Source: Synechococcus sp. (GTDB lineage Bacteria > Cyanobacteriota > Cyanobacteriia > Thermostichales > PCC-7336). From it: DNA of 51,374 nt. The notes beneath the pieces are model-generated. The model was not told where the DNA came from and did not search any database. It saw only the letters and a program-made list of their open reading frames with translations. Each line of letters starts with the position of its first letter. The stretch's first letter is position 1. The position numbers were made by a program, and so were the translations under genes. Positions 1 through 51,374 of this stretch are shown one piece after another. The stretch spans positions 1 to 51,374 of the forward strand of contig JBFRWD010000032.1 of NCBI GenBank assembly GCA_051439425.1, read 5' to 3'.

Positions 1-553
1 GTGTAGTTAGAGTCTCAATACCACCAACATCGATGAATTCCAATTCGCTCTCATCCCAATCCCGACCACCAATGTGAATGACGCGATTGATTGACAGGCC
101 CGCTCCGTAGCCGCTATCCCAAAGCCCAAGGCCAGCCGCCAATGGCATTCCTCCTAGATAACCTGATGGACTGGTGTCAGGGGTGTTGAGATCGCCGTGG
201 GCATCTAACCATAGAACGACGACATTAGGGAAATACTGGTTGACGATTGGTAGCGTTGCAATGGAGGTTGCGCATCTCGGTGTCACTAAGATGGGTCGTG
301 TTTTTGCAGATAGCAATGCATGTAAGCGTTGACTCACGTGCTTGAAGAAGGTCTCGGATAGGTTTAAAGCCATATCCCAAGGCACATCGCGGGGTTCTGC
401 CGGTTGGCCCATACATTCGAGTGGGATATTCAGGTACGCGGCCAAAACGCCTGCAAAGTCAGCCGCACACCCCATCCCGTGCGGCGTGCGATCGCCGGCA
501 AATCCCACGTAACCCAAACAACGAAACGAATTACGCCTGGCGTAACTCACCAT
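1..553 (-). CDS. Arginase/agmatinase (ureohydrolase) family protein, 3' end beyond the window
   Basis: Not in the ORF track because it runs off the edge. Manual translation from ATG at 553 gives MVSYARRNSF...VVVLWLDAHGDLNTPDTSPSGYLGGMPLAA...IHIGGRDWD, which contains the DAHxD metal motif and the SGxxxGMP signature. Confidence 0.85.
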   Translation of the reverse strand, partial: MVSYARRNSFRCLGYVGFAGDRTPHGMGCAADFAGVLAAYLNIPLECMGQPAEPRDVPWDMALNLSETFFKHVSQRLHALLSAKTRPILVTPRCATSIATLPIVNQYFPNVVVLWLDAHGDLNTPDTSPSGYLGGMPLAAGLGLWDSGYGAGLSINRVIHIGGRDWDESELEFIDVGGIETLTT

Positions 554-581
554 GCATCCATACTCCTCCAAGCTATTGGTA

Positions 582-686
582 TCTAGCGCTGGGCAATCCG
601 CTATGGAGAGTTCTCCAATCATTTCTCCTTGTATATTTAAGCCTTGAGTCGTCTCCCGACTCTAAACCTTACAGCGGATTGCTATA
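582..686 (+). repeat. ~105-bp dispersed MITE-like repeat, copy 1
   Basis: GGCAATCCGCTATGGAGAGTT...CCTTACAGCGGATTGCTATA; homologous to 2501-2607, 39062-39166 and 49506-49610. Confidence 0.8.
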
Positions 687-761
687 AACGCACTGAATGC
701 TGGGTGAGAAACCTGGCTGGACAGCCTGCAATCAAGTGCGAATTTCGTTCAGAGACTTCAG

Positions 762-789
762 ACTCCAGGCCTTACAGCGGATTGCCATA
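762..789 (+). repeat. Right end only of the same repeat family
   Basis: ACTCCAGGCCTTACAGCGGATTGCCATA matches the 3' end of the full copies. Confidence 0.65.
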
Positions 790-850
790 GCAAAGCTGGA
801 TTGAAGCTACGCTCTCAATTCTTCATCGAGTACGAATATCATCATTATTG

Positions 851-2410
851 TTAGAAATTCAGTTGCAACCGACCACCTGTTACTAAGACAGTATCGTCAC
901 GACTGAGACCCGGTTCGAGGATTAACTGTGCGTCTGCTGTAAATTGAATGGCAGGTGTAATGGCGGCGTTATAGTAAATTTCAATGCCATTCTCAGGTTT
1001 TAAGTCAAATTCGCCCCTATTGAGAAAGGTCAAAAATACCGAGTCGTTCAAAGTATCCTCAAAATCATTACTAAAATTGAGTTGATACCAACCCAGACCA
1101 AATTCGTCATAGGGTCGTCCTGGGATAAGTCCTTTACCACCAATACCAGCACTGGCAAATAGGTTAACTATGTTGGTGTTTGCAGGACCAAAGCCAATAC
1201 GGCCAAACGCCCCTAACCCCCTTGGGGATGCGAAAAATGGGCTCTGAGGTCCTTCACTGTCCTGAGTCGATGTGGGTATTGGATCGATGGTGAAAAAATA
1301 TTGATCGAAGTTGGCGTAGACCATAAACGACCCATCCTCCGTTTGGAAGGGGTCGCGAAAGTCGAGAATGCCGTCGCCGCCAATTAACGAAACAGGATCG
1401 GTCAGATCGATTTTCTCGCGATCGTTGTACAACCAACCCAAACGGAAATTACCGGGTCGCTCGGAGACAGAATACTTAAAAGCAAACTCTTGCGAGACAG
1501 TAATGTCGTCAAAAAAGTCATCCGCAAAGTTTTCGGCAGATGTGTTGGGATCGAGAACGGCGGTACTGATAGCTAACCAAGGGGTGGTTTGCCACGCGAG
1601 GGCCGCTCCCCAAGTAATTTCGGGAACAAAGCCCCCCAGCATCAAATTATTGTTGAGAGAAAAATTTTGGAATTGGTAGCGGTAGTCATTGGCAAACGTA
1701 TTATTATCCGCAAAACTCGTGGGGTTAAACTTGCCAACGATTCCCAACAGTTGCGGGTGTAAAAACTGGGTTAAGTAGTATTCCGTCACTAACGCAACGT
1801 TATCTTCATCGGGGATGGGCCAATTGGCCGCAGTATTGACGGGGCTCAGCACTCCTGTCTCAGCATTGATGTCATTGCCGAATTTCCCCTGGAACGTGAA
1901 TTGCAGAATCCCTCCAGGCCACCAGCCCAACCTGCCACTATCTAGGTTGAGGTAAGCGTCTAGATGCTCGCTTACGCCAAATTCACTATCACCATCGCTA
2001 GCAAAACTTCCTTGAAAGATGGTTGTGGAATAGACATCGAAGAAGACCCCCCGGTCGACGGCTTGCTGTCTAACGCCATTCCAGTCCCCCGTAATTTGAG
2101 TGCGGCTGGTGATGTCTCCAGCAGATGTCGTTGGCGTCCCGAAGACAAACTGGTTGTGACGCAGAAGCAAGGGGGTAGCAGGAGCAATATCGACGAGGGA
2201 GAGCGGTCCAGTTGCCAGTTCTTCTGCTGGGACTGCTTCAGGCATGTCTTCGGCGCGATCGATCGCCTCGGGGGGGGCAGATTCTGCGTCTTGGGCAATT
2301 GCTCCTGGCCCAAAAAAACTAACTAAAGTCACCCCCAACAGTCCAGGCCAAGCCCGCTTCAGTTGCCAGTGTGGAAAGATCTTTCGCATGGGTTTGTCAA
2401 ACGATCGCAA
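851..2410 (-). CDS. Carbohydrate-selective porin, OprB family (start possibly ATG at 2389)
   Basis: Signal peptide (AIA-Q), TGDWNGVR motif, EYYLTQ...GKF motif, ENGIEIYYNAAITP and a terminal GGRLQLNF beta-signal. Confidence 0.85.
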   Translation of the reverse strand: MRSFDKPMRKIFPHWQLKRAWPGLLGVTLVSFFGPGAIAQDAESAPPEAIDRAEDMPEAVPAEELATGPLSLVDIAPATPLLLRHNQFVFGTPTTSAGDITSRTQITGDWNGVRQQAVDRGVFFDVYSTTIFQGSFASDGDSEFGVSEHLDAYLNLDSGRLGWWPGGILQFTFQGKFGNDINAETGVLSPVNTAANWPIPDEDNVALVTEYYLTQFLHPQLLGIVGKFNPTSFADNNTFANDYRYQFQNFSLNNNLMLGGFVPEITWGAALAWQTTPWLAISTAVLDPNTSAENFADDFFDDITVSQEFAFKYSVSERPGNFRLGWLYNDREKIDLTDPVSLIGGDGILDFRDPFQTEDGSFMVYANFDQYFFTIDPIPTSTQDSEGPQSPFFASPRGLGAFGRIGFGPANTNIVNLFASAGIGGKGLIPGRPYDEFGLGWYQLNFSNDFEDTLNDSVFLTFLNRGEFDLKPENGIEIYYNAAITPAIQFTADAQLILEPGLSRDDTVLVTGGRLQLNF

Positions 2411-2500
2411 TTAGTGTTGATGTGCTTAGGCCGGAGAGAACAGTAACCTCTTAACGAGCAAAGCGATCTCGAAATCCCGAACTCAATACCGGACCAGTGC

Positions 2501-2607
2501 TACGGCAATCCGCTGTAAGGTCTGGATTAGTATAAACAGCTCAAGGCTTGGATGGGCCAGAAATAAAGACCGAAACAACTCTCCATCGCTGATTGCCAAA
2601 GGCTTTA
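2501..2607 (-). repeat. ~105-bp MITE-like repeat, copy 2
   Basis: Reverse complement reads GGCAATCAGCGATGGAGAGTT...AAGCCTTGAG...TCCAGACCTTACAGCGGATTGCCGTA. Confidence 0.75.
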
Positions 2608-2680
2608 TGATGTCAAGCATTGGCACGCGTCCTAGCCCTACAGATTTCATGTTTTTTGGACACGAGAAGATTCTTCGGGG

Positions 2681-3316
2681 TTAGCAGTTCTCAGATGGAC
2701 CCACTACAGTCTCAGACACAATATTGCCGGCATCATCTACCTGATACTCGATGACCTCACACGCTTGTTCGATGTGATAGACATACACAGTCGTGTCATC
2801 AGATTCGAAGCTGGCGATCAGTAATCCGGCAGTCAAGAAGGCCAAACCGGGGTATGCCGCTAAGGGTGGATAGAGACCGTAATAGTTGCCGTACGTGCGG
2901 TAGCCGGGGTACCCCACATACGGGCGACGGACTGGAGCTAGGTTGGGATATCGCACCCGACCGTAGGTAGATGCCTCCCCTCTGGGTCCCTCTACCGATA
3001 CCGTTCCGCGTCCGCGAGGGCCGACTGTCGCCTCCACTTCCCGTCCCCTCGCTCCTTCTGCATCGACATAACCCGCCCCAAAGGGGCCTCGAGCCCCCTC
3101 GACATCTCCTCCTCTAGGTCCTTCTGCATCAATATATCCAGCACCATAGGGACCCCGTGCCCCTTCAACCTCTCCACCCCTAGGCCCCCTTACATCGACA
3201 CGACCGCGCCGCTGCGCGCGAGCCGGTGATAGCGATATGGCAGTTAACCCAATCGCCAACACACTGCACGCTGCCAATACGCTCGCGAGGTGGCGCGACT
3301 TTGCACAATTCAACAT
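2681..3316 (-). CDS. Secreted hypothetical protein with Gly-Pro-Arg-Gly repeats
   Basis: Signal peptide (ARA-Q), ~22-aa repeats such as xDAEGPRGGxVEGARGPxGAGY, a hydrophobic segment and an acidic C-terminal domain. Confidence 0.75.
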   Translation of the reverse strand: MLNCAKSRHLASVLAACSVLAIGLTAISLSPARAQRRGRVDVRGPRGGEVEGARGPYGAGYIDAEGPRGGDVEGARGPFGAGYVDAEGARGREVEATVGPRGRGTVSVEGPRGEASTYGRVRYPNLAPVRRPYVGYPGYRTYGNYYGLYPPLAAYPGLAFLTAGLLIASFESDDTTVYVYHIEQACEVIEYQVDDAGNIVSETVVGPSENC

Positions 3317-3340
3317 GTCCTTACCCTCGTGATTGGTCGC

Positions 3341-3850
3341 TTACAAGTCGCCTGCCGATTCCACTTCCCGAATCGAGTAGCCAGTCATGCGCGATCGCCA
3401 TTGAATGACTTTGAGGTCGTCTTCCTGCCGCTCAATCACGTTGGTCCAAGACAAGTGCGATATAGTCTCCAGGCCATCCTGGACAGAACGGTCGACAGTC
3501 GTGCCAGTGACCGTCGCCACGCTTCCTTCGATCTCGATATCGTCTATTGCTAAGTTGACTCGATGGCTCTCGACCCCTTCAAAGCCGTTAGCAAAGAACG
3601 TTTCGAGGTTGGCAATGCGGACGAGGGCAGGTTCGATACCAATCTCAGATGCAATGCCAAAGTTGGCTTCGGGGTCAATGACATTCACCAATGCTTCCAC
3701 ATTGCCTTGGTTGGTGTGATATTCCATCTCGGCAATGAGGGCAACGATATCGCTTTCGGAAATGTCTTGGGCAATGGCGATAGGAGCAACTCCCAACGAA
3801 AGCATGGAGATAGCGGCGCCTACAAGGTTTACACGGGGCGAATAGCGCAT
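3341..3850 (-). CDS. Secreted NTF2-like (SnoaL/DUF4440-type) protein
   Basis: Signal peptide (AIA-Q), a helix followed by a NQGNVEAL motif, and a strand pattern (IEIEGSVATVTG...WTNVIERQEDDLKVI) typical of the NTF2 fold. Confidence 0.7.
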   Translation of the reverse strand: MRYSPRVNLVGAAISMLSLGVAPIAIAQDISESDIVALIAEMEYHTNQGNVEALVNVIDPEANFGIASEIGIEPALVRIANLETFFANGFEGVESHRVNLAIDDIEIEGSVATVTGTTVDRSVQDGLETISHLSWTNVIERQEDDLKVIQWRSRMTGYSIREVESAGDL

Positions 3851-4099
3851 ACGGCAAGCCTCAACTGACTACAACTAACAGGAACTAGCACAAGCGATTG
3901 ATCCTCCCTGTAAAGAGTTGGCGCACCCTGCCAAAGCGCCATACTAATTGCCTACAGGGATAATGATGATTCCATGAAACGCTGCAATTTGCTTGTGATT
4001 TCATGCCAATGTAATTCTTGACATTCTTAACTTTGATTCCAGCACGTGCGGGCTGTTCCTCTGGTCCGAGTTGGCATGCTGCTGCCGAGCATCAACTTT

Positions 4100-4318
4100 T
4101 TAGACAAACTCTGAGGACATTGCAACGAGAGCTAAAGCAATATGGTTGTACCTATTCAGGCACGATCAACGACGTTCGATACGAAGTGGCTTGCGATTTA
4201 TTGCAGAATCTCGCGATAAAAACAATCGATGTAGCATACGAACTGAGTTGCAAATTCAGCCAATTTCTCACATGCCTTTAGGCGTTGGACTGGAGTGTCA
4301 CTTCGTAAGTATTTAGGT
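4100..4318 (+). pseudogene. AraC-family HTH remnant, frameshifted
   Basis: RTLQRELKQYGCTY...VRYEVACDLL...IDVAYEL, continuing in another frame near 4250 as ANSANFSHAFRRWTGVS. This is the AraC C-terminal signature; no N-terminal domain is present. Confidence 0.75.
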
Positions 4319-4411
4319 GGGTGCCAGAGTGAAGGCACTAACTTCAAAGCTTGTTGGTTTAAAGCGCGGACTCATTGTCTGCGTTATGGATAATCGGCCT
4401 GATTGTTTCAG

Positions 4412-4831
4412 TTACTGAAAATGCTCGGCCTCTAGCTGCTCGTGCTTCAGATCTTTGAGTTCTCGAGATTCAGTTTCTATTTCTTTGCCCAAAAAGTAAT
4501 TGAGGAACGTTCTGATCACTGCTATTAAAGCTAATTTCCCTAATGAATTAAAACTGGGTGCAATGGTTGTGCTGAGAATATCGGCTGCTAGTTGGAACTC
4601 GAGGGCAAGAGCTAGCCACAAGCCAAACGATAAGCGAATCTCCATAAACTCTAGAGGATAGTCTAAGGTGGGGCGATGACCGCCCCTGAGTCGATGTACC
4701 TTAATGGCATGCTGCAGAGTCTTGACTAAACCCAAAAAGACAACGAATGCTGCAATTGCTTCCAGGACAAACCTCATCAGCACAATAAATGAAGCTAGGG
4801 CATGTTCAAGATGCTCTGTATATAGGTCCAT
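4412..4831 (-). CDS. DUF1622 family membrane protein
   Basis: Signature LALALEFQLAADILSTTIAPS...LALIAVIRTFLNYFL. Confidence 0.9.
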   Translation of the reverse strand: MDLYTEHLEHALASFIVLMRFVLEAIAAFVVFLGLVKTLQHAIKVHRLRGGHRPTLDYPLEFMEIRLSFGLWLALALEFQLAADILSTTIAPSFNSLGKLALIAVIRTFLNYFLGKEIETESRELKDLKHEQLEAEHFQ

Positions 4832-4951
4832 TCGTTAAGCTCTTTCTGGATTGGCCAATGCTCTAGACTATACGAGGCACAAGCAGCTGGGTTGTTTCGC
4901 GATCTGAGGTGACTAGCGTTAACTTGCGCCTTGCTTCAAGCTGGATACCAA

Positions 4952-6544
4952 CTATTCAATTAGCTCTGGATCGCCCGGCCGCCAGGTCTTGTCGTACCAG
5001 GACTCTAGGGGGCCATAGAGGCGGAACAGCATATTCCAGCCCTTACCCGGAACGGTTTGAAGCCAGTTTGATTCATTTCCTGCTGGTGCTGTTGGACCAA
5101 AGTAGATATCAAACGAACCATCCGTATTTTGCTGCAGCCCTTCTGAATTACCGTCAATTCCTGGGAACCGATCGTCTGTCTGGAGCATCGATCGCGTCTG
5201 GTTGTCGTAGAGGGTAAACGACCAGAAGTCTTTCGCCGGGACGTTTGCCGGTAAGTGAACCCTGTAGGTCTTGCCGCCATCCAAAGCATTGCCATCGGCA
5301 TCAACATAACCAATGGCATACTGTGACCCTGTGCCGATATTCTTGGCTGACATTGCGGGAGTGATACCGGTGGCATAGAAGTGGAAAAAGGTGCGGGCAT
5401 CGAGCATGCGAGCACCTTCATTCAAAAATTCATATCCCCCTGTCAAGAGGGGATTCGTCCAGATTCCTTCCCCAGGATAGATATAAAAACTATCTTCTCG
5501 GGGGCGACTTGCCAGCGTCCGAGCCGTCACTGAACCTACATCTGCCGCTTCGGTCAAAATGGCTTTCATGCGCTCATCCGGTTCAAAGGGCTGGCCTTTT
5601 TTAATACCAATAGAGGCCAACAGTCCCAACGTTTCTGGGTCCATGCCATCCGGTGGCTCCGCCTGGACCACGGCATTCACCTCTTCCCAAAAGCCATAGT
5701 CCATGCGGTGAATGCTGTTATGGAACACTCCCGAGGCATTCACAAAGTTCATAGCCGGTGGGTTGTCTTTTTGCGAGAGAGGATACATCCGAAACGTATT
5801 TTTCGTTGACGATATCGCCGGTGTGGTATCCCCATCAACCTGGAAACCACGCCAGAGTATCCAATTGCCATGGGTCGATGAACGAGCCACATGGTAGCCC
5901 TCTGGAATGTCGCCCTCATAGCCCGGAGGAACAATCAGAAACTTGCCGCCTTGGCCTCGATCGGGACCAGCGTTACCGAAATCGGCAACATACCGAAACC
6001 AGTAATCGTCAACAATTCCCAATACATTGGGAGGGGTTTCGATTACGTAAGGCTCGTCCCCCATTTCTAGCCATGCACCCATATAAATGGAGACCGTGTT
6101 TGGGGTTAACCACAGGGCTTTGGAGTCCATCAGGTCTTCAAACAGAATCGCGGTGGTATTGGCAGGACCAAAGCTCAGAAACCCTTTCCGCAGTCCATAC
6201 ATCGATGCGATCGGGATGCTAAATAAAAAGGCTTGGACGGCCCGCTGGAAATCGAGGTTGTCGTAAATCTTTTGGGTGGTTTCTCGATCGGGTACCCCAT
6301 CAAACGAGGTCAATGTGCCCAAGCGAGTTTCCAGGGTATCGGGGGTCGTGATGCCTTCAGGAACCTTGGTGGTCATGCTCATTTGGGGCGGGGGTTGGCG
6401 GAGTGTCTGCCCTTCACTGGAGTTGGGTTGAGCTGCGAATGCTTTTGATGAATCGTTCCTCAACAATGGGAAGCGCACGCTTGACAACATCAGACCTAAA
6501 CTTCCAAATTCAAACCAGCGGAGAACTTTTCTTCGATCGATCAT
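4952..6544 (-). CDS. DUF1254/DUF1214 domain protein, probable Tat substrate
   Basis: Start at MIDRRKVLRW (ATG 6544). Motifs LTPNTVSIY, GPDRGQGGKFLIVPPGY, DFWSFTLYD, NWLQT and FRLYGP. Confidence 0.85.
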   Translation of the reverse strand: MIDRRKVLRWFEFGSLGLMLSSVRFPLLRNDSSKAFAAQPNSSEGQTLRQPPPQMSMTTKVPEGITTPDTLETRLGTLTSFDGVPDRETTQKIYDNLDFQRAVQAFLFSIPIASMYGLRKGFLSFGPANTTAILFEDLMDSKALWLTPNTVSIYMGAWLEMGDEPYVIETPPNVLGIVDDYWFRYVADFGNAGPDRGQGGKFLIVPPGYEGDIPEGYHVARSSTHGNWILWRGFQVDGDTTPAISSTKNTFRMYPLSQKDNPPAMNFVNASGVFHNSIHRMDYGFWEEVNAVVQAEPPDGMDPETLGLLASIGIKKGQPFEPDERMKAILTEAADVGSVTARTLASRPREDSFYIYPGEGIWTNPLLTGGYEFLNEGARMLDARTFFHFYATGITPAMSAKNIGTGSQYAIGYVDADGNALDGGKTYRVHLPANVPAKDFWSFTLYDNQTRSMLQTDDRFPGIDGNSEGLQQNTDGSFDIYFGPTAPAGNESNWLQTVPGKGWNMLFRLYGPLESWYDKTWRPGDPELIE

Positions 6545-6572
6545 GACTGTTCGTTCCTTTGCGAAAACACAA

Positions 6573-8072
6573 TTACACTTTTTCGAAGTCGGGCAGTTTC
6601 CAGCCACTCTCAAACCAGCCCTCCTGCGGTCCATACAGGCGGAATAGAACAAACCAATCTTCACCAGTTGGAATCCAGTTGTTCTCCAAACCGTCAGGGG
6701 CATTGGGCCCAAAGTAGATATCGACCGAACCATCGTCATTAACAGTCATGGCGTCCAACTCAGTTGAGGCCAGACCGACTCGTTCTGCGCCAGAGATGAA
6801 GCCTTTGGTCTCCATGCTGTAGACGATGACCGACCAGAAATCGTTAGCTGGGGTATCGGCAGGGACGTTCAGCCGATAGGTATCGTCACCGTTGAGCAGG
6901 TCGCCGTTGACATCGCGCAGACCAGAAATGTAATAGGTACCTCCTCCCAAGGTCTTGGGCAGGTAGGTCACGTAAAAATACATGTAGGCCCGCTTGTCAA
7001 TCATGAGGCCCGTTTCATTGATGAAGGGCAGTCCAAGCTCTGCCTGCTCGAGGTCAAAGTTAAACGTTCCCCATTGGCGATCGTCCCAAAGGGTGCGAAG
7101 GCTACCGCCTTCAGTTACAAACCAATACTGCAGGTAGTCATAGGCACACTGGAGTCCTTCTAACATCGCGGCCTTTGTTTCTTCATCCGGGTCAAACGGC
7201 TCCCCCGGCACAATTCCAATGGATGCCAGCAGCCCGGTCATGGCAAAGTCCCGTTCTAGAGGCATCTCCCGCTGCATAGCCGTATTCAGATCGGTGAAGA
7301 ACGTCCAGTTATAGACAGGTAAAGTATTGACTGGATTCTCATACACATCGATGAACGGCCAGGGGGTCGGATTTGCGGCATCAGCCAGTGGGTAGACCTT
7401 TACTGTCTGGGCATAGACTGACTGATCGGTCATCTTGCCGCCGTTGATTGCGACCGGGCGGAACGAAAAGTGTACTGCAGCCGTGTCGGACGGAATGACA
7501 ATGTATCCCTCTGTGGGGATTGCTCCTTCATATCTGGGAGGGACGATGAGGTATTTACCCCCTTCTCCCTTATCCTCACCAGAGGGACCGACATCTGCCA
7601 GCGGACGCTGCCAAGCATTAACGATCGATCCGAAGAGTTGAGCTTTTTCTCCACGGGGCGGTACCTCGACAATCATCGGCTCACCGTTCAGGGGCATGCC
7701 AGTGAATGCATAGGGGGTCACGTCATTGGCTGTCAAGAAGCCGTGCCGCGAATCCATGGGGGCAGTCATGTAGGCCACGGTACCGGGCTCTGCCCCAGCA
7801 TCACGCTGCAGAGCCAATTCGAGATCGTAGATGGCAACGGCGGGTAGTCCCCAAATGGCAAGCTCGCACGATCGCCGTACTAGCATTTCACGCTCAATGC
7901 CCGTCAATGTCTGCTGAGGCATTGCTTGACTGTTTTTGGTAGTAGTTGTGTTGAGTTGGGATGCCAGTGCTTGCGATCTCCCGTTATTTCGAAACGGTAA
8001 GCGCACTGCTGACAGCAGCAGCCCTAAACTGCCAAATTCAAAAAAACGGAGCAATTGTCTTCGCTGAATCAT
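6573..8072 (-). CDS. DUF1254/DUF1214 domain protein, probable Tat substrate
   Basis: Start at MIQRRQLLRF (ATG 8072). Motifs LTANDVTPY, GEDKGEGGKYLIVPP, DFWSVIVYS, NWIPT and FRLYGP. Confidence 0.85.
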   Translation of the reverse strand: MIQRRQLLRFFEFGSLGLLLSAVRLPFRNNGRSQALASQLNTTTTKNSQAMPQQTLTGIEREMLVRRSCELAIWGLPAVAIYDLELALQRDAGAEPGTVAYMTAPMDSRHGFLTANDVTPYAFTGMPLNGEPMIVEVPPRGEKAQLFGSIVNAWQRPLADVGPSGEDKGEGGKYLIVPPRYEGAIPTEGYIVIPSDTAAVHFSFRPVAINGGKMTDQSVYAQTVKVYPLADAANPTPWPFIDVYENPVNTLPVYNWTFFTDLNTAMQREMPLERDFAMTGLLASIGIVPGEPFDPDEETKAAMLEGLQCAYDYLQYWFVTEGGSLRTLWDDRQWGTFNFDLEQAELGLPFINETGLMIDKRAYMYFYVTYLPKTLGGGTYYISGLRDVNGDLLNGDDTYRLNVPADTPANDFWSVIVYSMETKGFISGAERVGLASTELDAMTVNDDGSVDIYFGPNAPDGLENNWIPTGEDWFVLFRLYGPQEGWFESGWKLPDFEKV

Positions 8073-8257
8073 AGAGATCGTTAAAAAACGGATGTGAGCA
8101 GGAGGCCGAGCTGACTGAAGCCCTTTTGCCAACGGTGTTGGTATAACCGTACTGAACTCAGCACGAAGCGAGTAGTTTGCTCGGGTGGCATGCAGGTGTT
8201 CGATGCAAGTTTTATCGGTGGGCGTGGCCCCACAGTATCCCTAGAGGGGTTACGCAT

Positions 8258-9322
8258 ATGACCTTGCCTTTTGATGTTGCAGCCACCCAGCGACGGGTGG
8301 ATCGCTTCTGGACACTGGGGGCGAGCTTCGGGATGGAGCGGAATGCCTACCACAATTATTTAAACGAGATTGTTAGCGATCGCTACGCCCTGATTAACGG
8401 TCTGCAACTGTTGCGAGACGAGCTGCAATTTGCCGCCGCCAGCCCTACCGATGTGAAAGCGTGCGGCGCGGATATGAGCCTGCCCAGCGTGGTGACGACT
8501 CTGGCTTATACCAACTGCGGCGATCGCATTCACCAAGGGGAAGCCACCAAACGCTATCGGGATGTGGTTGCTTCTCGGTTCGCGACCCTGTCAGAAATTG
8601 GTGAGCTGAAGCTAGAAGCGTTTTTCCCGGCAGGAGGAGGGACGGACAACGGTGCCACCCTGGCTCACGTTACAGTCGCCCACGAGCTGGATGAAGATCT
8701 GAAACGGCGAGTGTACGCAGGCAACCCTCAATCGATCTCGCTGGTGGCGATCGACCTCAAAACCCATGTGGGCAGATTTCGAGATAACGGCCAGCAGGTG
8801 TACGGCAAAACCCGCGAAGCACCGTGGCGAGCCCCTCGTGCCGCTTGCGGAGCGATCGTTGGCACCCTCACCGATTACCACCCCCAAAACCTCATTCATC
8901 GCCGCATTCGAGATGACTTGGGGGAGCAGAATTTTCAGTATCTTTCTAACCAGAAAATTCTGACCGAAGACGGAGTGGACATCACCATGGCGGTGGCCGC
9001 TGCGATTGTCGCCATTCGCGGCATGCACAACACGGCTATGGCACTGGCGCAAGAAATGGATGAGCGGGGGTTGGCTCACCTGACGGCCAGCACCACCGTC
9101 AACCGCCCCTCACGCGATGACCTGGTGATCTACTTGGCTCGGGCCACAGTATTTAATGGCATGGTCAAGATGCAAGGGTTGGGTACTGCTGCAGAACTGT
9201 ATGGGGGGAAGCTGGTGGAATATGCGGGTGAGCAACGCTTGCAACTGAGCTACGGCGATTGGGATTGCGAGAAGTTGCCGGTTGAAGGTGTGTCCTACAA
9301 GGTACGGAAATCGGGACTGTAG
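8258..9322 (+). CDS. Hypothetical protein with an LCIB/theta-type carbonic-anhydrase-like Cys/His/Cys pattern
   Basis: Long ORF, ATG 8258 preceded by GAGGGG. Motifs NCGD, KTHVG and AACGAI. The ORF is solid; the function is inferred. Confidence 0.6.
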   Translation: MTLPFDVAATQRRVDRFWTLGASFGMERNAYHNYLNEIVSDRYALINGLQLLRDELQFAAASPTDVKACGADMSLPSVVTTLAYTNCGDRIHQGEATKRYRDVVASRFATLSEIGELKLEAFFPAGGGTDNGATLAHVTVAHELDEDLKRRVYAGNPQSISLVAIDLKTHVGRFRDNGQQVYGKTREAPWRAPRAACGAIVGTLTDYHPQNLIHRRIRDDLGEQNFQYLSNQKILTEDGVDITMAVAAAIVAIRGMHNTAMALAQEMDERGLAHLTASTTVNRPSRDDLVIYLARATVFNGMVKMQGLGTAAELYGGKLVEYAGEQRLQLSYGDWDCEKLPVEGVSYKVRKSGL

Positions 9323-9334
9323 TCGAACGGTAGC

Positions 9335-9856
9335 TCAGAATCGATCGAGATGGGTCGTGTCGATATAGGTGTGAGGGCAGGCAGGTGGTTGCTCGTCTCC
9401 GTAGTACTGCAGGTAGGTTTGCCAGTCTTCAAGCTTGGCACGATCTCTGGGATTGGCGCGATCGATCAGCCGCTGTCGTCGGACTGCTGATTCGCAACAT
9501 ACGTAATGGACTTCGACCGGATGTTGCAGGCGATCGCCGATCTCTATGACCCAGCTAGGATTGCGTATCTCTTTGGTAAATGGCCCGGTTATCACCACAT
9601 TGCACCAGGCCAGATTCTCGCGAGCGATATCGAAGAGGGTGTCGTAAATCGGTTGGCGAAATGCCTGCTTGAAGGTCGGACTATCGCGATCGTCGGGGCT
9701 CTGCCCTGCCAACGATAGTCCAGCTCGCACTAGCCGTTCGATGACTGTATCGATATCTAAAAAAGCTGCTGCTTGTGTTTGTGACAGTTGCATTCCGTAC
9801 GTTGTCTTACCGGCTCCCGGACTACCGCACACAATAAATGCTGTGTTTGTATTCAT
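9335..9856 (-). CDS. Small P-loop NTPase/kinase (AAA_33-like)
   Basis: Walker A GSPGAGKTT followed by a D-x-D motif and an RxxxR lid motif (RQRLIDR). Confidence 0.8.
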   Translation of the reverse strand: MNTNTAFIVCGSPGAGKTTYGMQLSQTQAAAFLDIDTVIERLVRAGLSLAGQSPDDRDSPTFKQAFRQPIYDTLFDIARENLAWCNVVITGPFTKEIRNPSWVIEIGDRLQHPVEVHYVCCESAVRRQRLIDRANPRDRAKLEDWQTYLQYYGDEQPPACPHTYIDTTHLDRF

Positions 9857-10127
9857 AACTGTTCAAACAATAATCATCCTTCACTCGACATCATCAACAG
9901 CCGATCGGATCGCAAAGCAATGGCCGATGGTTGTTAGAAGTACCGTTGGACTCCTTCATTGCAGGTCGGAAGACAGTAGATTTTGACCTGTAATATTGCC
10001 AAACTGCGCTCTGCTTTGGCGCTCGCGCTAACTCGTTATTTATCTTAAATATGAGAGAAACAATTAGCCTTAAATCGTCAATGAGGTTTAAGCTGATGGC
10101 CAAAAGATTTAGTTAGGGATCGAGATT

Positions 10128-11420
10128 TTGACTGTTCCATCTCTCAAACAGCCCGCTTTGTTAGCCCTGCTAGCAGGTTTGACCTTCCTTGCTGCTTGTG
10201 GAGGAGATGGAGGACCCTCGCAATCTAGCAGCGAACAGCCGACTGTCTCCATTCTGGGGGTTGTAGTTGGCGAACAACAAGACAAATTAGAAGCAGCACT
10301 GGCCCCGTTTGAAGAAGAAACTGGGATCGATGTGGTGTACGAAGGCACGGATGCCTTTGCGACTGTGTTGCCCGTGCGGGTGGCCGCCAACAATGCGCCC
10401 GACATCGCTATGTTTCCGCAGCCCGGTCTGATGACCGACTTTGCCCGATTCGGAGACCTGGTGCCTCTTACTGAATTCGTCGATCGCGAAGACCTAGCGG
10501 CGACGTTTTCGCAAGATTGGGTCGATCTGGGCAGCGTTGATGGCGATCCCTACGGCATGTGGTATCGCGCCTCAGTCAAAAGCTTGGTGTGGTACAGCCC
10601 CGCAGCATTCGAGAGCGCTGGCTACGAGATTCCCACCAGCTGGGATGAGCTGATTGCCCTATCCGACCAAATCGTTGCTGATGGCAACGTGCCCTGGTGC
10701 GTGGGTATGGAAAGCGGCGATGCCACCGGCTGGGTGGGAACCGACTGGATCGAAGACATCATGCTGCGGACGGCGGGGGCAGACACCTACGATCGCTGGA
10801 TTAGCAACGACCTGCCGTTTGATGCCCCGGAAGTGCAGGCAGCTTTCGAGCAATTTGGCGAGATTGTCCTCAACCCTGACTATGTTGTCGGTGGCAGCGT
10901 GGGAGCGATTTCCACCCCCTTCGGCGATTCTCCCAGTGGCCTCCTGACCGAAACTCCCCAGTGCTATTTGCACAAGCAAGGCAACTTCATCGCCAGCTTC
11001 TTCCCGGAAGGAACTGTTTTGGGCGAAGATCTAGCCATCTTCCCGCTACCTGGGATTGACGAAGAATTTGGCCTCCCCGTTCTGGTGGCTGGTGACGCAT
11101 TTGGAGCCTTCAACAACACGCCCGAAGTGGCTGCCCTGATGGAATACCTCACCACCACTCAACCCCACGAAATTTGGGCCGGTCTCGGTGGTTTCATCTC
11201 CCCCCACAGCCAAATGTCCCTGGAGTTCTATCCCGACGATGTTGCCCGCCAGCAAGCCGAAATCCTTGCGAATGCCGAGACCATCCGCTTCGACGCCTCT
11301 GACATGATGCCCGGAGCCGTCGGCACCGGTTCCTTCTGGGCTGGCGTCACCGATTACGTCGGCGGAGCCCCCCTAGACACTGTGCTCTCGGATATTCAGT
11401 CTAGTTGGCCGCAAGAGTAA
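10128..11420 (+). CDS. ggtB: Glucosylglycerol/alpha-glucoside ABC transporter substrate-binding lipoprotein
   Basis: Lipobox LAAC. AglE/GgtB-type motifs PQPG, KSLVWY, WCVGMESGDATGWVGTDWIED and RFDASDMMP. Operon context supports the call. Confidence 0.85.
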   Translation: MTVPSLKQPALLALLAGLTFLAACGGDGGPSQSSSEQPTVSILGVVVGEQQDKLEAALAPFEEETGIDVVYEGTDAFATVLPVRVAANNAPDIAMFPQPGLMTDFARFGDLVPLTEFVDREDLAATFSQDWVDLGSVDGDPYGMWYRASVKSLVWYSPAAFESAGYEIPTSWDELIALSDQIVADGNVPWCVGMESGDATGWVGTDWIEDIMLRTAGADTYDRWISNDLPFDAPEVQAAFEQFGEIVLNPDYVVGGSVGAISTPFGDSPSGLLTETPQCYLHKQGNFIASFFPEGTVLGEDLAIFPLPGIDEEFGLPVLVAGDAFGAFNNTPEVAALMEYLTTTQPHEIWAGLGGFISPHSQMSLEFYPDDVARQQAEILANAETIRFDASDMMPGAVGTGSFWAGVTDYVGGAPLDTVLSDIQSSWPQE

Positions 11421-11461
11421 TTGTGAGCGATGCGAAGACTGGTTAGTGAGTATTCGTGTGG

Positions 11462-11503
11462 TTTGTCATTGGTCCTTGGTCCTTCGTCATTGGTCCTTCG
11501 TCC
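11462..11503 (+). repeat. Heptamer tandem repeat (STRR2-like), 6 units
   Basis: TTTGTCA TTGGTCC TTGGTCC TTCGTCA TTGGTCC TTCGTCC between ggtB and ggtC. Confidence 0.8.
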
Positions 11504-11530
11504 TTAACGTTGCATCAGCACTAGTGATCA

Positions 11531-12637
11531 ATGACTAATCCCCAATCCCCCATTTCCCTCCCCCCGTCTATGCCCCAATCCCCTCTTACTCGAACCACAA
11601 TTGTGGCCGGCGCGATTGTCTGTGCCAGCCTTTTGGTTCTGGCTATCGTCTTTGGCAATACCTTTCTGGTGGCGCGATTGGTCACGGTTGTCGTGGCGAT
11701 CGCGGCTGGGTCGGGGGGCGTCATTGCGCTGTTCTACGGCTTGAATGCGTTGGTGCAACTGTTGCCCTATCGCTGGCGGCCTCGGGTGTTGCCTTGGGTA
11801 TTTGTTGGGCCAGCGTCGCTGCTGCTAGGGGCTTACTTGGTGTTGCCCGCTCTCCAGACTATTTATCTCAGTTTTCTCGATCGCCCCTCCCGCTCGTTTG
11901 TCGGACTGGACAATTACTGGTTTGTGTTCACCGACCGGGTGATGCTGACGGCATTTCGAAACAACTTGATGTGGTTGGTGCTGGTCACCGGGATCAGTGT
12001 GGCTTTGGGGCTGGTCATTGCCGTTCTGCTCGATCGCGTTAAGTACGAAGCGCTGGCTAAATCCCTGATTTTTTTGCCGATGGCGATCTCGTTTGTGGGG
12101 GCCAGTGTCATTTGGCGGTTTATCTACGCCTTTCGGGCCGAAGGATTCGAGCAAATTGGCTTGCTCAATGCCATTGTCACCAGTCTGGGATTTCAACCGG
12201 TGGGGTGGTTGGTGGAGCGATCGCTGAATAACTTCGCCTTGATCGCCATCATGATTTGGCTGTACACCGGCTTCTGCATGGTGTTGCTGTCGTCCGCTAT
12301 CAAAGGTATCCCGGCTGACTTATTAGAAGCGGCGCGCATTGACGGGGCGAACGAGTTCCAGATTTTCTGGCGAATTATTATTCCTCAGGTGCGATCGACG
12401 GTGGTGGTGGTCTCGACAACCGTGATTATCTTGGTGCTCAAGGTGTTTGACATAGTTTGGGTGATGACCGGCGGCAATCAAGGGACAGAAGTGCTAGCCA
12501 GCCGCATGATCAAAGAGATGTTCAACTTTCGCCATTACGGTCGTGGGAGCGCGATCGCTGTGATTCTCTTCATGCTGGTGCTGCCTGTGATTGTGACCAA
12601 CATTCGTCGCTTTCAACAACAGGAGGCCACCCGCTAA
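11531..12637 (+). CDS. ggtC: Sugar ABC transporter permease
   Basis: Multiple TM segments, LPMAISFVGASVIWRF and the EAA loop LLEAARIDGA. Confidence 0.85.
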   Translation: MTNPQSPISLPPSMPQSPLTRTTIVAGAIVCASLLVLAIVFGNTFLVARLVTVVVAIAAGSGGVIALFYGLNALVQLLPYRWRPRVLPWVFVGPASLLLGAYLVLPALQTIYLSFLDRPSRSFVGLDNYWFVFTDRVMLTAFRNNLMWLVLVTGISVALGLVIAVLLDRVKYEALAKSLIFLPMAISFVGASVIWRFIYAFRAEGFEQIGLLNAIVTSLGFQPVGWLVERSLNNFALIAIMIWLYTGFCMVLLSSAIKGIPADLLEAARIDGANEFQIFWRIIIPQVRSTVVVVSTTVIILVLKVFDIVWVMTGGNQGTEVLASRMIKEMFNFRHYGRGSAIAVILFMLVLPVIVTNIRRFQQQEATR

Positions 12638-13536
12638 TGGTTACCACTCCTTCTTCGGGGGCTTCTCCATCTTCGCTAAAGCTAAGACTGCAGAAATTAC
12701 TGTCCAGACTGCCGCTCCATGCCGCCATCATTGTCATTTGTGTGGTCTGGAGTTTGCCGACGACTGGCTTGCTGATTAGCTCATTTCGGAATGAGGACGT
12801 CTTGCTCGATTCCGGCTGGTGGACGGTGTTTCAACTGCCGCTCGACTTCGCCCAATTCACCTGGGAGAACTACATTCAGGTGGCTAACAGCGAAGGGATG
12901 GGACAGGCCTTTTTGAATAGCTTGACGATTTCCATTCCCGCCACCGTCATTCCCATTGCCATTGCGACGTTTGCTGCCTATGCGTTGGCTTGGATGAATT
13001 TTCCCGGACGACAGGTGTTGTTCGCGATTGTCATTGGCCTGTTGGTTGTGCCGCTGCAAATGACCCTGATTCCCGTATTGAGAGCGTACGGGGCTCTGGG
13101 ATTATCCGGATCGTTTCTGGGCATTTGGTTGGCACATACCGGTTACGGCTTACCGCTGGGGATTTACCTGATGCGCAATTACATCGGCGCGCTGCCTAGC
13201 GAACTGATTGAAGCGGCCTCGGTAGACGGGGCATCCCATTGGAAGATCTTTACGCGTTTGGTGGTGCCGCTGTCGGTACCGGCGATCGCTTCTTTTGCCG
13301 TGTTCCAGTTTTTGTGGGTGTGGAACGACCTGCTCGTGGCGTTGGTCTATCTTGGGGGGACGGATGCTGTGGCTCCAGTCACGCTGCAACTGAGCAATAT
13401 TGTGGGCTCGCGCGGCCAAGACTGGCATCTCCTGACGGCTGGCGCGTTTACCAGCATGGTGGTGCCGTTGGGGGTATTTTTTAGCCTGCAGCGGTTCTTT
13501 GTTCGAGGTATTTTGGCTGGGTCTGTAAAAGGATGA
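12637..13536 (+). CDS. ggtD: Sugar ABC transporter permease
   Basis: ATG overlaps the ggtC stop (TAATG). EAA loop IEAASVDGA and FQFLWVWNDLLVAL. Confidence 0.85.
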   Translation: MVTTPSSGASPSSLKLRLQKLLSRLPLHAAIIVICVVWSLPTTGLLISSFRNEDVLLDSGWWTVFQLPLDFAQFTWENYIQVANSEGMGQAFLNSLTISIPATVIPIAIATFAAYALAWMNFPGRQVLFAIVIGLLVVPLQMTLIPVLRAYGALGLSGSFLGIWLAHTGYGLPLGIYLMRNYIGALPSELIEAASVDGASHWKIFTRLVVPLSVPAIASFAVFQFLWVWNDLLVALVYLGGTDAVAPVTLQLSNIVGSRGQDWHLLTAGAFTSMVVPLGVFFSLQRFFVRGILAGSVKG

Positions 13537-13667
13537 TGGGTGAGGGACGGATGCGCTTCCACCAGGCTGACTGCAGAGTTATTCCCAAGCAATGGTGCTC
13601 ATCGCAGCCAGCCTAAAACATCTAACAACAAGTACACAGCGATCGATTGCAAGAGGAAGCACGGATT

Positions 13668-14795
13668 ATGGCCAAAGTAGTGTTCGATCGCGTTTGCAAA
13701 CGATACGGTAGTGTGACGGCTGTCAGTAATCTCAGCATCGAAATTGAAGATCGAGAGTTTTTGGTGTTTGTGGGGCCCTCCGGGTGCGGTAAGACTACAT
13801 CGCTGCGCATGCTGGCGGGGTTGGAAGATGTCAGCGATGGGGATATTTGGATTGGCGATCGGCGGGTCAACGATGTGCCCTCGAAAGACCGCGATATTGC
13901 GATGGTGTTTCAGTCCTATGCTCTCTATCCCCACATGACGGTGTACGACAATATGGCCTTTAGCCTATCGTTGCGGGGCATGCCCAAGGCAGATATCCGT
14001 CAGCGAGTGGTCGCTGCTGCGGAGCAAATGGGAATTGAATCGCTGTTGCATCGCAAGCCCAAGCAATTGTCGGGAGGGCAACGGCAGCGGGTGGCAGTTT
14101 GTCGGGCGATGGTGCGCAATCCGGCGGTGTTTTTGATGGACGAGCCGCTGTCGAATCTGGATGCCAAGCTGCGGGTTCAGGCCAGAGCCGAGATTAGCAA
14201 GCTGCATCAGAAGTTAGAGACGACATTTATTTACGTCACCCACGACCAAGTGGAAGCGATGACGATGGGGACTCGGATTGCGGTGCTGAAAGATGGAGTG
14301 TTGCAGCAAATCGATACCCCCACAAACCTCTATAACCACCCGGTCAATACTTTTGTGGCTGGGTTTATCGGCAGCCCGTCGATGAATATGTTTGAAGCGA
14401 AGTTAGTTGATCGAGATGGTGCGCTGTTTTTAAAAACGGATGCCTTTGAACTAAAGCTGCCCGATCGACAGGCTCGCCAGTACCGTCAATATCGAAATCG
14501 CCCCGTCCTAGTTGGTCTCCGTCCCGAAAATATTCACGATCCTCAATATGCCGCTCCCGGCATTACCCCCGAATCGGTGACGGCCACAGTGACGGTAACC
14601 GAGCTGATGGGGAACGAGTCGATTGTGCATTTAGCGCAGCCGAACGGGAATGAGTTTGTGGCCCGTGTCGATCCGCGATCGGCGATGAAGGTCGGTGAAT
14701 CGGTTACCCTCTGGTTCGATATGGATCGCCTGCACCTGTTCGCTCCTGAAACCCAGACAGCCCTCGAAACAGAGACAGCAATGCAATACACCTAA
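13668..14795 (+). CDS. ggtA: MalK/UgpC-type sugar ABC transporter ATPase
   Basis: Walker A GPSGCGKT, LSGGQRQR, DEPLSNLD, HDQVEA and a C-terminal TOBE-like domain; follows ggtBCD. Confidence 0.85.
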   Translation: MAKVVFDRVCKRYGSVTAVSNLSIEIEDREFLVFVGPSGCGKTTSLRMLAGLEDVSDGDIWIGDRRVNDVPSKDRDIAMVFQSYALYPHMTVYDNMAFSLSLRGMPKADIRQRVVAAAEQMGIESLLHRKPKQLSGGQRQRVAVCRAMVRNPAVFLMDEPLSNLDAKLRVQARAEISKLHQKLETTFIYVTHDQVEAMTMGTRIAVLKDGVLQQIDTPTNLYNHPVNTFVAGFIGSPSMNMFEAKLVDRDGALFLKTDAFELKLPDRQARQYRQYRNRPVLVGLRPENIHDPQYAAPGITPESVTATVTVTELMGNESIVHLAQPNGNEFVARVDPRSAMKVGESVTLWFDMDRLHLFAPETQTALETETAMQYT

Positions 14796-14891
14796 TAATT
14801 AGGTTTCTTTGCAACAAAATGATGAATGACAAAAGCCTTTCTCTGCTCTTCGCTTTTTATGGAATAATTCCAAAGCGTTGAGAGACGAGTT

Positions 14892-15125
14892 TGTTCTGTG
14901 CAAAAATGTCTCCGCGAGTAACGCCATCCATTTCCCTTTGCGAATCATGTGGATGGTTTCATGTCCCCTGATTGTTCGTTGAGAATTCCAAACGTTCTTA
15001 AAATTCTGACTGGCGTTTTCTTTCGAACAAGTCGGCGATCCTGATCTTCCATGTTGTTGAGGTATTTCAGAGGACGATGCTGATAGATTTCTGGTAGTTC
15101 ACCTGACTGTTTCAGCCTTGGATCG
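14892..15125 (-). mobile_element. IS6-family transposase C-terminal remnant
   Basis: LKQSGELPEIYQHRPLKYLNNMEDQDRR resembles KYLNNxxEQDHR; a shifted frame gives RTIRGHETIHMIRKG. GTTCTGTGCAAAAA near 14893 resembles an IS6 inverted repeat. Confidence 0.75.
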
Positions 15126-15180
15126 CTTTGACAATGCCTCCAAACCGATCTGTATTGATAAATCTTGAAAAAGTTTAGTA

Positions 15181-16377
15181 TTAGGAAGCAAGAGCAAAAT
15201 AAAATAGGCAACTTAAACCGGATAGCGCGAACAAAAAAGGTATAAGACTAGCCAGGTGGGACGATCGAGGGGCTATAGTCTGGCTCAAGAGCAGCAAGCA
15301 ATAGGCGATTAAAAATACACGGTTATAGTCCAAGTAGTAGCCTAATACCACCAATGAACAAACGCTAAATAGTCCGATAGTTAAGAAGCTTGAAATCGCA
15401 ACTCCACGTAATTCAGGAATGTGATTTCTATAGCACGCCCACAATAAAAACAGACAGATGAAAACTGATAACAAAATTCCAAATGACATCCATTCGTATA
15501 CTATTTTGGGAGCAATTTTATTGACTAATGCAAGCTGTAGTTTTTGAATGATTCCAAAAAATGGAATATCAAAGTTGTTGTTTAATGCAACGTCAGCATT
15601 CTTTTGCAAATCTGTTCTAATAGAAGTGTAGGCTATCCAACTGATAGGAAAAATCCCACCTATCACTAAACTTTTCAATTGTTGGCGATGGGCATCTAAA
15701 CTACTGGCGATAATTAAAGCTCCCCAGTACAGCATCGAAGTTTCGCGAGTTAAACAAGCCAATGTAATGAGGGTTGTGGAAAGAATTGGCTTACGTTTGT
15801 AGTAATAGAGGGCAGCAATCACCATACAAGCGGCTAACAAACCTGCCGTTGAAAGCACTATGCAAAACCACAGACCAGGAATACACAACACCATGAGAGG
15901 AATCCAGTTAGGTCCTACCCAACCTTGCTCCTGTTTTTGGCGACGAAAAAAGAGAGCTGTAACCCTTACTAGTCCAATGGCGGCCAAAACGTTTAGGGCA
16001 ACCATTGCATAGGGAATAAACTCACGATTTCCCCCTGCCAATGCATATCCAAGCAGTGGGTAAAGAATTCTACGATATCTGTATGACGGTACATCTAAAG
16101 CACCAAGCGTACCTGAATGTTGTAGAAATGGATCGAATGCTACTGTCAAAAATTGTTGACCATCATGACCGACCTCACCGACAAAAATTTTTGCATTTTC
16201 TAAATCGAGAAATGGCGAATGAGGGAACTCTGAACCGATGCGGAAAAAGCCTGTAATGTTATCATCAAACTTGAGGTGGTAGTAGCAGGAGATAACTGCA
16301 ATGATTCCTAAACAAGCTACTCCTGTCCAAAAATTAAGGTTGCGGTTCCAACGATCGTGTTGATTGAAATGCAGCAT
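15181..16377 (-). CDS. Multi-TM GT-C-like membrane protein (AZOBR_p60025-like cell-surface glycopolymer family)
   Basis: HDGQQFLTVAFDP...D.PSYRYRRILYPLL motif, LTRET motif and many TM helices; AT-rich. Confidence 0.7.
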   Translation of the reverse strand: MLHFNQHDRWNRNLNFWTGVACLGIIAVISCYYHLKFDDNITGFFRIGSEFPHSPFLDLENAKIFVGEVGHDGQQFLTVAFDPFLQHSGTLGALDVPSYRYRRILYPLLGYALAGGNREFIPYAMVALNVLAAIGLVRVTALFFRRQKQEQGWVGPNWIPLMVLCIPGLWFCIVLSTAGLLAACMVIAALYYYKRKPILSTTLITLACLTRETSMLYWGALIIASSLDAHRQQLKSLVIGGIFPISWIAYTSIRTDLQKNADVALNNNFDIPFFGIIQKLQLALVNKIAPKIVYEWMSFGILLSVFICLFLLWACYRNHIPELRGVAISSFLTIGLFSVCSLVVLGYYLDYNRVFLIAYCLLLLSQTIAPRSSHLASLIPFLFALSGLSCLFYFALAS

Positions 16378-16426
16378 ATTAACTGCTACCCCTTAGATGT
16401 ATTAGACGAAGAAGCGTGCTGTGAGT

Positions 16427-17185
16427 TTACAGGATTTGTTTTGATTGAGGGAGGTATCTTTTATCGAGGTTGGGCTTAATAAAGCTTTCTAAGGGACAGA
16501 AATAGTTGTAGTTGATAAGGTGCCATAAAGCCGCAACACCATCCTTCCAGGTGATTTTTTTGCCAGCAGAATAATTTCTGGGGTAGTAAGAGATAGGTAA
16601 CTCAAACACCCTCACATTTAATTTGGCAATCTTGGCAGTAATCTCAGGTTCAAATCCAAACCGCCTTGAGCTGAGTTGAATTCCTTGAATTAAATCGGCC
16701 TTAAAAAATTTGTAACAGGTTTCCATATCAGTCAAGTACAGTCCTGACATTAGATTGCTGAGCATTGTTAAAAAGCGGTTAACCAAATAGTGATATGTGC
16801 GATGTACCTGCATGTTCGACTTCTTGTATCGAGAGCCATACACTACATCTGCCAGCTGAGAAACTAAGGGCTTCACTAGCTCCTCGATTTCGTTCGGATT
16901 GTATTCAAAGTCTGCATCCTGAACGCCAATGATATCTCCAGTTGCTCGCTCGAACCCCAGCTGGATGGCACTTCCCTTGCCCAGATTCTCTGGTTGATGA
17001 ATGACTATTACTTCTTTCGATTTGAAGGTGTAGCCTTCAAGGACATCTCCAGAACTGTCTGTGGAACAGTCATTAATGAAGATAAGCTCTTTATCAACTG
17101 AAAAGCTGAGGATATCGATTCGAGCTAAAAATTGGGTCAGATGTGCGGCTTCGTTATATACCGGTATCACTATACTGATTTTCAT
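16427..17185 (-). CDS. Glycosyltransferase family 2 (DPM1-like polyprenyl-phosphate sugar synthase)
   Basis: IPVYNE, NDCSTD, GKGSA, QDADFEY, DMETCYK and FGFEPE motifs. Confidence 0.9.
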   Translation of the reverse strand: MKISIVIPVYNEAAHLTQFLARIDILSFSVDKELIFINDCSTDSSGDVLEGYTFKSKEVIVIHQPENLGKGSAIQLGFERATGDIIGVQDADFEYNPNEIEELVKPLVSQLADVVYGSRYKKSNMQVHRTYHYLVNRFLTMLSNLMSGLYLTDMETCYKFFKADLIQGIQLSSRRFGFEPEITAKIAKLNVRVFELPISYYPRNYSAGKKITWKDGVAALWHLINYNYFCPLESFIKPNLDKRYLPQSKQIL

Positions 17186-17282
17186 AAGGACGTCTTTTCC
17201 ATGAGCCTAAGCTTACTGAATTCTATTGAAAAGCAAATGGGCTGAAGATGAGATAGGTTTATCTTCCAAAGTCCAGCTAGAA

Positions 17283-17398
17283 GGGATCTGTCACATGAAG
17301 CGAACCGCATCGCGGGATGGAAGAACAAGGAGATGGATACGCAACCTGTTTCCTCGTCTTGATGACGCTTTCCAGTCGTAGTCGCTAGCTATGCTATC
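17283..17398 (+). mobile_element. IS6-family transposase N-terminal remnant
   Basis: AAGGAG-ATG at 17333 gives MDTQPVSSS**RFPVVVASYAI, colinear with the remnant at 46137 (MNNRPVSYSRHRFPAVVIS). Confidence 0.6.
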
Positions 17399-17859
17399 TT
17401 CCTCTACTATCCTTTCTGTTTGAGCTACCGAGATTAGGGAAGAACTTCTAGCTCTGAGAGACCTTGAGGCTGGCTATGAGTCTATCTTTCGCCGGTGACC
17501 TTAAATTCGACCAATCTTATGTCAATCAGCTAAAACGTTGCTTTGCTCGAGCAGGGGAAAATTGGCAGCCATGTGGATTTTTCAAGATATCCCCCCAAAC
17601 AAAAGATGCTTTGAAAAGAGAAGCAACCTTTCATTACTCAAGAAAGGCCTCGATTCCTTTCTTGAGTTCTCCTTGACTATCAGCTACTTGTGGTCACAGT
17701 CGTAACAGCGCCACGAGTTTCCAATTTGTTATGGAGAGACTGTCCTTCATGCATCTAGACGTAGTTAGTTGCTCCACTCCCAGCCATTGGTTCGGATTCA
17801 CAGAAACTCGATTCGTCAATGATTGCTCCATGAAAGTCCATAAGGTCCTCTCGCCACCC

Positions 17860-18235
17860 TGCTTGACTGACAAAAGAGTCAAATAGTGGTAGCTGAATCC
17901 TGTGCTATGTGAACCTTCCAGGCGTCGAGCGAAGGTCAGGAATTGACGAAGAGGTGGGGAGCCAGCACTCTCGACAAGAAAACACTCAAGACAAAAATGC
18001 CGCAAAAAACTCCCCCCTCGACAATGCGTTGCAAGGCTGGTTGGGGCAAGCCTGCCCTTGGATCCATCAAGCTCATCTGACCACTTGCTTGTGGATGGTA
18101 GTGGCCCTCATCCAAACAGGTGAAAGCAACCTCACCCGCTGGCTGCCTTACCGTCCCTGCCGATGTCAATTCGCCCAAAGCAAACAAAGACGAATCAGCC
18201 GCTGGCTTCATAACCCCCGCATCAACATCCACCGA
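17860..18235 (+). mobile_element. IS4-family transposase N-terminal fragment (truncated)
   Basis: WLGQACPWIHQAHLTTCLWMVVALIQTGESNLTRWLPY...AQSKQRRISRWLHNPRINIHR resembles cyanobacterial IS4-type N-termini. It ends at a MITE right-end sequence, has no DDE domain, and the left boundary is approximate. Confidence 0.7.
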
Positions 18236-18680
18236 ACAGCGGATTGCCATAACATCGCACACTTCTCAATTGAGTAGTGTGCGATGAGGTTTAGACGCTA
18301 CCTCTCAAAAAAACGAGAAATTTGGAATCCAATTGACGGTCTTGCCTGTACTTCATTCAGAGGAGCAGGTCAGACCTCAGACCTCATCCTTCTACAAATC
18401 GGTTATTTCGCCTGAAAAGGAAACATAAATCCTTGCCTATCCCTCAACAGATTGTTTGACGGAATTCACGCGTTTCGCTTTGAGAAGGAGAACACCATGA
18501 CCATTTCATTTGGCAATCCACTAGTCACTAACGACTGTGTTGCAACCAGACCACTCTTCCTGAACCTTTTCTCTCATTAAAAATTTTTGCAAAAGTCGTC
18601 CTATTTCCCATTAGGAAGGTTTAATCGCGCGATTTTTTTGAGAGCATTTCAGTCCTCTAGAAACAAAAAGGAGTTCCACA

Positions 18681-20660
18681 ATGAATAAGTCTCAGACCTT
18701 TCTTGTTGAGCAAATTGTCGGCGGATTGTTTGAAGAATTTACGACATTCGAAAACCTCGGTGATGTTTTGATTGGTGATAAGGGGAATAACAATCTTCAA
18801 GGAAGTGATAAAGACGACATCTTCTTCGCGGGAAGTGGTGATGATACTGCTTTAGGCGGCGCTGGAAATGATGTCATTTTTGCTGGAAGTGGCAATGATA
18901 TTGTTATTGGCCAAACCGGCGATGATGTCGCCTTTTTAGGGAAGGGTGATGACCGCTTTATCTGGAACAACGGCGATGGTAGTGACTTCATCAACGGTGG
19001 TAAAGGCTTTGATATTACCCAAGTGAACGGTGCCGATGGTGCTGGCGATGAGTTTGACTTGCGTGAAGCTCATGGTCAGGCCATTTTCAATCGTCTCAAT
19101 CTGGGGCTCTTTACCCTAACCAACGAAAAGATCGAGCAGTTTGAGATTAATGGCCAGGGCGGTGATGACTCTTTGACAGTTGGCGATCTTAGCGGCAGCG
19201 GAGTTCAAAAAGTTGTCTTCAAAGGCGGCAAGGGAAATGATGTGCTGGACGCTAGAGAAAGCTCGACCACCCTTAAGGCTGTTGGGGGTAAAGGCGATGA
19301 TTTGTTGCTGGGCGGCTCCGCCGAAGATAAGTTTTTTGCGGGTTCTGGAGATGACACTGTTGTCGGTCAGCGGGGAGATGATACTGCCTTTTTAGGGAAA
19401 GGTGATGACCGCTTCATCTGGAACAACGGCGATGGCAGTGACTTCATCAACGGTGGTAAAGGCTTTGATACTACCCAAGTGAACGGTGCCGATGGTGCTG
19501 GCGATGAGTTTGACTTGCGTCAATCTGGCAGACAAGCCATTTTTAATCGTCTCAATCTGGGGCTCTTTACCCTGACCAATAGAAAGATCGAACAGTTTGA
19601 AATCAACGGCCAAGGTGGTGACGACTCGCTGACAGTAGGCGATCTCAGCCGCAGCGATGTTGAAAAAGTTGTCTTCTCGGGCGGCAAAGGCAACGATGTG
19701 TTGGACGCGAGAGAAAGCTCTACTACCCTTGAGGCTTTTGGGGGTGATGGCGACGATTTGCTGCTGGGTGGCTCCGCCGAAGATACGTTTTTTGCAGGCA
19801 GTGGCAATGACATCGTTGTCGGTCAGCGGGGAAACGATACCGCCTTTCTGGAAGATGGTGACGACCGCTTCATTTGGAACAATGGCGATGGCAGTGACTT
19901 CATCAACGGTGGCACAGGTTTTGATGTCACCCAAGTGAACGGTGCCGATGGTGCTGGCGATGAGTTTGACTTGCGCGCAGTGGATGGTCAGGCCATTTTT
20001 AATCGATTCAATCTAGGGCTATTTACCCTAACTAACGAAGAGATTGAACAGTTTGAAATTAATGGCCAGGGCGGTAATGACTCATTTACGGTGGGTGACC
20101 TCAGCGGCAGCGGGGTTCAATCCGTTGTTTTCTCGGGTGGCGACGGCAATGATTTTCTGAATGGGAGTGGTACGGCTACACCCATTACTGCTGATGGGGG
20201 TGATGGTGACGACATTCTCATCGGTGGCAGCGGTGACGATATTCTCATTGGCGGCGGCGGTGCTGATTTGTTGATTGGCGGTGGCGGTAATGACATTCTG
20301 ATTGGCGGGAGTGGGGCCAATTTATTTGGCTTTGATACTGGCGCTGCCTTTAATGCTGCAGATATTGGTACAAATGCGATCCAAAACTTTGGGAGCAATG
20401 ACAGCATTGTGCTGGATACCACGGTCTTTACCGAGTTGACCAGCGCAATTGGTGGGGGGCTATCTGCCAGCGAGTTCGCCATTGTCGATAGTGCAGAAGA
20501 AGCCGCCTTGAGCGATGCCCTAATTGTCTACGGCGCAAGTACGGGTGAACTGTATTACAACTCGAACGGTGCTGAAGCAGGGTTTGGAAGCGGCTCCAAG
20601 TTTGCCACCATCGAAGGCGCACCTGTGCTTGATGCTGACAGCTTTGTTATTCAGGCATAA
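18681..20660 (+). CDS. RTX/hemolysin-type calcium-binding secreted protein with three ~152-aa repeats
   Basis: AAGGAG RBS, many GGxGxD nonapeptides, a 456-bp period (DRFIWNNG codons at 18951, 19407, 19863) and a T1SS-type C-terminus (LYYNSNG...FATIEG). Confidence 0.9.
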   Translation: MNKSQTFLVEQIVGGLFEEFTTFENLGDVLIGDKGNNNLQGSDKDDIFFAGSGDDTALGGAGNDVIFAGSGNDIVIGQTGDDVAFLGKGDDRFIWNNGDGSDFINGGKGFDITQVNGADGAGDEFDLREAHGQAIFNRLNLGLFTLTNEKIEQFEINGQGGDDSLTVGDLSGSGVQKVVFKGGKGNDVLDARESSTTLKAVGGKGDDLLLGGSAEDKFFAGSGDDTVVGQRGDDTAFLGKGDDRFIWNNGDGSDFINGGKGFDTTQVNGADGAGDEFDLRQSGRQAIFNRLNLGLFTLTNRKIEQFEINGQGGDDSLTVGDLSRSDVEKVVFSGGKGNDVLDARESSTTLEAFGGDGDDLLLGGSAEDTFFAGSGNDIVVGQRGNDTAFLEDGDDRFIWNNGDGSDFINGGTGFDVTQVNGADGAGDEFDLRAVDGQAIFNRFNLGLFTLTNEEIEQFEINGQGGNDSFTVGDLSGSGVQSVVFSGGDGNDFLNGSGTATPITADGGDGDDILIGGSGDDILIGGGGADLLIGGGGNDILIGGSGANLFGFDTGAAFNAADIGTNAIQNFGSNDSIVLDTTVFTELTSAIGGGLSASEFAIVDSAEEAALSDALIVYGASTGELYYNSNGAEAGFGSGSKFATIEGAPVLDADSFVIQA

Positions 20661-20691
20661 ACGCTTCTGAAGAGTCCGCGAATTTTCTTAA

Positions 20692-20746
20692 GCTACGTCC
20701 GATTTAAATCTAGTTTTTCTCAGAAAAATCTGTAATTGGACGTGGC
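20692..20746 (+). terminator. Stem-loop downstream of the RTX gene
   Basis: GCTACGTCCGATT...AATTGGACGTGGC with an inner TTTTTCT/AGAAAAA pairing; no clear poly-T tail. Confidence 0.4.
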
Positions 20747-21140
20747 CCCATTTCAGTCACTAACTATTGTCGACAGGAGAAAATCTCATGCCTGTTCAAT
20801 CTGAATGTCACTAACGGTGCAGCAGCTCAGCAAGCATCATCCGCAATGCGATCGGTGGAGTCAACTACATCGACTTAGGTGATTGTAGGTCAGACCATTT
20901 GAATGCTTGAGTGTGAGTCTGAGCCAGGTTTCAAGAGTTTTTGAAAACTAAAATCGCCCAATTGACGAACTGAATCATAAGTTTCCCGGCACGTTTAAGT
21001 ATGCCGTTCTGAAATCAAACGGCATTCCCAAAATTGCAGACTTGCAGTTATCTATCACTAGTCTTTTGGTAAGAAAGGCGTTGATTTATGACTCCTGATT
21101 TGCAAACGAAATTTTAGTTTTGGTAGGGAGGTCGAAGTCA

Positions 21141-22613
21141 ATGAACCTCAGTTTTGATAGTGTTCTGTCGGTATCGCCAGCAACAATAGTGAGTTGGATG
21201 GTTGGAGTCGTTATTTTAAGATTGACGATCGCTCGACTGCTTCCAAAGACTAAGTCCGAACATACGGCTTCGACGTTTGAGCGACTGTTAAACAGCTTCC
21301 AAATTTGGGCGTTGAAGCATCCCAACGCTGTCTTCAGCCGATTGGTGCTACCAATTATCACTCTCGTCGAAGGAGTAATGGCCAATTTTCCGACCTATCT
21401 CGATGCCAAACGACTGGCATTGGGGTCAAGTTTTTGCTGTGCGGGGCAGGTGGTAATAGGCGACTTTAACGCACTCAAAACAGCGCTTACATCTCCCCAG
21501 GCGCGGACTTGGCGACTGGGAACATCTCCACTCGATGCTCATTTCTCCCCCAATCTGGATGTAGGGGGACGCAACGTTTTTCTCCTATCACTCTCCGATG
21601 TTGGTGCAGGTGGAGCTGGCGATCGCGAGGTGTTTAGACAGGCGCTAGAGAACTACACTCTCAGTGCGGCCTCAAAAGAACGACAGCTCGACGCCACAGC
21701 TCTGAAACTACTCGATCGCTTGGCTGCCGATTACGCTGAAATGCCTCACGGTCCGGGAGATGTCTTTTTCACCGACAACCACCGCGGGTGGATGGGCTTC
21801 CTAGTGCGATACATTCACTACGTGATGCTGGGGATTGACCCAGCAGACTCCGCGACAATAGAGATACTGACCGATCTGCATTACACCCGACGAGGCACGG
21901 TGCATTACTTTGCCGGTATCGGTCGGTTGTTTCGATGGTTGAATATTCGCGGTCACCGTCACATTTCCCAGCTCATCGAGCAGGCGGCAACGATCTACGA
22001 GCAATCGCCAGCTCTGGCCGATTTCCCCGCAACACCGGACGGGGCTGAGGGTATGACCCGACGAGAGTTGGCGAAATTGCTGACGGCCATTCTCAGTGTT
22101 GCGGGTCTGCAGGGGCCTCTGCACCTGGGGTATACGGCGATGGGGTTTCGGCCCCTGCCTGCCTATAAAGGTCAGCATACGGCCGAGATCGATCCCGTAC
22201 AGTATTGGGACCGTCTCGATCTCGACGATCGCGAGGGCGTACGGCGGTTCGTTCTAGAATGTGCCCGAATTTGGGCCCCAGTGTCTGCTACGCACCGCGT
22301 TGCGACAGAGCCGTTCACCACCACAATCTCCGGTCAAGAGCAGACGTTTCCTGCCGGAACGCTGGTTCTGATCCCGATGAGTTTGGGATTACTGGACAGC
22401 AGCTTTTGGGGGCCGACGACCTACGAATTTGATGCTCAGCGCGAGAATCTTTGCCCCTATCACATGGGCTTTCATTCTGTGGGCGATCGCCATGCTGGGC
22501 GCATGTGCCCCGGAAAAGATCTGGCCCTCGACATGCTGGTTGACGTGCTGATTTCAGTTGGACGGGTTCGCCGTTCCCTTAAGGTTGGCAGCCTTGTAAA
22601 GACTGTCAGGTGA
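21141..22613 (+). CDS. Atypical cytochrome P450
   Basis: ExxR (LECARIWAPV), FPAGTLV, a PERF-equivalent YEFDAQR, heme Cys in RMCPGKDLA and an N-terminal membrane anchor. Confidence 0.8.
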   Translation: MNLSFDSVLSVSPATIVSWMVGVVILRLTIARLLPKTKSEHTASTFERLLNSFQIWALKHPNAVFSRLVLPIITLVEGVMANFPTYLDAKRLALGSSFCCAGQVVIGDFNALKTALTSPQARTWRLGTSPLDAHFSPNLDVGGRNVFLLSLSDVGAGGAGDREVFRQALENYTLSAASKERQLDATALKLLDRLAADYAEMPHGPGDVFFTDNHRGWMGFLVRYIHYVMLGIDPADSATIEILTDLHYTRRGTVHYFAGIGRLFRWLNIRGHRHISQLIEQAATIYEQSPALADFPATPDGAEGMTRRELAKLLTAILSVAGLQGPLHLGYTAMGFRPLPAYKGQHTAEIDPVQYWDRLDLDDREGVRRFVLECARIWAPVSATHRVATEPFTTTISGQEQTFPAGTLVLIPMSLGLLDSSFWGPTTYEFDAQRENLCPYHMGFHSVGDRHAGRMCPGKDLALDMLVDVLISVGRVRRSLKVGSLVKTVR

Positions 22614-22617
22614 CGAA

Positions 22618-22643
22618 TATCGCTCAAGCTTGTCGGTCTTCGC
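22618..22643 (+). repeat. 26-bp direct repeat, copy 1
   Basis: TATCGCTCAAGCTTGTCGGTCTTCGC; 25/26 identical to 24254-24279. Confidence 0.85.
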
Positions 22644-22804
22644 TTGATTCCTTCGGGAATTGCTGCCGAAAGGCCCATAGTCACCGAAGCCGAGAGATCG
22701 CTCCCCCGACTCAGTTTCGGCGATCGCAGACACCTCAGAAGTTGGTGAGAAATGCGAGTAGACTGCTCGTGGGACGGAAGCACACCCTATTTGTCCAATT
22801 ATTC

Positions 22805-23368
22805 ATGGCTCGTATCTCTCCAGATACCTCAGATCGTGAGCTAATTCAAGAATTGAAAGGTGGCAACCAAGCGGCACTGACCCTGCTCTACGATCGCTAC
22901 GGCGGTTTGGTATACACTGTTGCCCTCAAGATTCTCAAACAGCCTACCGAAGCAGAAGACCTCACCCAAGAGATCTTTTTGAGCTTCTGGAAGCAAGATA
23001 AGTTTGACCCCGATCGGTCTGCCCTCAGTACCTATTTGGGCATTTTGACCCGGTCGCGGGCGTTGAATCGCATCTCCAGTCACAGCAGTCGCCAACGCAC
23101 GTTAGAACGGTTACAGGGTCTGTTTTCCTCTCGCAATAGCTCCACTCCACTTGAGGATGCATCGCTTAGCGAACGCAAAGAGATTCTGCAGCGGGCGGTG
23201 GCCCAGCTGTCCGACCAGCAGCGACAAATCTTAGAGATGAATTTCTATCAGGGGCTGAGCCATTCTGAAATTTCTCAGCGGTTAGACATACCGTTGGGCA
23301 CCGTTAAGACAACAGCTCGACGCAGCCTGATTCAACTTCGGGAGCAATTGGGAGAGGCAGTAAGATGA
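22805..23368 (+). CDS. ECF sigma-70 factor (SigK-like)
   Basis: LYDRY, AEDLTQEIF, GLSHSEIS..LDIPLGTVKT; likely start ATG 22805. Confidence 0.9.
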   Translation: MARISPDTSDRELIQELKGGNQAALTLLYDRYGGLVYTVALKILKQPTEAEDLTQEIFLSFWKQDKFDPDRSALSTYLGILTRSRALNRISSHSSRQRTLERLQGLFSSRNSSTPLEDASLSERKEILQRAVAQLSDQQRQILEMNFYQGLSHSEISQRLDIPLGTVKTTARRSLIQLREQLGEAVR

Positions 23369-24156
23369 GCGAACGCGATCGGGTAGCACCATTGTCCGAA
23401 CAGGAGCAATTACTAATTGCAGGATTTGTATTGGGCGATCTGACAGCTGAAGAAACCGCACGGTTAAAGCAGCTGGCAACCTCCAATCCCGAGATTCGCC
23501 GGGAAATTCGGGCCATGCAAACCAGCTTGGAGGTGCTGCCACAGGCCTTACCGCTGGCATCACCTCCTCCCAGTCTGCGTCAACGGATTGTTGCAGCAGC
23601 CCCTGCCGCCGTAGAAGCCATTCCTACCCCTGCAGACATAGCGTCTGTACCGAGTCGCTGGCGATTGACCCGCCGGGCACCAGCACTTCTGAAATTACTT
23701 GCCGCTCTGGGAGGCTTATTCGCCCTGCTATTGGCAGCAGATAACCTCCGACTGCGGTCCCAACTCCAACTGGCAAGAGAGGATAACTTGGAGCAAGTGG
23801 CCACCATTTTGCAACAACCCACTAGTCGCTTAATTTCCCTAGAAGGGGACCAGAATGGGGCGGCTGGCACGCTACTGTTTACCCCGGGAAATTGGAGCGA
23901 AGTGATTGTTTCGCTAGGCAATCTGCCACCGTTACCTCCCGAGCGTATCTATCGCATGTGGCTGTCTTTGGATAATGGCGATGCCATCTTGTGTGGCGAA
24001 TTCAATACGGAATCAGATGGGTCGGTATTTGTCAGGTTTACACCGCCCGAGTCCCCTCCTGAAGGAGTGAAGGCCACCGAGCTTTACGTTACTCAAGAAG
24101 CCCTTGACAGCATCCCTAGACCTCAGGCAGAGCGGGTGATGGAGGGGTTAGTGTGA
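23365..24156 (+). CDS. Anti-sigma factor (RskA type)
   Basis: Overlaps the sigma gene end. N-terminal AGFVLGDL and PPPSLRQRI, one TM segment, and a C-terminal LPPLP...YRMW motif. Confidence 0.85.
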   Translation: MSERDRVAPLSEQEQLLIAGFVLGDLTAEETARLKQLATSNPEIRREIRAMQTSLEVLPQALPLASPPPSLRQRIVAAAPAAVEAIPTPADIASVPSRWRLTRRAPALLKLLAALGGLFALLLAADNLRLRSQLQLAREDNLEQVATILQQPTSRLISLEGDQNGAAGTLLFTPGNWSEVIVSLGNLPPLPPERIYRMWLSLDNGDAILCGEFNTESDGSVFVRFTPPESPPEGVKATELYVTQEALDSIPRPQAERVMEGLV

Positions 24157-24253
24157 CAATTCTGCCCGAATGGGGTTTCAGGCAGAAGGACTGAGTCTGA
24201 AAGACTCAGCCAGCCCTGGTGGCGGCTGACTTCCTGCTGGCTTAAAAAGGGTC

Positions 24254-24279
24254 TATCGCTCAAGCTTGTCAGTCTTCGC
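24254..24279 (+). repeat. 26-bp direct repeat, copy 2
   Basis: TATCGCTCAAGCTTGTCAGTCTTCGC. Confidence 0.85.
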
Positions 24280-24355
24280 CCTCTCCATAGGGCACAGTTG
24301 AGCTTTAGGCTATGAGAGCGCTTTTCCGGCGTTTGCACTTACGATTTGCACCATT

Positions 24356-25633
24356 GTGTCCACTATTTTTGCTGGTGTTCCCGTCATTCTCGGCAGTATC
24401 GGATTATTCCTGAGTCTTTGGATTGTTTTACCTGCGGTGACTGCTACGGTCTTGCCGCTGACGGTTGGGGCTCCCGAAATCAGTCCGTGGTTGATGGCAG
24501 GAAATGCAATCGCGATCGCTGTTGCGGCTAGCATTCGCACCTACCCATTCTGGAAAGCATCTGTGGTGGTGGCTAGTTTGGCATTCACTCTCAGTAGTTT
24601 TCCTTTGGTGCAACTGCCGTTCGTTGCGCACCAGCTTTCTGCCGATCTGCAGCAAATCGTCGGGGAGGCGTATTTTTCTACTACTGGCTCTAGTTCCGCT
24701 AGTGCAAATACATTTAGCGCCAGCCCAGCCCTCGCTGCATCTCGAACCCATCCCTTTAATATTCTCGATAGCCTGCGCGGGATTCCTACGGCTGATGTTC
24801 TTCACGACCCAGACATACCGTTTGCTGGCCCTGAGGGGATAGAGCTAAGCCTGGATATCTATCGACCCGCCCGGACATCATCAACTGCATCTTCCGCTGG
24901 GCCTGCCACCCTCAACCCTACCCTCATCAGCATTTACGGAGGCGCTTGGCAGCGGGGGAGTTCTGCCGACAATGCAAAGTTCAATCGATATATGGCCAGC
25001 CAGGGATATACGGTGGTGGCGATCGAGTACCGACATGCGCCGCAATTTCGCTTCCCAGCCCAGATTGACGATGTGTGGACGGCGATGAGGTGGATTAACG
25101 AACAGGCAGAACAGTACGACATCGATCGCGATCGGATCGCTGTTGTGGGGCGATCGGCTGGGGCCCAATTGGCCATGCTGCTGGCTTATTCCAAACAGCC
25201 CCTGACTGCCGACCCTCTGGCTGCGGATACTCCCAAGATTCGGGCCGTGGTTAACTTCTACGGCCCGGTCAATTTAGCCAATGGATATCGCAATCCTCCC
25301 ACCCCCGATCCGATCGACACTCGCGAAACGTTAGAGACTTTCTTGGGAGGATCGCCTGATGAGTTGCCCGAGCTGTATCGCCAAGCGTCTCCCATTTCAT
25401 ATGTTCGGCCCGATCTGCCACCCTCGTTACTGATTTATGGAGGCCGAGATTTGGTGGTCAAGGCCGAGTATGGGCGGGAGCTGGCTCAGGCGCTGGAGAC
25501 TGCTGGCAATACGGTGGCCTGGGTTGAGATTCCGTGGGCAGACCATGCCTTTGACACCATTTTCAACGGAGTTAGCAGCCAACTGTCTCTGTATTACATC
25601 GAGCGATTCTTGGCCTGGGCACTGAGTTCGTAA
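24356..25633 (+). CDS. Membrane-anchored alpha/beta hydrolase (HSL-like esterase/lipase)
   Basis: LDIY, YGGAW oxyanion motif, YRHAP, nucleophile GRSAG, D (GRDLVV) and H (ADHAFD); N-terminal TM segments. Confidence 0.9.
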   Translation: MSTIFAGVPVILGSIGLFLSLWIVLPAVTATVLPLTVGAPEISPWLMAGNAIAIAVAASIRTYPFWKASVVVASLAFTLSSFPLVQLPFVAHQLSADLQQIVGEAYFSTTGSSSASANTFSASPALAASRTHPFNILDSLRGIPTADVLHDPDIPFAGPEGIELSLDIYRPARTSSTASSAGPATLNPTLISIYGGAWQRGSSADNAKFNRYMASQGYTVVAIEYRHAPQFRFPAQIDDVWTAMRWINEQAEQYDIDRDRIAVVGRSAGAQLAMLLAYSKQPLTADPLAADTPKIRAVVNFYGPVNLANGYRNPPTPDPIDTRETLETFLGGSPDELPELYRQASPISYVRPDLPPSLLIYGGRDLVVKAEYGRELAQALETAGNTVAWVEIPWADHAFDTIFNGVSSQLSLYYIERFLAWALSS

Positions 25634-25682
25634 GTTAAATGTCCTGACTGCAATGACTAACGCTACGAGCACCCAGCCTGGG

Positions 25683-27200
25683 TTACGCGCTCTGCTGTTC
25701 GATAATATCCATGACCTGCATGTAAGCGGGGTCGTCCGGTTGAATTTCCCGCTCGTCCGATGCCTCACCGCTGTTGGCCAATAGCTTTTTGGCGTTATCC
25801 ACCACAATTGTGTTGGCGATGAGTTCTAGGGCATCGTAGCGATCAATATTGTTGAGGGCATCTACGTACTTACGGCTGTGGGCATGCCGCACCGACTCCT
25901 GACAATAATTGGATAGCTCGCGACTTTCGGTCAACACTTCAAACGCGAACTCTTTCTCTTTTTCGTTGCCGTACAGCCCTTTATATAGCAGGTTAATCAT
26001 GGAAGCGTCGTGATACGGAATTGAGTACTTTTCCTCAATTTGAGGCCAGTACTTCAAGGCTTTTAGTCCTTCCAATGCTCCTTTATTCAGCCCGCGCAAC
26101 TCGCACCACTCTTCAAACTCGGCAATGTCATACGGACAGCGACCGTGTTCTAGCATCCCTTGAGCGAGTGCCTGACCCGCTTGGAAATTGCGGGTGGGCT
26201 TGCCTTGGGCAGGCAGCATCATACTGCCACGCACATCTGCCACGATCGCCGATAGTTGTGTAAACGTGTGGTCGCGCACTCGCTCCGAAAAGCCTCCGGT
26301 ATTGAGTGTGGCTTCGATGCGGGGTACGGCATAGCCCAGCTCGGTCAGGGCGATGGTCTGGCCGCTATAGAGCAGATGGCGATCTTTGCGAGACATGGCG
26401 ACCGTTGCCGCTTGATCCAGACATTGATTCAGCAAAAGGGTTAGCAATGTTGGCAGCATGCCGGAATTTTGCTGATGATATTCGTATCCAAATCCTGCAA
26501 AAATCGATGCCATGTTTTTGGCAGATTTTATATATTGCGCTTCAACATTGTGGATGCCGGGAGATACCTGAATGTTGGGGGAAATTCGATTCAGCATGTG
26601 GGCCCCTAGCAGGGCTGTGAGGGCATCTGGGTGACAGAAATTTGCGGTGAAGCTATCGACCGGATCGCGGAGGGCTCCGTAGCGATGAAAGCCGGAGAAA
26701 AAGGCTAAATCGGTATATTTTTCGCACAATACGTACGATTCATTTCTGGTGCCGTCGTGGTTAAAGCTACCTGCCAAACATGCCAGAACCACATTGGGAC
26801 GATTCAGTTTTTTCTTGAGCGCTCGAGCCTGTTTCCAGTCCTGCTCGATGTATTTACTGTTGGAACTGAGTAGGACAAGGTCGCACTTTTCAATCAAATA
26901 CTGCAACGTATTTTCAGTCGAGACACCATCGTCTTTGTGGCGAGACATGCGCCTCATTTTGGCCACATGTCGGGGGTCCATTCCGTCTAATTCTTGTTGC
27001 GAAAACGCCCCAAACAGGTCTCGTCCGGGGCGAGTGGCTAGTAATAGAGATTTCTCGCTCTTCTGCATCGCTGAGTTATAAGCCAAAGAGGCCGGATACA
27101 ACCCAATGCTGTAAAAGCCTACTTTTGCCCGAGTCAATTGACGAATGCGCTGCTTTAAGCCGCGCTTATCTAACGAACTGCCGAAGAAACTATTTTGCAT
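25683..27200 (-). CDS. Hypothetical protein, putative divergent NAD(P)H-dependent glycerol-3-phosphate dehydrogenase (GpsA-like)
   Basis: Motifs VEAQYIKSAKNMASIFAG, PTRNFQAGQALAQG and ALEGLKAL parallel GpsA C-domain motifs. Lies downstream of ggpS-glpD. Start uncertain (27200 or 27296). Confidence 0.6.
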   Translation of the reverse strand: MQNSFFGSSLDKRGLKQRIRQLTRAKVGFYSIGLYPASLAYNSAMQKSEKSLLLATRPGRDLFGAFSQQELDGMDPRHVAKMRRMSRHKDDGVSTENTLQYLIEKCDLVLLSSNSKYIEQDWKQARALKKKLNRPNVVLACLAGSFNHDGTRNESYVLCEKYTDLAFFSGFHRYGALRDPVDSFTANFCHPDALTALLGAHMLNRISPNIQVSPGIHNVEAQYIKSAKNMASIFAGFGYEYHQQNSGMLPTLLTLLLNQCLDQAATVAMSRKDRHLLYSGQTIALTELGYAVPRIEATLNTGGFSERVRDHTFTQLSAIVADVRGSMMLPAQGKPTRNFQAGQALAQGMLEHGRCPYDIAEFEEWCELRGLNKGALEGLKALKYWPQIEEKYSIPYHDASMINLLYKGLYGNEKEKEFAFEVLTESRELSNYCQESVRHAHSRKYVDALNNIDRYDALELIANTIVVDNAKKLLANSGEASDEREIQPDDPAYMQVMDIIEQQSA

Positions 27201-27488
27201 TACTACCTGAACTGCTGGATGGCGACTGTTGTTGACTCTGTATGCTGAAATAGACCTCACGTTTGAGGGTTGATGGTTTGTGGAGTTTAACCTCATGTGC
27301 GAGCTGTCTCACCATAAAACATGTCTATAGGTCTGTGAAAATAAAGCCTTAAATCTTTGATTTCCTTAACTCTTCATACCTAAGATTCCCAGAACAAAGG
27401 AAATAACTTGGCAGGAATGCGAGGGAGGCAGTATCGACAATGACATGGGTGTATCCGTGCAGATTATCTCCTGACTGCCTCTATGGAC

Positions 27489-29276
27489 TCACCGAGCATC
27501 CTGCATGAGTGGAAGCGTTTCCCGAGCTTCTTGTTCTGTGATGGGGCGATCGCGCGAGGGCAAGTTGTAAAAGTCTGGCACTGAGTTCTCGGTCATGTAC
27601 GTGCGATGCCAGAGAACTTGTTCGCTGCATCGATCGGCGGCCCAACCGCAATGTTCGATTAAGACATCGGCGATCGCTTGGACGGCCTTTATCCCGTAGC
27701 GATCTAACGTCGCTAGCGACGTGCGGCGGTGGGCAATGTCTGTCAGGGTGCGAGCGTACTCGTTCCTGACGGCATAAACGGCTTGTGCTTTAATGTCGGG
27801 CTGCCCCTCAACTAATGGTTCTAAGAGTGCCGGAGCTGTGTCTCCCAATGCTAAGACAGCGGGGGCTTGGCTGCCGTATAGCTGGAAGAGATGGCTAATG
27901 GTCATTGGTGGCACCCGATCGCCGTATTCTTTCAGAGTGCTGGAGACGATAGGGTCGTTGGCAGTAATGGCGCCGGGCAGTGGTGTGTGGGCGGTCTTGC
28001 ACGCTGGAGACGACTGACCCAATTTGGCGTAGACGGCATCGACAATTTCTTGGCTGCTGTTACGGTGGGTCGTTAGCTTGCCCCCCACCAGAGAGAGTAA
28101 GTTGCCGACGCCAGTTTGATTCTCTGTACCTGTGGCTGGGGCGTGGTCGTGCAGGATGTGCTTGCGAGTAATGGCACCTGCCGATTTACCTTCGCGATAC
28201 GGGAGTGGCCGCACGCCCGCATAGGTAAACCGAATATCCGCCCGTTTGAGCTGAGCGGTGGGGATGATGGCATTGGTGGCTTCGATCAGGTAATCGATTT
28301 CGTCCGTATCGGCCTTGACGCGATCGAGATCGCCGCTGTAGCGAAAGTCGGTGGTACCGATGAGAAAGCCCCCCAGCCACGGAACGATAAAGTAGGGGCG
28401 ACCGTCTCGGGCTGCCTCCGTATAGAGAGCGGTGGCCGGTGCTCCAGGAAAGGGATCGACAAAAATATGACTGCCTTTGGTGCCGCCAATCAGACGGCGA
28501 TCGCTGAGAGACTGAGACTGCCCGTTGTGGCGACCGGTTTGGCAGAGGCGATCGAGCCACGGCCCGGTGGTATTCACCACTTGAGTGCTTGGGCCAACAG
28601 GGATTGTTGCCACCTCTTGAGTCAGCACATCGCGGCAGACTATCTCCGAGATGGAGCCGTTCTCCAGCCTTACCTCCGTCACTTCTGTGTAGTTGCAAGT
28701 GGTTGCTCCGGCCGCGTCTGCTGCCTGGACGACTTCCAAGCAGAGTCGCTCGGCATATTCAACCTGGGCGTCGTAATATTGCACCGCCCCTTGCAGTCCT
28801 TCGGTTGCGAGGGAGGGAAATAGACGCTGACATTCCGATTTCCCGAGAACGCGGTGGTTGGGGAGAGATTTGTCGTAGCTGAGCAGGTCATACAGCACCA
28901 TCCCCATGCGCAGCATCGGGGCGCTGTGGGCGCTGTTGCGGTAGAGGGGCAGGGTGAATTCAATGGGTTTGACCAGATGAGGGGCGTTGCGCAACAAGAT
29001 CTCGCGCTCGCGCAGCGATTCCCGCACCAACGGAAACTCTAAGTATTCCAAGTATCTCAGCCCGCCGTGGATCAGGCGTGTAGACCAGCCGGTGGTGCCG
29101 CTACCAAAATCCCCTTTATCCAGGAGTAATGTAGCTAATCCCCGCTGGGCCGCATCGCGAGCGACTCCAGCACCATTGATGCCGCCCCCAATCACAATCA
29201 AGTCGTAACGAGCAGACAGGTTGCTGAGAGGGGATGGAGCGGCTTGCAAATTAGGCATAGGTTTTGTTGAATTCAA
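27489..29276 (-). CDS. glpD: FAD-dependent glycerol-3-phosphate dehydrogenase
   Basis: IGGGINGAGVARDAA, STRLIHGGLRYLE, TKGSH, IGTTD, AGVRPL and GGKLTT motifs; start may be ATG 29258. Confidence 0.93.
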   Translation of the reverse strand: MNSTKPMPNLQAAPSPLSNLSARYDLIVIGGGINGAGVARDAAQRGLATLLLDKGDFGSGTTGWSTRLIHGGLRYLEYLEFPLVRESLREREILLRNAPHLVKPIEFTLPLYRNSAHSAPMLRMGMVLYDLLSYDKSLPNHRVLGKSECQRLFPSLATEGLQGAVQYYDAQVEYAERLCLEVVQAADAAGATTCNYTEVTEVRLENGSISEIVCRDVLTQEVATIPVGPSTQVVNTTGPWLDRLCQTGRHNGQSQSLSDRRLIGGTKGSHIFVDPFPGAPATALYTEAARDGRPYFIVPWLGGFLIGTTDFRYSGDLDRVKADTDEIDYLIEATNAIIPTAQLKRADIRFTYAGVRPLPYREGKSAGAITRKHILHDHAPATGTENQTGVGNLLSLVGGKLTTHRNSSQEIVDAVYAKLGQSSPACKTAHTPLPGAITANDPIVSSTLKEYGDRVPPMTISHLFQLYGSQAPAVLALGDTAPALLEPLVEGQPDIKAQAVYAVRNEYARTLTDIAHRRTSLATLDRYGIKAVQAIADVLIEHCGWAADRCSEQVLWHRTYMTENSVPDFYNLPSRDRPITEQEARETLPLMQDAR

Positions 29277-29446
29277 CTAATCCGAGCCAGAGACTGCCTC
29301 ATGTCCTACTGTGGCCCAGATTTTATGGGGCGATCGCAATGTTCTCTTTCTATTTAGGTTCCCTGTCTCTTGACGTTCCCCCAGGCTGGCTGTAGATTCA
29401 CGCGCTCGTGGAGGTGGAGTGGAGCCTTCGTAGATAGGGCGATCGC

Positions 29447-30985
29447 TTAGGCTACTTTGGCCAAGGGCCGATCGGGGACATCCGGATCGTCAGGCGATGC
29501 ATCCGGGCGAGTAATCGCCATCGCTTCGCGGAAGAGGTGGTAGGCCCACTGGTTCACATCGTAACGGCTGACTGCCTTGTACAACGCTCTCATTCGGCGC
29601 TGCTGCTCCTCAAGAGGCATCTCTAGTGCGGTATCTAAACTGTTGTCGAGCGAATTAAAGGAATGAGGGTTGGTGAGGATGGCATCTGGTAATTCCACTG
29701 CCGAGCCGGTAAATTCTGACAGAATTAGTGCCCCACCAGTGCCCTGCTTGGCGGCGATATATTCCTTGGCCACCAAATTCAGGCCGTCGCGCAGCGGTGG
29801 AATAAAGGCCACATCTGCAGCCCGGTAATAGGCCACCATTTCTTCAAACGGGAAGGGCTTGGTGAATAGACGAATGGGCACCCAGTTGAGGGTGGCAAAG
29901 CGCCCGTTGATCTTCCCGGCTAGCTGTTCGATTTCCTGGCGATAGTCGCGGTAGACCCGCATCCCTTCGGCTGCAGCTACCGATACATTCAGCAGAATTA
30001 CCTTGCCATGCAGGTCGGGACGACGCTCTAGCAAGCGCTCGTAGGTCAACAACAGCTCGCGAGTACCTTTGACGTAGTCCACACGTCCGGCGGACAGGAT
30101 TAACTTGCTGTCGCCGATTTCGTCCCGAATACGCTCGACCCGTTGCACGGTTTCGGGTTTCTTGAGGATACTGGCGATCAGCTCTGGGTTGGTGCCCACC
30201 GGAAACGCATCCAGGCGAATGGTGCGATCGCCGTACTGCACCTTAGTGGTCATCTCCCGCTCGGAGAGAGCCGACCCCAGTTTGGTAAATGCATCATCCA
30301 CTTCGCTCCGTTCCAGTACTTCCAGATGGCAGTAGCTACCCGCCGCCGAAATGAAATTCTCGACATAGCGAGGGATATGGAACCCCAGCAGATCGCAGCA
30401 CAGCAAGCTATCGACGATGGATTGACGCCACGGCAAAATACCGAAGATGTCGGCAGATGGGAATGGGGTGTGGTGGAAGAAGGCGATCCGAGCATTGGGC
30501 ATCTTCTGGCGGATGAAATAAGGGGCCAGCCACAGGTTGTAGTCGTGGACCCAAATCAACGCATCATCGGCGGCTTCTTGGCAGGCAGCATCCGCAAATA
30601 ACTGGTTAATATGCTTGAAGTTCTCCCAATTGGCCGAATCGTAGGTGAACTGACTGGGAAACGAGTGCAAGATGGGCCAAAAGGCTTCTTTGGACGTGAT
30701 GTGGTAGAAGTCTTTCACCTGATCGGAGCTGAGGGGGATGCGACGGACAACGCAGTTGTCTCCCTCCCCGACCGACATCGTTTCCTGAAACGTTTCGCGC
30801 TGGCGCTCGGTCACCTGTTTCCAAGCGATCCATGTCCCTTGGTCGGCATTCAAAAAAAAGCTTTTCAGCGTCGGGACAATCCCATTCGGTTTTTTCTTCT
30901 CTTGGTAGACGACCTTTCCATCCTTGCGAACTTCATCGTAAGGTTCACGGTGATAAAGAATCACCAGCGATGATTGATTGCTCAT
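29447..30985 (-). CDS. ggpS: Glucosylglycerol-phosphate synthase (GT20)
   Basis: N-terminal LVILYHREPYDE...PNGIVPTL, WVHDYNL, FFHHTPFP, RVDYVKG and RDGLNLVAKEY motifs. Confidence 0.95.
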   Translation of the reverse strand: MSNQSSLVILYHREPYDEVRKDGKVVYQEKKKPNGIVPTLKSFFLNADQGTWIAWKQVTERQRETFQETMSVGEGDNCVVRRIPLSSDQVKDFYHITSKEAFWPILHSFPSQFTYDSANWENFKHINQLFADAACQEAADDALIWVHDYNLWLAPYFIRQKMPNARIAFFHHTPFPSADIFGILPWRQSIVDSLLCCDLLGFHIPRYVENFISAAGSYCHLEVLERSEVDDAFTKLGSALSEREMTTKVQYGDRTIRLDAFPVGTNPELIASILKKPETVQRVERIRDEIGDSKLILSAGRVDYVKGTRELLLTYERLLERRPDLHGKVILLNVSVAAAEGMRVYRDYRQEIEQLAGKINGRFATLNWVPIRLFTKPFPFEEMVAYYRAADVAFIPPLRDGLNLVAKEYIAAKQGTGGALILSEFTGSAVELPDAILTNPHSFNSLDNSLDTALEMPLEEQQRRMRALYKAVSRYDVNQWAYHLFREAMAITRPDASPDDPDVPDRPLAKVA

Positions 30986-31962
30986 TCTACGTTTCCCTCA
31001 ACGGTATCTGGTACGGCTGCGCTGCAAATGGTTCGCCCTTGCGGTTAAAGAAGCTAGAGCGAACCAACCTCAATGAAGGAACACCACCGCCACTTAGGGG
31101 ACGTCATCACCGGGACCGCCTTAAACGCATTCAAAACCACGCTTCCTTGGAAAAACGAAACCATTCCGACTGACTGATGGCAGGACATTCAGCTTGAATG
31201 CGAATTCTCGACCTAGTGCGCGATCATGCAAAGCGTTTAACCTTGCTGGGTACGCATTCTTGAAGAGCCCGTGAACTTGCCGAGTACGCAACTTTACCGA
31301 GTGCTTAACCTTGCAAAATTGGCGATCGCAGCGTCGAAAACGCAACTCATGTATTGCGCTCTGGGTCGTTACTGCGCGCTGTAGTCAGAGGAGCACTGCC
31401 AGAAGCTGTCGAGAATAGCAGCACGTAGCTCAGATGCCTGCGACTAGCACTGACTGTGTAACGAAAACACGAAAAACAGCAGGCAATATAGTAAGAGAAT
31501 TGGTACCTTGAAAGTAGCTCGATCCGGAAGCGCCTGATTAAAACCTAGGGCAGAAGCCAGAGAGTATGTTTCAATGTATTTTCTTTACTAAATACATCCT
31601 CATTTTAACACAATATAGGTCACCTATATCTGGCTCTTGCATGTAGCCTGCGACACTCAGCATCCGTGCAGCGTACCTAGCATTCATGGCCTGATAGCTG
31701 CAAGACTGGAGTGCCAAGGCGATAGTGCCTTTGTGGATGATCGGAGGACTGAAAAGGCACGCTAAACGTAAAGTGTTTTAAATCGATGTGTCTTGACTTA
31801 ACGGCGCGGATAAAAAGTAAATTAGCAACTATTTTTGTAAAAAATATAACGCCTTAAACATAATTCGAAATATTCGATCTGTTTGTTTTGTGGCGGCAAT
31901 AGTTGAAGATATTGTTAAGTAATGCTGTTGGGTGATTGTCGATATTTATACGATGATGGGAT

Positions 31963-34710
31963 TTGAACGTCTTGGACCTTGTACGCACTATTGATGTAGA
32001 TCTAGACTTCCAAGGGAAGCCGTCGAGTTCAACTGAACCCGAAACTCCTACTCGTCTGGATGTCCCTGCTAGATCCAAGTCGTTTGATATCACTCTCGAT
32101 CTTGAGGCGACCCAAGCCCTTGCAAGTTGGGCTGGCAACGTGCTGGCCTCGGCAGAAACGGATTTTTGCAAATCGCAGTTGCTGGCAGCTCGGTTAGGAG
32201 CCCATTGTTGCGAAGACGGTAGTGTTTCGATCGGTTTCTGGGCGCCGGAATTGGCCCCAGGTACGATTCTGCTCAAGGATGCATACTTAGAAGTCTTCAC
32301 GCCGTTAGAAGTCGTCGATTTTTCGCAGGCTCAACAGACGATTCGCTTTCAGCGAGATTGCATTCCATTGCAGCAGCAGGGGGAATACGTTTGGGGGGTG
32401 ATTCGCGGTCTAGTGCTGGGCGATCGCCAACAACTAGGGTCTCTCTATTGGCTGCGCTGTTTGAGCGAAAGTTTGAACCCCAACGAAGTGGGACTGTCGG
32501 TGCGTACGGTGCTGTACGACGTACTGGCGACATCGCTACCGTTTGGAGTATTTGCCCCTGCAGAAGTTTATGATTTCAATCGCTTGCAGCGAGAGCGAGC
32601 GGACTTGGACTATTTCAGAGCATCAGTGTCTGGAGCATTAGTTGCAGAACAGTCAACGCATGCCACCTCTGTTGATGCATCTTCTGATGGCGATGGCCAG
32701 TCCTCTAGCGAAAACGCTGCAGGGTTGGTAGAGGTCATCGAAGACTCTCACTCTGTTGCAGTGCCTCAGGTCGCCCCTCCAACGAACATCCTGCAAGTGC
32801 ACGTCGGTACGGCATCGCCACAAAAAACGATCGCCGGACTCACCGAGCTGTATCGCCGGATTGCTAGCAAGTTAGAGACTGAAACCCCACTCACTCCTGC
32901 CGAACAAAACTTTATTGGCTACGACGCCGTTCAACTGCTGCCTGTGGAGCCGATTGTGGAGCCCCGCGGCCTCGGACATCAATTCTGGGAGCCTCTGAAT
33001 GACGATCCGAGTTTGAGCGCAGTCAATGTGGTGCTGCACAAGCCCGATACCCAGAACTGGGGATATGACATTGTGTTGTCCGGGATGGCCGCCACCAACC
33101 CGTCTCAGTTGGCGTCGCAGCGACCTGACGAACTCGTTGATTTTATCGCCACCTTGCACACGTTTCCTACGGGCCCCATCCAGCTGATATACGACATTGT
33201 TTACGGCCATGCCGACAACCAGGCCCTCGACTTGATTAATGGCCGTTATTTAAAGGGGCCCAATATGTACGGGCAAGATGTGAACCATCAAAACCCAACG
33301 TTGCGGGCAATCTTGCTGGAAATGCAACTCCGGAAGATTAATACATGAGTTGATGGCATCCTGATTGACGGAGCGAAAGATATCAAGTTTTTCAATCCGC
33401 TCTCGGGCCGAGTCGAACACGACGATGGGTACCTGCAGGCGATGGCTGATGTCGAGCAGGATATTGGCGGCTATCGACGCAAGTTGTTTTGCATCTTTGA
33501 GGACGGGCGGCCTTGGCCGGAGGAAGGCTGGGAGCATGCGTCTACCTATATGGATTTGGTGCGTCTCATTCCCGATTGCTATCAATGGGGGCCGCTGATT
33601 TTTGCCCACAATACGCCAGCATTGGATGGGTTTTGGAACTACAAGTGGAACCGGCTTGAGGAGGTTATGCAGCACGGTTCCCACTGGATTACTGGTTGTG
33701 GCAACCACGACACAGTTCGGCGCGGTACGCAGATTGACCCTGAAGCGGGAATTAACTGGAACTTGGGAGACTCCTTATTCGAGGTGTTTAACCAGGCGTA
33801 TGACAACCCGGCCATGACGTTGCTTACGTATGCCTTCATGCCTGGTTTGCCGATGGACTTTATTAACGCTACGGCGCGGGCTCCATGGGGCTTTTTGCGT
33901 AACACGGATGATTATTACGGCGTCAAGGTGGTGTCAGAGGAAGGTGGATTTTTAGAGTGGCAGGTACCTCCCGAGATGTATGCCACCGAGGGGAATTTTG
34001 AGCGGTTAAAGGCGTTTGCGTTCAGTGACTATGACGAGTTGAAGGCATTTATTCGGGCACTACACGAAGCGATTAGCGTAATGGAGTTTAACCTACAGGA
34101 GGTGGCGCGTATTTGCCAGGACTGCTTACCGGGGAACGTGGACTTTTCCACGTGGGAAGACAGTTCGATTCAAAACTATGCCCCCAGTTGTGCCACGTAT
34201 GCTCGTACGTTGGGACGGTTGATTGGTGCTGGTACGTCGGAAGGGTTATCGGGTCTGACGATGGAGCGGTTGCAGGGGTTTGCCAGGGCATTTATGGAAG
34301 ACTGCCACGATATCTGCAATGTCTCGCTGCACGAAGACAAGCTGGACTCGACCCAGACTGACTATAATTTCGCCGTCCGTCAGTTTCGCCGCGATCGCCC
34401 GTGGTTGCGTCATAACCTGCAGGCGAAGGGAGATATCTACGGCTGCTACGGAGACGATGCTGCCACCGTCTTTTACGGTGTGCGTTCCCAGCCATCAGTC
34501 TCGGTTGAGGGCGATCGTGCCCCCGAGCGTGTGGCCATTGTGGCGCATTTGGGGGGAGATCCGATTCAGGTTGACCTCGCCAATTTGCTGCACGTGGAGA
34601 TGGAGGATTGGAGTGTCGCGATCGCGAGTCCGGGGCTGGAGATTGGTAATGGTATGGAGGGGTTTGAGTTGGAGGATTCTGAAGCGGTGGTGTTGGTGGC
34701 GCAGGGGTGA
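31963..34710 (+). pseudogene. gghA: Glucosylglycerol hydrolase (Slr1670/GghA type) interrupted by an in-frame TGA at 33346-33348 (real mutation or sequencing error)
   Basis: ORFs 31963-33348 and 33442-34710 share a frame with no other stop between them. Motifs LGAH, SLPFGVFAPAEVYD, QNWGYD, YGHADN, FEDGRPWP and GCGNHDT. Divergent from ggpS and upstream of glpK. Confidence 0.85.
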
Positions 34711-34715
34711 GGGGG

Positions 34716-34812
34716 CTGGTCATGGGTCATTGGTCATGGGTCATTGGTCATCGATCATTGGATTATGTCGCAGCTCATAACAAAGGACAAAGGACTAAGG
34801 ACAAAGAACGAA
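34716..34812. repeat. Two opposed STRR2-like heptamer arrays
   Basis: (T/C)(T/G)GGTCA x5-6 at 34716-34757, then GGACAAA/GGACTAA-type units at 34778-34812. Confidence 0.75.
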
Positions 34813-35009
34813 ATATCGATATCCTCCCTCGACCGCAATCTTTAAAACAGTGGAATATTTGAGAAGTTTGTGAGTTTGACCCGTATGTGTGGCTGTAGCA
34901 GGTTGCGTGCTGCCTGGATGGTCTGGATTGAAACTACCTCTGATTGACGGGGGCAAGGCCGATTTAGGGTGGTTAATGTCCTGCCTGTCGGTACTGCAGA
35001 GGTGTTTGC

Positions 35010-36527
35010 GTGAGTTGTATTCTGGCCCTCGATCTGGGAACTACTGGGAATCGCGCCATTTTATTTGACGCTGACGGACAAGCGATCGCGCAGGCGTATA
35101 AAGAACTCACGCAGTACTATCCTCAGCCGGGGTGGCTGGAGCACGACGCCAGCGAAATTTGGCAGGATACTCAGATCGTCATCCGCGAGGTATTTTCCTC
35201 CTCCGGGATTGACCCTGCGTCCGTAAAGGCGGTGGGGCTGACGGTGCAGCGGGAAACCTGTTTGCTGTGGGATAAGACGACGGGGCAGCCTCTGCATAAA
35301 GCGATTGTTTGGCAGGATCGGCGGACAGCAGAAGCTTGCGATCGCTTGCGGGAAGAGGGTCATGCTCAAGACATTGCAGAGCGGACAGGCTTGGTGTTGG
35401 ATGCCTATTTTTCGGCTTCAAAGCTCAGTTGGCTGCTGGAGGAAGTCAAGCGCACTCAACCCAATCTAGAGTTGGGCAATGTCTTGGCAGGTACGGTAGA
35501 TACCTGGGTGTTGTGGAACCTGACGGGAGGAAAAGTCCACGCGACCGACCACAGCAATGCCAGCCGTACCATGCTGTTTAACTTGGAGACAGGGGATTGG
35601 GATGATTCCTTGCTCTCTCTGTTTGGCATTCCCCGCAATTTTCTACCCAGTATTGAACCCAGTTTGGGGCTGTTCGGGAGGTTTAGCTCGGATATTTGCG
35701 GAGTGGAACTACCTGTTATGGCGGTGTTGGGAGACCAACAGGCGGCGCTGTACGCCCACGGCTGCGATCGCCCCGGATTGATGAAATGCACCTACGGTAC
35801 CGGTTGCTTTTTGGTGTCTCACACGGGGGATGCGATCGCGCGATCGAACAATCAATTGTTGACGACGGTTGCTTGGACTGACAAAACGGCTGGGGATAGA
35901 CAATCTGGATCGCCTTTTCACTCTGGATATGCCCTGGAAGGCAGCATGTTTACCGGCGGTGCTTGCATTCAGTGGCTGCGCGATGGTCTTGGGTTAATCC
36001 AGTCTTCGGCAGAGACCGAAGGAATTTGCCAGTCTGTTCCGGACAGTAACGGAGTGTTTTTCGTTCCGGCCCTCAGTGGTTTGGGGGCTCCCCATTGGGA
36101 TATGACGGCTCGCGGTGCTTATGTTGGCATCACGGGGGGAGCGAAGCGCGAACACATGGTGCGGGCGGTGTTGGAGGCGATCGCCTATCAAGTGTGCGAG
36201 ATTGTGGAGTGCGTCAACAAGGATTTGGGGACTCCGATTCGCCGCTTAAAAGTTGATGGTGGAGCCAGCCAGAACGATTTCTTAATGCAGTTTCAGGCGG
36301 ATGCGGCTGGGATTGAGGTGGAACGTCCGGCGATCGCGGATGCTACCGCTCAGGGGGCGGCGTTTGCAGCAGGCTTGGCGACAGGGTTTTATCCCAGCTA
36401 TGCGGAGATGGTGGCCAAGCGTCAGGTGGATCGGGTGTTTGTTCCCGGGGAAGGGGCCGCACAAGCGCAGAGGAACTTTGGTTTGTGGAAGGAGGCGGTG
36501 AAGCGGGCCAAACACTGGGCGGTGTAA
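35010..36527 (+). CDS. glpK: Glycerol kinase
   Basis: DLGTTG, QRET, WQDRRT, TDHSNASRT, GDQQAA, KCTYGTG and LGAPHW motifs. Confidence 0.95.
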   Translation: MSCILALDLGTTGNRAILFDADGQAIAQAYKELTQYYPQPGWLEHDASEIWQDTQIVIREVFSSSGIDPASVKAVGLTVQRETCLLWDKTTGQPLHKAIVWQDRRTAEACDRLREEGHAQDIAERTGLVLDAYFSASKLSWLLEEVKRTQPNLELGNVLAGTVDTWVLWNLTGGKVHATDHSNASRTMLFNLETGDWDDSLLSLFGIPRNFLPSIEPSLGLFGRFSSDICGVELPVMAVLGDQQAALYAHGCDRPGLMKCTYGTGCFLVSHTGDAIARSNNQLLTTVAWTDKTAGDRQSGSPFHSGYALEGSMFTGGACIQWLRDGLGLIQSSAETEGICQSVPDSNGVFFVPALSGLGAPHWDMTARGAYVGITGGAKREHMVRAVLEAIAYQVCEIVECVNKDLGTPIRRLKVDGGASQNDFLMQFQADAAGIEVERPAIADATAQGAAFAAGLATGFYPSYAEMVAKRQVDRVFVPGEGAAQAQRNFGLWKEAVKRAKHWAV

Positions 36528-36562
36528 TTCCAGGTGAGTTTGTGTCGCCCTCTCCGACTGTT

Positions 36563-36976
36563 CTACTCGCGAACGTTGCCCCGTAAGGATTTGAGTTGGC
36601 TGCGTTTAGCTTTGCGATCGAGTCGTTTGCGATCGGCACTGCGTGATTTCCTGGTCGGTTTGCGTTTTTTCGGGGTAACGGTGACCGATTGAATTAGACT
36701 CTGCAGGCGTTTGAGAGCATCTTGCTTGTTTTGCTCTTGGGTGCGATGCTGCTGGGCTTTGATGACGATGATGCCGTCTTTCGTGATGCGGCCATCTTTG
36801 AGGTTAAGCAGTCGTTCTTTGAACAGTGGAGAGAGTGACGAAGCTGCGATATCGAAGCGCAGGTGGATGGCTGTTGCGACTTTATTGACGTTCTGGCCAC
36901 CAGATCCTTGAGCACGGACAGCAGTTAATTCGATTTCGGATAAAGGGATGGAGGTGCGGTTGGTAATCTTCAGCAT
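36563..36976 (-). CDS. arfB: Alternative ribosome rescue peptidyl-tRNA hydrolase ArfB
   Basis: GSGGQNVNKV and a basic C-terminal tail; real start MLKITNR at 36976. Confidence 0.92.
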   Translation of the reverse strand: MLKITNRTSIPLSEIELTAVRAQGSGGQNVNKVATAIHLRFDIAASSLSPLFKERLLNLKDGRITKDGIIVIKAQQHRTQEQNKQDALKRLQSLIQSVTVTPKKRKPTRKSRSADRKRLDRKAKRSQLKSLRGNVRE

Positions 36977-37261
36977 AGAGGAACAGCTAGCAGACTCTTG
37001 CGATCTGGTGAGAGCTCCATTGCAACTTAGCGTGCGGACAGCTGAAAATACCAGCACACCAGGTAAGATTGCTTCTTCGGCCGTAACCAACTTGCCCCTG
37101 ACCTGAAAATGACTATTCCCGAGCAAATTTTATTGAGGGGCGTAGCCTGACCGCTCGATCCTGTTGTTAAGGTTGGTAATCGATCGCTGACTGCTCCACC
37201 AGTCTCCATATCGCAATAGCGTTAGCGATCGCCATATCCCCACTCGAATCCAGAGAGACTT

Positions 37262-39019
37262 ATGACTCAACCGTGGTGGAAAGGGGCAACAATCTACGAA
37301 GTCTACATCCGCAGCTTCTTCGACAGTTCCGGAGATGGTGTCGGGGATTTGTACGGCATTGCCTCCAAGTTGCGTTACATCCAGAGATTGGGGGTAGACG
37401 CCATTTGGATTACCCCCTTTTTTCGATCGCCCATGAACGACTTCGGCTACGACGTCGAAGACTACGAGTCAGTGGCGGAAGAATTTGGCAGCATCGATGA
37501 CTTTGACTATCTGGTGCGCAAAGCCCACGAACTGGGCCTCAAGGTATTAATCGATCAAGTCTGGGGGCACACCTCCAGCGCCCACCCCTGGTTTCGCAAA
37601 AGTCGCCGCAGTTGCTTGAATCAGAAAGCAAATTGGTACGTCTGGCATAGTGCTGGAAAAGAGGGCAGTCCTCCTAACAACTGGTTCTCCTTCTTCGGGG
37701 GCCCGGCTTGGGCTTGGGATGCCACCCGCGAGCAATATTACCTGCATCACTTTCTGGACAGCCAACCCGCCCTCAACCTGCACCATCCCGACGTGCTGGA
37801 GGAAATTCTTGAAATCGGTCGTTTCTGGCTCGATCGCGGTGTTGATGGTTTCCGCCTCGATGCCGTGCCCTTCTACATGCACGACCCCACCTTCAAAAAC
37901 AATCCCCCGCGCCCTGCCGGAGAACCTGCACCCGACGGCTTTTCTCCCAACCTGCCATCGGTGCGCCAGGTGCAGAAACACAACATCGCCCACCCCGACT
38001 TGCTGGAAATCCTGACGGAAATTCGCAACGTTACCGACGGCTACGACGATCGCGTTTTGTTAGGGGAGGTGGCTGGGGAACATTCCGTGCAACTGGCCGC
38101 TAAATACACCGGCCCCAGCAAGTTACATATGGCCTATAACTTTGGCTTGCTCAAGACTTGCTCGGAGCCCAGCGAAATTGTGCGGCTAATTCGCACCGCA
38201 TTGAAGGAGGCCCCGAAGTCTGCGCTCGATGACGGACGGATTTGTTGGGCGATCGGTAACCATGATGTGGAGCGAGTGTTTACCCGTTGGGGGGGAGAAA
38301 ATATTGGCGATCGCCACCAGCAAAAAGCCTTTTCGAAGTTGGTGATGGCGGTTCAGCTCACATTACCGGGAGGGGCCTGCATCTACCAGGGCGAAGAATT
38401 GGGCTTACCGCAGGTGGACTTACCCTTTCGCCAGCTCAAAGATCCCTACGATCGCTCTCTGTATCCCAATCACCAAGGGCGGGACGGTTGCCGTACTCCC
38501 ATGCCCTGGAAAAGTGACAGCCAATACGCTGGTTTCACGTCAGCCAAGAAGAAAAAGCCCTGGCTGCCCGTATCGGATGACCATGTGGACTTGGCGGTGG
38601 CCGCGCAGGATCGCGAGGCCAATTTGGGCTCGGTCCTCAATGCCTATCGACGCTTTTTACGCTGGCGCAAGGCCCAACCCGTCCTCAAAGGGGGCAGCAT
38701 CCGCCTGGTTCCAGTCGTCAGTCAAGATGGGGCCGGTGAATCTGTGTTGGCCTACCTGCGCTGTTTGAAAAAAGAAGCGATTTTGCTGATGTTTAACTTC
38801 AGCCCTCGGTCCACGTTTTTGCGTGTTCAGTGCGATGGCCTGCCCCAGCAGTTGATGGCTGATCGCCACCTCAAAGCCATTCGCACCCACGATTTTCATT
38901 GGGTATTTCAGGGGGCTGGCGTCCGCTTAGATCCGTTTGGTCTGGGAATTGTCTCTCTACCGAATTCAGATCATCTGGAGATCCATGCCCAGTGGCAACC
39001 GGAAGATCCTAACAGCTAA
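37262..39019 (+). CDS. GH13 alpha-glucosidase (AglA/oligo-1,6-glucosidase-like)
   Basis: WWKGATIYEVYIRSF, DFGYD, QPALN, catalytic DGFRLDAV, GEV and NHD, YQGEELG and GRDGCRTPMPW. Confidence 0.9.
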   Translation: MTQPWWKGATIYEVYIRSFFDSSGDGVGDLYGIASKLRYIQRLGVDAIWITPFFRSPMNDFGYDVEDYESVAEEFGSIDDFDYLVRKAHELGLKVLIDQVWGHTSSAHPWFRKSRRSCLNQKANWYVWHSAGKEGSPPNNWFSFFGGPAWAWDATREQYYLHHFLDSQPALNLHHPDVLEEILEIGRFWLDRGVDGFRLDAVPFYMHDPTFKNNPPRPAGEPAPDGFSPNLPSVRQVQKHNIAHPDLLEILTEIRNVTDGYDDRVLLGEVAGEHSVQLAAKYTGPSKLHMAYNFGLLKTCSEPSEIVRLIRTALKEAPKSALDDGRICWAIGNHDVERVFTRWGGENIGDRHQQKAFSKLVMAVQLTLPGGACIYQGEELGLPQVDLPFRQLKDPYDRSLYPNHQGRDGCRTPMPWKSDSQYAGFTSAKKKKPWLPVSDDHVDLAVAAQDREANLGSVLNAYRRFLRWRKAQPVLKGGSIRLVPVVSQDGAGESVLAYLRCLKKEAILLMFNFSPRSTFLRVQCDGLPQQLMADRHLKAIRTHDFHWVFQGAGVRLDPFGLGIVSLPNSDHLEIHAQWQPEDPNS

Positions 39020-39061
39020 ATCAATCCCTGTTCTGAGCGATAGGCTCTTTTTCGAATTTGA

Positions 39062-39166
39062 TATAGCAATCTGCTCTACGAGCTAGAGCATGGAGATATC
39101 TCAACCCCTTGATTGGTATAGAGGAACGTTTTGGGAACCCTCCATAGTAGGTTGTCGATCGCCATA
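39062..39166 (-). repeat. ~105-bp MITE-like repeat, copy 3
   Basis: Reverse complement TATGGCGATCGACAACCTACTATGGAGGGTT...AGAGCAGATTGCTATA aligns with copy 4. Confidence 0.75.
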
Positions 39167-39248
39167 CCAGATTGAAGTTCCACCCTCTCGGCCTCCCATG
39201 CGGGAGAAGGATTGAATATTAGGGAGATCGAACCGAGCAAACGCAGGT

Positions 39249-39680
39249 TTACTCAACTACCTGAATCAGATCGATATCAAAGATTAGATCTTTTCCCGCC
39301 AACGTATGATTGGCATCTAGTGTGACTTTCGACTTGTGGATGCCTACAACTGTGAGTTCAATTGTTTTGCCTGCCGAGCTAGTTCGGCTCACTTGTTGCC
39401 CTACTTCAACATCAGTTCCTGAAAAGACTGAATGACGGTTGACCTCAACTACCATTTCAGGTTTGTGGGGGCCATATGCATGCTCGCTCGGGATCGTTTC
39501 TACTTTAGATTCCCCAGGGCTCATCCCCACCAAGGCACGTTCAAATGACGGAAGTAATTTACCCGAGCCAATACAAATTGAAATCGGTTCGCGATCGCGC
39601 GAAGAATCAAAAATAGTTCCATCTTTTAACTTCCCGGTGTAATGAACTAACACCGTATCACCGACTTTTGCACTTACCAT
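39249..39680 (-). CDS. FKBP-type peptidyl-prolyl isomerase (SlyD/SlpA-like)
   Basis: VHYTGKLKDGTIFDSS, AYG and DANHTLAGKDLIF motifs. Confidence 0.92.
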   Translation of the reverse strand: MVSAKVGDTVLVHYTGKLKDGTIFDSSRDREPISICIGSGKLLPSFERALVGMSPGESKVETIPSEHAYGPHKPEMVVEVNRHSVFSGTDVEVGQQVSRTSSAGKTIELTVVGIHKSKVTLDANHTLAGKDLIFDIDLIQVVE

Positions 39681-39825
39681 AAGATGCTAAAATTTCCGTC
39701 TGGTTTGGGGAATCGCACGGTATAAAATCTGGACAAGCGGGAATAGCTATGCGATTCCAGATCTTGCGATGAGGGTTGATGTCCAATCACCCTAGGGAAA
39801 AAGATGAATGAGACTCAATCGCTTT

Positions 39826-40008
39826 TTACCGAAACTTTTTGCGCCGCTTCTGTTTTGACTTTGCTTTGCGAAGACGCTTTTGAGCAGGTGTTTCAAAATG
39901 GCGGGTGCGCCTCAAATCCGAAAATATTCCTGCTTTTGACACCTCGCGCTTAAATCGACGTAGAGCAGACTCTATCTGCTCGTTTTCACCGACAAATACT
40001 TGAGCCAT
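39826..40008 (-). CDS. rpsU: 30S ribosomal protein S21
   Basis: [16 protein letters not shown]...HFETPAQKR. Confidence 0.95.
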
Positions 40009-40205
40009 ACATTAAATACTCGTACTCGGTTTCTGGCAATCTTTGGCGATCTCTGACTTTGGCGGTCTCTAACATAGATAGACGTAGATGCTAGAAGGCT
40101 AGGGTGGAAACACATACCACCCTGATTTTGAGAGCCATTCAACTCGCAAACAATTGACGTCTGACCTAGTGGCCTCTGAACTTGTTTTGAACGAGGTAGA
40201 GAGTG

Positions 40206-40478
40206 TTACCAACTGTCTCGTCGATCGCGGCGATCTGTGCGGGGCTTTGCTTTATTCACCTTGAGGTTGCGACCCATCCACTCTGCTTCATTCAAGGCAT
40301 CGATCGCGGCTGTCTCTTGATCGTCAGACTCCAATTCCACGAAGCCAAATCCACGCTTGCGGCCCGTGTCGCGATCTGTCGGCAGGCTCACCGATTTAAC
40401 GGCTCCAAATTCTCCAAAAACAGATCGCAAGTCATCCTCTGTCGCTTCGTACGACAGATTACCTACATATACCGACAT
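40206..40478 (-). CDS. RRM RNA-binding protein (Rbp family)
   Basis: RNP2 VYVGNL, RNP1 RGFGFV and WMGRNLKVNKAKP. Confidence 0.95.
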   Translation of the reverse strand: MSVYVGNLSYEATEDDLRSVFGEFGAVKSVSLPTDRDTGRKRGFGFVELESDDQETAAIDALNEAEWMGRNLKVNKAKPRTDRRDRRDSW

Positions 40479-40550
40479 ACCTGACCTCTCGAATCAGAAA
40501 GAATTGAGGTGTTGGATTCGGAGATCGGATTACAAACTATTACGAACTCA
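40479..40550 (-). promoter_or_regulatory. Conserved rbp 5'-UTR elements
   Basis: Minus strand TCTCCGAA (plus-strand TTCGGAGA at 40517-40524) and the near-complementary TTCGAGAGG just before the ATG, as in cold-regulated cyanobacterial rbp leaders. Confidence 0.6.
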
Positions 40551-41117
40551 CTCTAAAGTGACATTTGCAACTAGTGAATAATCATTCACCATAACCATAC
40601 TCATGCATTGATAGTAACCTACTGTCATCGAAAAAGCGAAAATAACAATGTGAAGGATTACTTGTGGCAAAAAGCAGCACACATCTTATAGAGAGACGAT
40701 AGCCAACCTCACACAAAAAATCTCCTACCCCATAGTCAAGCCATAATTTAGAGCTAAATCATAATTTGACTTCAATTCACGATCTATTTAACCTCAAGGC
40801 ATTTGGCTGATGACGAGTAGATATTACACCGCACATCTGTCTTCTTAATGTTTTCTACGTATTTGGTTCGATGTGACAGATGTTATTACGGTAGTGACTT
40901 AGGAAAAAATCGCCTCAAAAATGCTGCTTTTCATTTAGATAAGACTATGATTTCCTCTTCTGTGTGACAAGCCGAACGTGGATCGATTGTGCGCTAAATT
41001 TAGCGGCTCTTTAATGTTTCTCCTTTGTGGTACCTCTCTCGCTTACATCTTGAATTTTACTTGGAGATAAATTGTACGAATGATTGCCGGAAATTATGCC
41101 CCATATTCCTTTCAATT

Positions 41118-41609
41118 ATGAGAGATGTCGCATTACAGCGAATTGTTCAAAACCTCGATTCCACATTGAGGAGAGATAATTTGATCGGGGAAACAGCGAC
41201 TCTTCTCCGAGGCTTGCTGCAAGTAGGACGTGTCGTTGTGTTTTGTTTCCATTGTGACGGAGAGGGGCGGGTTGCGTACGAGTCTGTGGAGTCTGATAGC
41301 TACTCAATTTTCGGATCGACCGAGCCGATTGATTCCTTAGAGGATTATGCCGCTATTTGCATGGATGGACGGGTGAGATCGGTTCCGGAGATTGCCCCCA
41401 CAGTCATCAATAAACATGGACGCAGTAGGACTCAGAAGCCGCCGGCCCGAGCCAGCTTGGTTGCCCCCATTAATGGTGAAAAGCGGCTCTGGGGATTATT
41501 GATTGCTCAAGATTTCCAATCATCAAAACTCTGGTCTGCGCAAGACGTGGAGATGATGGAGCAATCTGTTCAAGTTCTGTCAGAGGAGCCATCTATCCAC
41601 GCTGCTTGA
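41118..41609 (+). CDS. Stand-alone GAF domain protein
   Basis: LQVGRVVVF, G.V..ES, ASLVAPI...LWGLLIAQ and W...DVE pattern of cyanobacterial GAF domains. Confidence 0.8.
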   Translation: MRDVALQRIVQNLDSTLRRDNLIGETATLLRGLLQVGRVVVFCFHCDGEGRVAYESVESDSYSIFGSTEPIDSLEDYAAICMDGRVRSVPEIAPTVINKHGRSRTQKPPARASLVAPINGEKRLWGLLIAQDFQSSKLWSAQDVEMMEQSVQVLSEEPSIHAA

Positions 41610-41637
41610 GTCAGCTTTAGGCTCTCAAACACTGCTC

Positions 41638-42942
41638 TCATCGAGATTGCTTGCGCTGCTGAGCCGCATGACAGAACACCGAGACGTACTCCCGATAGCC
41701 ACCGGCAAACACTAAATCGAAGCGCAACGGTTCGGCATTGTCTGATGGGTCTCCCGGCCCTTCGCTAGCTACCGGCTGTTCGGGGTTGCTGCGATCGATG
41801 GTCACGGGTTTGCGGTTCTTTAGCTCGCCTCCACTGCTGTCGATGTAAGTGATTACGTTTGGACTCTCGAACTGTTGCCCGATGTCTTGGATGAGCTGGA
41901 GGAAATTGCGATCGCTCCCCCCGCGTCTGACTACGGCTGTCCCGTTCTCCTGCACCACAGAGCTGGTTACCGTATCTCCGACACCGATCAAGACCGGCAT
42001 CAGGGCGGGGTCAAAATTCTCGGTCACTAACTCCAATAATGCTGTGTGTTCTTTCGGTGCTTGGCGGGCAGTAAACCCATCCCCCAACGGAAACTGTCCC
42101 GTGCGCTGGTGATAGTAACGGTTCAGCAGCGCTAACACTCCAGCCTCCTTCACCGCCCCTCTCAGCATGAACTGGAAATCCGTTGTGCCGGAATCGGTGT
42201 CGTTAGCCCAGCGCACCAGCTCTCGACCGCTGTCATCTCGGCCCAAATTGGGGGCCAGATGCAAAAAGAACGAATCTGCAAACCCCAGCTCTGTCGCTTC
42301 ATTCAGCAACGTCTCCATCAAGTCCAGCATGCGCCGCTGCACCTCCAGCCACAGATCGGTGCGATCGCCTAGTGCACTATGGAACGAGTTGAGATTTGCT
42401 GTGGGGGAGGCCATATTGTCCAAGACGCTGGCCTGAATCGCTTCGGCTGCAGCCTCGGGTGTCAGTGCGTCGGGATGAGCCTCCACAAATGCTTGCAAGC
42501 AGGCTTGAATTCGCTGCGGGACCTCCGTTAAGAACGACAGTTCTGCCTCGCTGACACCGGGGTGATCGAGATTGCCATAGCGGTCTTGCCACTGCACTCC
42601 ACCCGCAGCCAAGCCGGGGAGGTACAGCCCTTCGACCTGGGCGAGATCGCTGTCTCCAAATGCTTTATCCACAATTGCGTTCACCCCTCTGACGCCGGTA
42701 TGTTCGCCGTTGGTGAGTACGTAAAAATGGCGATCGAAGGTCTGTGTGGCCAACACATAGTTGGGGTCAATTTGGCGGGTGAGTGGATCGAGTACCAATT
42801 CCATGCACACGCCATCCAAGTCCTGGACGATGAGCACGTTTTCAGTGCGGGAGAGTAGCTGGGGCAGTGTATTGGTTCTAAGGGAATTGGGTGGGGCGTT
42901 CAGCAGGGGATGTAAGGGGGTTGACATCAATGGGGCTGACAT
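41638..42942 (-). CDS. stpA: Glucosylglycerol 3-phosphatase
   Basis: HAD motif QDLDGVCM, VLTNGEH, GLAAGG, GTTDFQF, GVGDTVTS and RRGGSDR. Start at 42942 or 42927. Confidence 0.93.
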   Translation of the reverse strand: MSAPLMSTPLHPLLNAPPNSLRTNTLPQLLSRTENVLIVQDLDGVCMELVLDPLTRQIDPNYVLATQTFDRHFYVLTNGEHTGVRGVNAIVDKAFGDSDLAQVEGLYLPGLAAGGVQWQDRYGNLDHPGVSEAELSFLTEVPQRIQACLQAFVEAHPDALTPEAAAEAIQASVLDNMASPTANLNSFHSALGDRTDLWLEVQRRMLDLMETLLNEATELGFADSFFLHLAPNLGRDDSGRELVRWANDTDSGTTDFQFMLRGAVKEAGVLALLNRYYHQRTGQFPLGDGFTARQAPKEHTALLELVTENFDPALMPVLIGVGDTVTSSVVQENGTAVVRRGGSDRNFLQLIQDIGQQFESPNVITYIDSSGGELKNRKPVTIDRSNPEQPVASEGPGDPSDNAEPLRFDLVFAGGYREYVSVFCHAAQQRKQSR

Positions 42943-43140
42943 AAAAAAGCTCAGGTGCTCGGCTGGTGCTATGCCCTCAACATAACTGATGGCGTTCCGG
43001 GGCTCGTGTGACGGCTCTTGCACCACGACGTTGCAAGAGCCATTTTCCTGATGTCGAAAATACGATAAACGACAACTTGTCAACGCCCTGACCAGTAATG
43101 AAAGTTGATCTGAACGATCGCTTTTTTAATGTCTCCGATT

Positions 43141-43463
43141 GCGATCGCGGTTTACATCGAATAACACCCGGGATCTGCTCCGACCGTCAATCCGTGTCTG
43201 GCTGCTATCCGAGCAATGGTTTCGTGGCTGGTAGCGGGCATCATTCTTCAGCAGAATCAGGGTGAAGAATTTTGGGGGCCGCAGTATGGGGTCAAGACCG
43301 GCAAGACTCCGGTGCTGACCGAAGGGGAAATGAAGGAGCTCCTCGACTCCATCGATACCTCCGAGGTAGTGGGTCTGCGCGATCGCGCTCTAATTGCCAC
43401 GATGCTCTTCGCTTCGCCAGAATCGGAGCCGTCCTAGGACTCAGAAGCGCTTTCTCATACTGA
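43141..43463 (+). pseudogene. Tyrosine recombinase/integrase remnant
   Basis: SAPTVNPCLAAIRAMVSWL...GKTPVLTEGEMKELLDSIDTSEVVGLRDRALIATML, then frameshifted FARIGAVLGL; the catalytic C-terminal part is absent. Confidence 0.75.
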
Positions 43464-43733
43464 TGCTGTGAGCCTTACTCAGAAAGACTCGCAGCATCAG
43501 TATGAGTGAATTCGACTTGCCCTCTGCTCTAAAGCTCAAGCCTTCCGTATCAGAGGTAGTTAGGCTGCCTTCTGTTCAGGGGAAAGACAGATTCCAGAGC
43601 AGGAATTTTCAATGTTCCGAGTTTGTCACCTTGTCTCCCTAGTGTGTTGACGTGAACAGGAATCGTCAGTGCAGAGGCACATCTGCGGTGCAGCTTGTTC
43701 CAAACAACATTTGCCGAAATCAGGAGACAAACC

Positions 43734-46073
43734 ATGGCCGATACCAATAATGCAACCGGAACAATGGTTGGTGACACTACTCCGACCATCATCCCAGGAG
43801 CACAGGTATCTGATTCTGCTTCGGACCCTTTTGGCTTTAAATCAACTCTGAGAGTAGCAGCTTACTACCAAGGAACGGGCTACTACCAAATGGGCTCGGA
43901 GCAAGACACATTCTCGAATGACTATAAGTATTGGAGAACCAATAAGAGCAAGAGCGGTGCAACCTGGTACCACGATTATTTGATGGCGAGAGAAATTCGT
44001 GGCCGAAATGGTGGTGATGACACTATTTACGGAAATACCACGACGACTTTCTCTCATCTCCAAGCAAATACATTCATCTGGGACTCTATTACCTTGCCAG
44101 GTCAAGCCGATACCCTCAGGGGGCTTGGTGGCAATGACACTCTTTACGGGCGGGTGGGAAATGACATCCTATACGGGGATAGTGGTCAAGATGTCTTGGT
44201 TGGCGGTATCGGCCAAGATGAAGTACACGGTGGTACTGGCAACGATCTGCTGTATCTCGATGTGCCCACGTCCAACTCACCTGGAGACACGGCATACGGT
44301 GATGATGGCGCTGATACCTTCTACATTGGTGGCACGACCACAACAATGACCATAACAAGCAACCCTTATGATTGGGATGCACTATCTCAGAAGGCGTGGA
44401 ACCAAGTCAACACTACTATTGGTAATGTTCTGCCCCCGCTTCTAAGTAGATCCTATAAAGTTCTGAGTGGCACTATTACTGAGGTCTTCGATCTCTTCGA
44501 TATATTAAGCTCAGCAAATAGCACTACTAAGACTGTCACTAACACGCCCGAAAATCTCGAAAAAGGGCAATATATTCAGATTCAAGACTTTAATCCTAGA
44601 GAAGACGTACTTGTGATCCCGGTGAATGGGAGTCTTAGTAATGTAGAGTATACAGTCAATAACGGTAAACTAGACCTCTTTTATGATAAAGAAGGGCAAA
44701 CATTTGCCCAAATTTCTCTCGATGACTATCAAAATATCTTTGAGAATCCTTCCTTAGGAACAACTCCGTTGTCATCAGGTAAGATTTGGCAATCAGTGAC
44801 TAGAAATGCTCTATTACTGGATAGTCAGGCGGATTTGGTTAGCCTAGGGATCAACGGAGCCAATGTCCAAATACAACCTGAGATCGAGGACCATGTCCAA
44901 GTCAATCAACTTGATTCGAGCTATATCGTTATCGGAGCCTATGGGGGAAGTCAGCAATTAGGGGGGGATGATGGCACAGACTATCTGTACGGGACAAATC
45001 ATCAAGACACTCTCATTGCCTATCCAACAACTTCCATTGGACTTACAACAGATGTCAAAGATTCCGGCAATAGCGATCAGCTATATGGATTTGATGGAAA
45101 CGATACCTTAGGGGGAGGAGGAGGTGATGATTACCTTTTTGGTGGCTCCGGCTTTGATGTTGCCTATTACGCAGATGAAGCAGACTATAACGGAGATGGG
45201 TTAGGGATCAAAGTCAATCTCTCCGCCCTTCAGTCGGATCAAGGCGCTGCTTATATAGACCCTATTAGTGGTAACAAGTATGCTGAAGCTACCGATTCAT
45301 ATGGCAATAAGGATCGACTATTTGGGATTGAAGGAATTTCAGGTAGCGCGTATGCGGATGATGTGAAGGGCAACGATCTCGCTAATATATTTTGGGGGAA
45401 TGGAGGGAATGACACTCTTGATGGAGGCAGCGGGAATGACACACTCGATGGTGGATCGGGTAACGATTCTCTCCTTGGTGGTCTCGGCGAAGATGTTGCC
45501 TTATTAAGCTTCAATTCTTCAGATGACTATCGAATCGAGTTCTCTAATGATGCAACAGTAGATTTTACAATCTCTCATGGAAGTGAAGTAGATTCCTTCA
45601 AAGATATCGAGACACTTAGATTTGCGGATGGAACCGAGCTATCTCCTAATATATTAATCTCAACTAATGACACTCTGATCCAAGGAACTGCTGGTAACGA
45701 TACTCTTACGGGAACCTCCGGGCAAGACGTCATATTAGGTTTAGATGGTGATGATGAACTATATGGTAAAGGCGGAAACGATACACTCAACGGAGGCTTG
45801 GGCCGAGATCAGTTTTATGGGGGAAATGGTGCTGATACATTTATATTTGATACTCAGAACGTTCCCAACTCATTTGCTGAGGTGATATATGGTTTCGAGT
45901 CTGGAATAGACCATATTCAAATTGACAAGAGTGTATATGGAATTAGTGACTATAGTGAGATTAATGTGACAAAGGCTTTAGGGAATGTATACATTAGCTT
46001 TGGCACTAATGGTGGCTTTAACATTGGTGGAACTACAAGCTTTAGCTTAGATTCAGATGTTGAATTGATCTAA
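43734..46073 (+). CDS. RTX-type calcium-binding secreted protein
   Basis: AGGAG RBS before ATG 43734, several GGxGxD clusters, an IQDFNP motif and a C-terminal GADTFIF...FESGIDHIQI. Confidence 0.85.
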   Translation: MADTNNATGTMVGDTTPTIIPGAQVSDSASDPFGFKSTLRVAAYYQGTGYYQMGSEQDTFSNDYKYWRTNKSKSGATWYHDYLMAREIRGRNGGDDTIYGNTTTTFSHLQANTFIWDSITLPGQADTLRGLGGNDTLYGRVGNDILYGDSGQDVLVGGIGQDEVHGGTGNDLLYLDVPTSNSPGDTAYGDDGADTFYIGGTTTTMTITSNPYDWDALSQKAWNQVNTTIGNVLPPLLSRSYKVLSGTITEVFDLFDILSSANSTTKTVTNTPENLEKGQYIQIQDFNPREDVLVIPVNGSLSNVEYTVNNGKLDLFYDKEGQTFAQISLDDYQNIFENPSLGTTPLSSGKIWQSVTRNALLLDSQADLVSLGINGANVQIQPEIEDHVQVNQLDSSYIVIGAYGGSQQLGGDDGTDYLYGTNHQDTLIAYPTTSIGLTTDVKDSGNSDQLYGFDGNDTLGGGGGDDYLFGGSGFDVAYYADEADYNGDGLGIKVNLSALQSDQGAAYIDPISGNKYAEATDSYGNKDRLFGIEGISGSAYADDVKGNDLANIFWGNGGNDTLDGGSGNDTLDGGSGNDSLLGGLGEDVALLSFNSSDDYRIEFSNDATVDFTISHGSEVDSFKDIETLRFADGTELSPNILISTNDTLIQGTAGNDTLTGTSGQDVILGLDGDDELYGKGGNDTLNGGLGRDQFYGGNGADTFIFDTQNVPNSFAEVIYGFESGIDHIQIDKSVYGISDYSEINVTKALGNVYISFGTNGGFNIGGTTSFSLDSDVELI

Positions 46074-46087
46074 AGCAAAGCCTAAAT

Positions 46088-46223
46088 GGCTCTATTGCCT
46101 TAACTGATAGGTGGCCTGAGCTGAAAGAATGAGGAGATGAATAATCGACCTGTTTCCTACTCTCGTCACCGCTTTCCAGCTGTAGTTATCAGTATCGAGA
46201 CGAGATTTTATCTCCATGGTTGA
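46088..46223 (+). mobile_element. IS6-family left end with N-terminal transposase remnant
   Basis: GGCTCTATTGCCTTAACT IR-like end, then GAGGAG-ATG at 46137 giving MNNRPVSYSRHRFPAVVIS (YxRHRFP motif). Confidence 0.65.
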
Positions 46224-46433
46224 TACCGAGGGTTGCTTGCTCTCTAAGGTATCGGCCCTTTTTCTTCAAGGCTCACTCTGTCGAGCTGACGTCGAGCAGC
46301 ATGGCACGCAGAGGTTTGGCAGTTTTATCTCAAGGTTTTGAACGATCGCGGATTGTTTAATGCACTATCAGCCCTAAGCAATAGCGATCGCTTTGCTAGA
46401 ATTACAAACTCGATTTGATATGTCTCACAGACG

Positions 46434-47102
46434 ATGAAAATCTTGGTGCTAGAGGATGATGAGCAGCTCGCGAATATTCTCACCAGAGCTCTGAAAGAGC
46501 AGCATCACGTAGTCGAAACCGCTATTGATGGTAATCTCGGCTGGAACATGCTGGAATTTGGCGCATACGATTTAGTGCTTCTTGATATTCGTCTGCCTGG
46601 GTTAGACGGTGTACAGATTTGTCGAAAACTTCGTAACCAGGGAAAAGAGACACCTATTCTCATGTTGACGTCCCTAGATACTAGTCAAGACAAGGTTTTG
46701 GGCTTGGACGCCGGGGCCGATGATTACGTGGTGAAACCCTTCGATTTGCCCGAATTAATGGCAAGAGTACGGGCCATGTTGCGCCGAAGAAGCTCAGCCC
46801 CTCCCCTCTTGCAGTGGGAGCATTTGCAGCTCGACCCTACTAGTTGTAATGTCACTTACCGTGGGCAACCCGTCAGACTGACTCCAAAAGAATTTAGCCT
46901 GTTGGAACTATTTATGAGGAATCCTCAGCAGGTGTTTAGCCGGGCTGTCATTATTGACCGAATTTGGACGTTTGAAGATCTGCCAGATGAAGGAGCCGTT
47001 AAAACGTTACTTAAGCGCCTGCGCCAGAAGCTCGTCAAGGCGGGAGCTCCAGCCGATACTGTAGAAACAGTCTATGGATTAGGATATCGCCTCAAGTCTT
47101 AG
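46434..47102 (+). CDS. OmpR-family response regulator
   Basis: VLEDD, LLDIRLP, GADDYVVKPF and winged-helix LTPKEF...TVYGLGY. Confidence 0.93.
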   Translation: MKILVLEDDEQLANILTRALKEQHHVVETAIDGNLGWNMLEFGAYDLVLLDIRLPGLDGVQICRKLRNQGKETPILMLTSLDTSQDKVLGLDAGADDYVVKPFDLPELMARVRAMLRRRSSAPPLLQWEHLQLDPTSCNVTYRGQPVRLTPKEFSLLELFMRNPQQVFSRAVIIDRIWTFEDLPDEGAVKTLLKRLRQKLVKAGAPADTVETVYGLGYRLKS

Positions 47103-47109
47103 AGCCATA

Positions 47110-48429
47110 ATGTTTTCCACCCTGCCCCCAGAAGCAAACCGCCAGGCACAACAACTGTATCGAAAGTTGCTGTGGTCTTATATTGGCATCACCTCAGCGG
47201 TATTGGGGTTGAGTGCGGTTGTCCTCTATTCATTTATTGCTGACAGCATGCAGCGGCAGCATGAAGAAGAGCTACAGGTACTTGCTGAAGCCGCTGCACC
47301 GAGTTTAGAGGTTGCTAAAACCCAATCCGAATTTTTCAACGCTGATACGGCTCAGATGCACTGGCATGCTCTAGAACAACACAGCCAGAGTTTGGAATGG
47401 TACGACGCTGACGGAACGCTCATCATCCGTGAGGGAAAAGTCTTTTCAGAGCTCGCGCTACCAGAAGCCACGACGTTATCAGAGGTAGGAATCCTGGAGC
47501 GCGATCTTCAACAGGATCTCTACGTAGTCACCCTCCCCGTCATTCAATCAGGAAATATTATCGGGTTTGTGCGGGCTAGTGAATCCCTGCGCATTCTCCG
47601 CATTCCTTTGCAAAAACTCCGCTGGGGCATGGTTTTCGGTGGGGCCATTGGCATGGGGACGATTGTGCTCTCAGGTTTCTGGTTGGCTCGACAAGCCTTA
47701 CAGCCTTTTGTTCAGAGCTACCAACGGTTGAGGGAATTCACTGCTGATGCCTCTCATGAGCTACGGGCCCCTTTGGCGACTGTGCAAGCTGGGTTAGATA
47801 CCCTACAGGCAACTTCAGAGCATTGGCCCGAAACCGATCTCGCCACCCTTAACAGCATGGACAGTGCTACTCACCAACTACGTCAACTGACCGATGCTTT
47901 GTTAGCGTTAGCCAGGATGGATCGACCGACTGCATTGCAGGAACAAGATATTCCCTTGCAAGAGTTATTGGAAGATTTGGTCGATATTTACGAGGCAATG
48001 GCTGAAGAGCAGGGTGTCCAGCTGATCTATCAATCAGATAAACCAGCGACTGTTCATGGAAATAATGGACTACTGGTCCAGCTATTTACTAATTTGATTC
48101 AAAACGGTATTCAATATACTCCCAAGGGTGGGACAGTCACGATTACCCTGACTCAGGCAGGTAAACATGCCTTGGTTCTGGTCCAAGATAATGGCATTGG
48201 TATTGCTACCGATGATATTCCCAAAGTATTCGAACGCTTTTGGCGAGCGGATAAAGCTCGATCTCGCCGAAAAGGTGGTCTTGGTTTAGGGCTAGCCATC
48301 GCTAATGACATCGTCAAAAATAGCCATGGCAGCATCCGACTGGATAGCACACTTGAAAAGGGAACAACGTTGGAGGTGAGATTGCCAGCAGTCAAGACTA
48401 TATCAAAGGAAAGGATTCTGTTTAATTAG
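47110..48429 (+). CDS. Membrane sensor histidine kinase
   Basis: Two TM segments, H-box ASHELRAP, N-box NLIQNG, DNGIG, FERFWR and GLGLGL. Confidence 0.93.
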   Translation: MFSTLPPEANRQAQQLYRKLLWSYIGITSAVLGLSAVVLYSFIADSMQRQHEEELQVLAEAAAPSLEVAKTQSEFFNADTAQMHWHALEQHSQSLEWYDADGTLIIREGKVFSELALPEATTLSEVGILERDLQQDLYVVTLPVIQSGNIIGFVRASESLRILRIPLQKLRWGMVFGGAIGMGTIVLSGFWLARQALQPFVQSYQRLREFTADASHELRAPLATVQAGLDTLQATSEHWPETDLATLNSMDSATHQLRQLTDALLALARMDRPTALQEQDIPLQELLEDLVDIYEAMAEEQGVQLIYQSDKPATVHGNNGLLVQLFTNLIQNGIQYTPKGGTVTITLTQAGKHALVLVQDNGIGIATDDIPKVFERFWRADKARSRRKGGLGLGLAIANDIVKNSHGSIRLDSTLEKGTTLEVRLPAVKTISKERILFN

Positions 48430-48619
48430 AACGACCTACTTAGCTAATTTACAACGCCTCACCGGGCCAAGATTTCTTCCATATTTTGGTAGCTCAATAT
48501 GAAGCGATACTAAAGACTGCGTTACTGATGACTACAGTTGGAAAGCGGTGACGAGAGTTGGAAACGGGTCAATACTTATCCTTCCTGCTCAGGCTTCCTG
48601 CAAGTTTCCGTAACAAAGC

Positions 48620-49405
48620 CTATCGACCCAAGCGCAGTCGAGTGAGATGCCAGATATACACCCAAGAGTGATACCAGGTCACCTTGCTACGGCCACCATA
48701 ACGAGCATCAAATCGGTAGCCGACCTCTCGCACGTCTTGAATTCGCCCCTTGGCCAGCACCTCTAGCAACACTTTGTACCCAATCGGCTGCAGGGGGCGA
48801 TCGCCAATCGCCTGACGGCGCACCAGAAAAAACCCGCTCATTGGATCGCTGATATTTTGCACCACCTCCGGCACGACCCAGCGACTTAATGTCATGGCAA
48901 TCCGCGAGGCCCATTGCCGCCACCACCCCCATTGACCACCAACACTCCCATCTCGCCCGTAGCGACTGGCAATCGCCACATCCGCCCCGCGCTCAATCTC
49001 CTGCAACAACTGGGGGAGCAACTCCGGAGGGTGCTGCAAATCCCCATCCATCACACCCAAAATCTCTCCCTGAGCCTGCTGCCAGCCAGCGATCGTGGCT
49101 GATGCGAGCCCCCGCTCTTGCTGGCGCTGCAGCCAATGCAACTGCGGATAGTGGCGCTGCAGTTGCCGCACTCGCGCTTCCGTATCGTCCTCACTACAGT
49201 CATCCACAATCCACAGCTCGTAGGCCTGAGGAATCAAACGGTCCAATTCTGGCACCAGACGCTGCAATAGCAATTGAATGGTCTGTCCCTCGTTCAAGGT
49301 AGGAATCACCAGCGACAGCAGGCATGTCTGCTGCGGTAGCGTAACGGTATCGAGAGGAATGGTACTGGGCGGCATACCAACGTGTGCAAGGACACCATTA
49401 GACAT
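48620..49405 (-). CDS. Polyprenol monophosphomannose synthase-like GT2
   Basis: IPTLNE, VDDCSEDDT, RGLASA, MDGDLQHPPE, DPMSGFF and GYKVLLE motifs. Confidence 0.88.
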   Translation of the reverse strand: MSNGVLAHVGMPPSTIPLDTVTLPQQTCLLSLVIPTLNEGQTIQLLLQRLVPELDRLIPQAYELWIVDDCSEDDTEARVRQLQRHYPQLHWLQRQQERGLASATIAGWQQAQGEILGVMDGDLQHPPELLPQLLQEIERGADVAIASRYGRDGSVGGQWGWWRQWASRIAMTLSRWVVPEVVQNISDPMSGFFLVRRQAIGDRPLQPIGYKVLLEVLAKGRIQDVREVGYRFDARYGGRSKVTWYHSWVYIWHLTRLRLGR

Positions 49406-49505
49406 ATCAATTGCTAAGGAACGAGCGCTAGTGCTTTTTCACCCCAAAGAGAGCGGTCTCGCGAACCAGCGAAGCACCCAAGGGCATCACAGGTGCCAGG
49501 GTAAC

Positions 49506-49610
49506 TATAGCGATCGGCAATCCGCTATGGAGAGTTTCCTCAGTACTTCTCCTCGCCAATAAAGGATTCCAGCTGTCTTAACACTCCAGACCTTAGAGCG
49601 GATTGCTATA
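49506..49610 (+). repeat. ~105-bp MITE-like repeat, copy 4
   Basis: TATAGCGATCGGCAATCCGCTATGGAGAG...CCAGACCTTAGAGCGGATTGCTATA; terminal inverted repeat TATAGCRATC. Confidence 0.8.
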
Positions 49611-49646
49611 TCCCTGACAGCAAACCTGACACATGATGGGTGACAG

Positions 49647-51071
49647 CTACACACCATCCACCCATTCGCTCATGGCTATTGCGAGCTGCTCTTGCCGATC
49701 TCTGGTTTCCGCTTCCATAGACACGCGCAACAGCGGTTCGGTTCCAGACGGCCGCACCAGCACCCAACTACCATCCCGCAGGTACAGTTTGACCCCATCA
49801 TGAAAGCCCACTTCACTCACTTCAATACCGGCAACTTGTTGAGGGGGCTGACGTTTCAGAGCAGCCATCACTTTCTGCTTGCGCGACTCGGTGAGTCGCA
49901 GATCGATACGGTGACTGCAAGTCGGGCCACCCACATCCTTCCAGACCTCTGAAACCAAATGGCTGAGGGGTTTTCCAGCGTAAGCGATCGCCTCTGCTAC
50001 TAGCAGGTTGGCCAAAATCCCATCTTTTTCAGGAATATGCCCAAGCACGCTCAAGCCTCCCGATTCTTCTCCCCCCAGTAACACCTGCGTGTTGCGCATC
50101 ATCTGACCAATATGCTTAAACCCGACGGGAGTTTCATAGAGTTCGAGGCTGTAACGACTGGCCAACCGATCGAGGAGATGGGTAGTTCCCACCGTGCGCA
50201 CAATGGCCCCCAACTGTTGCCGCTGCTCCACCAAATGCTTGACCAGCACCAGCATGACGGAGTTGGGAGAAACGTACTTGCCCCGTTCGTCCACGATTCC
50301 AAAGCGATCGGAATCGCCATCGGTAGCCATGCCCACATGGCTGCTATGTTCGGGCACGTGCGAGCAGAGTTCTTGCAACTGTTGAGGTTTGGGTTCGGGC
50401 ATCGCTCCTCCAAACAGCACATCTCGGCGATCGTGCAAGCGATACACTTGACAGCCGCAATAGCGTAACGCTTCGTCGAGATATCCTCTTGAGGCTCCGT
50501 ACAGGGCGTCGTAGGTGACACGCAGGTGAGCCGACCGAATGCGCGGCACATCAATCAGCGAATAGAGCGAATTGAGATATGTGGGTCGAGGATCGAAGAT
50601 TGTCGGTTCGGTCGTTCCCGTTGAGCCAGGGACAGGCACTAGCGGCCGATCCGAAACCTCTGGGAGATACCGCACGATCGCATCGGTGATGTCCTTTGTC
50701 GCCGGGCCAGCATAGTCGGGAATGTACTTAAGACCGCAGTCAGTGGCTGGATTATGACTAGCCGTGAACATCAGAGCTCCGGCCGACTGGCGCAAAGCTG
50801 CTGCAAATGCGATCGCCGGAGTGGGGCAATGGCTCTGAGTCAGTAACACCTTCCAGCCCTCGGACACCAAAACTTGGGCCGCATGTCGGGCAAATCGATC
50901 GGCGAGAAATCGCGTGTCGTATCCCACCAACACCGGGCGAGATCGCACATACGCTCCTTCTAAGTACTGGGAGATCGCCCGTGTCGCCTTACGAACATTG
51001 GCAAATGTAAACGTGCCAGCAATGGGACCGCGCCAACCATCAGTCCCAAATGAAATTTCCGATGCTGCCAT
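49647..51071 (-). CDS. Phosphoglucomutase/phosphomannomutase family protein
   Basis: FGTDGWRG, phosphoserine motif TASHNP, metal loop DGDSDR, GEESGG and RPSGTEP. Confidence 0.93.
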   Translation of the reverse strand: MAASEISFGTDGWRGPIAGTFTFANVRKATRAISQYLEGAYVRSRPVLVGYDTRFLADRFARHAAQVLVSEGWKVLLTQSHCPTPAIAFAAALRQSAGALMFTASHNPATDCGLKYIPDYAGPATKDITDAIVRYLPEVSDRPLVPVPGSTGTTEPTIFDPRPTYLNSLYSLIDVPRIRSAHLRVTYDALYGASRGYLDEALRYCGCQVYRLHDRRDVLFGGAMPEPKPQQLQELCSHVPEHSSHVGMATDGDSDRFGIVDERGKYVSPNSVMLVLVKHLVEQRQQLGAIVRTVGTTHLLDRLASRYSLELYETPVGFKHIGQMMRNTQVLLGGEESGGLSVLGHIPEKDGILANLLVAEAIAYAGKPLSHLVSEVWKDVGGPTCSHRIDLRLTESRKQKVMAALKRQPPQQVAGIEVSEVGFHDGVKLYLRDGSWVLVRPSGTEPLLRVSMEAETRDRQEQLAIAMSEWVDGV

Positions 51072-51374
51072 ACTGCGCCAGATAGCCTTACGAACCAGCC
51101 GAATTCTTCAAGAATATCCACTTCTCGCGAACCTGCAGAACATTTGTCAGCTTGCATTTGAGCAATGCAGCGGGCATGTATCAGAAGACGTCATCGATGC
51201 ATCTATTGAGCCCGGCCGGCACCGTCAACCATGAATTGCTAGAGGGAATCTACCTACAATCAGTAGATCGAAAACAACAGAGAGCAAGCGAGAAGGATGT
51301 TTCTAAGCTGGGATGAGCTAAGGAACTAGTCATGAAATCCCCTATCCCTTCGCTGGCTTCCTCTCAGCCTCCAG

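Follow-up and report, generated by a model that had tools for sequence, protein, structure and literature searches.

The accessible text of PMC6753628 describes a cyanobacterial cluster of genes for glucosylglycerol (GG) metabolism, and its Figure 6 legend counts gpsA among the clustered genes. For human GPD1, the accessible text of PMC9119304 gives Q295, R269, N270, N205, T264, K204, D260 and K120 as active-site residues and puts the cost of the K120A replacement to the human enzyme at 5.3 kcal/mol. In the excerpted text of PMC3369817, EC 1.1.1.94 is unannotated in Prochlorococcus. Four lipid reactions and PgsA consume glycerol-3-phosphate (G3P) in the MED4 model iJC568 (PMC5111396, supplement excerpts); there, with transport closed, the sole open source of G3P is R00841, a reversible phosphatase that has no gene assigned to it. 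In passages of PMC9361551, 2 of 48 marine Synechococcus have gpsA, and an FAD-dependent glpA is taken to be the marine variant.

The locus and its gene model

The window analysed here is a stretch of 51,374 nucleotides from a Synechococcus sp. genome. It contains the gene order ggpS-glpD-ORF on one strand, with a gghA-like gene and glpK divergent from these three and ggpP about 11 kb further on (Table 1). The sequence-only reading had described an ORF of about 505 aa downstream of, and co-oriented with, ggpS and glpD, and the gene model and the profile matches of both neighbours confirm that arrangement. An alternative in-frame ATG lies upstream at 27296 and would give 537 aa; we preferred the 505-aa start at 27200 because homologues are about 503 aa long and cover 93–94% of the longer form. 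The assembly has one copy of the ORF, and a canonical gpsA is also present in the same genome (contig C172). A public-run contig spans 25000–28624 with 0 differences to the window, but this run may be the source sample and the match was therefore not counted as independent support. The promoter/terminator scan counted 8 versus 5.5 ± 2.4 and 11 versus 6.2 ± 2.5 in shuffled sequence, and a search for phage matches returned none.

Table 1. Coordinates of the ORF, its predicted domains and the neighbouring GG-related genes in the window
Feature	Position	Strand	Basis or remark
Divergent GpsA-fold ORF, 505 aa	25683..27200	minus	ATG at 27200, stop at 25683
Rossmann domain of ORF product	about residues 25–215		predicted model
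Helical catalytic domain of ORF product	about residues 218–440		predicted model
C-terminal helical extension of ORF product	about residues 440–505		low model confidence at end
glpD, FAD-dependent G3P dehydrogenase	27489..29276	minus	PF01266 E 8.7e-56, PF16901 E 2.1e-27
ggpS, glucosylglycerol-phosphate synthase	29447..30985	minus	TIGR02398 768 bits, cut-off 569
gghA-like GG hydrolase, one in-frame TGA	31963..34710	plus	PF14872 in both halves
glpK, glycerol kinase	35010..36527	plus	TIGR01311 653 bits, cut-off 590
ggpP (stpA), glucosylglycerol-phosphate phosphatase	41638..43083	minus	tblastn 38% over 411 aa

The glpD product also scores 343 bits against NF008899, slightly below the cut-off of 360. 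The tblastn partner that identifies ggpP is a protein from a Prochlorococcus-like locus (L024) that passes TIGR02399, and translation of ggpP in the window probably begins after the listed TTG. The gene divergent from ggpS is presumably gghA, a name taken from the gene order given in the accessible text of PMC6753628. The TGA at 33346–33348 that splits this gene stands where 16/16 aligned rows (15 genomes) have Gly; it is either genuine, as a nonsense allele, or an error of assembly, and the public-run contigs listed do not span the site.

Several other features of the window were noted. A GH13 alpha-glucosidase-like gene (37262–39019) lies between glpK and ggpP, and at locus L031, too, ggpP has a GH13 gene next to it. 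By eye, glycine-rich repeats of the calcium-binding type (GGxGxD) were recognised in two proteins, at 18681–20660 and 43695–46073; the stretch 21120–24156 has a cytochrome P450-like ORF and, after it, an ECF sigma factor paired with an anti-sigma-like ORF; and a phosphoglucomutase/phosphomannomutase-like ORF lies at 49647–51071.

Predicted fold and active site

Against PF07479 the ORF product scored 14 bits (E 0.058), failing the gathering score of 25. Neither PF01210 nor NCBIfam gave a match, the Pfam gathering scores for GpsA domains were passed by 0/8 relatives tested, and searching PDB sequences with either the protein or the family profile returned nothing useful. An AlphaFold2 model built from 65 sequences (pLDDT 83.5, pTM 0.82) has the Rossmann and helical domains of the G3P dehydrogenase fold over its full length. 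Foldseek returned a G3P dehydrogenase at every match listed through rank 25, and structural re-alignment placed 16 G3P dehydrogenase entries at Z 23.9–28.8, the best being Coxiella GpsA (3k96; Z 28.8, rmsd 3.0, 309 residues), and the next family, ketopantoate reductase, at 14.7. An Atlas feature search also indicates GpsA (0.90–0.91). The likeness to GpsA that had been proposed from motifs is thereby borne out at the level of the predicted fold, by the margin in Z between NAD(P)H G3P dehydrogenases and the next family.

Of 7999 candidates scored in a homologue search, 625 proteins matched at E<=0.001, which, together with a structure match far above that of the next family, shows the ORF to be more than a chance reading frame. 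Named homologues come from Synechococcus sp. PCC 7336, Xenococcaceae, Pleurocapsa and Myxosarcina, and from Prochlorococcus marinus when the L024 homologue was used as query. Nearly all are annotated as hypothetical.

Residues were counted in 236 sequences, namely homologues of at least 440 aa plus the query. Local hhalign comparison of the ORF family with cyanobacterial GpsA was weak (E 0.003–0.15, probability at most 11%), so the residue mapping rests on motifs. In the motif and profile alignment, human R269, N270, N205, T264, K204 and D260 correspond to R337, N338, N229, S326, K228 and D322 of the ORF product, and Q295 and K120 to G374 and G144. Six of the eight human active-site side chains are kept, five identically and Thr as Ser, and each of the six is invariant (236/236). 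They include the catalytic Lys-Asn pair (K228 and N229) and the Asp/Thr/Arg/Asn network equivalent to human D260, T264, R269 and N270, the latter mapped by motif and not by superposition. With the fold match, the invariant K228/N229 and R337/N338 uphold the earlier suggestion of a distinct GpsA-fold family with conserved KN and RN residues. The motifs then quoted all occur in the order given; the register proposed for NVE did not hold, as it lies two residues away from the GpsA position, and in the profile alignment Q222 aligns with the Glu of GpsA xELGGxLKN. The canonical GpsA of the same genome also has Gly at the Q295 position, matching G374.

The Lys of the SxxKG motif (human K120) is missing, a point that the sequence-only reading had passed over: position 144 is Gly in 236/236 sequences, with no Lys at 140–147. 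Three residues before the catalytic K228, position 225 is Lys in 236/236 sequences and Gly in 9/9 canonical GpsA sequences. K225 and G144 are possibly a reciprocal, compensating Lys/Gly swap on the same catalytic-helix face. Three distant relatives (P0140, P0141 and P0246, with 23–30% match and lengths of 676, 662 and 429 aa) keep the strand-5 Lys, with Cys or Gly at 225, a combination that bridges the two states.

The nucleotide loop reads S31-x-G33-x-Y35-P36 in 236/236 sequences. As the sequence-only reading had noted, two glycines of the Rossmann GxGxxG are gone: S31 and P36 replace them and only the central Gly33 is kept. In P0140 and P0141 the loop is N-x-G-x-Y-G. The two arginines that follow strand 2, R57 and R60, do not vary and resemble the W-S-R of canonical cyanobacterial proteins. 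Basic residues at this place may point to NADPH, and the invariant Gly33, Tyr35 and R57/R60 would fit NADPH binding. Because it falls short of the profile cut-off and lacks both the GxGxxG loop and the K120 equivalent, the ORF is to be filed as a separate GpsA-fold family.

Distribution beside GG genes and gpsA

In the phylum sample 14/301 genomes carry the ORF, all in three families: its own (f1), f18 and f19. From the named homologues we infer that f18 is Xenococcaceae-like and that f19 is the Prochlorococcus/marine Synechococcus (picocyanobacterial) family. In a quick tree of 30 of 34 planned rows (without L007, L012, L013 and L099) the f1 sequences are nested among those of f18, a placement that may hint at gene transfer. 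One genome, G466, has two ORF copies (L077 and L081, 95% and 68% identical to the query), and only the first follows glpD.

A related-locus search with the ORF gave three loci. The order ggpS-glpD-ORF recurs in two genomes of the same genus (L082 and L083), and the ORF follows glpD in three relatives of its own family and in L001, although L001 and L077 appear to be one contig. Among 20 ggpS loci, part of the 32 found in other genomes, four have the order ggpS-glpD-gpsA, one has ggpS-gpsA and none has the ORF; the genome of L055 carries it elsewhere. Across the phylum sample the ORF occurs in 6/33 ggpS genomes and is absent from 27/33, and ggpS is missing from 8/14 carriers, a pattern unlike that of a core GG gene, which would be found in ggpS genomes and be absent elsewhere. 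The earlier suggestion that the ORF might be dedicated to GG synthesis is therefore not supported in that form.

A looser tie to GG does stand. Besides the position after glpD in relatives of its own family, all 22 ORF carriers among the 45 f18 genomes have ggpS; here the ORF is present in 22/37 ggpS genomes (15 are without it) and in 0/8 genomes that lack ggpS. A Fisher test on f18 (p 0.004) was not used as evidence because kin in the sample are not independent. GG genes lie near the ORF in only 1/11 f18 loci fetched with wide flanks. At locus L095 (genome G441) a full GG cluster, with ggpS, glpD and ggpP, has the ORF placed between its gghA and glpK genes. In f19, 68/69 carriers have ggpP and 57/69 have the two genes as a divergent pair within 5 kb. 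According to the accessible text of PMC11505929, Prochlorococcus MIT 9303 does not make GG and has ggpP without ggpS. Two side observations concern these genes: arsS (TIGR04167; L024 6554–7483) adjoins ggpP and the ORF in the Prochlorococcus-like locus, and the ggpS match of genome G282 has an internal stop.

The f19 sample comprised 131 genomes that were at least 95% complete, with gpsA scored as PF07479 and glpK at E<=1e-60. The ORF was found in 69, gpsA in 81, both in 19 and neither in 0. All 50 genomes without gpsA, from 15 genera, carry the ORF, but these genomes are kin and may reflect very few independent losses, and kinship inflates the counts. In this family the ORF tracks ggpP (68/69) as tightly as it tracks gpsA loss. 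Both glpD and glpK were found in 44 genomes each, and 24/50 of the gpsA-less genomes have the two together, a pair regarded in PMC9361551 as the alternative used by marine strains. In 26/131 genomes, spread over six genera, gpsA, glpD and glpK were all not found, and all 26 have the ORF. PF01210 was not found above its cut-off in the tested genomes of this group, and the G3P-consuming PlsY is present in 5/5 tested.

In f18, 3/45 genomes lack PF07479 and two of these, G438 and G450, carry the ORF; in G461, an f18 assembly of about 750 contigs, neither the ORF nor PF07479 was found. G346 has the ORF together with a gpsA match that contains an internal stop. An internal stop was also seen in the glpK match of G356. 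The ORF is kept alongside canonical gpsA in the genome described here, in 19 f19 genomes and in 20/22 f18 carriers.

Proposed role and known systems

We consider it likely that the ORF product, as predicted, is an active, non-canonical DHAP reductase whose G3P goes to GG in this genome and to lipids in Prochlorococcus-like ones. The enzyme would reduce DHAP to sn-G3P in an NAD(P)H-dependent reaction. NADPH would bind at the modified S-x-G-x-Y-P loop, with R57/R60 at its 2'-phosphate; R337/N338 would hold the DHAP phosphate; and K228 with a relocated K225, replacing the Lys lost at G144, would form the oxyanion hole beside D322. In this genome the ORF, placed behind ggpS-glpD, would be a second source of G3P for GG besides canonical gpsA. 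The ORF would have replaced gpsA in Prochlorococcus-like genomes and in many marine Synechococcus-like ones and would supply the G3P of their membrane lipids, and in Prochlorococcus-like genomes without gpsA the family is probably the source of the membrane-lipid backbone. We give about even chances to a broader proposal, in which Prochlorococcus and most open-ocean Synechococcus have in this family their essential, so far missing G3P dehydrogenase. It would have arisen in a salt pathway and displaced gpsA, with the oxyanion-hole Lys relocated from the Rossmann domain onto the catalytic helix.

The product could instead be a GpsA-fold oxidoreductase with another substrate, part of a salt module with GgpP, in which the Lys-to-Gly change opens the pocket for some other phosphorylated carbonyl or polyol. 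G144 in every homologue, the extra inserts and C-terminal extension, the co-occurrence and divergent pairing with ggpP and the retention of the ORF beside gpsA in this genome and in f18 and f19 genomes would suit such an enzyme. We nevertheless think it unlikely: the phosphate- and carbonyl-contacting residues are unchanged, the ORF occupies the gpsA gene slot, and 26 genomes would be left with no G3P source found. GG-phosphate, moreover, is glucosylated at C2 and is not oxidisable there.

Less probable again is that shared ancestry accounts for the distribution, the ORF travelling with marine salt genes and gpsA being lost for other reasons, with G3P coming from reverse GlpD or from an unrelated enzyme, for example of the Fe-ADH/glycerol dehydrogenase family. 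The few independent gpsA losses and the co-occurrence of glpD and glpK in nearly half of the gpsA-less genomes (24/50) agree with this, and iJC568 makes its G3P from glycerol through the geneless reversible phosphatase. PF13685 proteins are present in 3/3 gpsA-less genomes tested, but they are also present in 2/2 gpsA-only genomes tested and so do not follow gpsA loss. The 26 genomes without glpD and glpK too, the genomes of 1.6–1.9 Mb that lack ggpS and keep the ORF with its active site intact, and the two f18 genomes that repeat the pattern in another family all argue against it.

The pseudoenzyme also considered in the sequence-only reading would sense G3P/DHAP or NADPH without catalysis and so regulate GG enzymes; the two replaced Rossmann glycines and the missing catalytic Lys speak for it, but we judge it highly improbable because the active site is invariant (six residues, besides the central Gly33) and the ORF is the only G3P-source candidate found in the 26 genomes, and it is also retained where ggpS is absent. 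Least credible is a G3P dehydrogenase that mainly oxidises G3P in GG recycling, as the degradative-side position in G441 might suggest: this is one locus only, GlpD already oxidises G3P, with NAD(P)H the equilibrium lies far towards DHAP reduction, and the ORF is retained in genomes without glpK.

The preferred reading, a DHAP reductase, would make the family one concrete gene candidate for G3P supply in Prochlorococcus. If true, it would correct the metabolic models of the ocean's most abundant phototrophs and give an example from nature of a catalytic lysine that has migrated within a much-studied enzyme; the reaction is in itself probably ordinary chemistry. Speculatively, the ORF might be useful as an extra G3P supply for glucosylglycerol production. 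One JGI cluster of homologues is already labelled glycerol-3-phosphate dehydrogenase in its records. The accessible parts of PMC3468840, PMC7900632, PMC5862535 and PMC12834511 do not mention the family, and no paper naming it was found in a literature search that ran without locus tags, the Cyanorak cluster, subscription papers, 11/21 of the PMC9361551 supplements and the anti-correlation supplement of PMC5862535.

Among known systems, ketopantoate reductase and the beta-hydroxyacid dehydrogenases of the 6PGD-like superfamily share the Rossmann and helical domains (Z 12–15), but their Z-score is about half that of the G3P dehydrogenases, over fewer aligned residues and with a higher rmsd. Genes in the window are arranged as gghA / ggpS-glpD-glpK, like the cyanobacterial GG cluster (GgpS, GgpP, GghA, GlpK and GlpD) in the accessible text of PMC6753628, but the G3P dehydrogenase slot is occupied by a divergent family that most sampled ggpS genomes lack. 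Eukaryotic GPD1 (EC 1.1.1.8; 1x0v, 6e90) and Dunaliella DsGPDH (6iuy) have the same fold (Z about 28); the ORF product keeps 6/8 of the GPD1 active-site residues, has Gly as the equivalents of K120 and Q295, and differs in basic residues after strand 2 that suggest NADPH. Bacterial GpsA (EC 1.1.1.94; PF01210 and PF07479; 3k96, 1z82; archaeal 1txg) shares with it the two-domain fold (Z 26–29), the KN helix, the D-x-x-x-[TS], [ST]RN and EG motifs and, in some cyanobacteria, the same slot after ggpS-glpD. At 11–15% identity to GpsA and below the Pfam cut-offs, the ORF product is nevertheless set apart by its length (about 505 aa against about 310–340 aa, with extra C-terminal helices), its S-x-G-x-Y-P loop, the change of the strand-5 Lys to Gly and the new Lys at K225.
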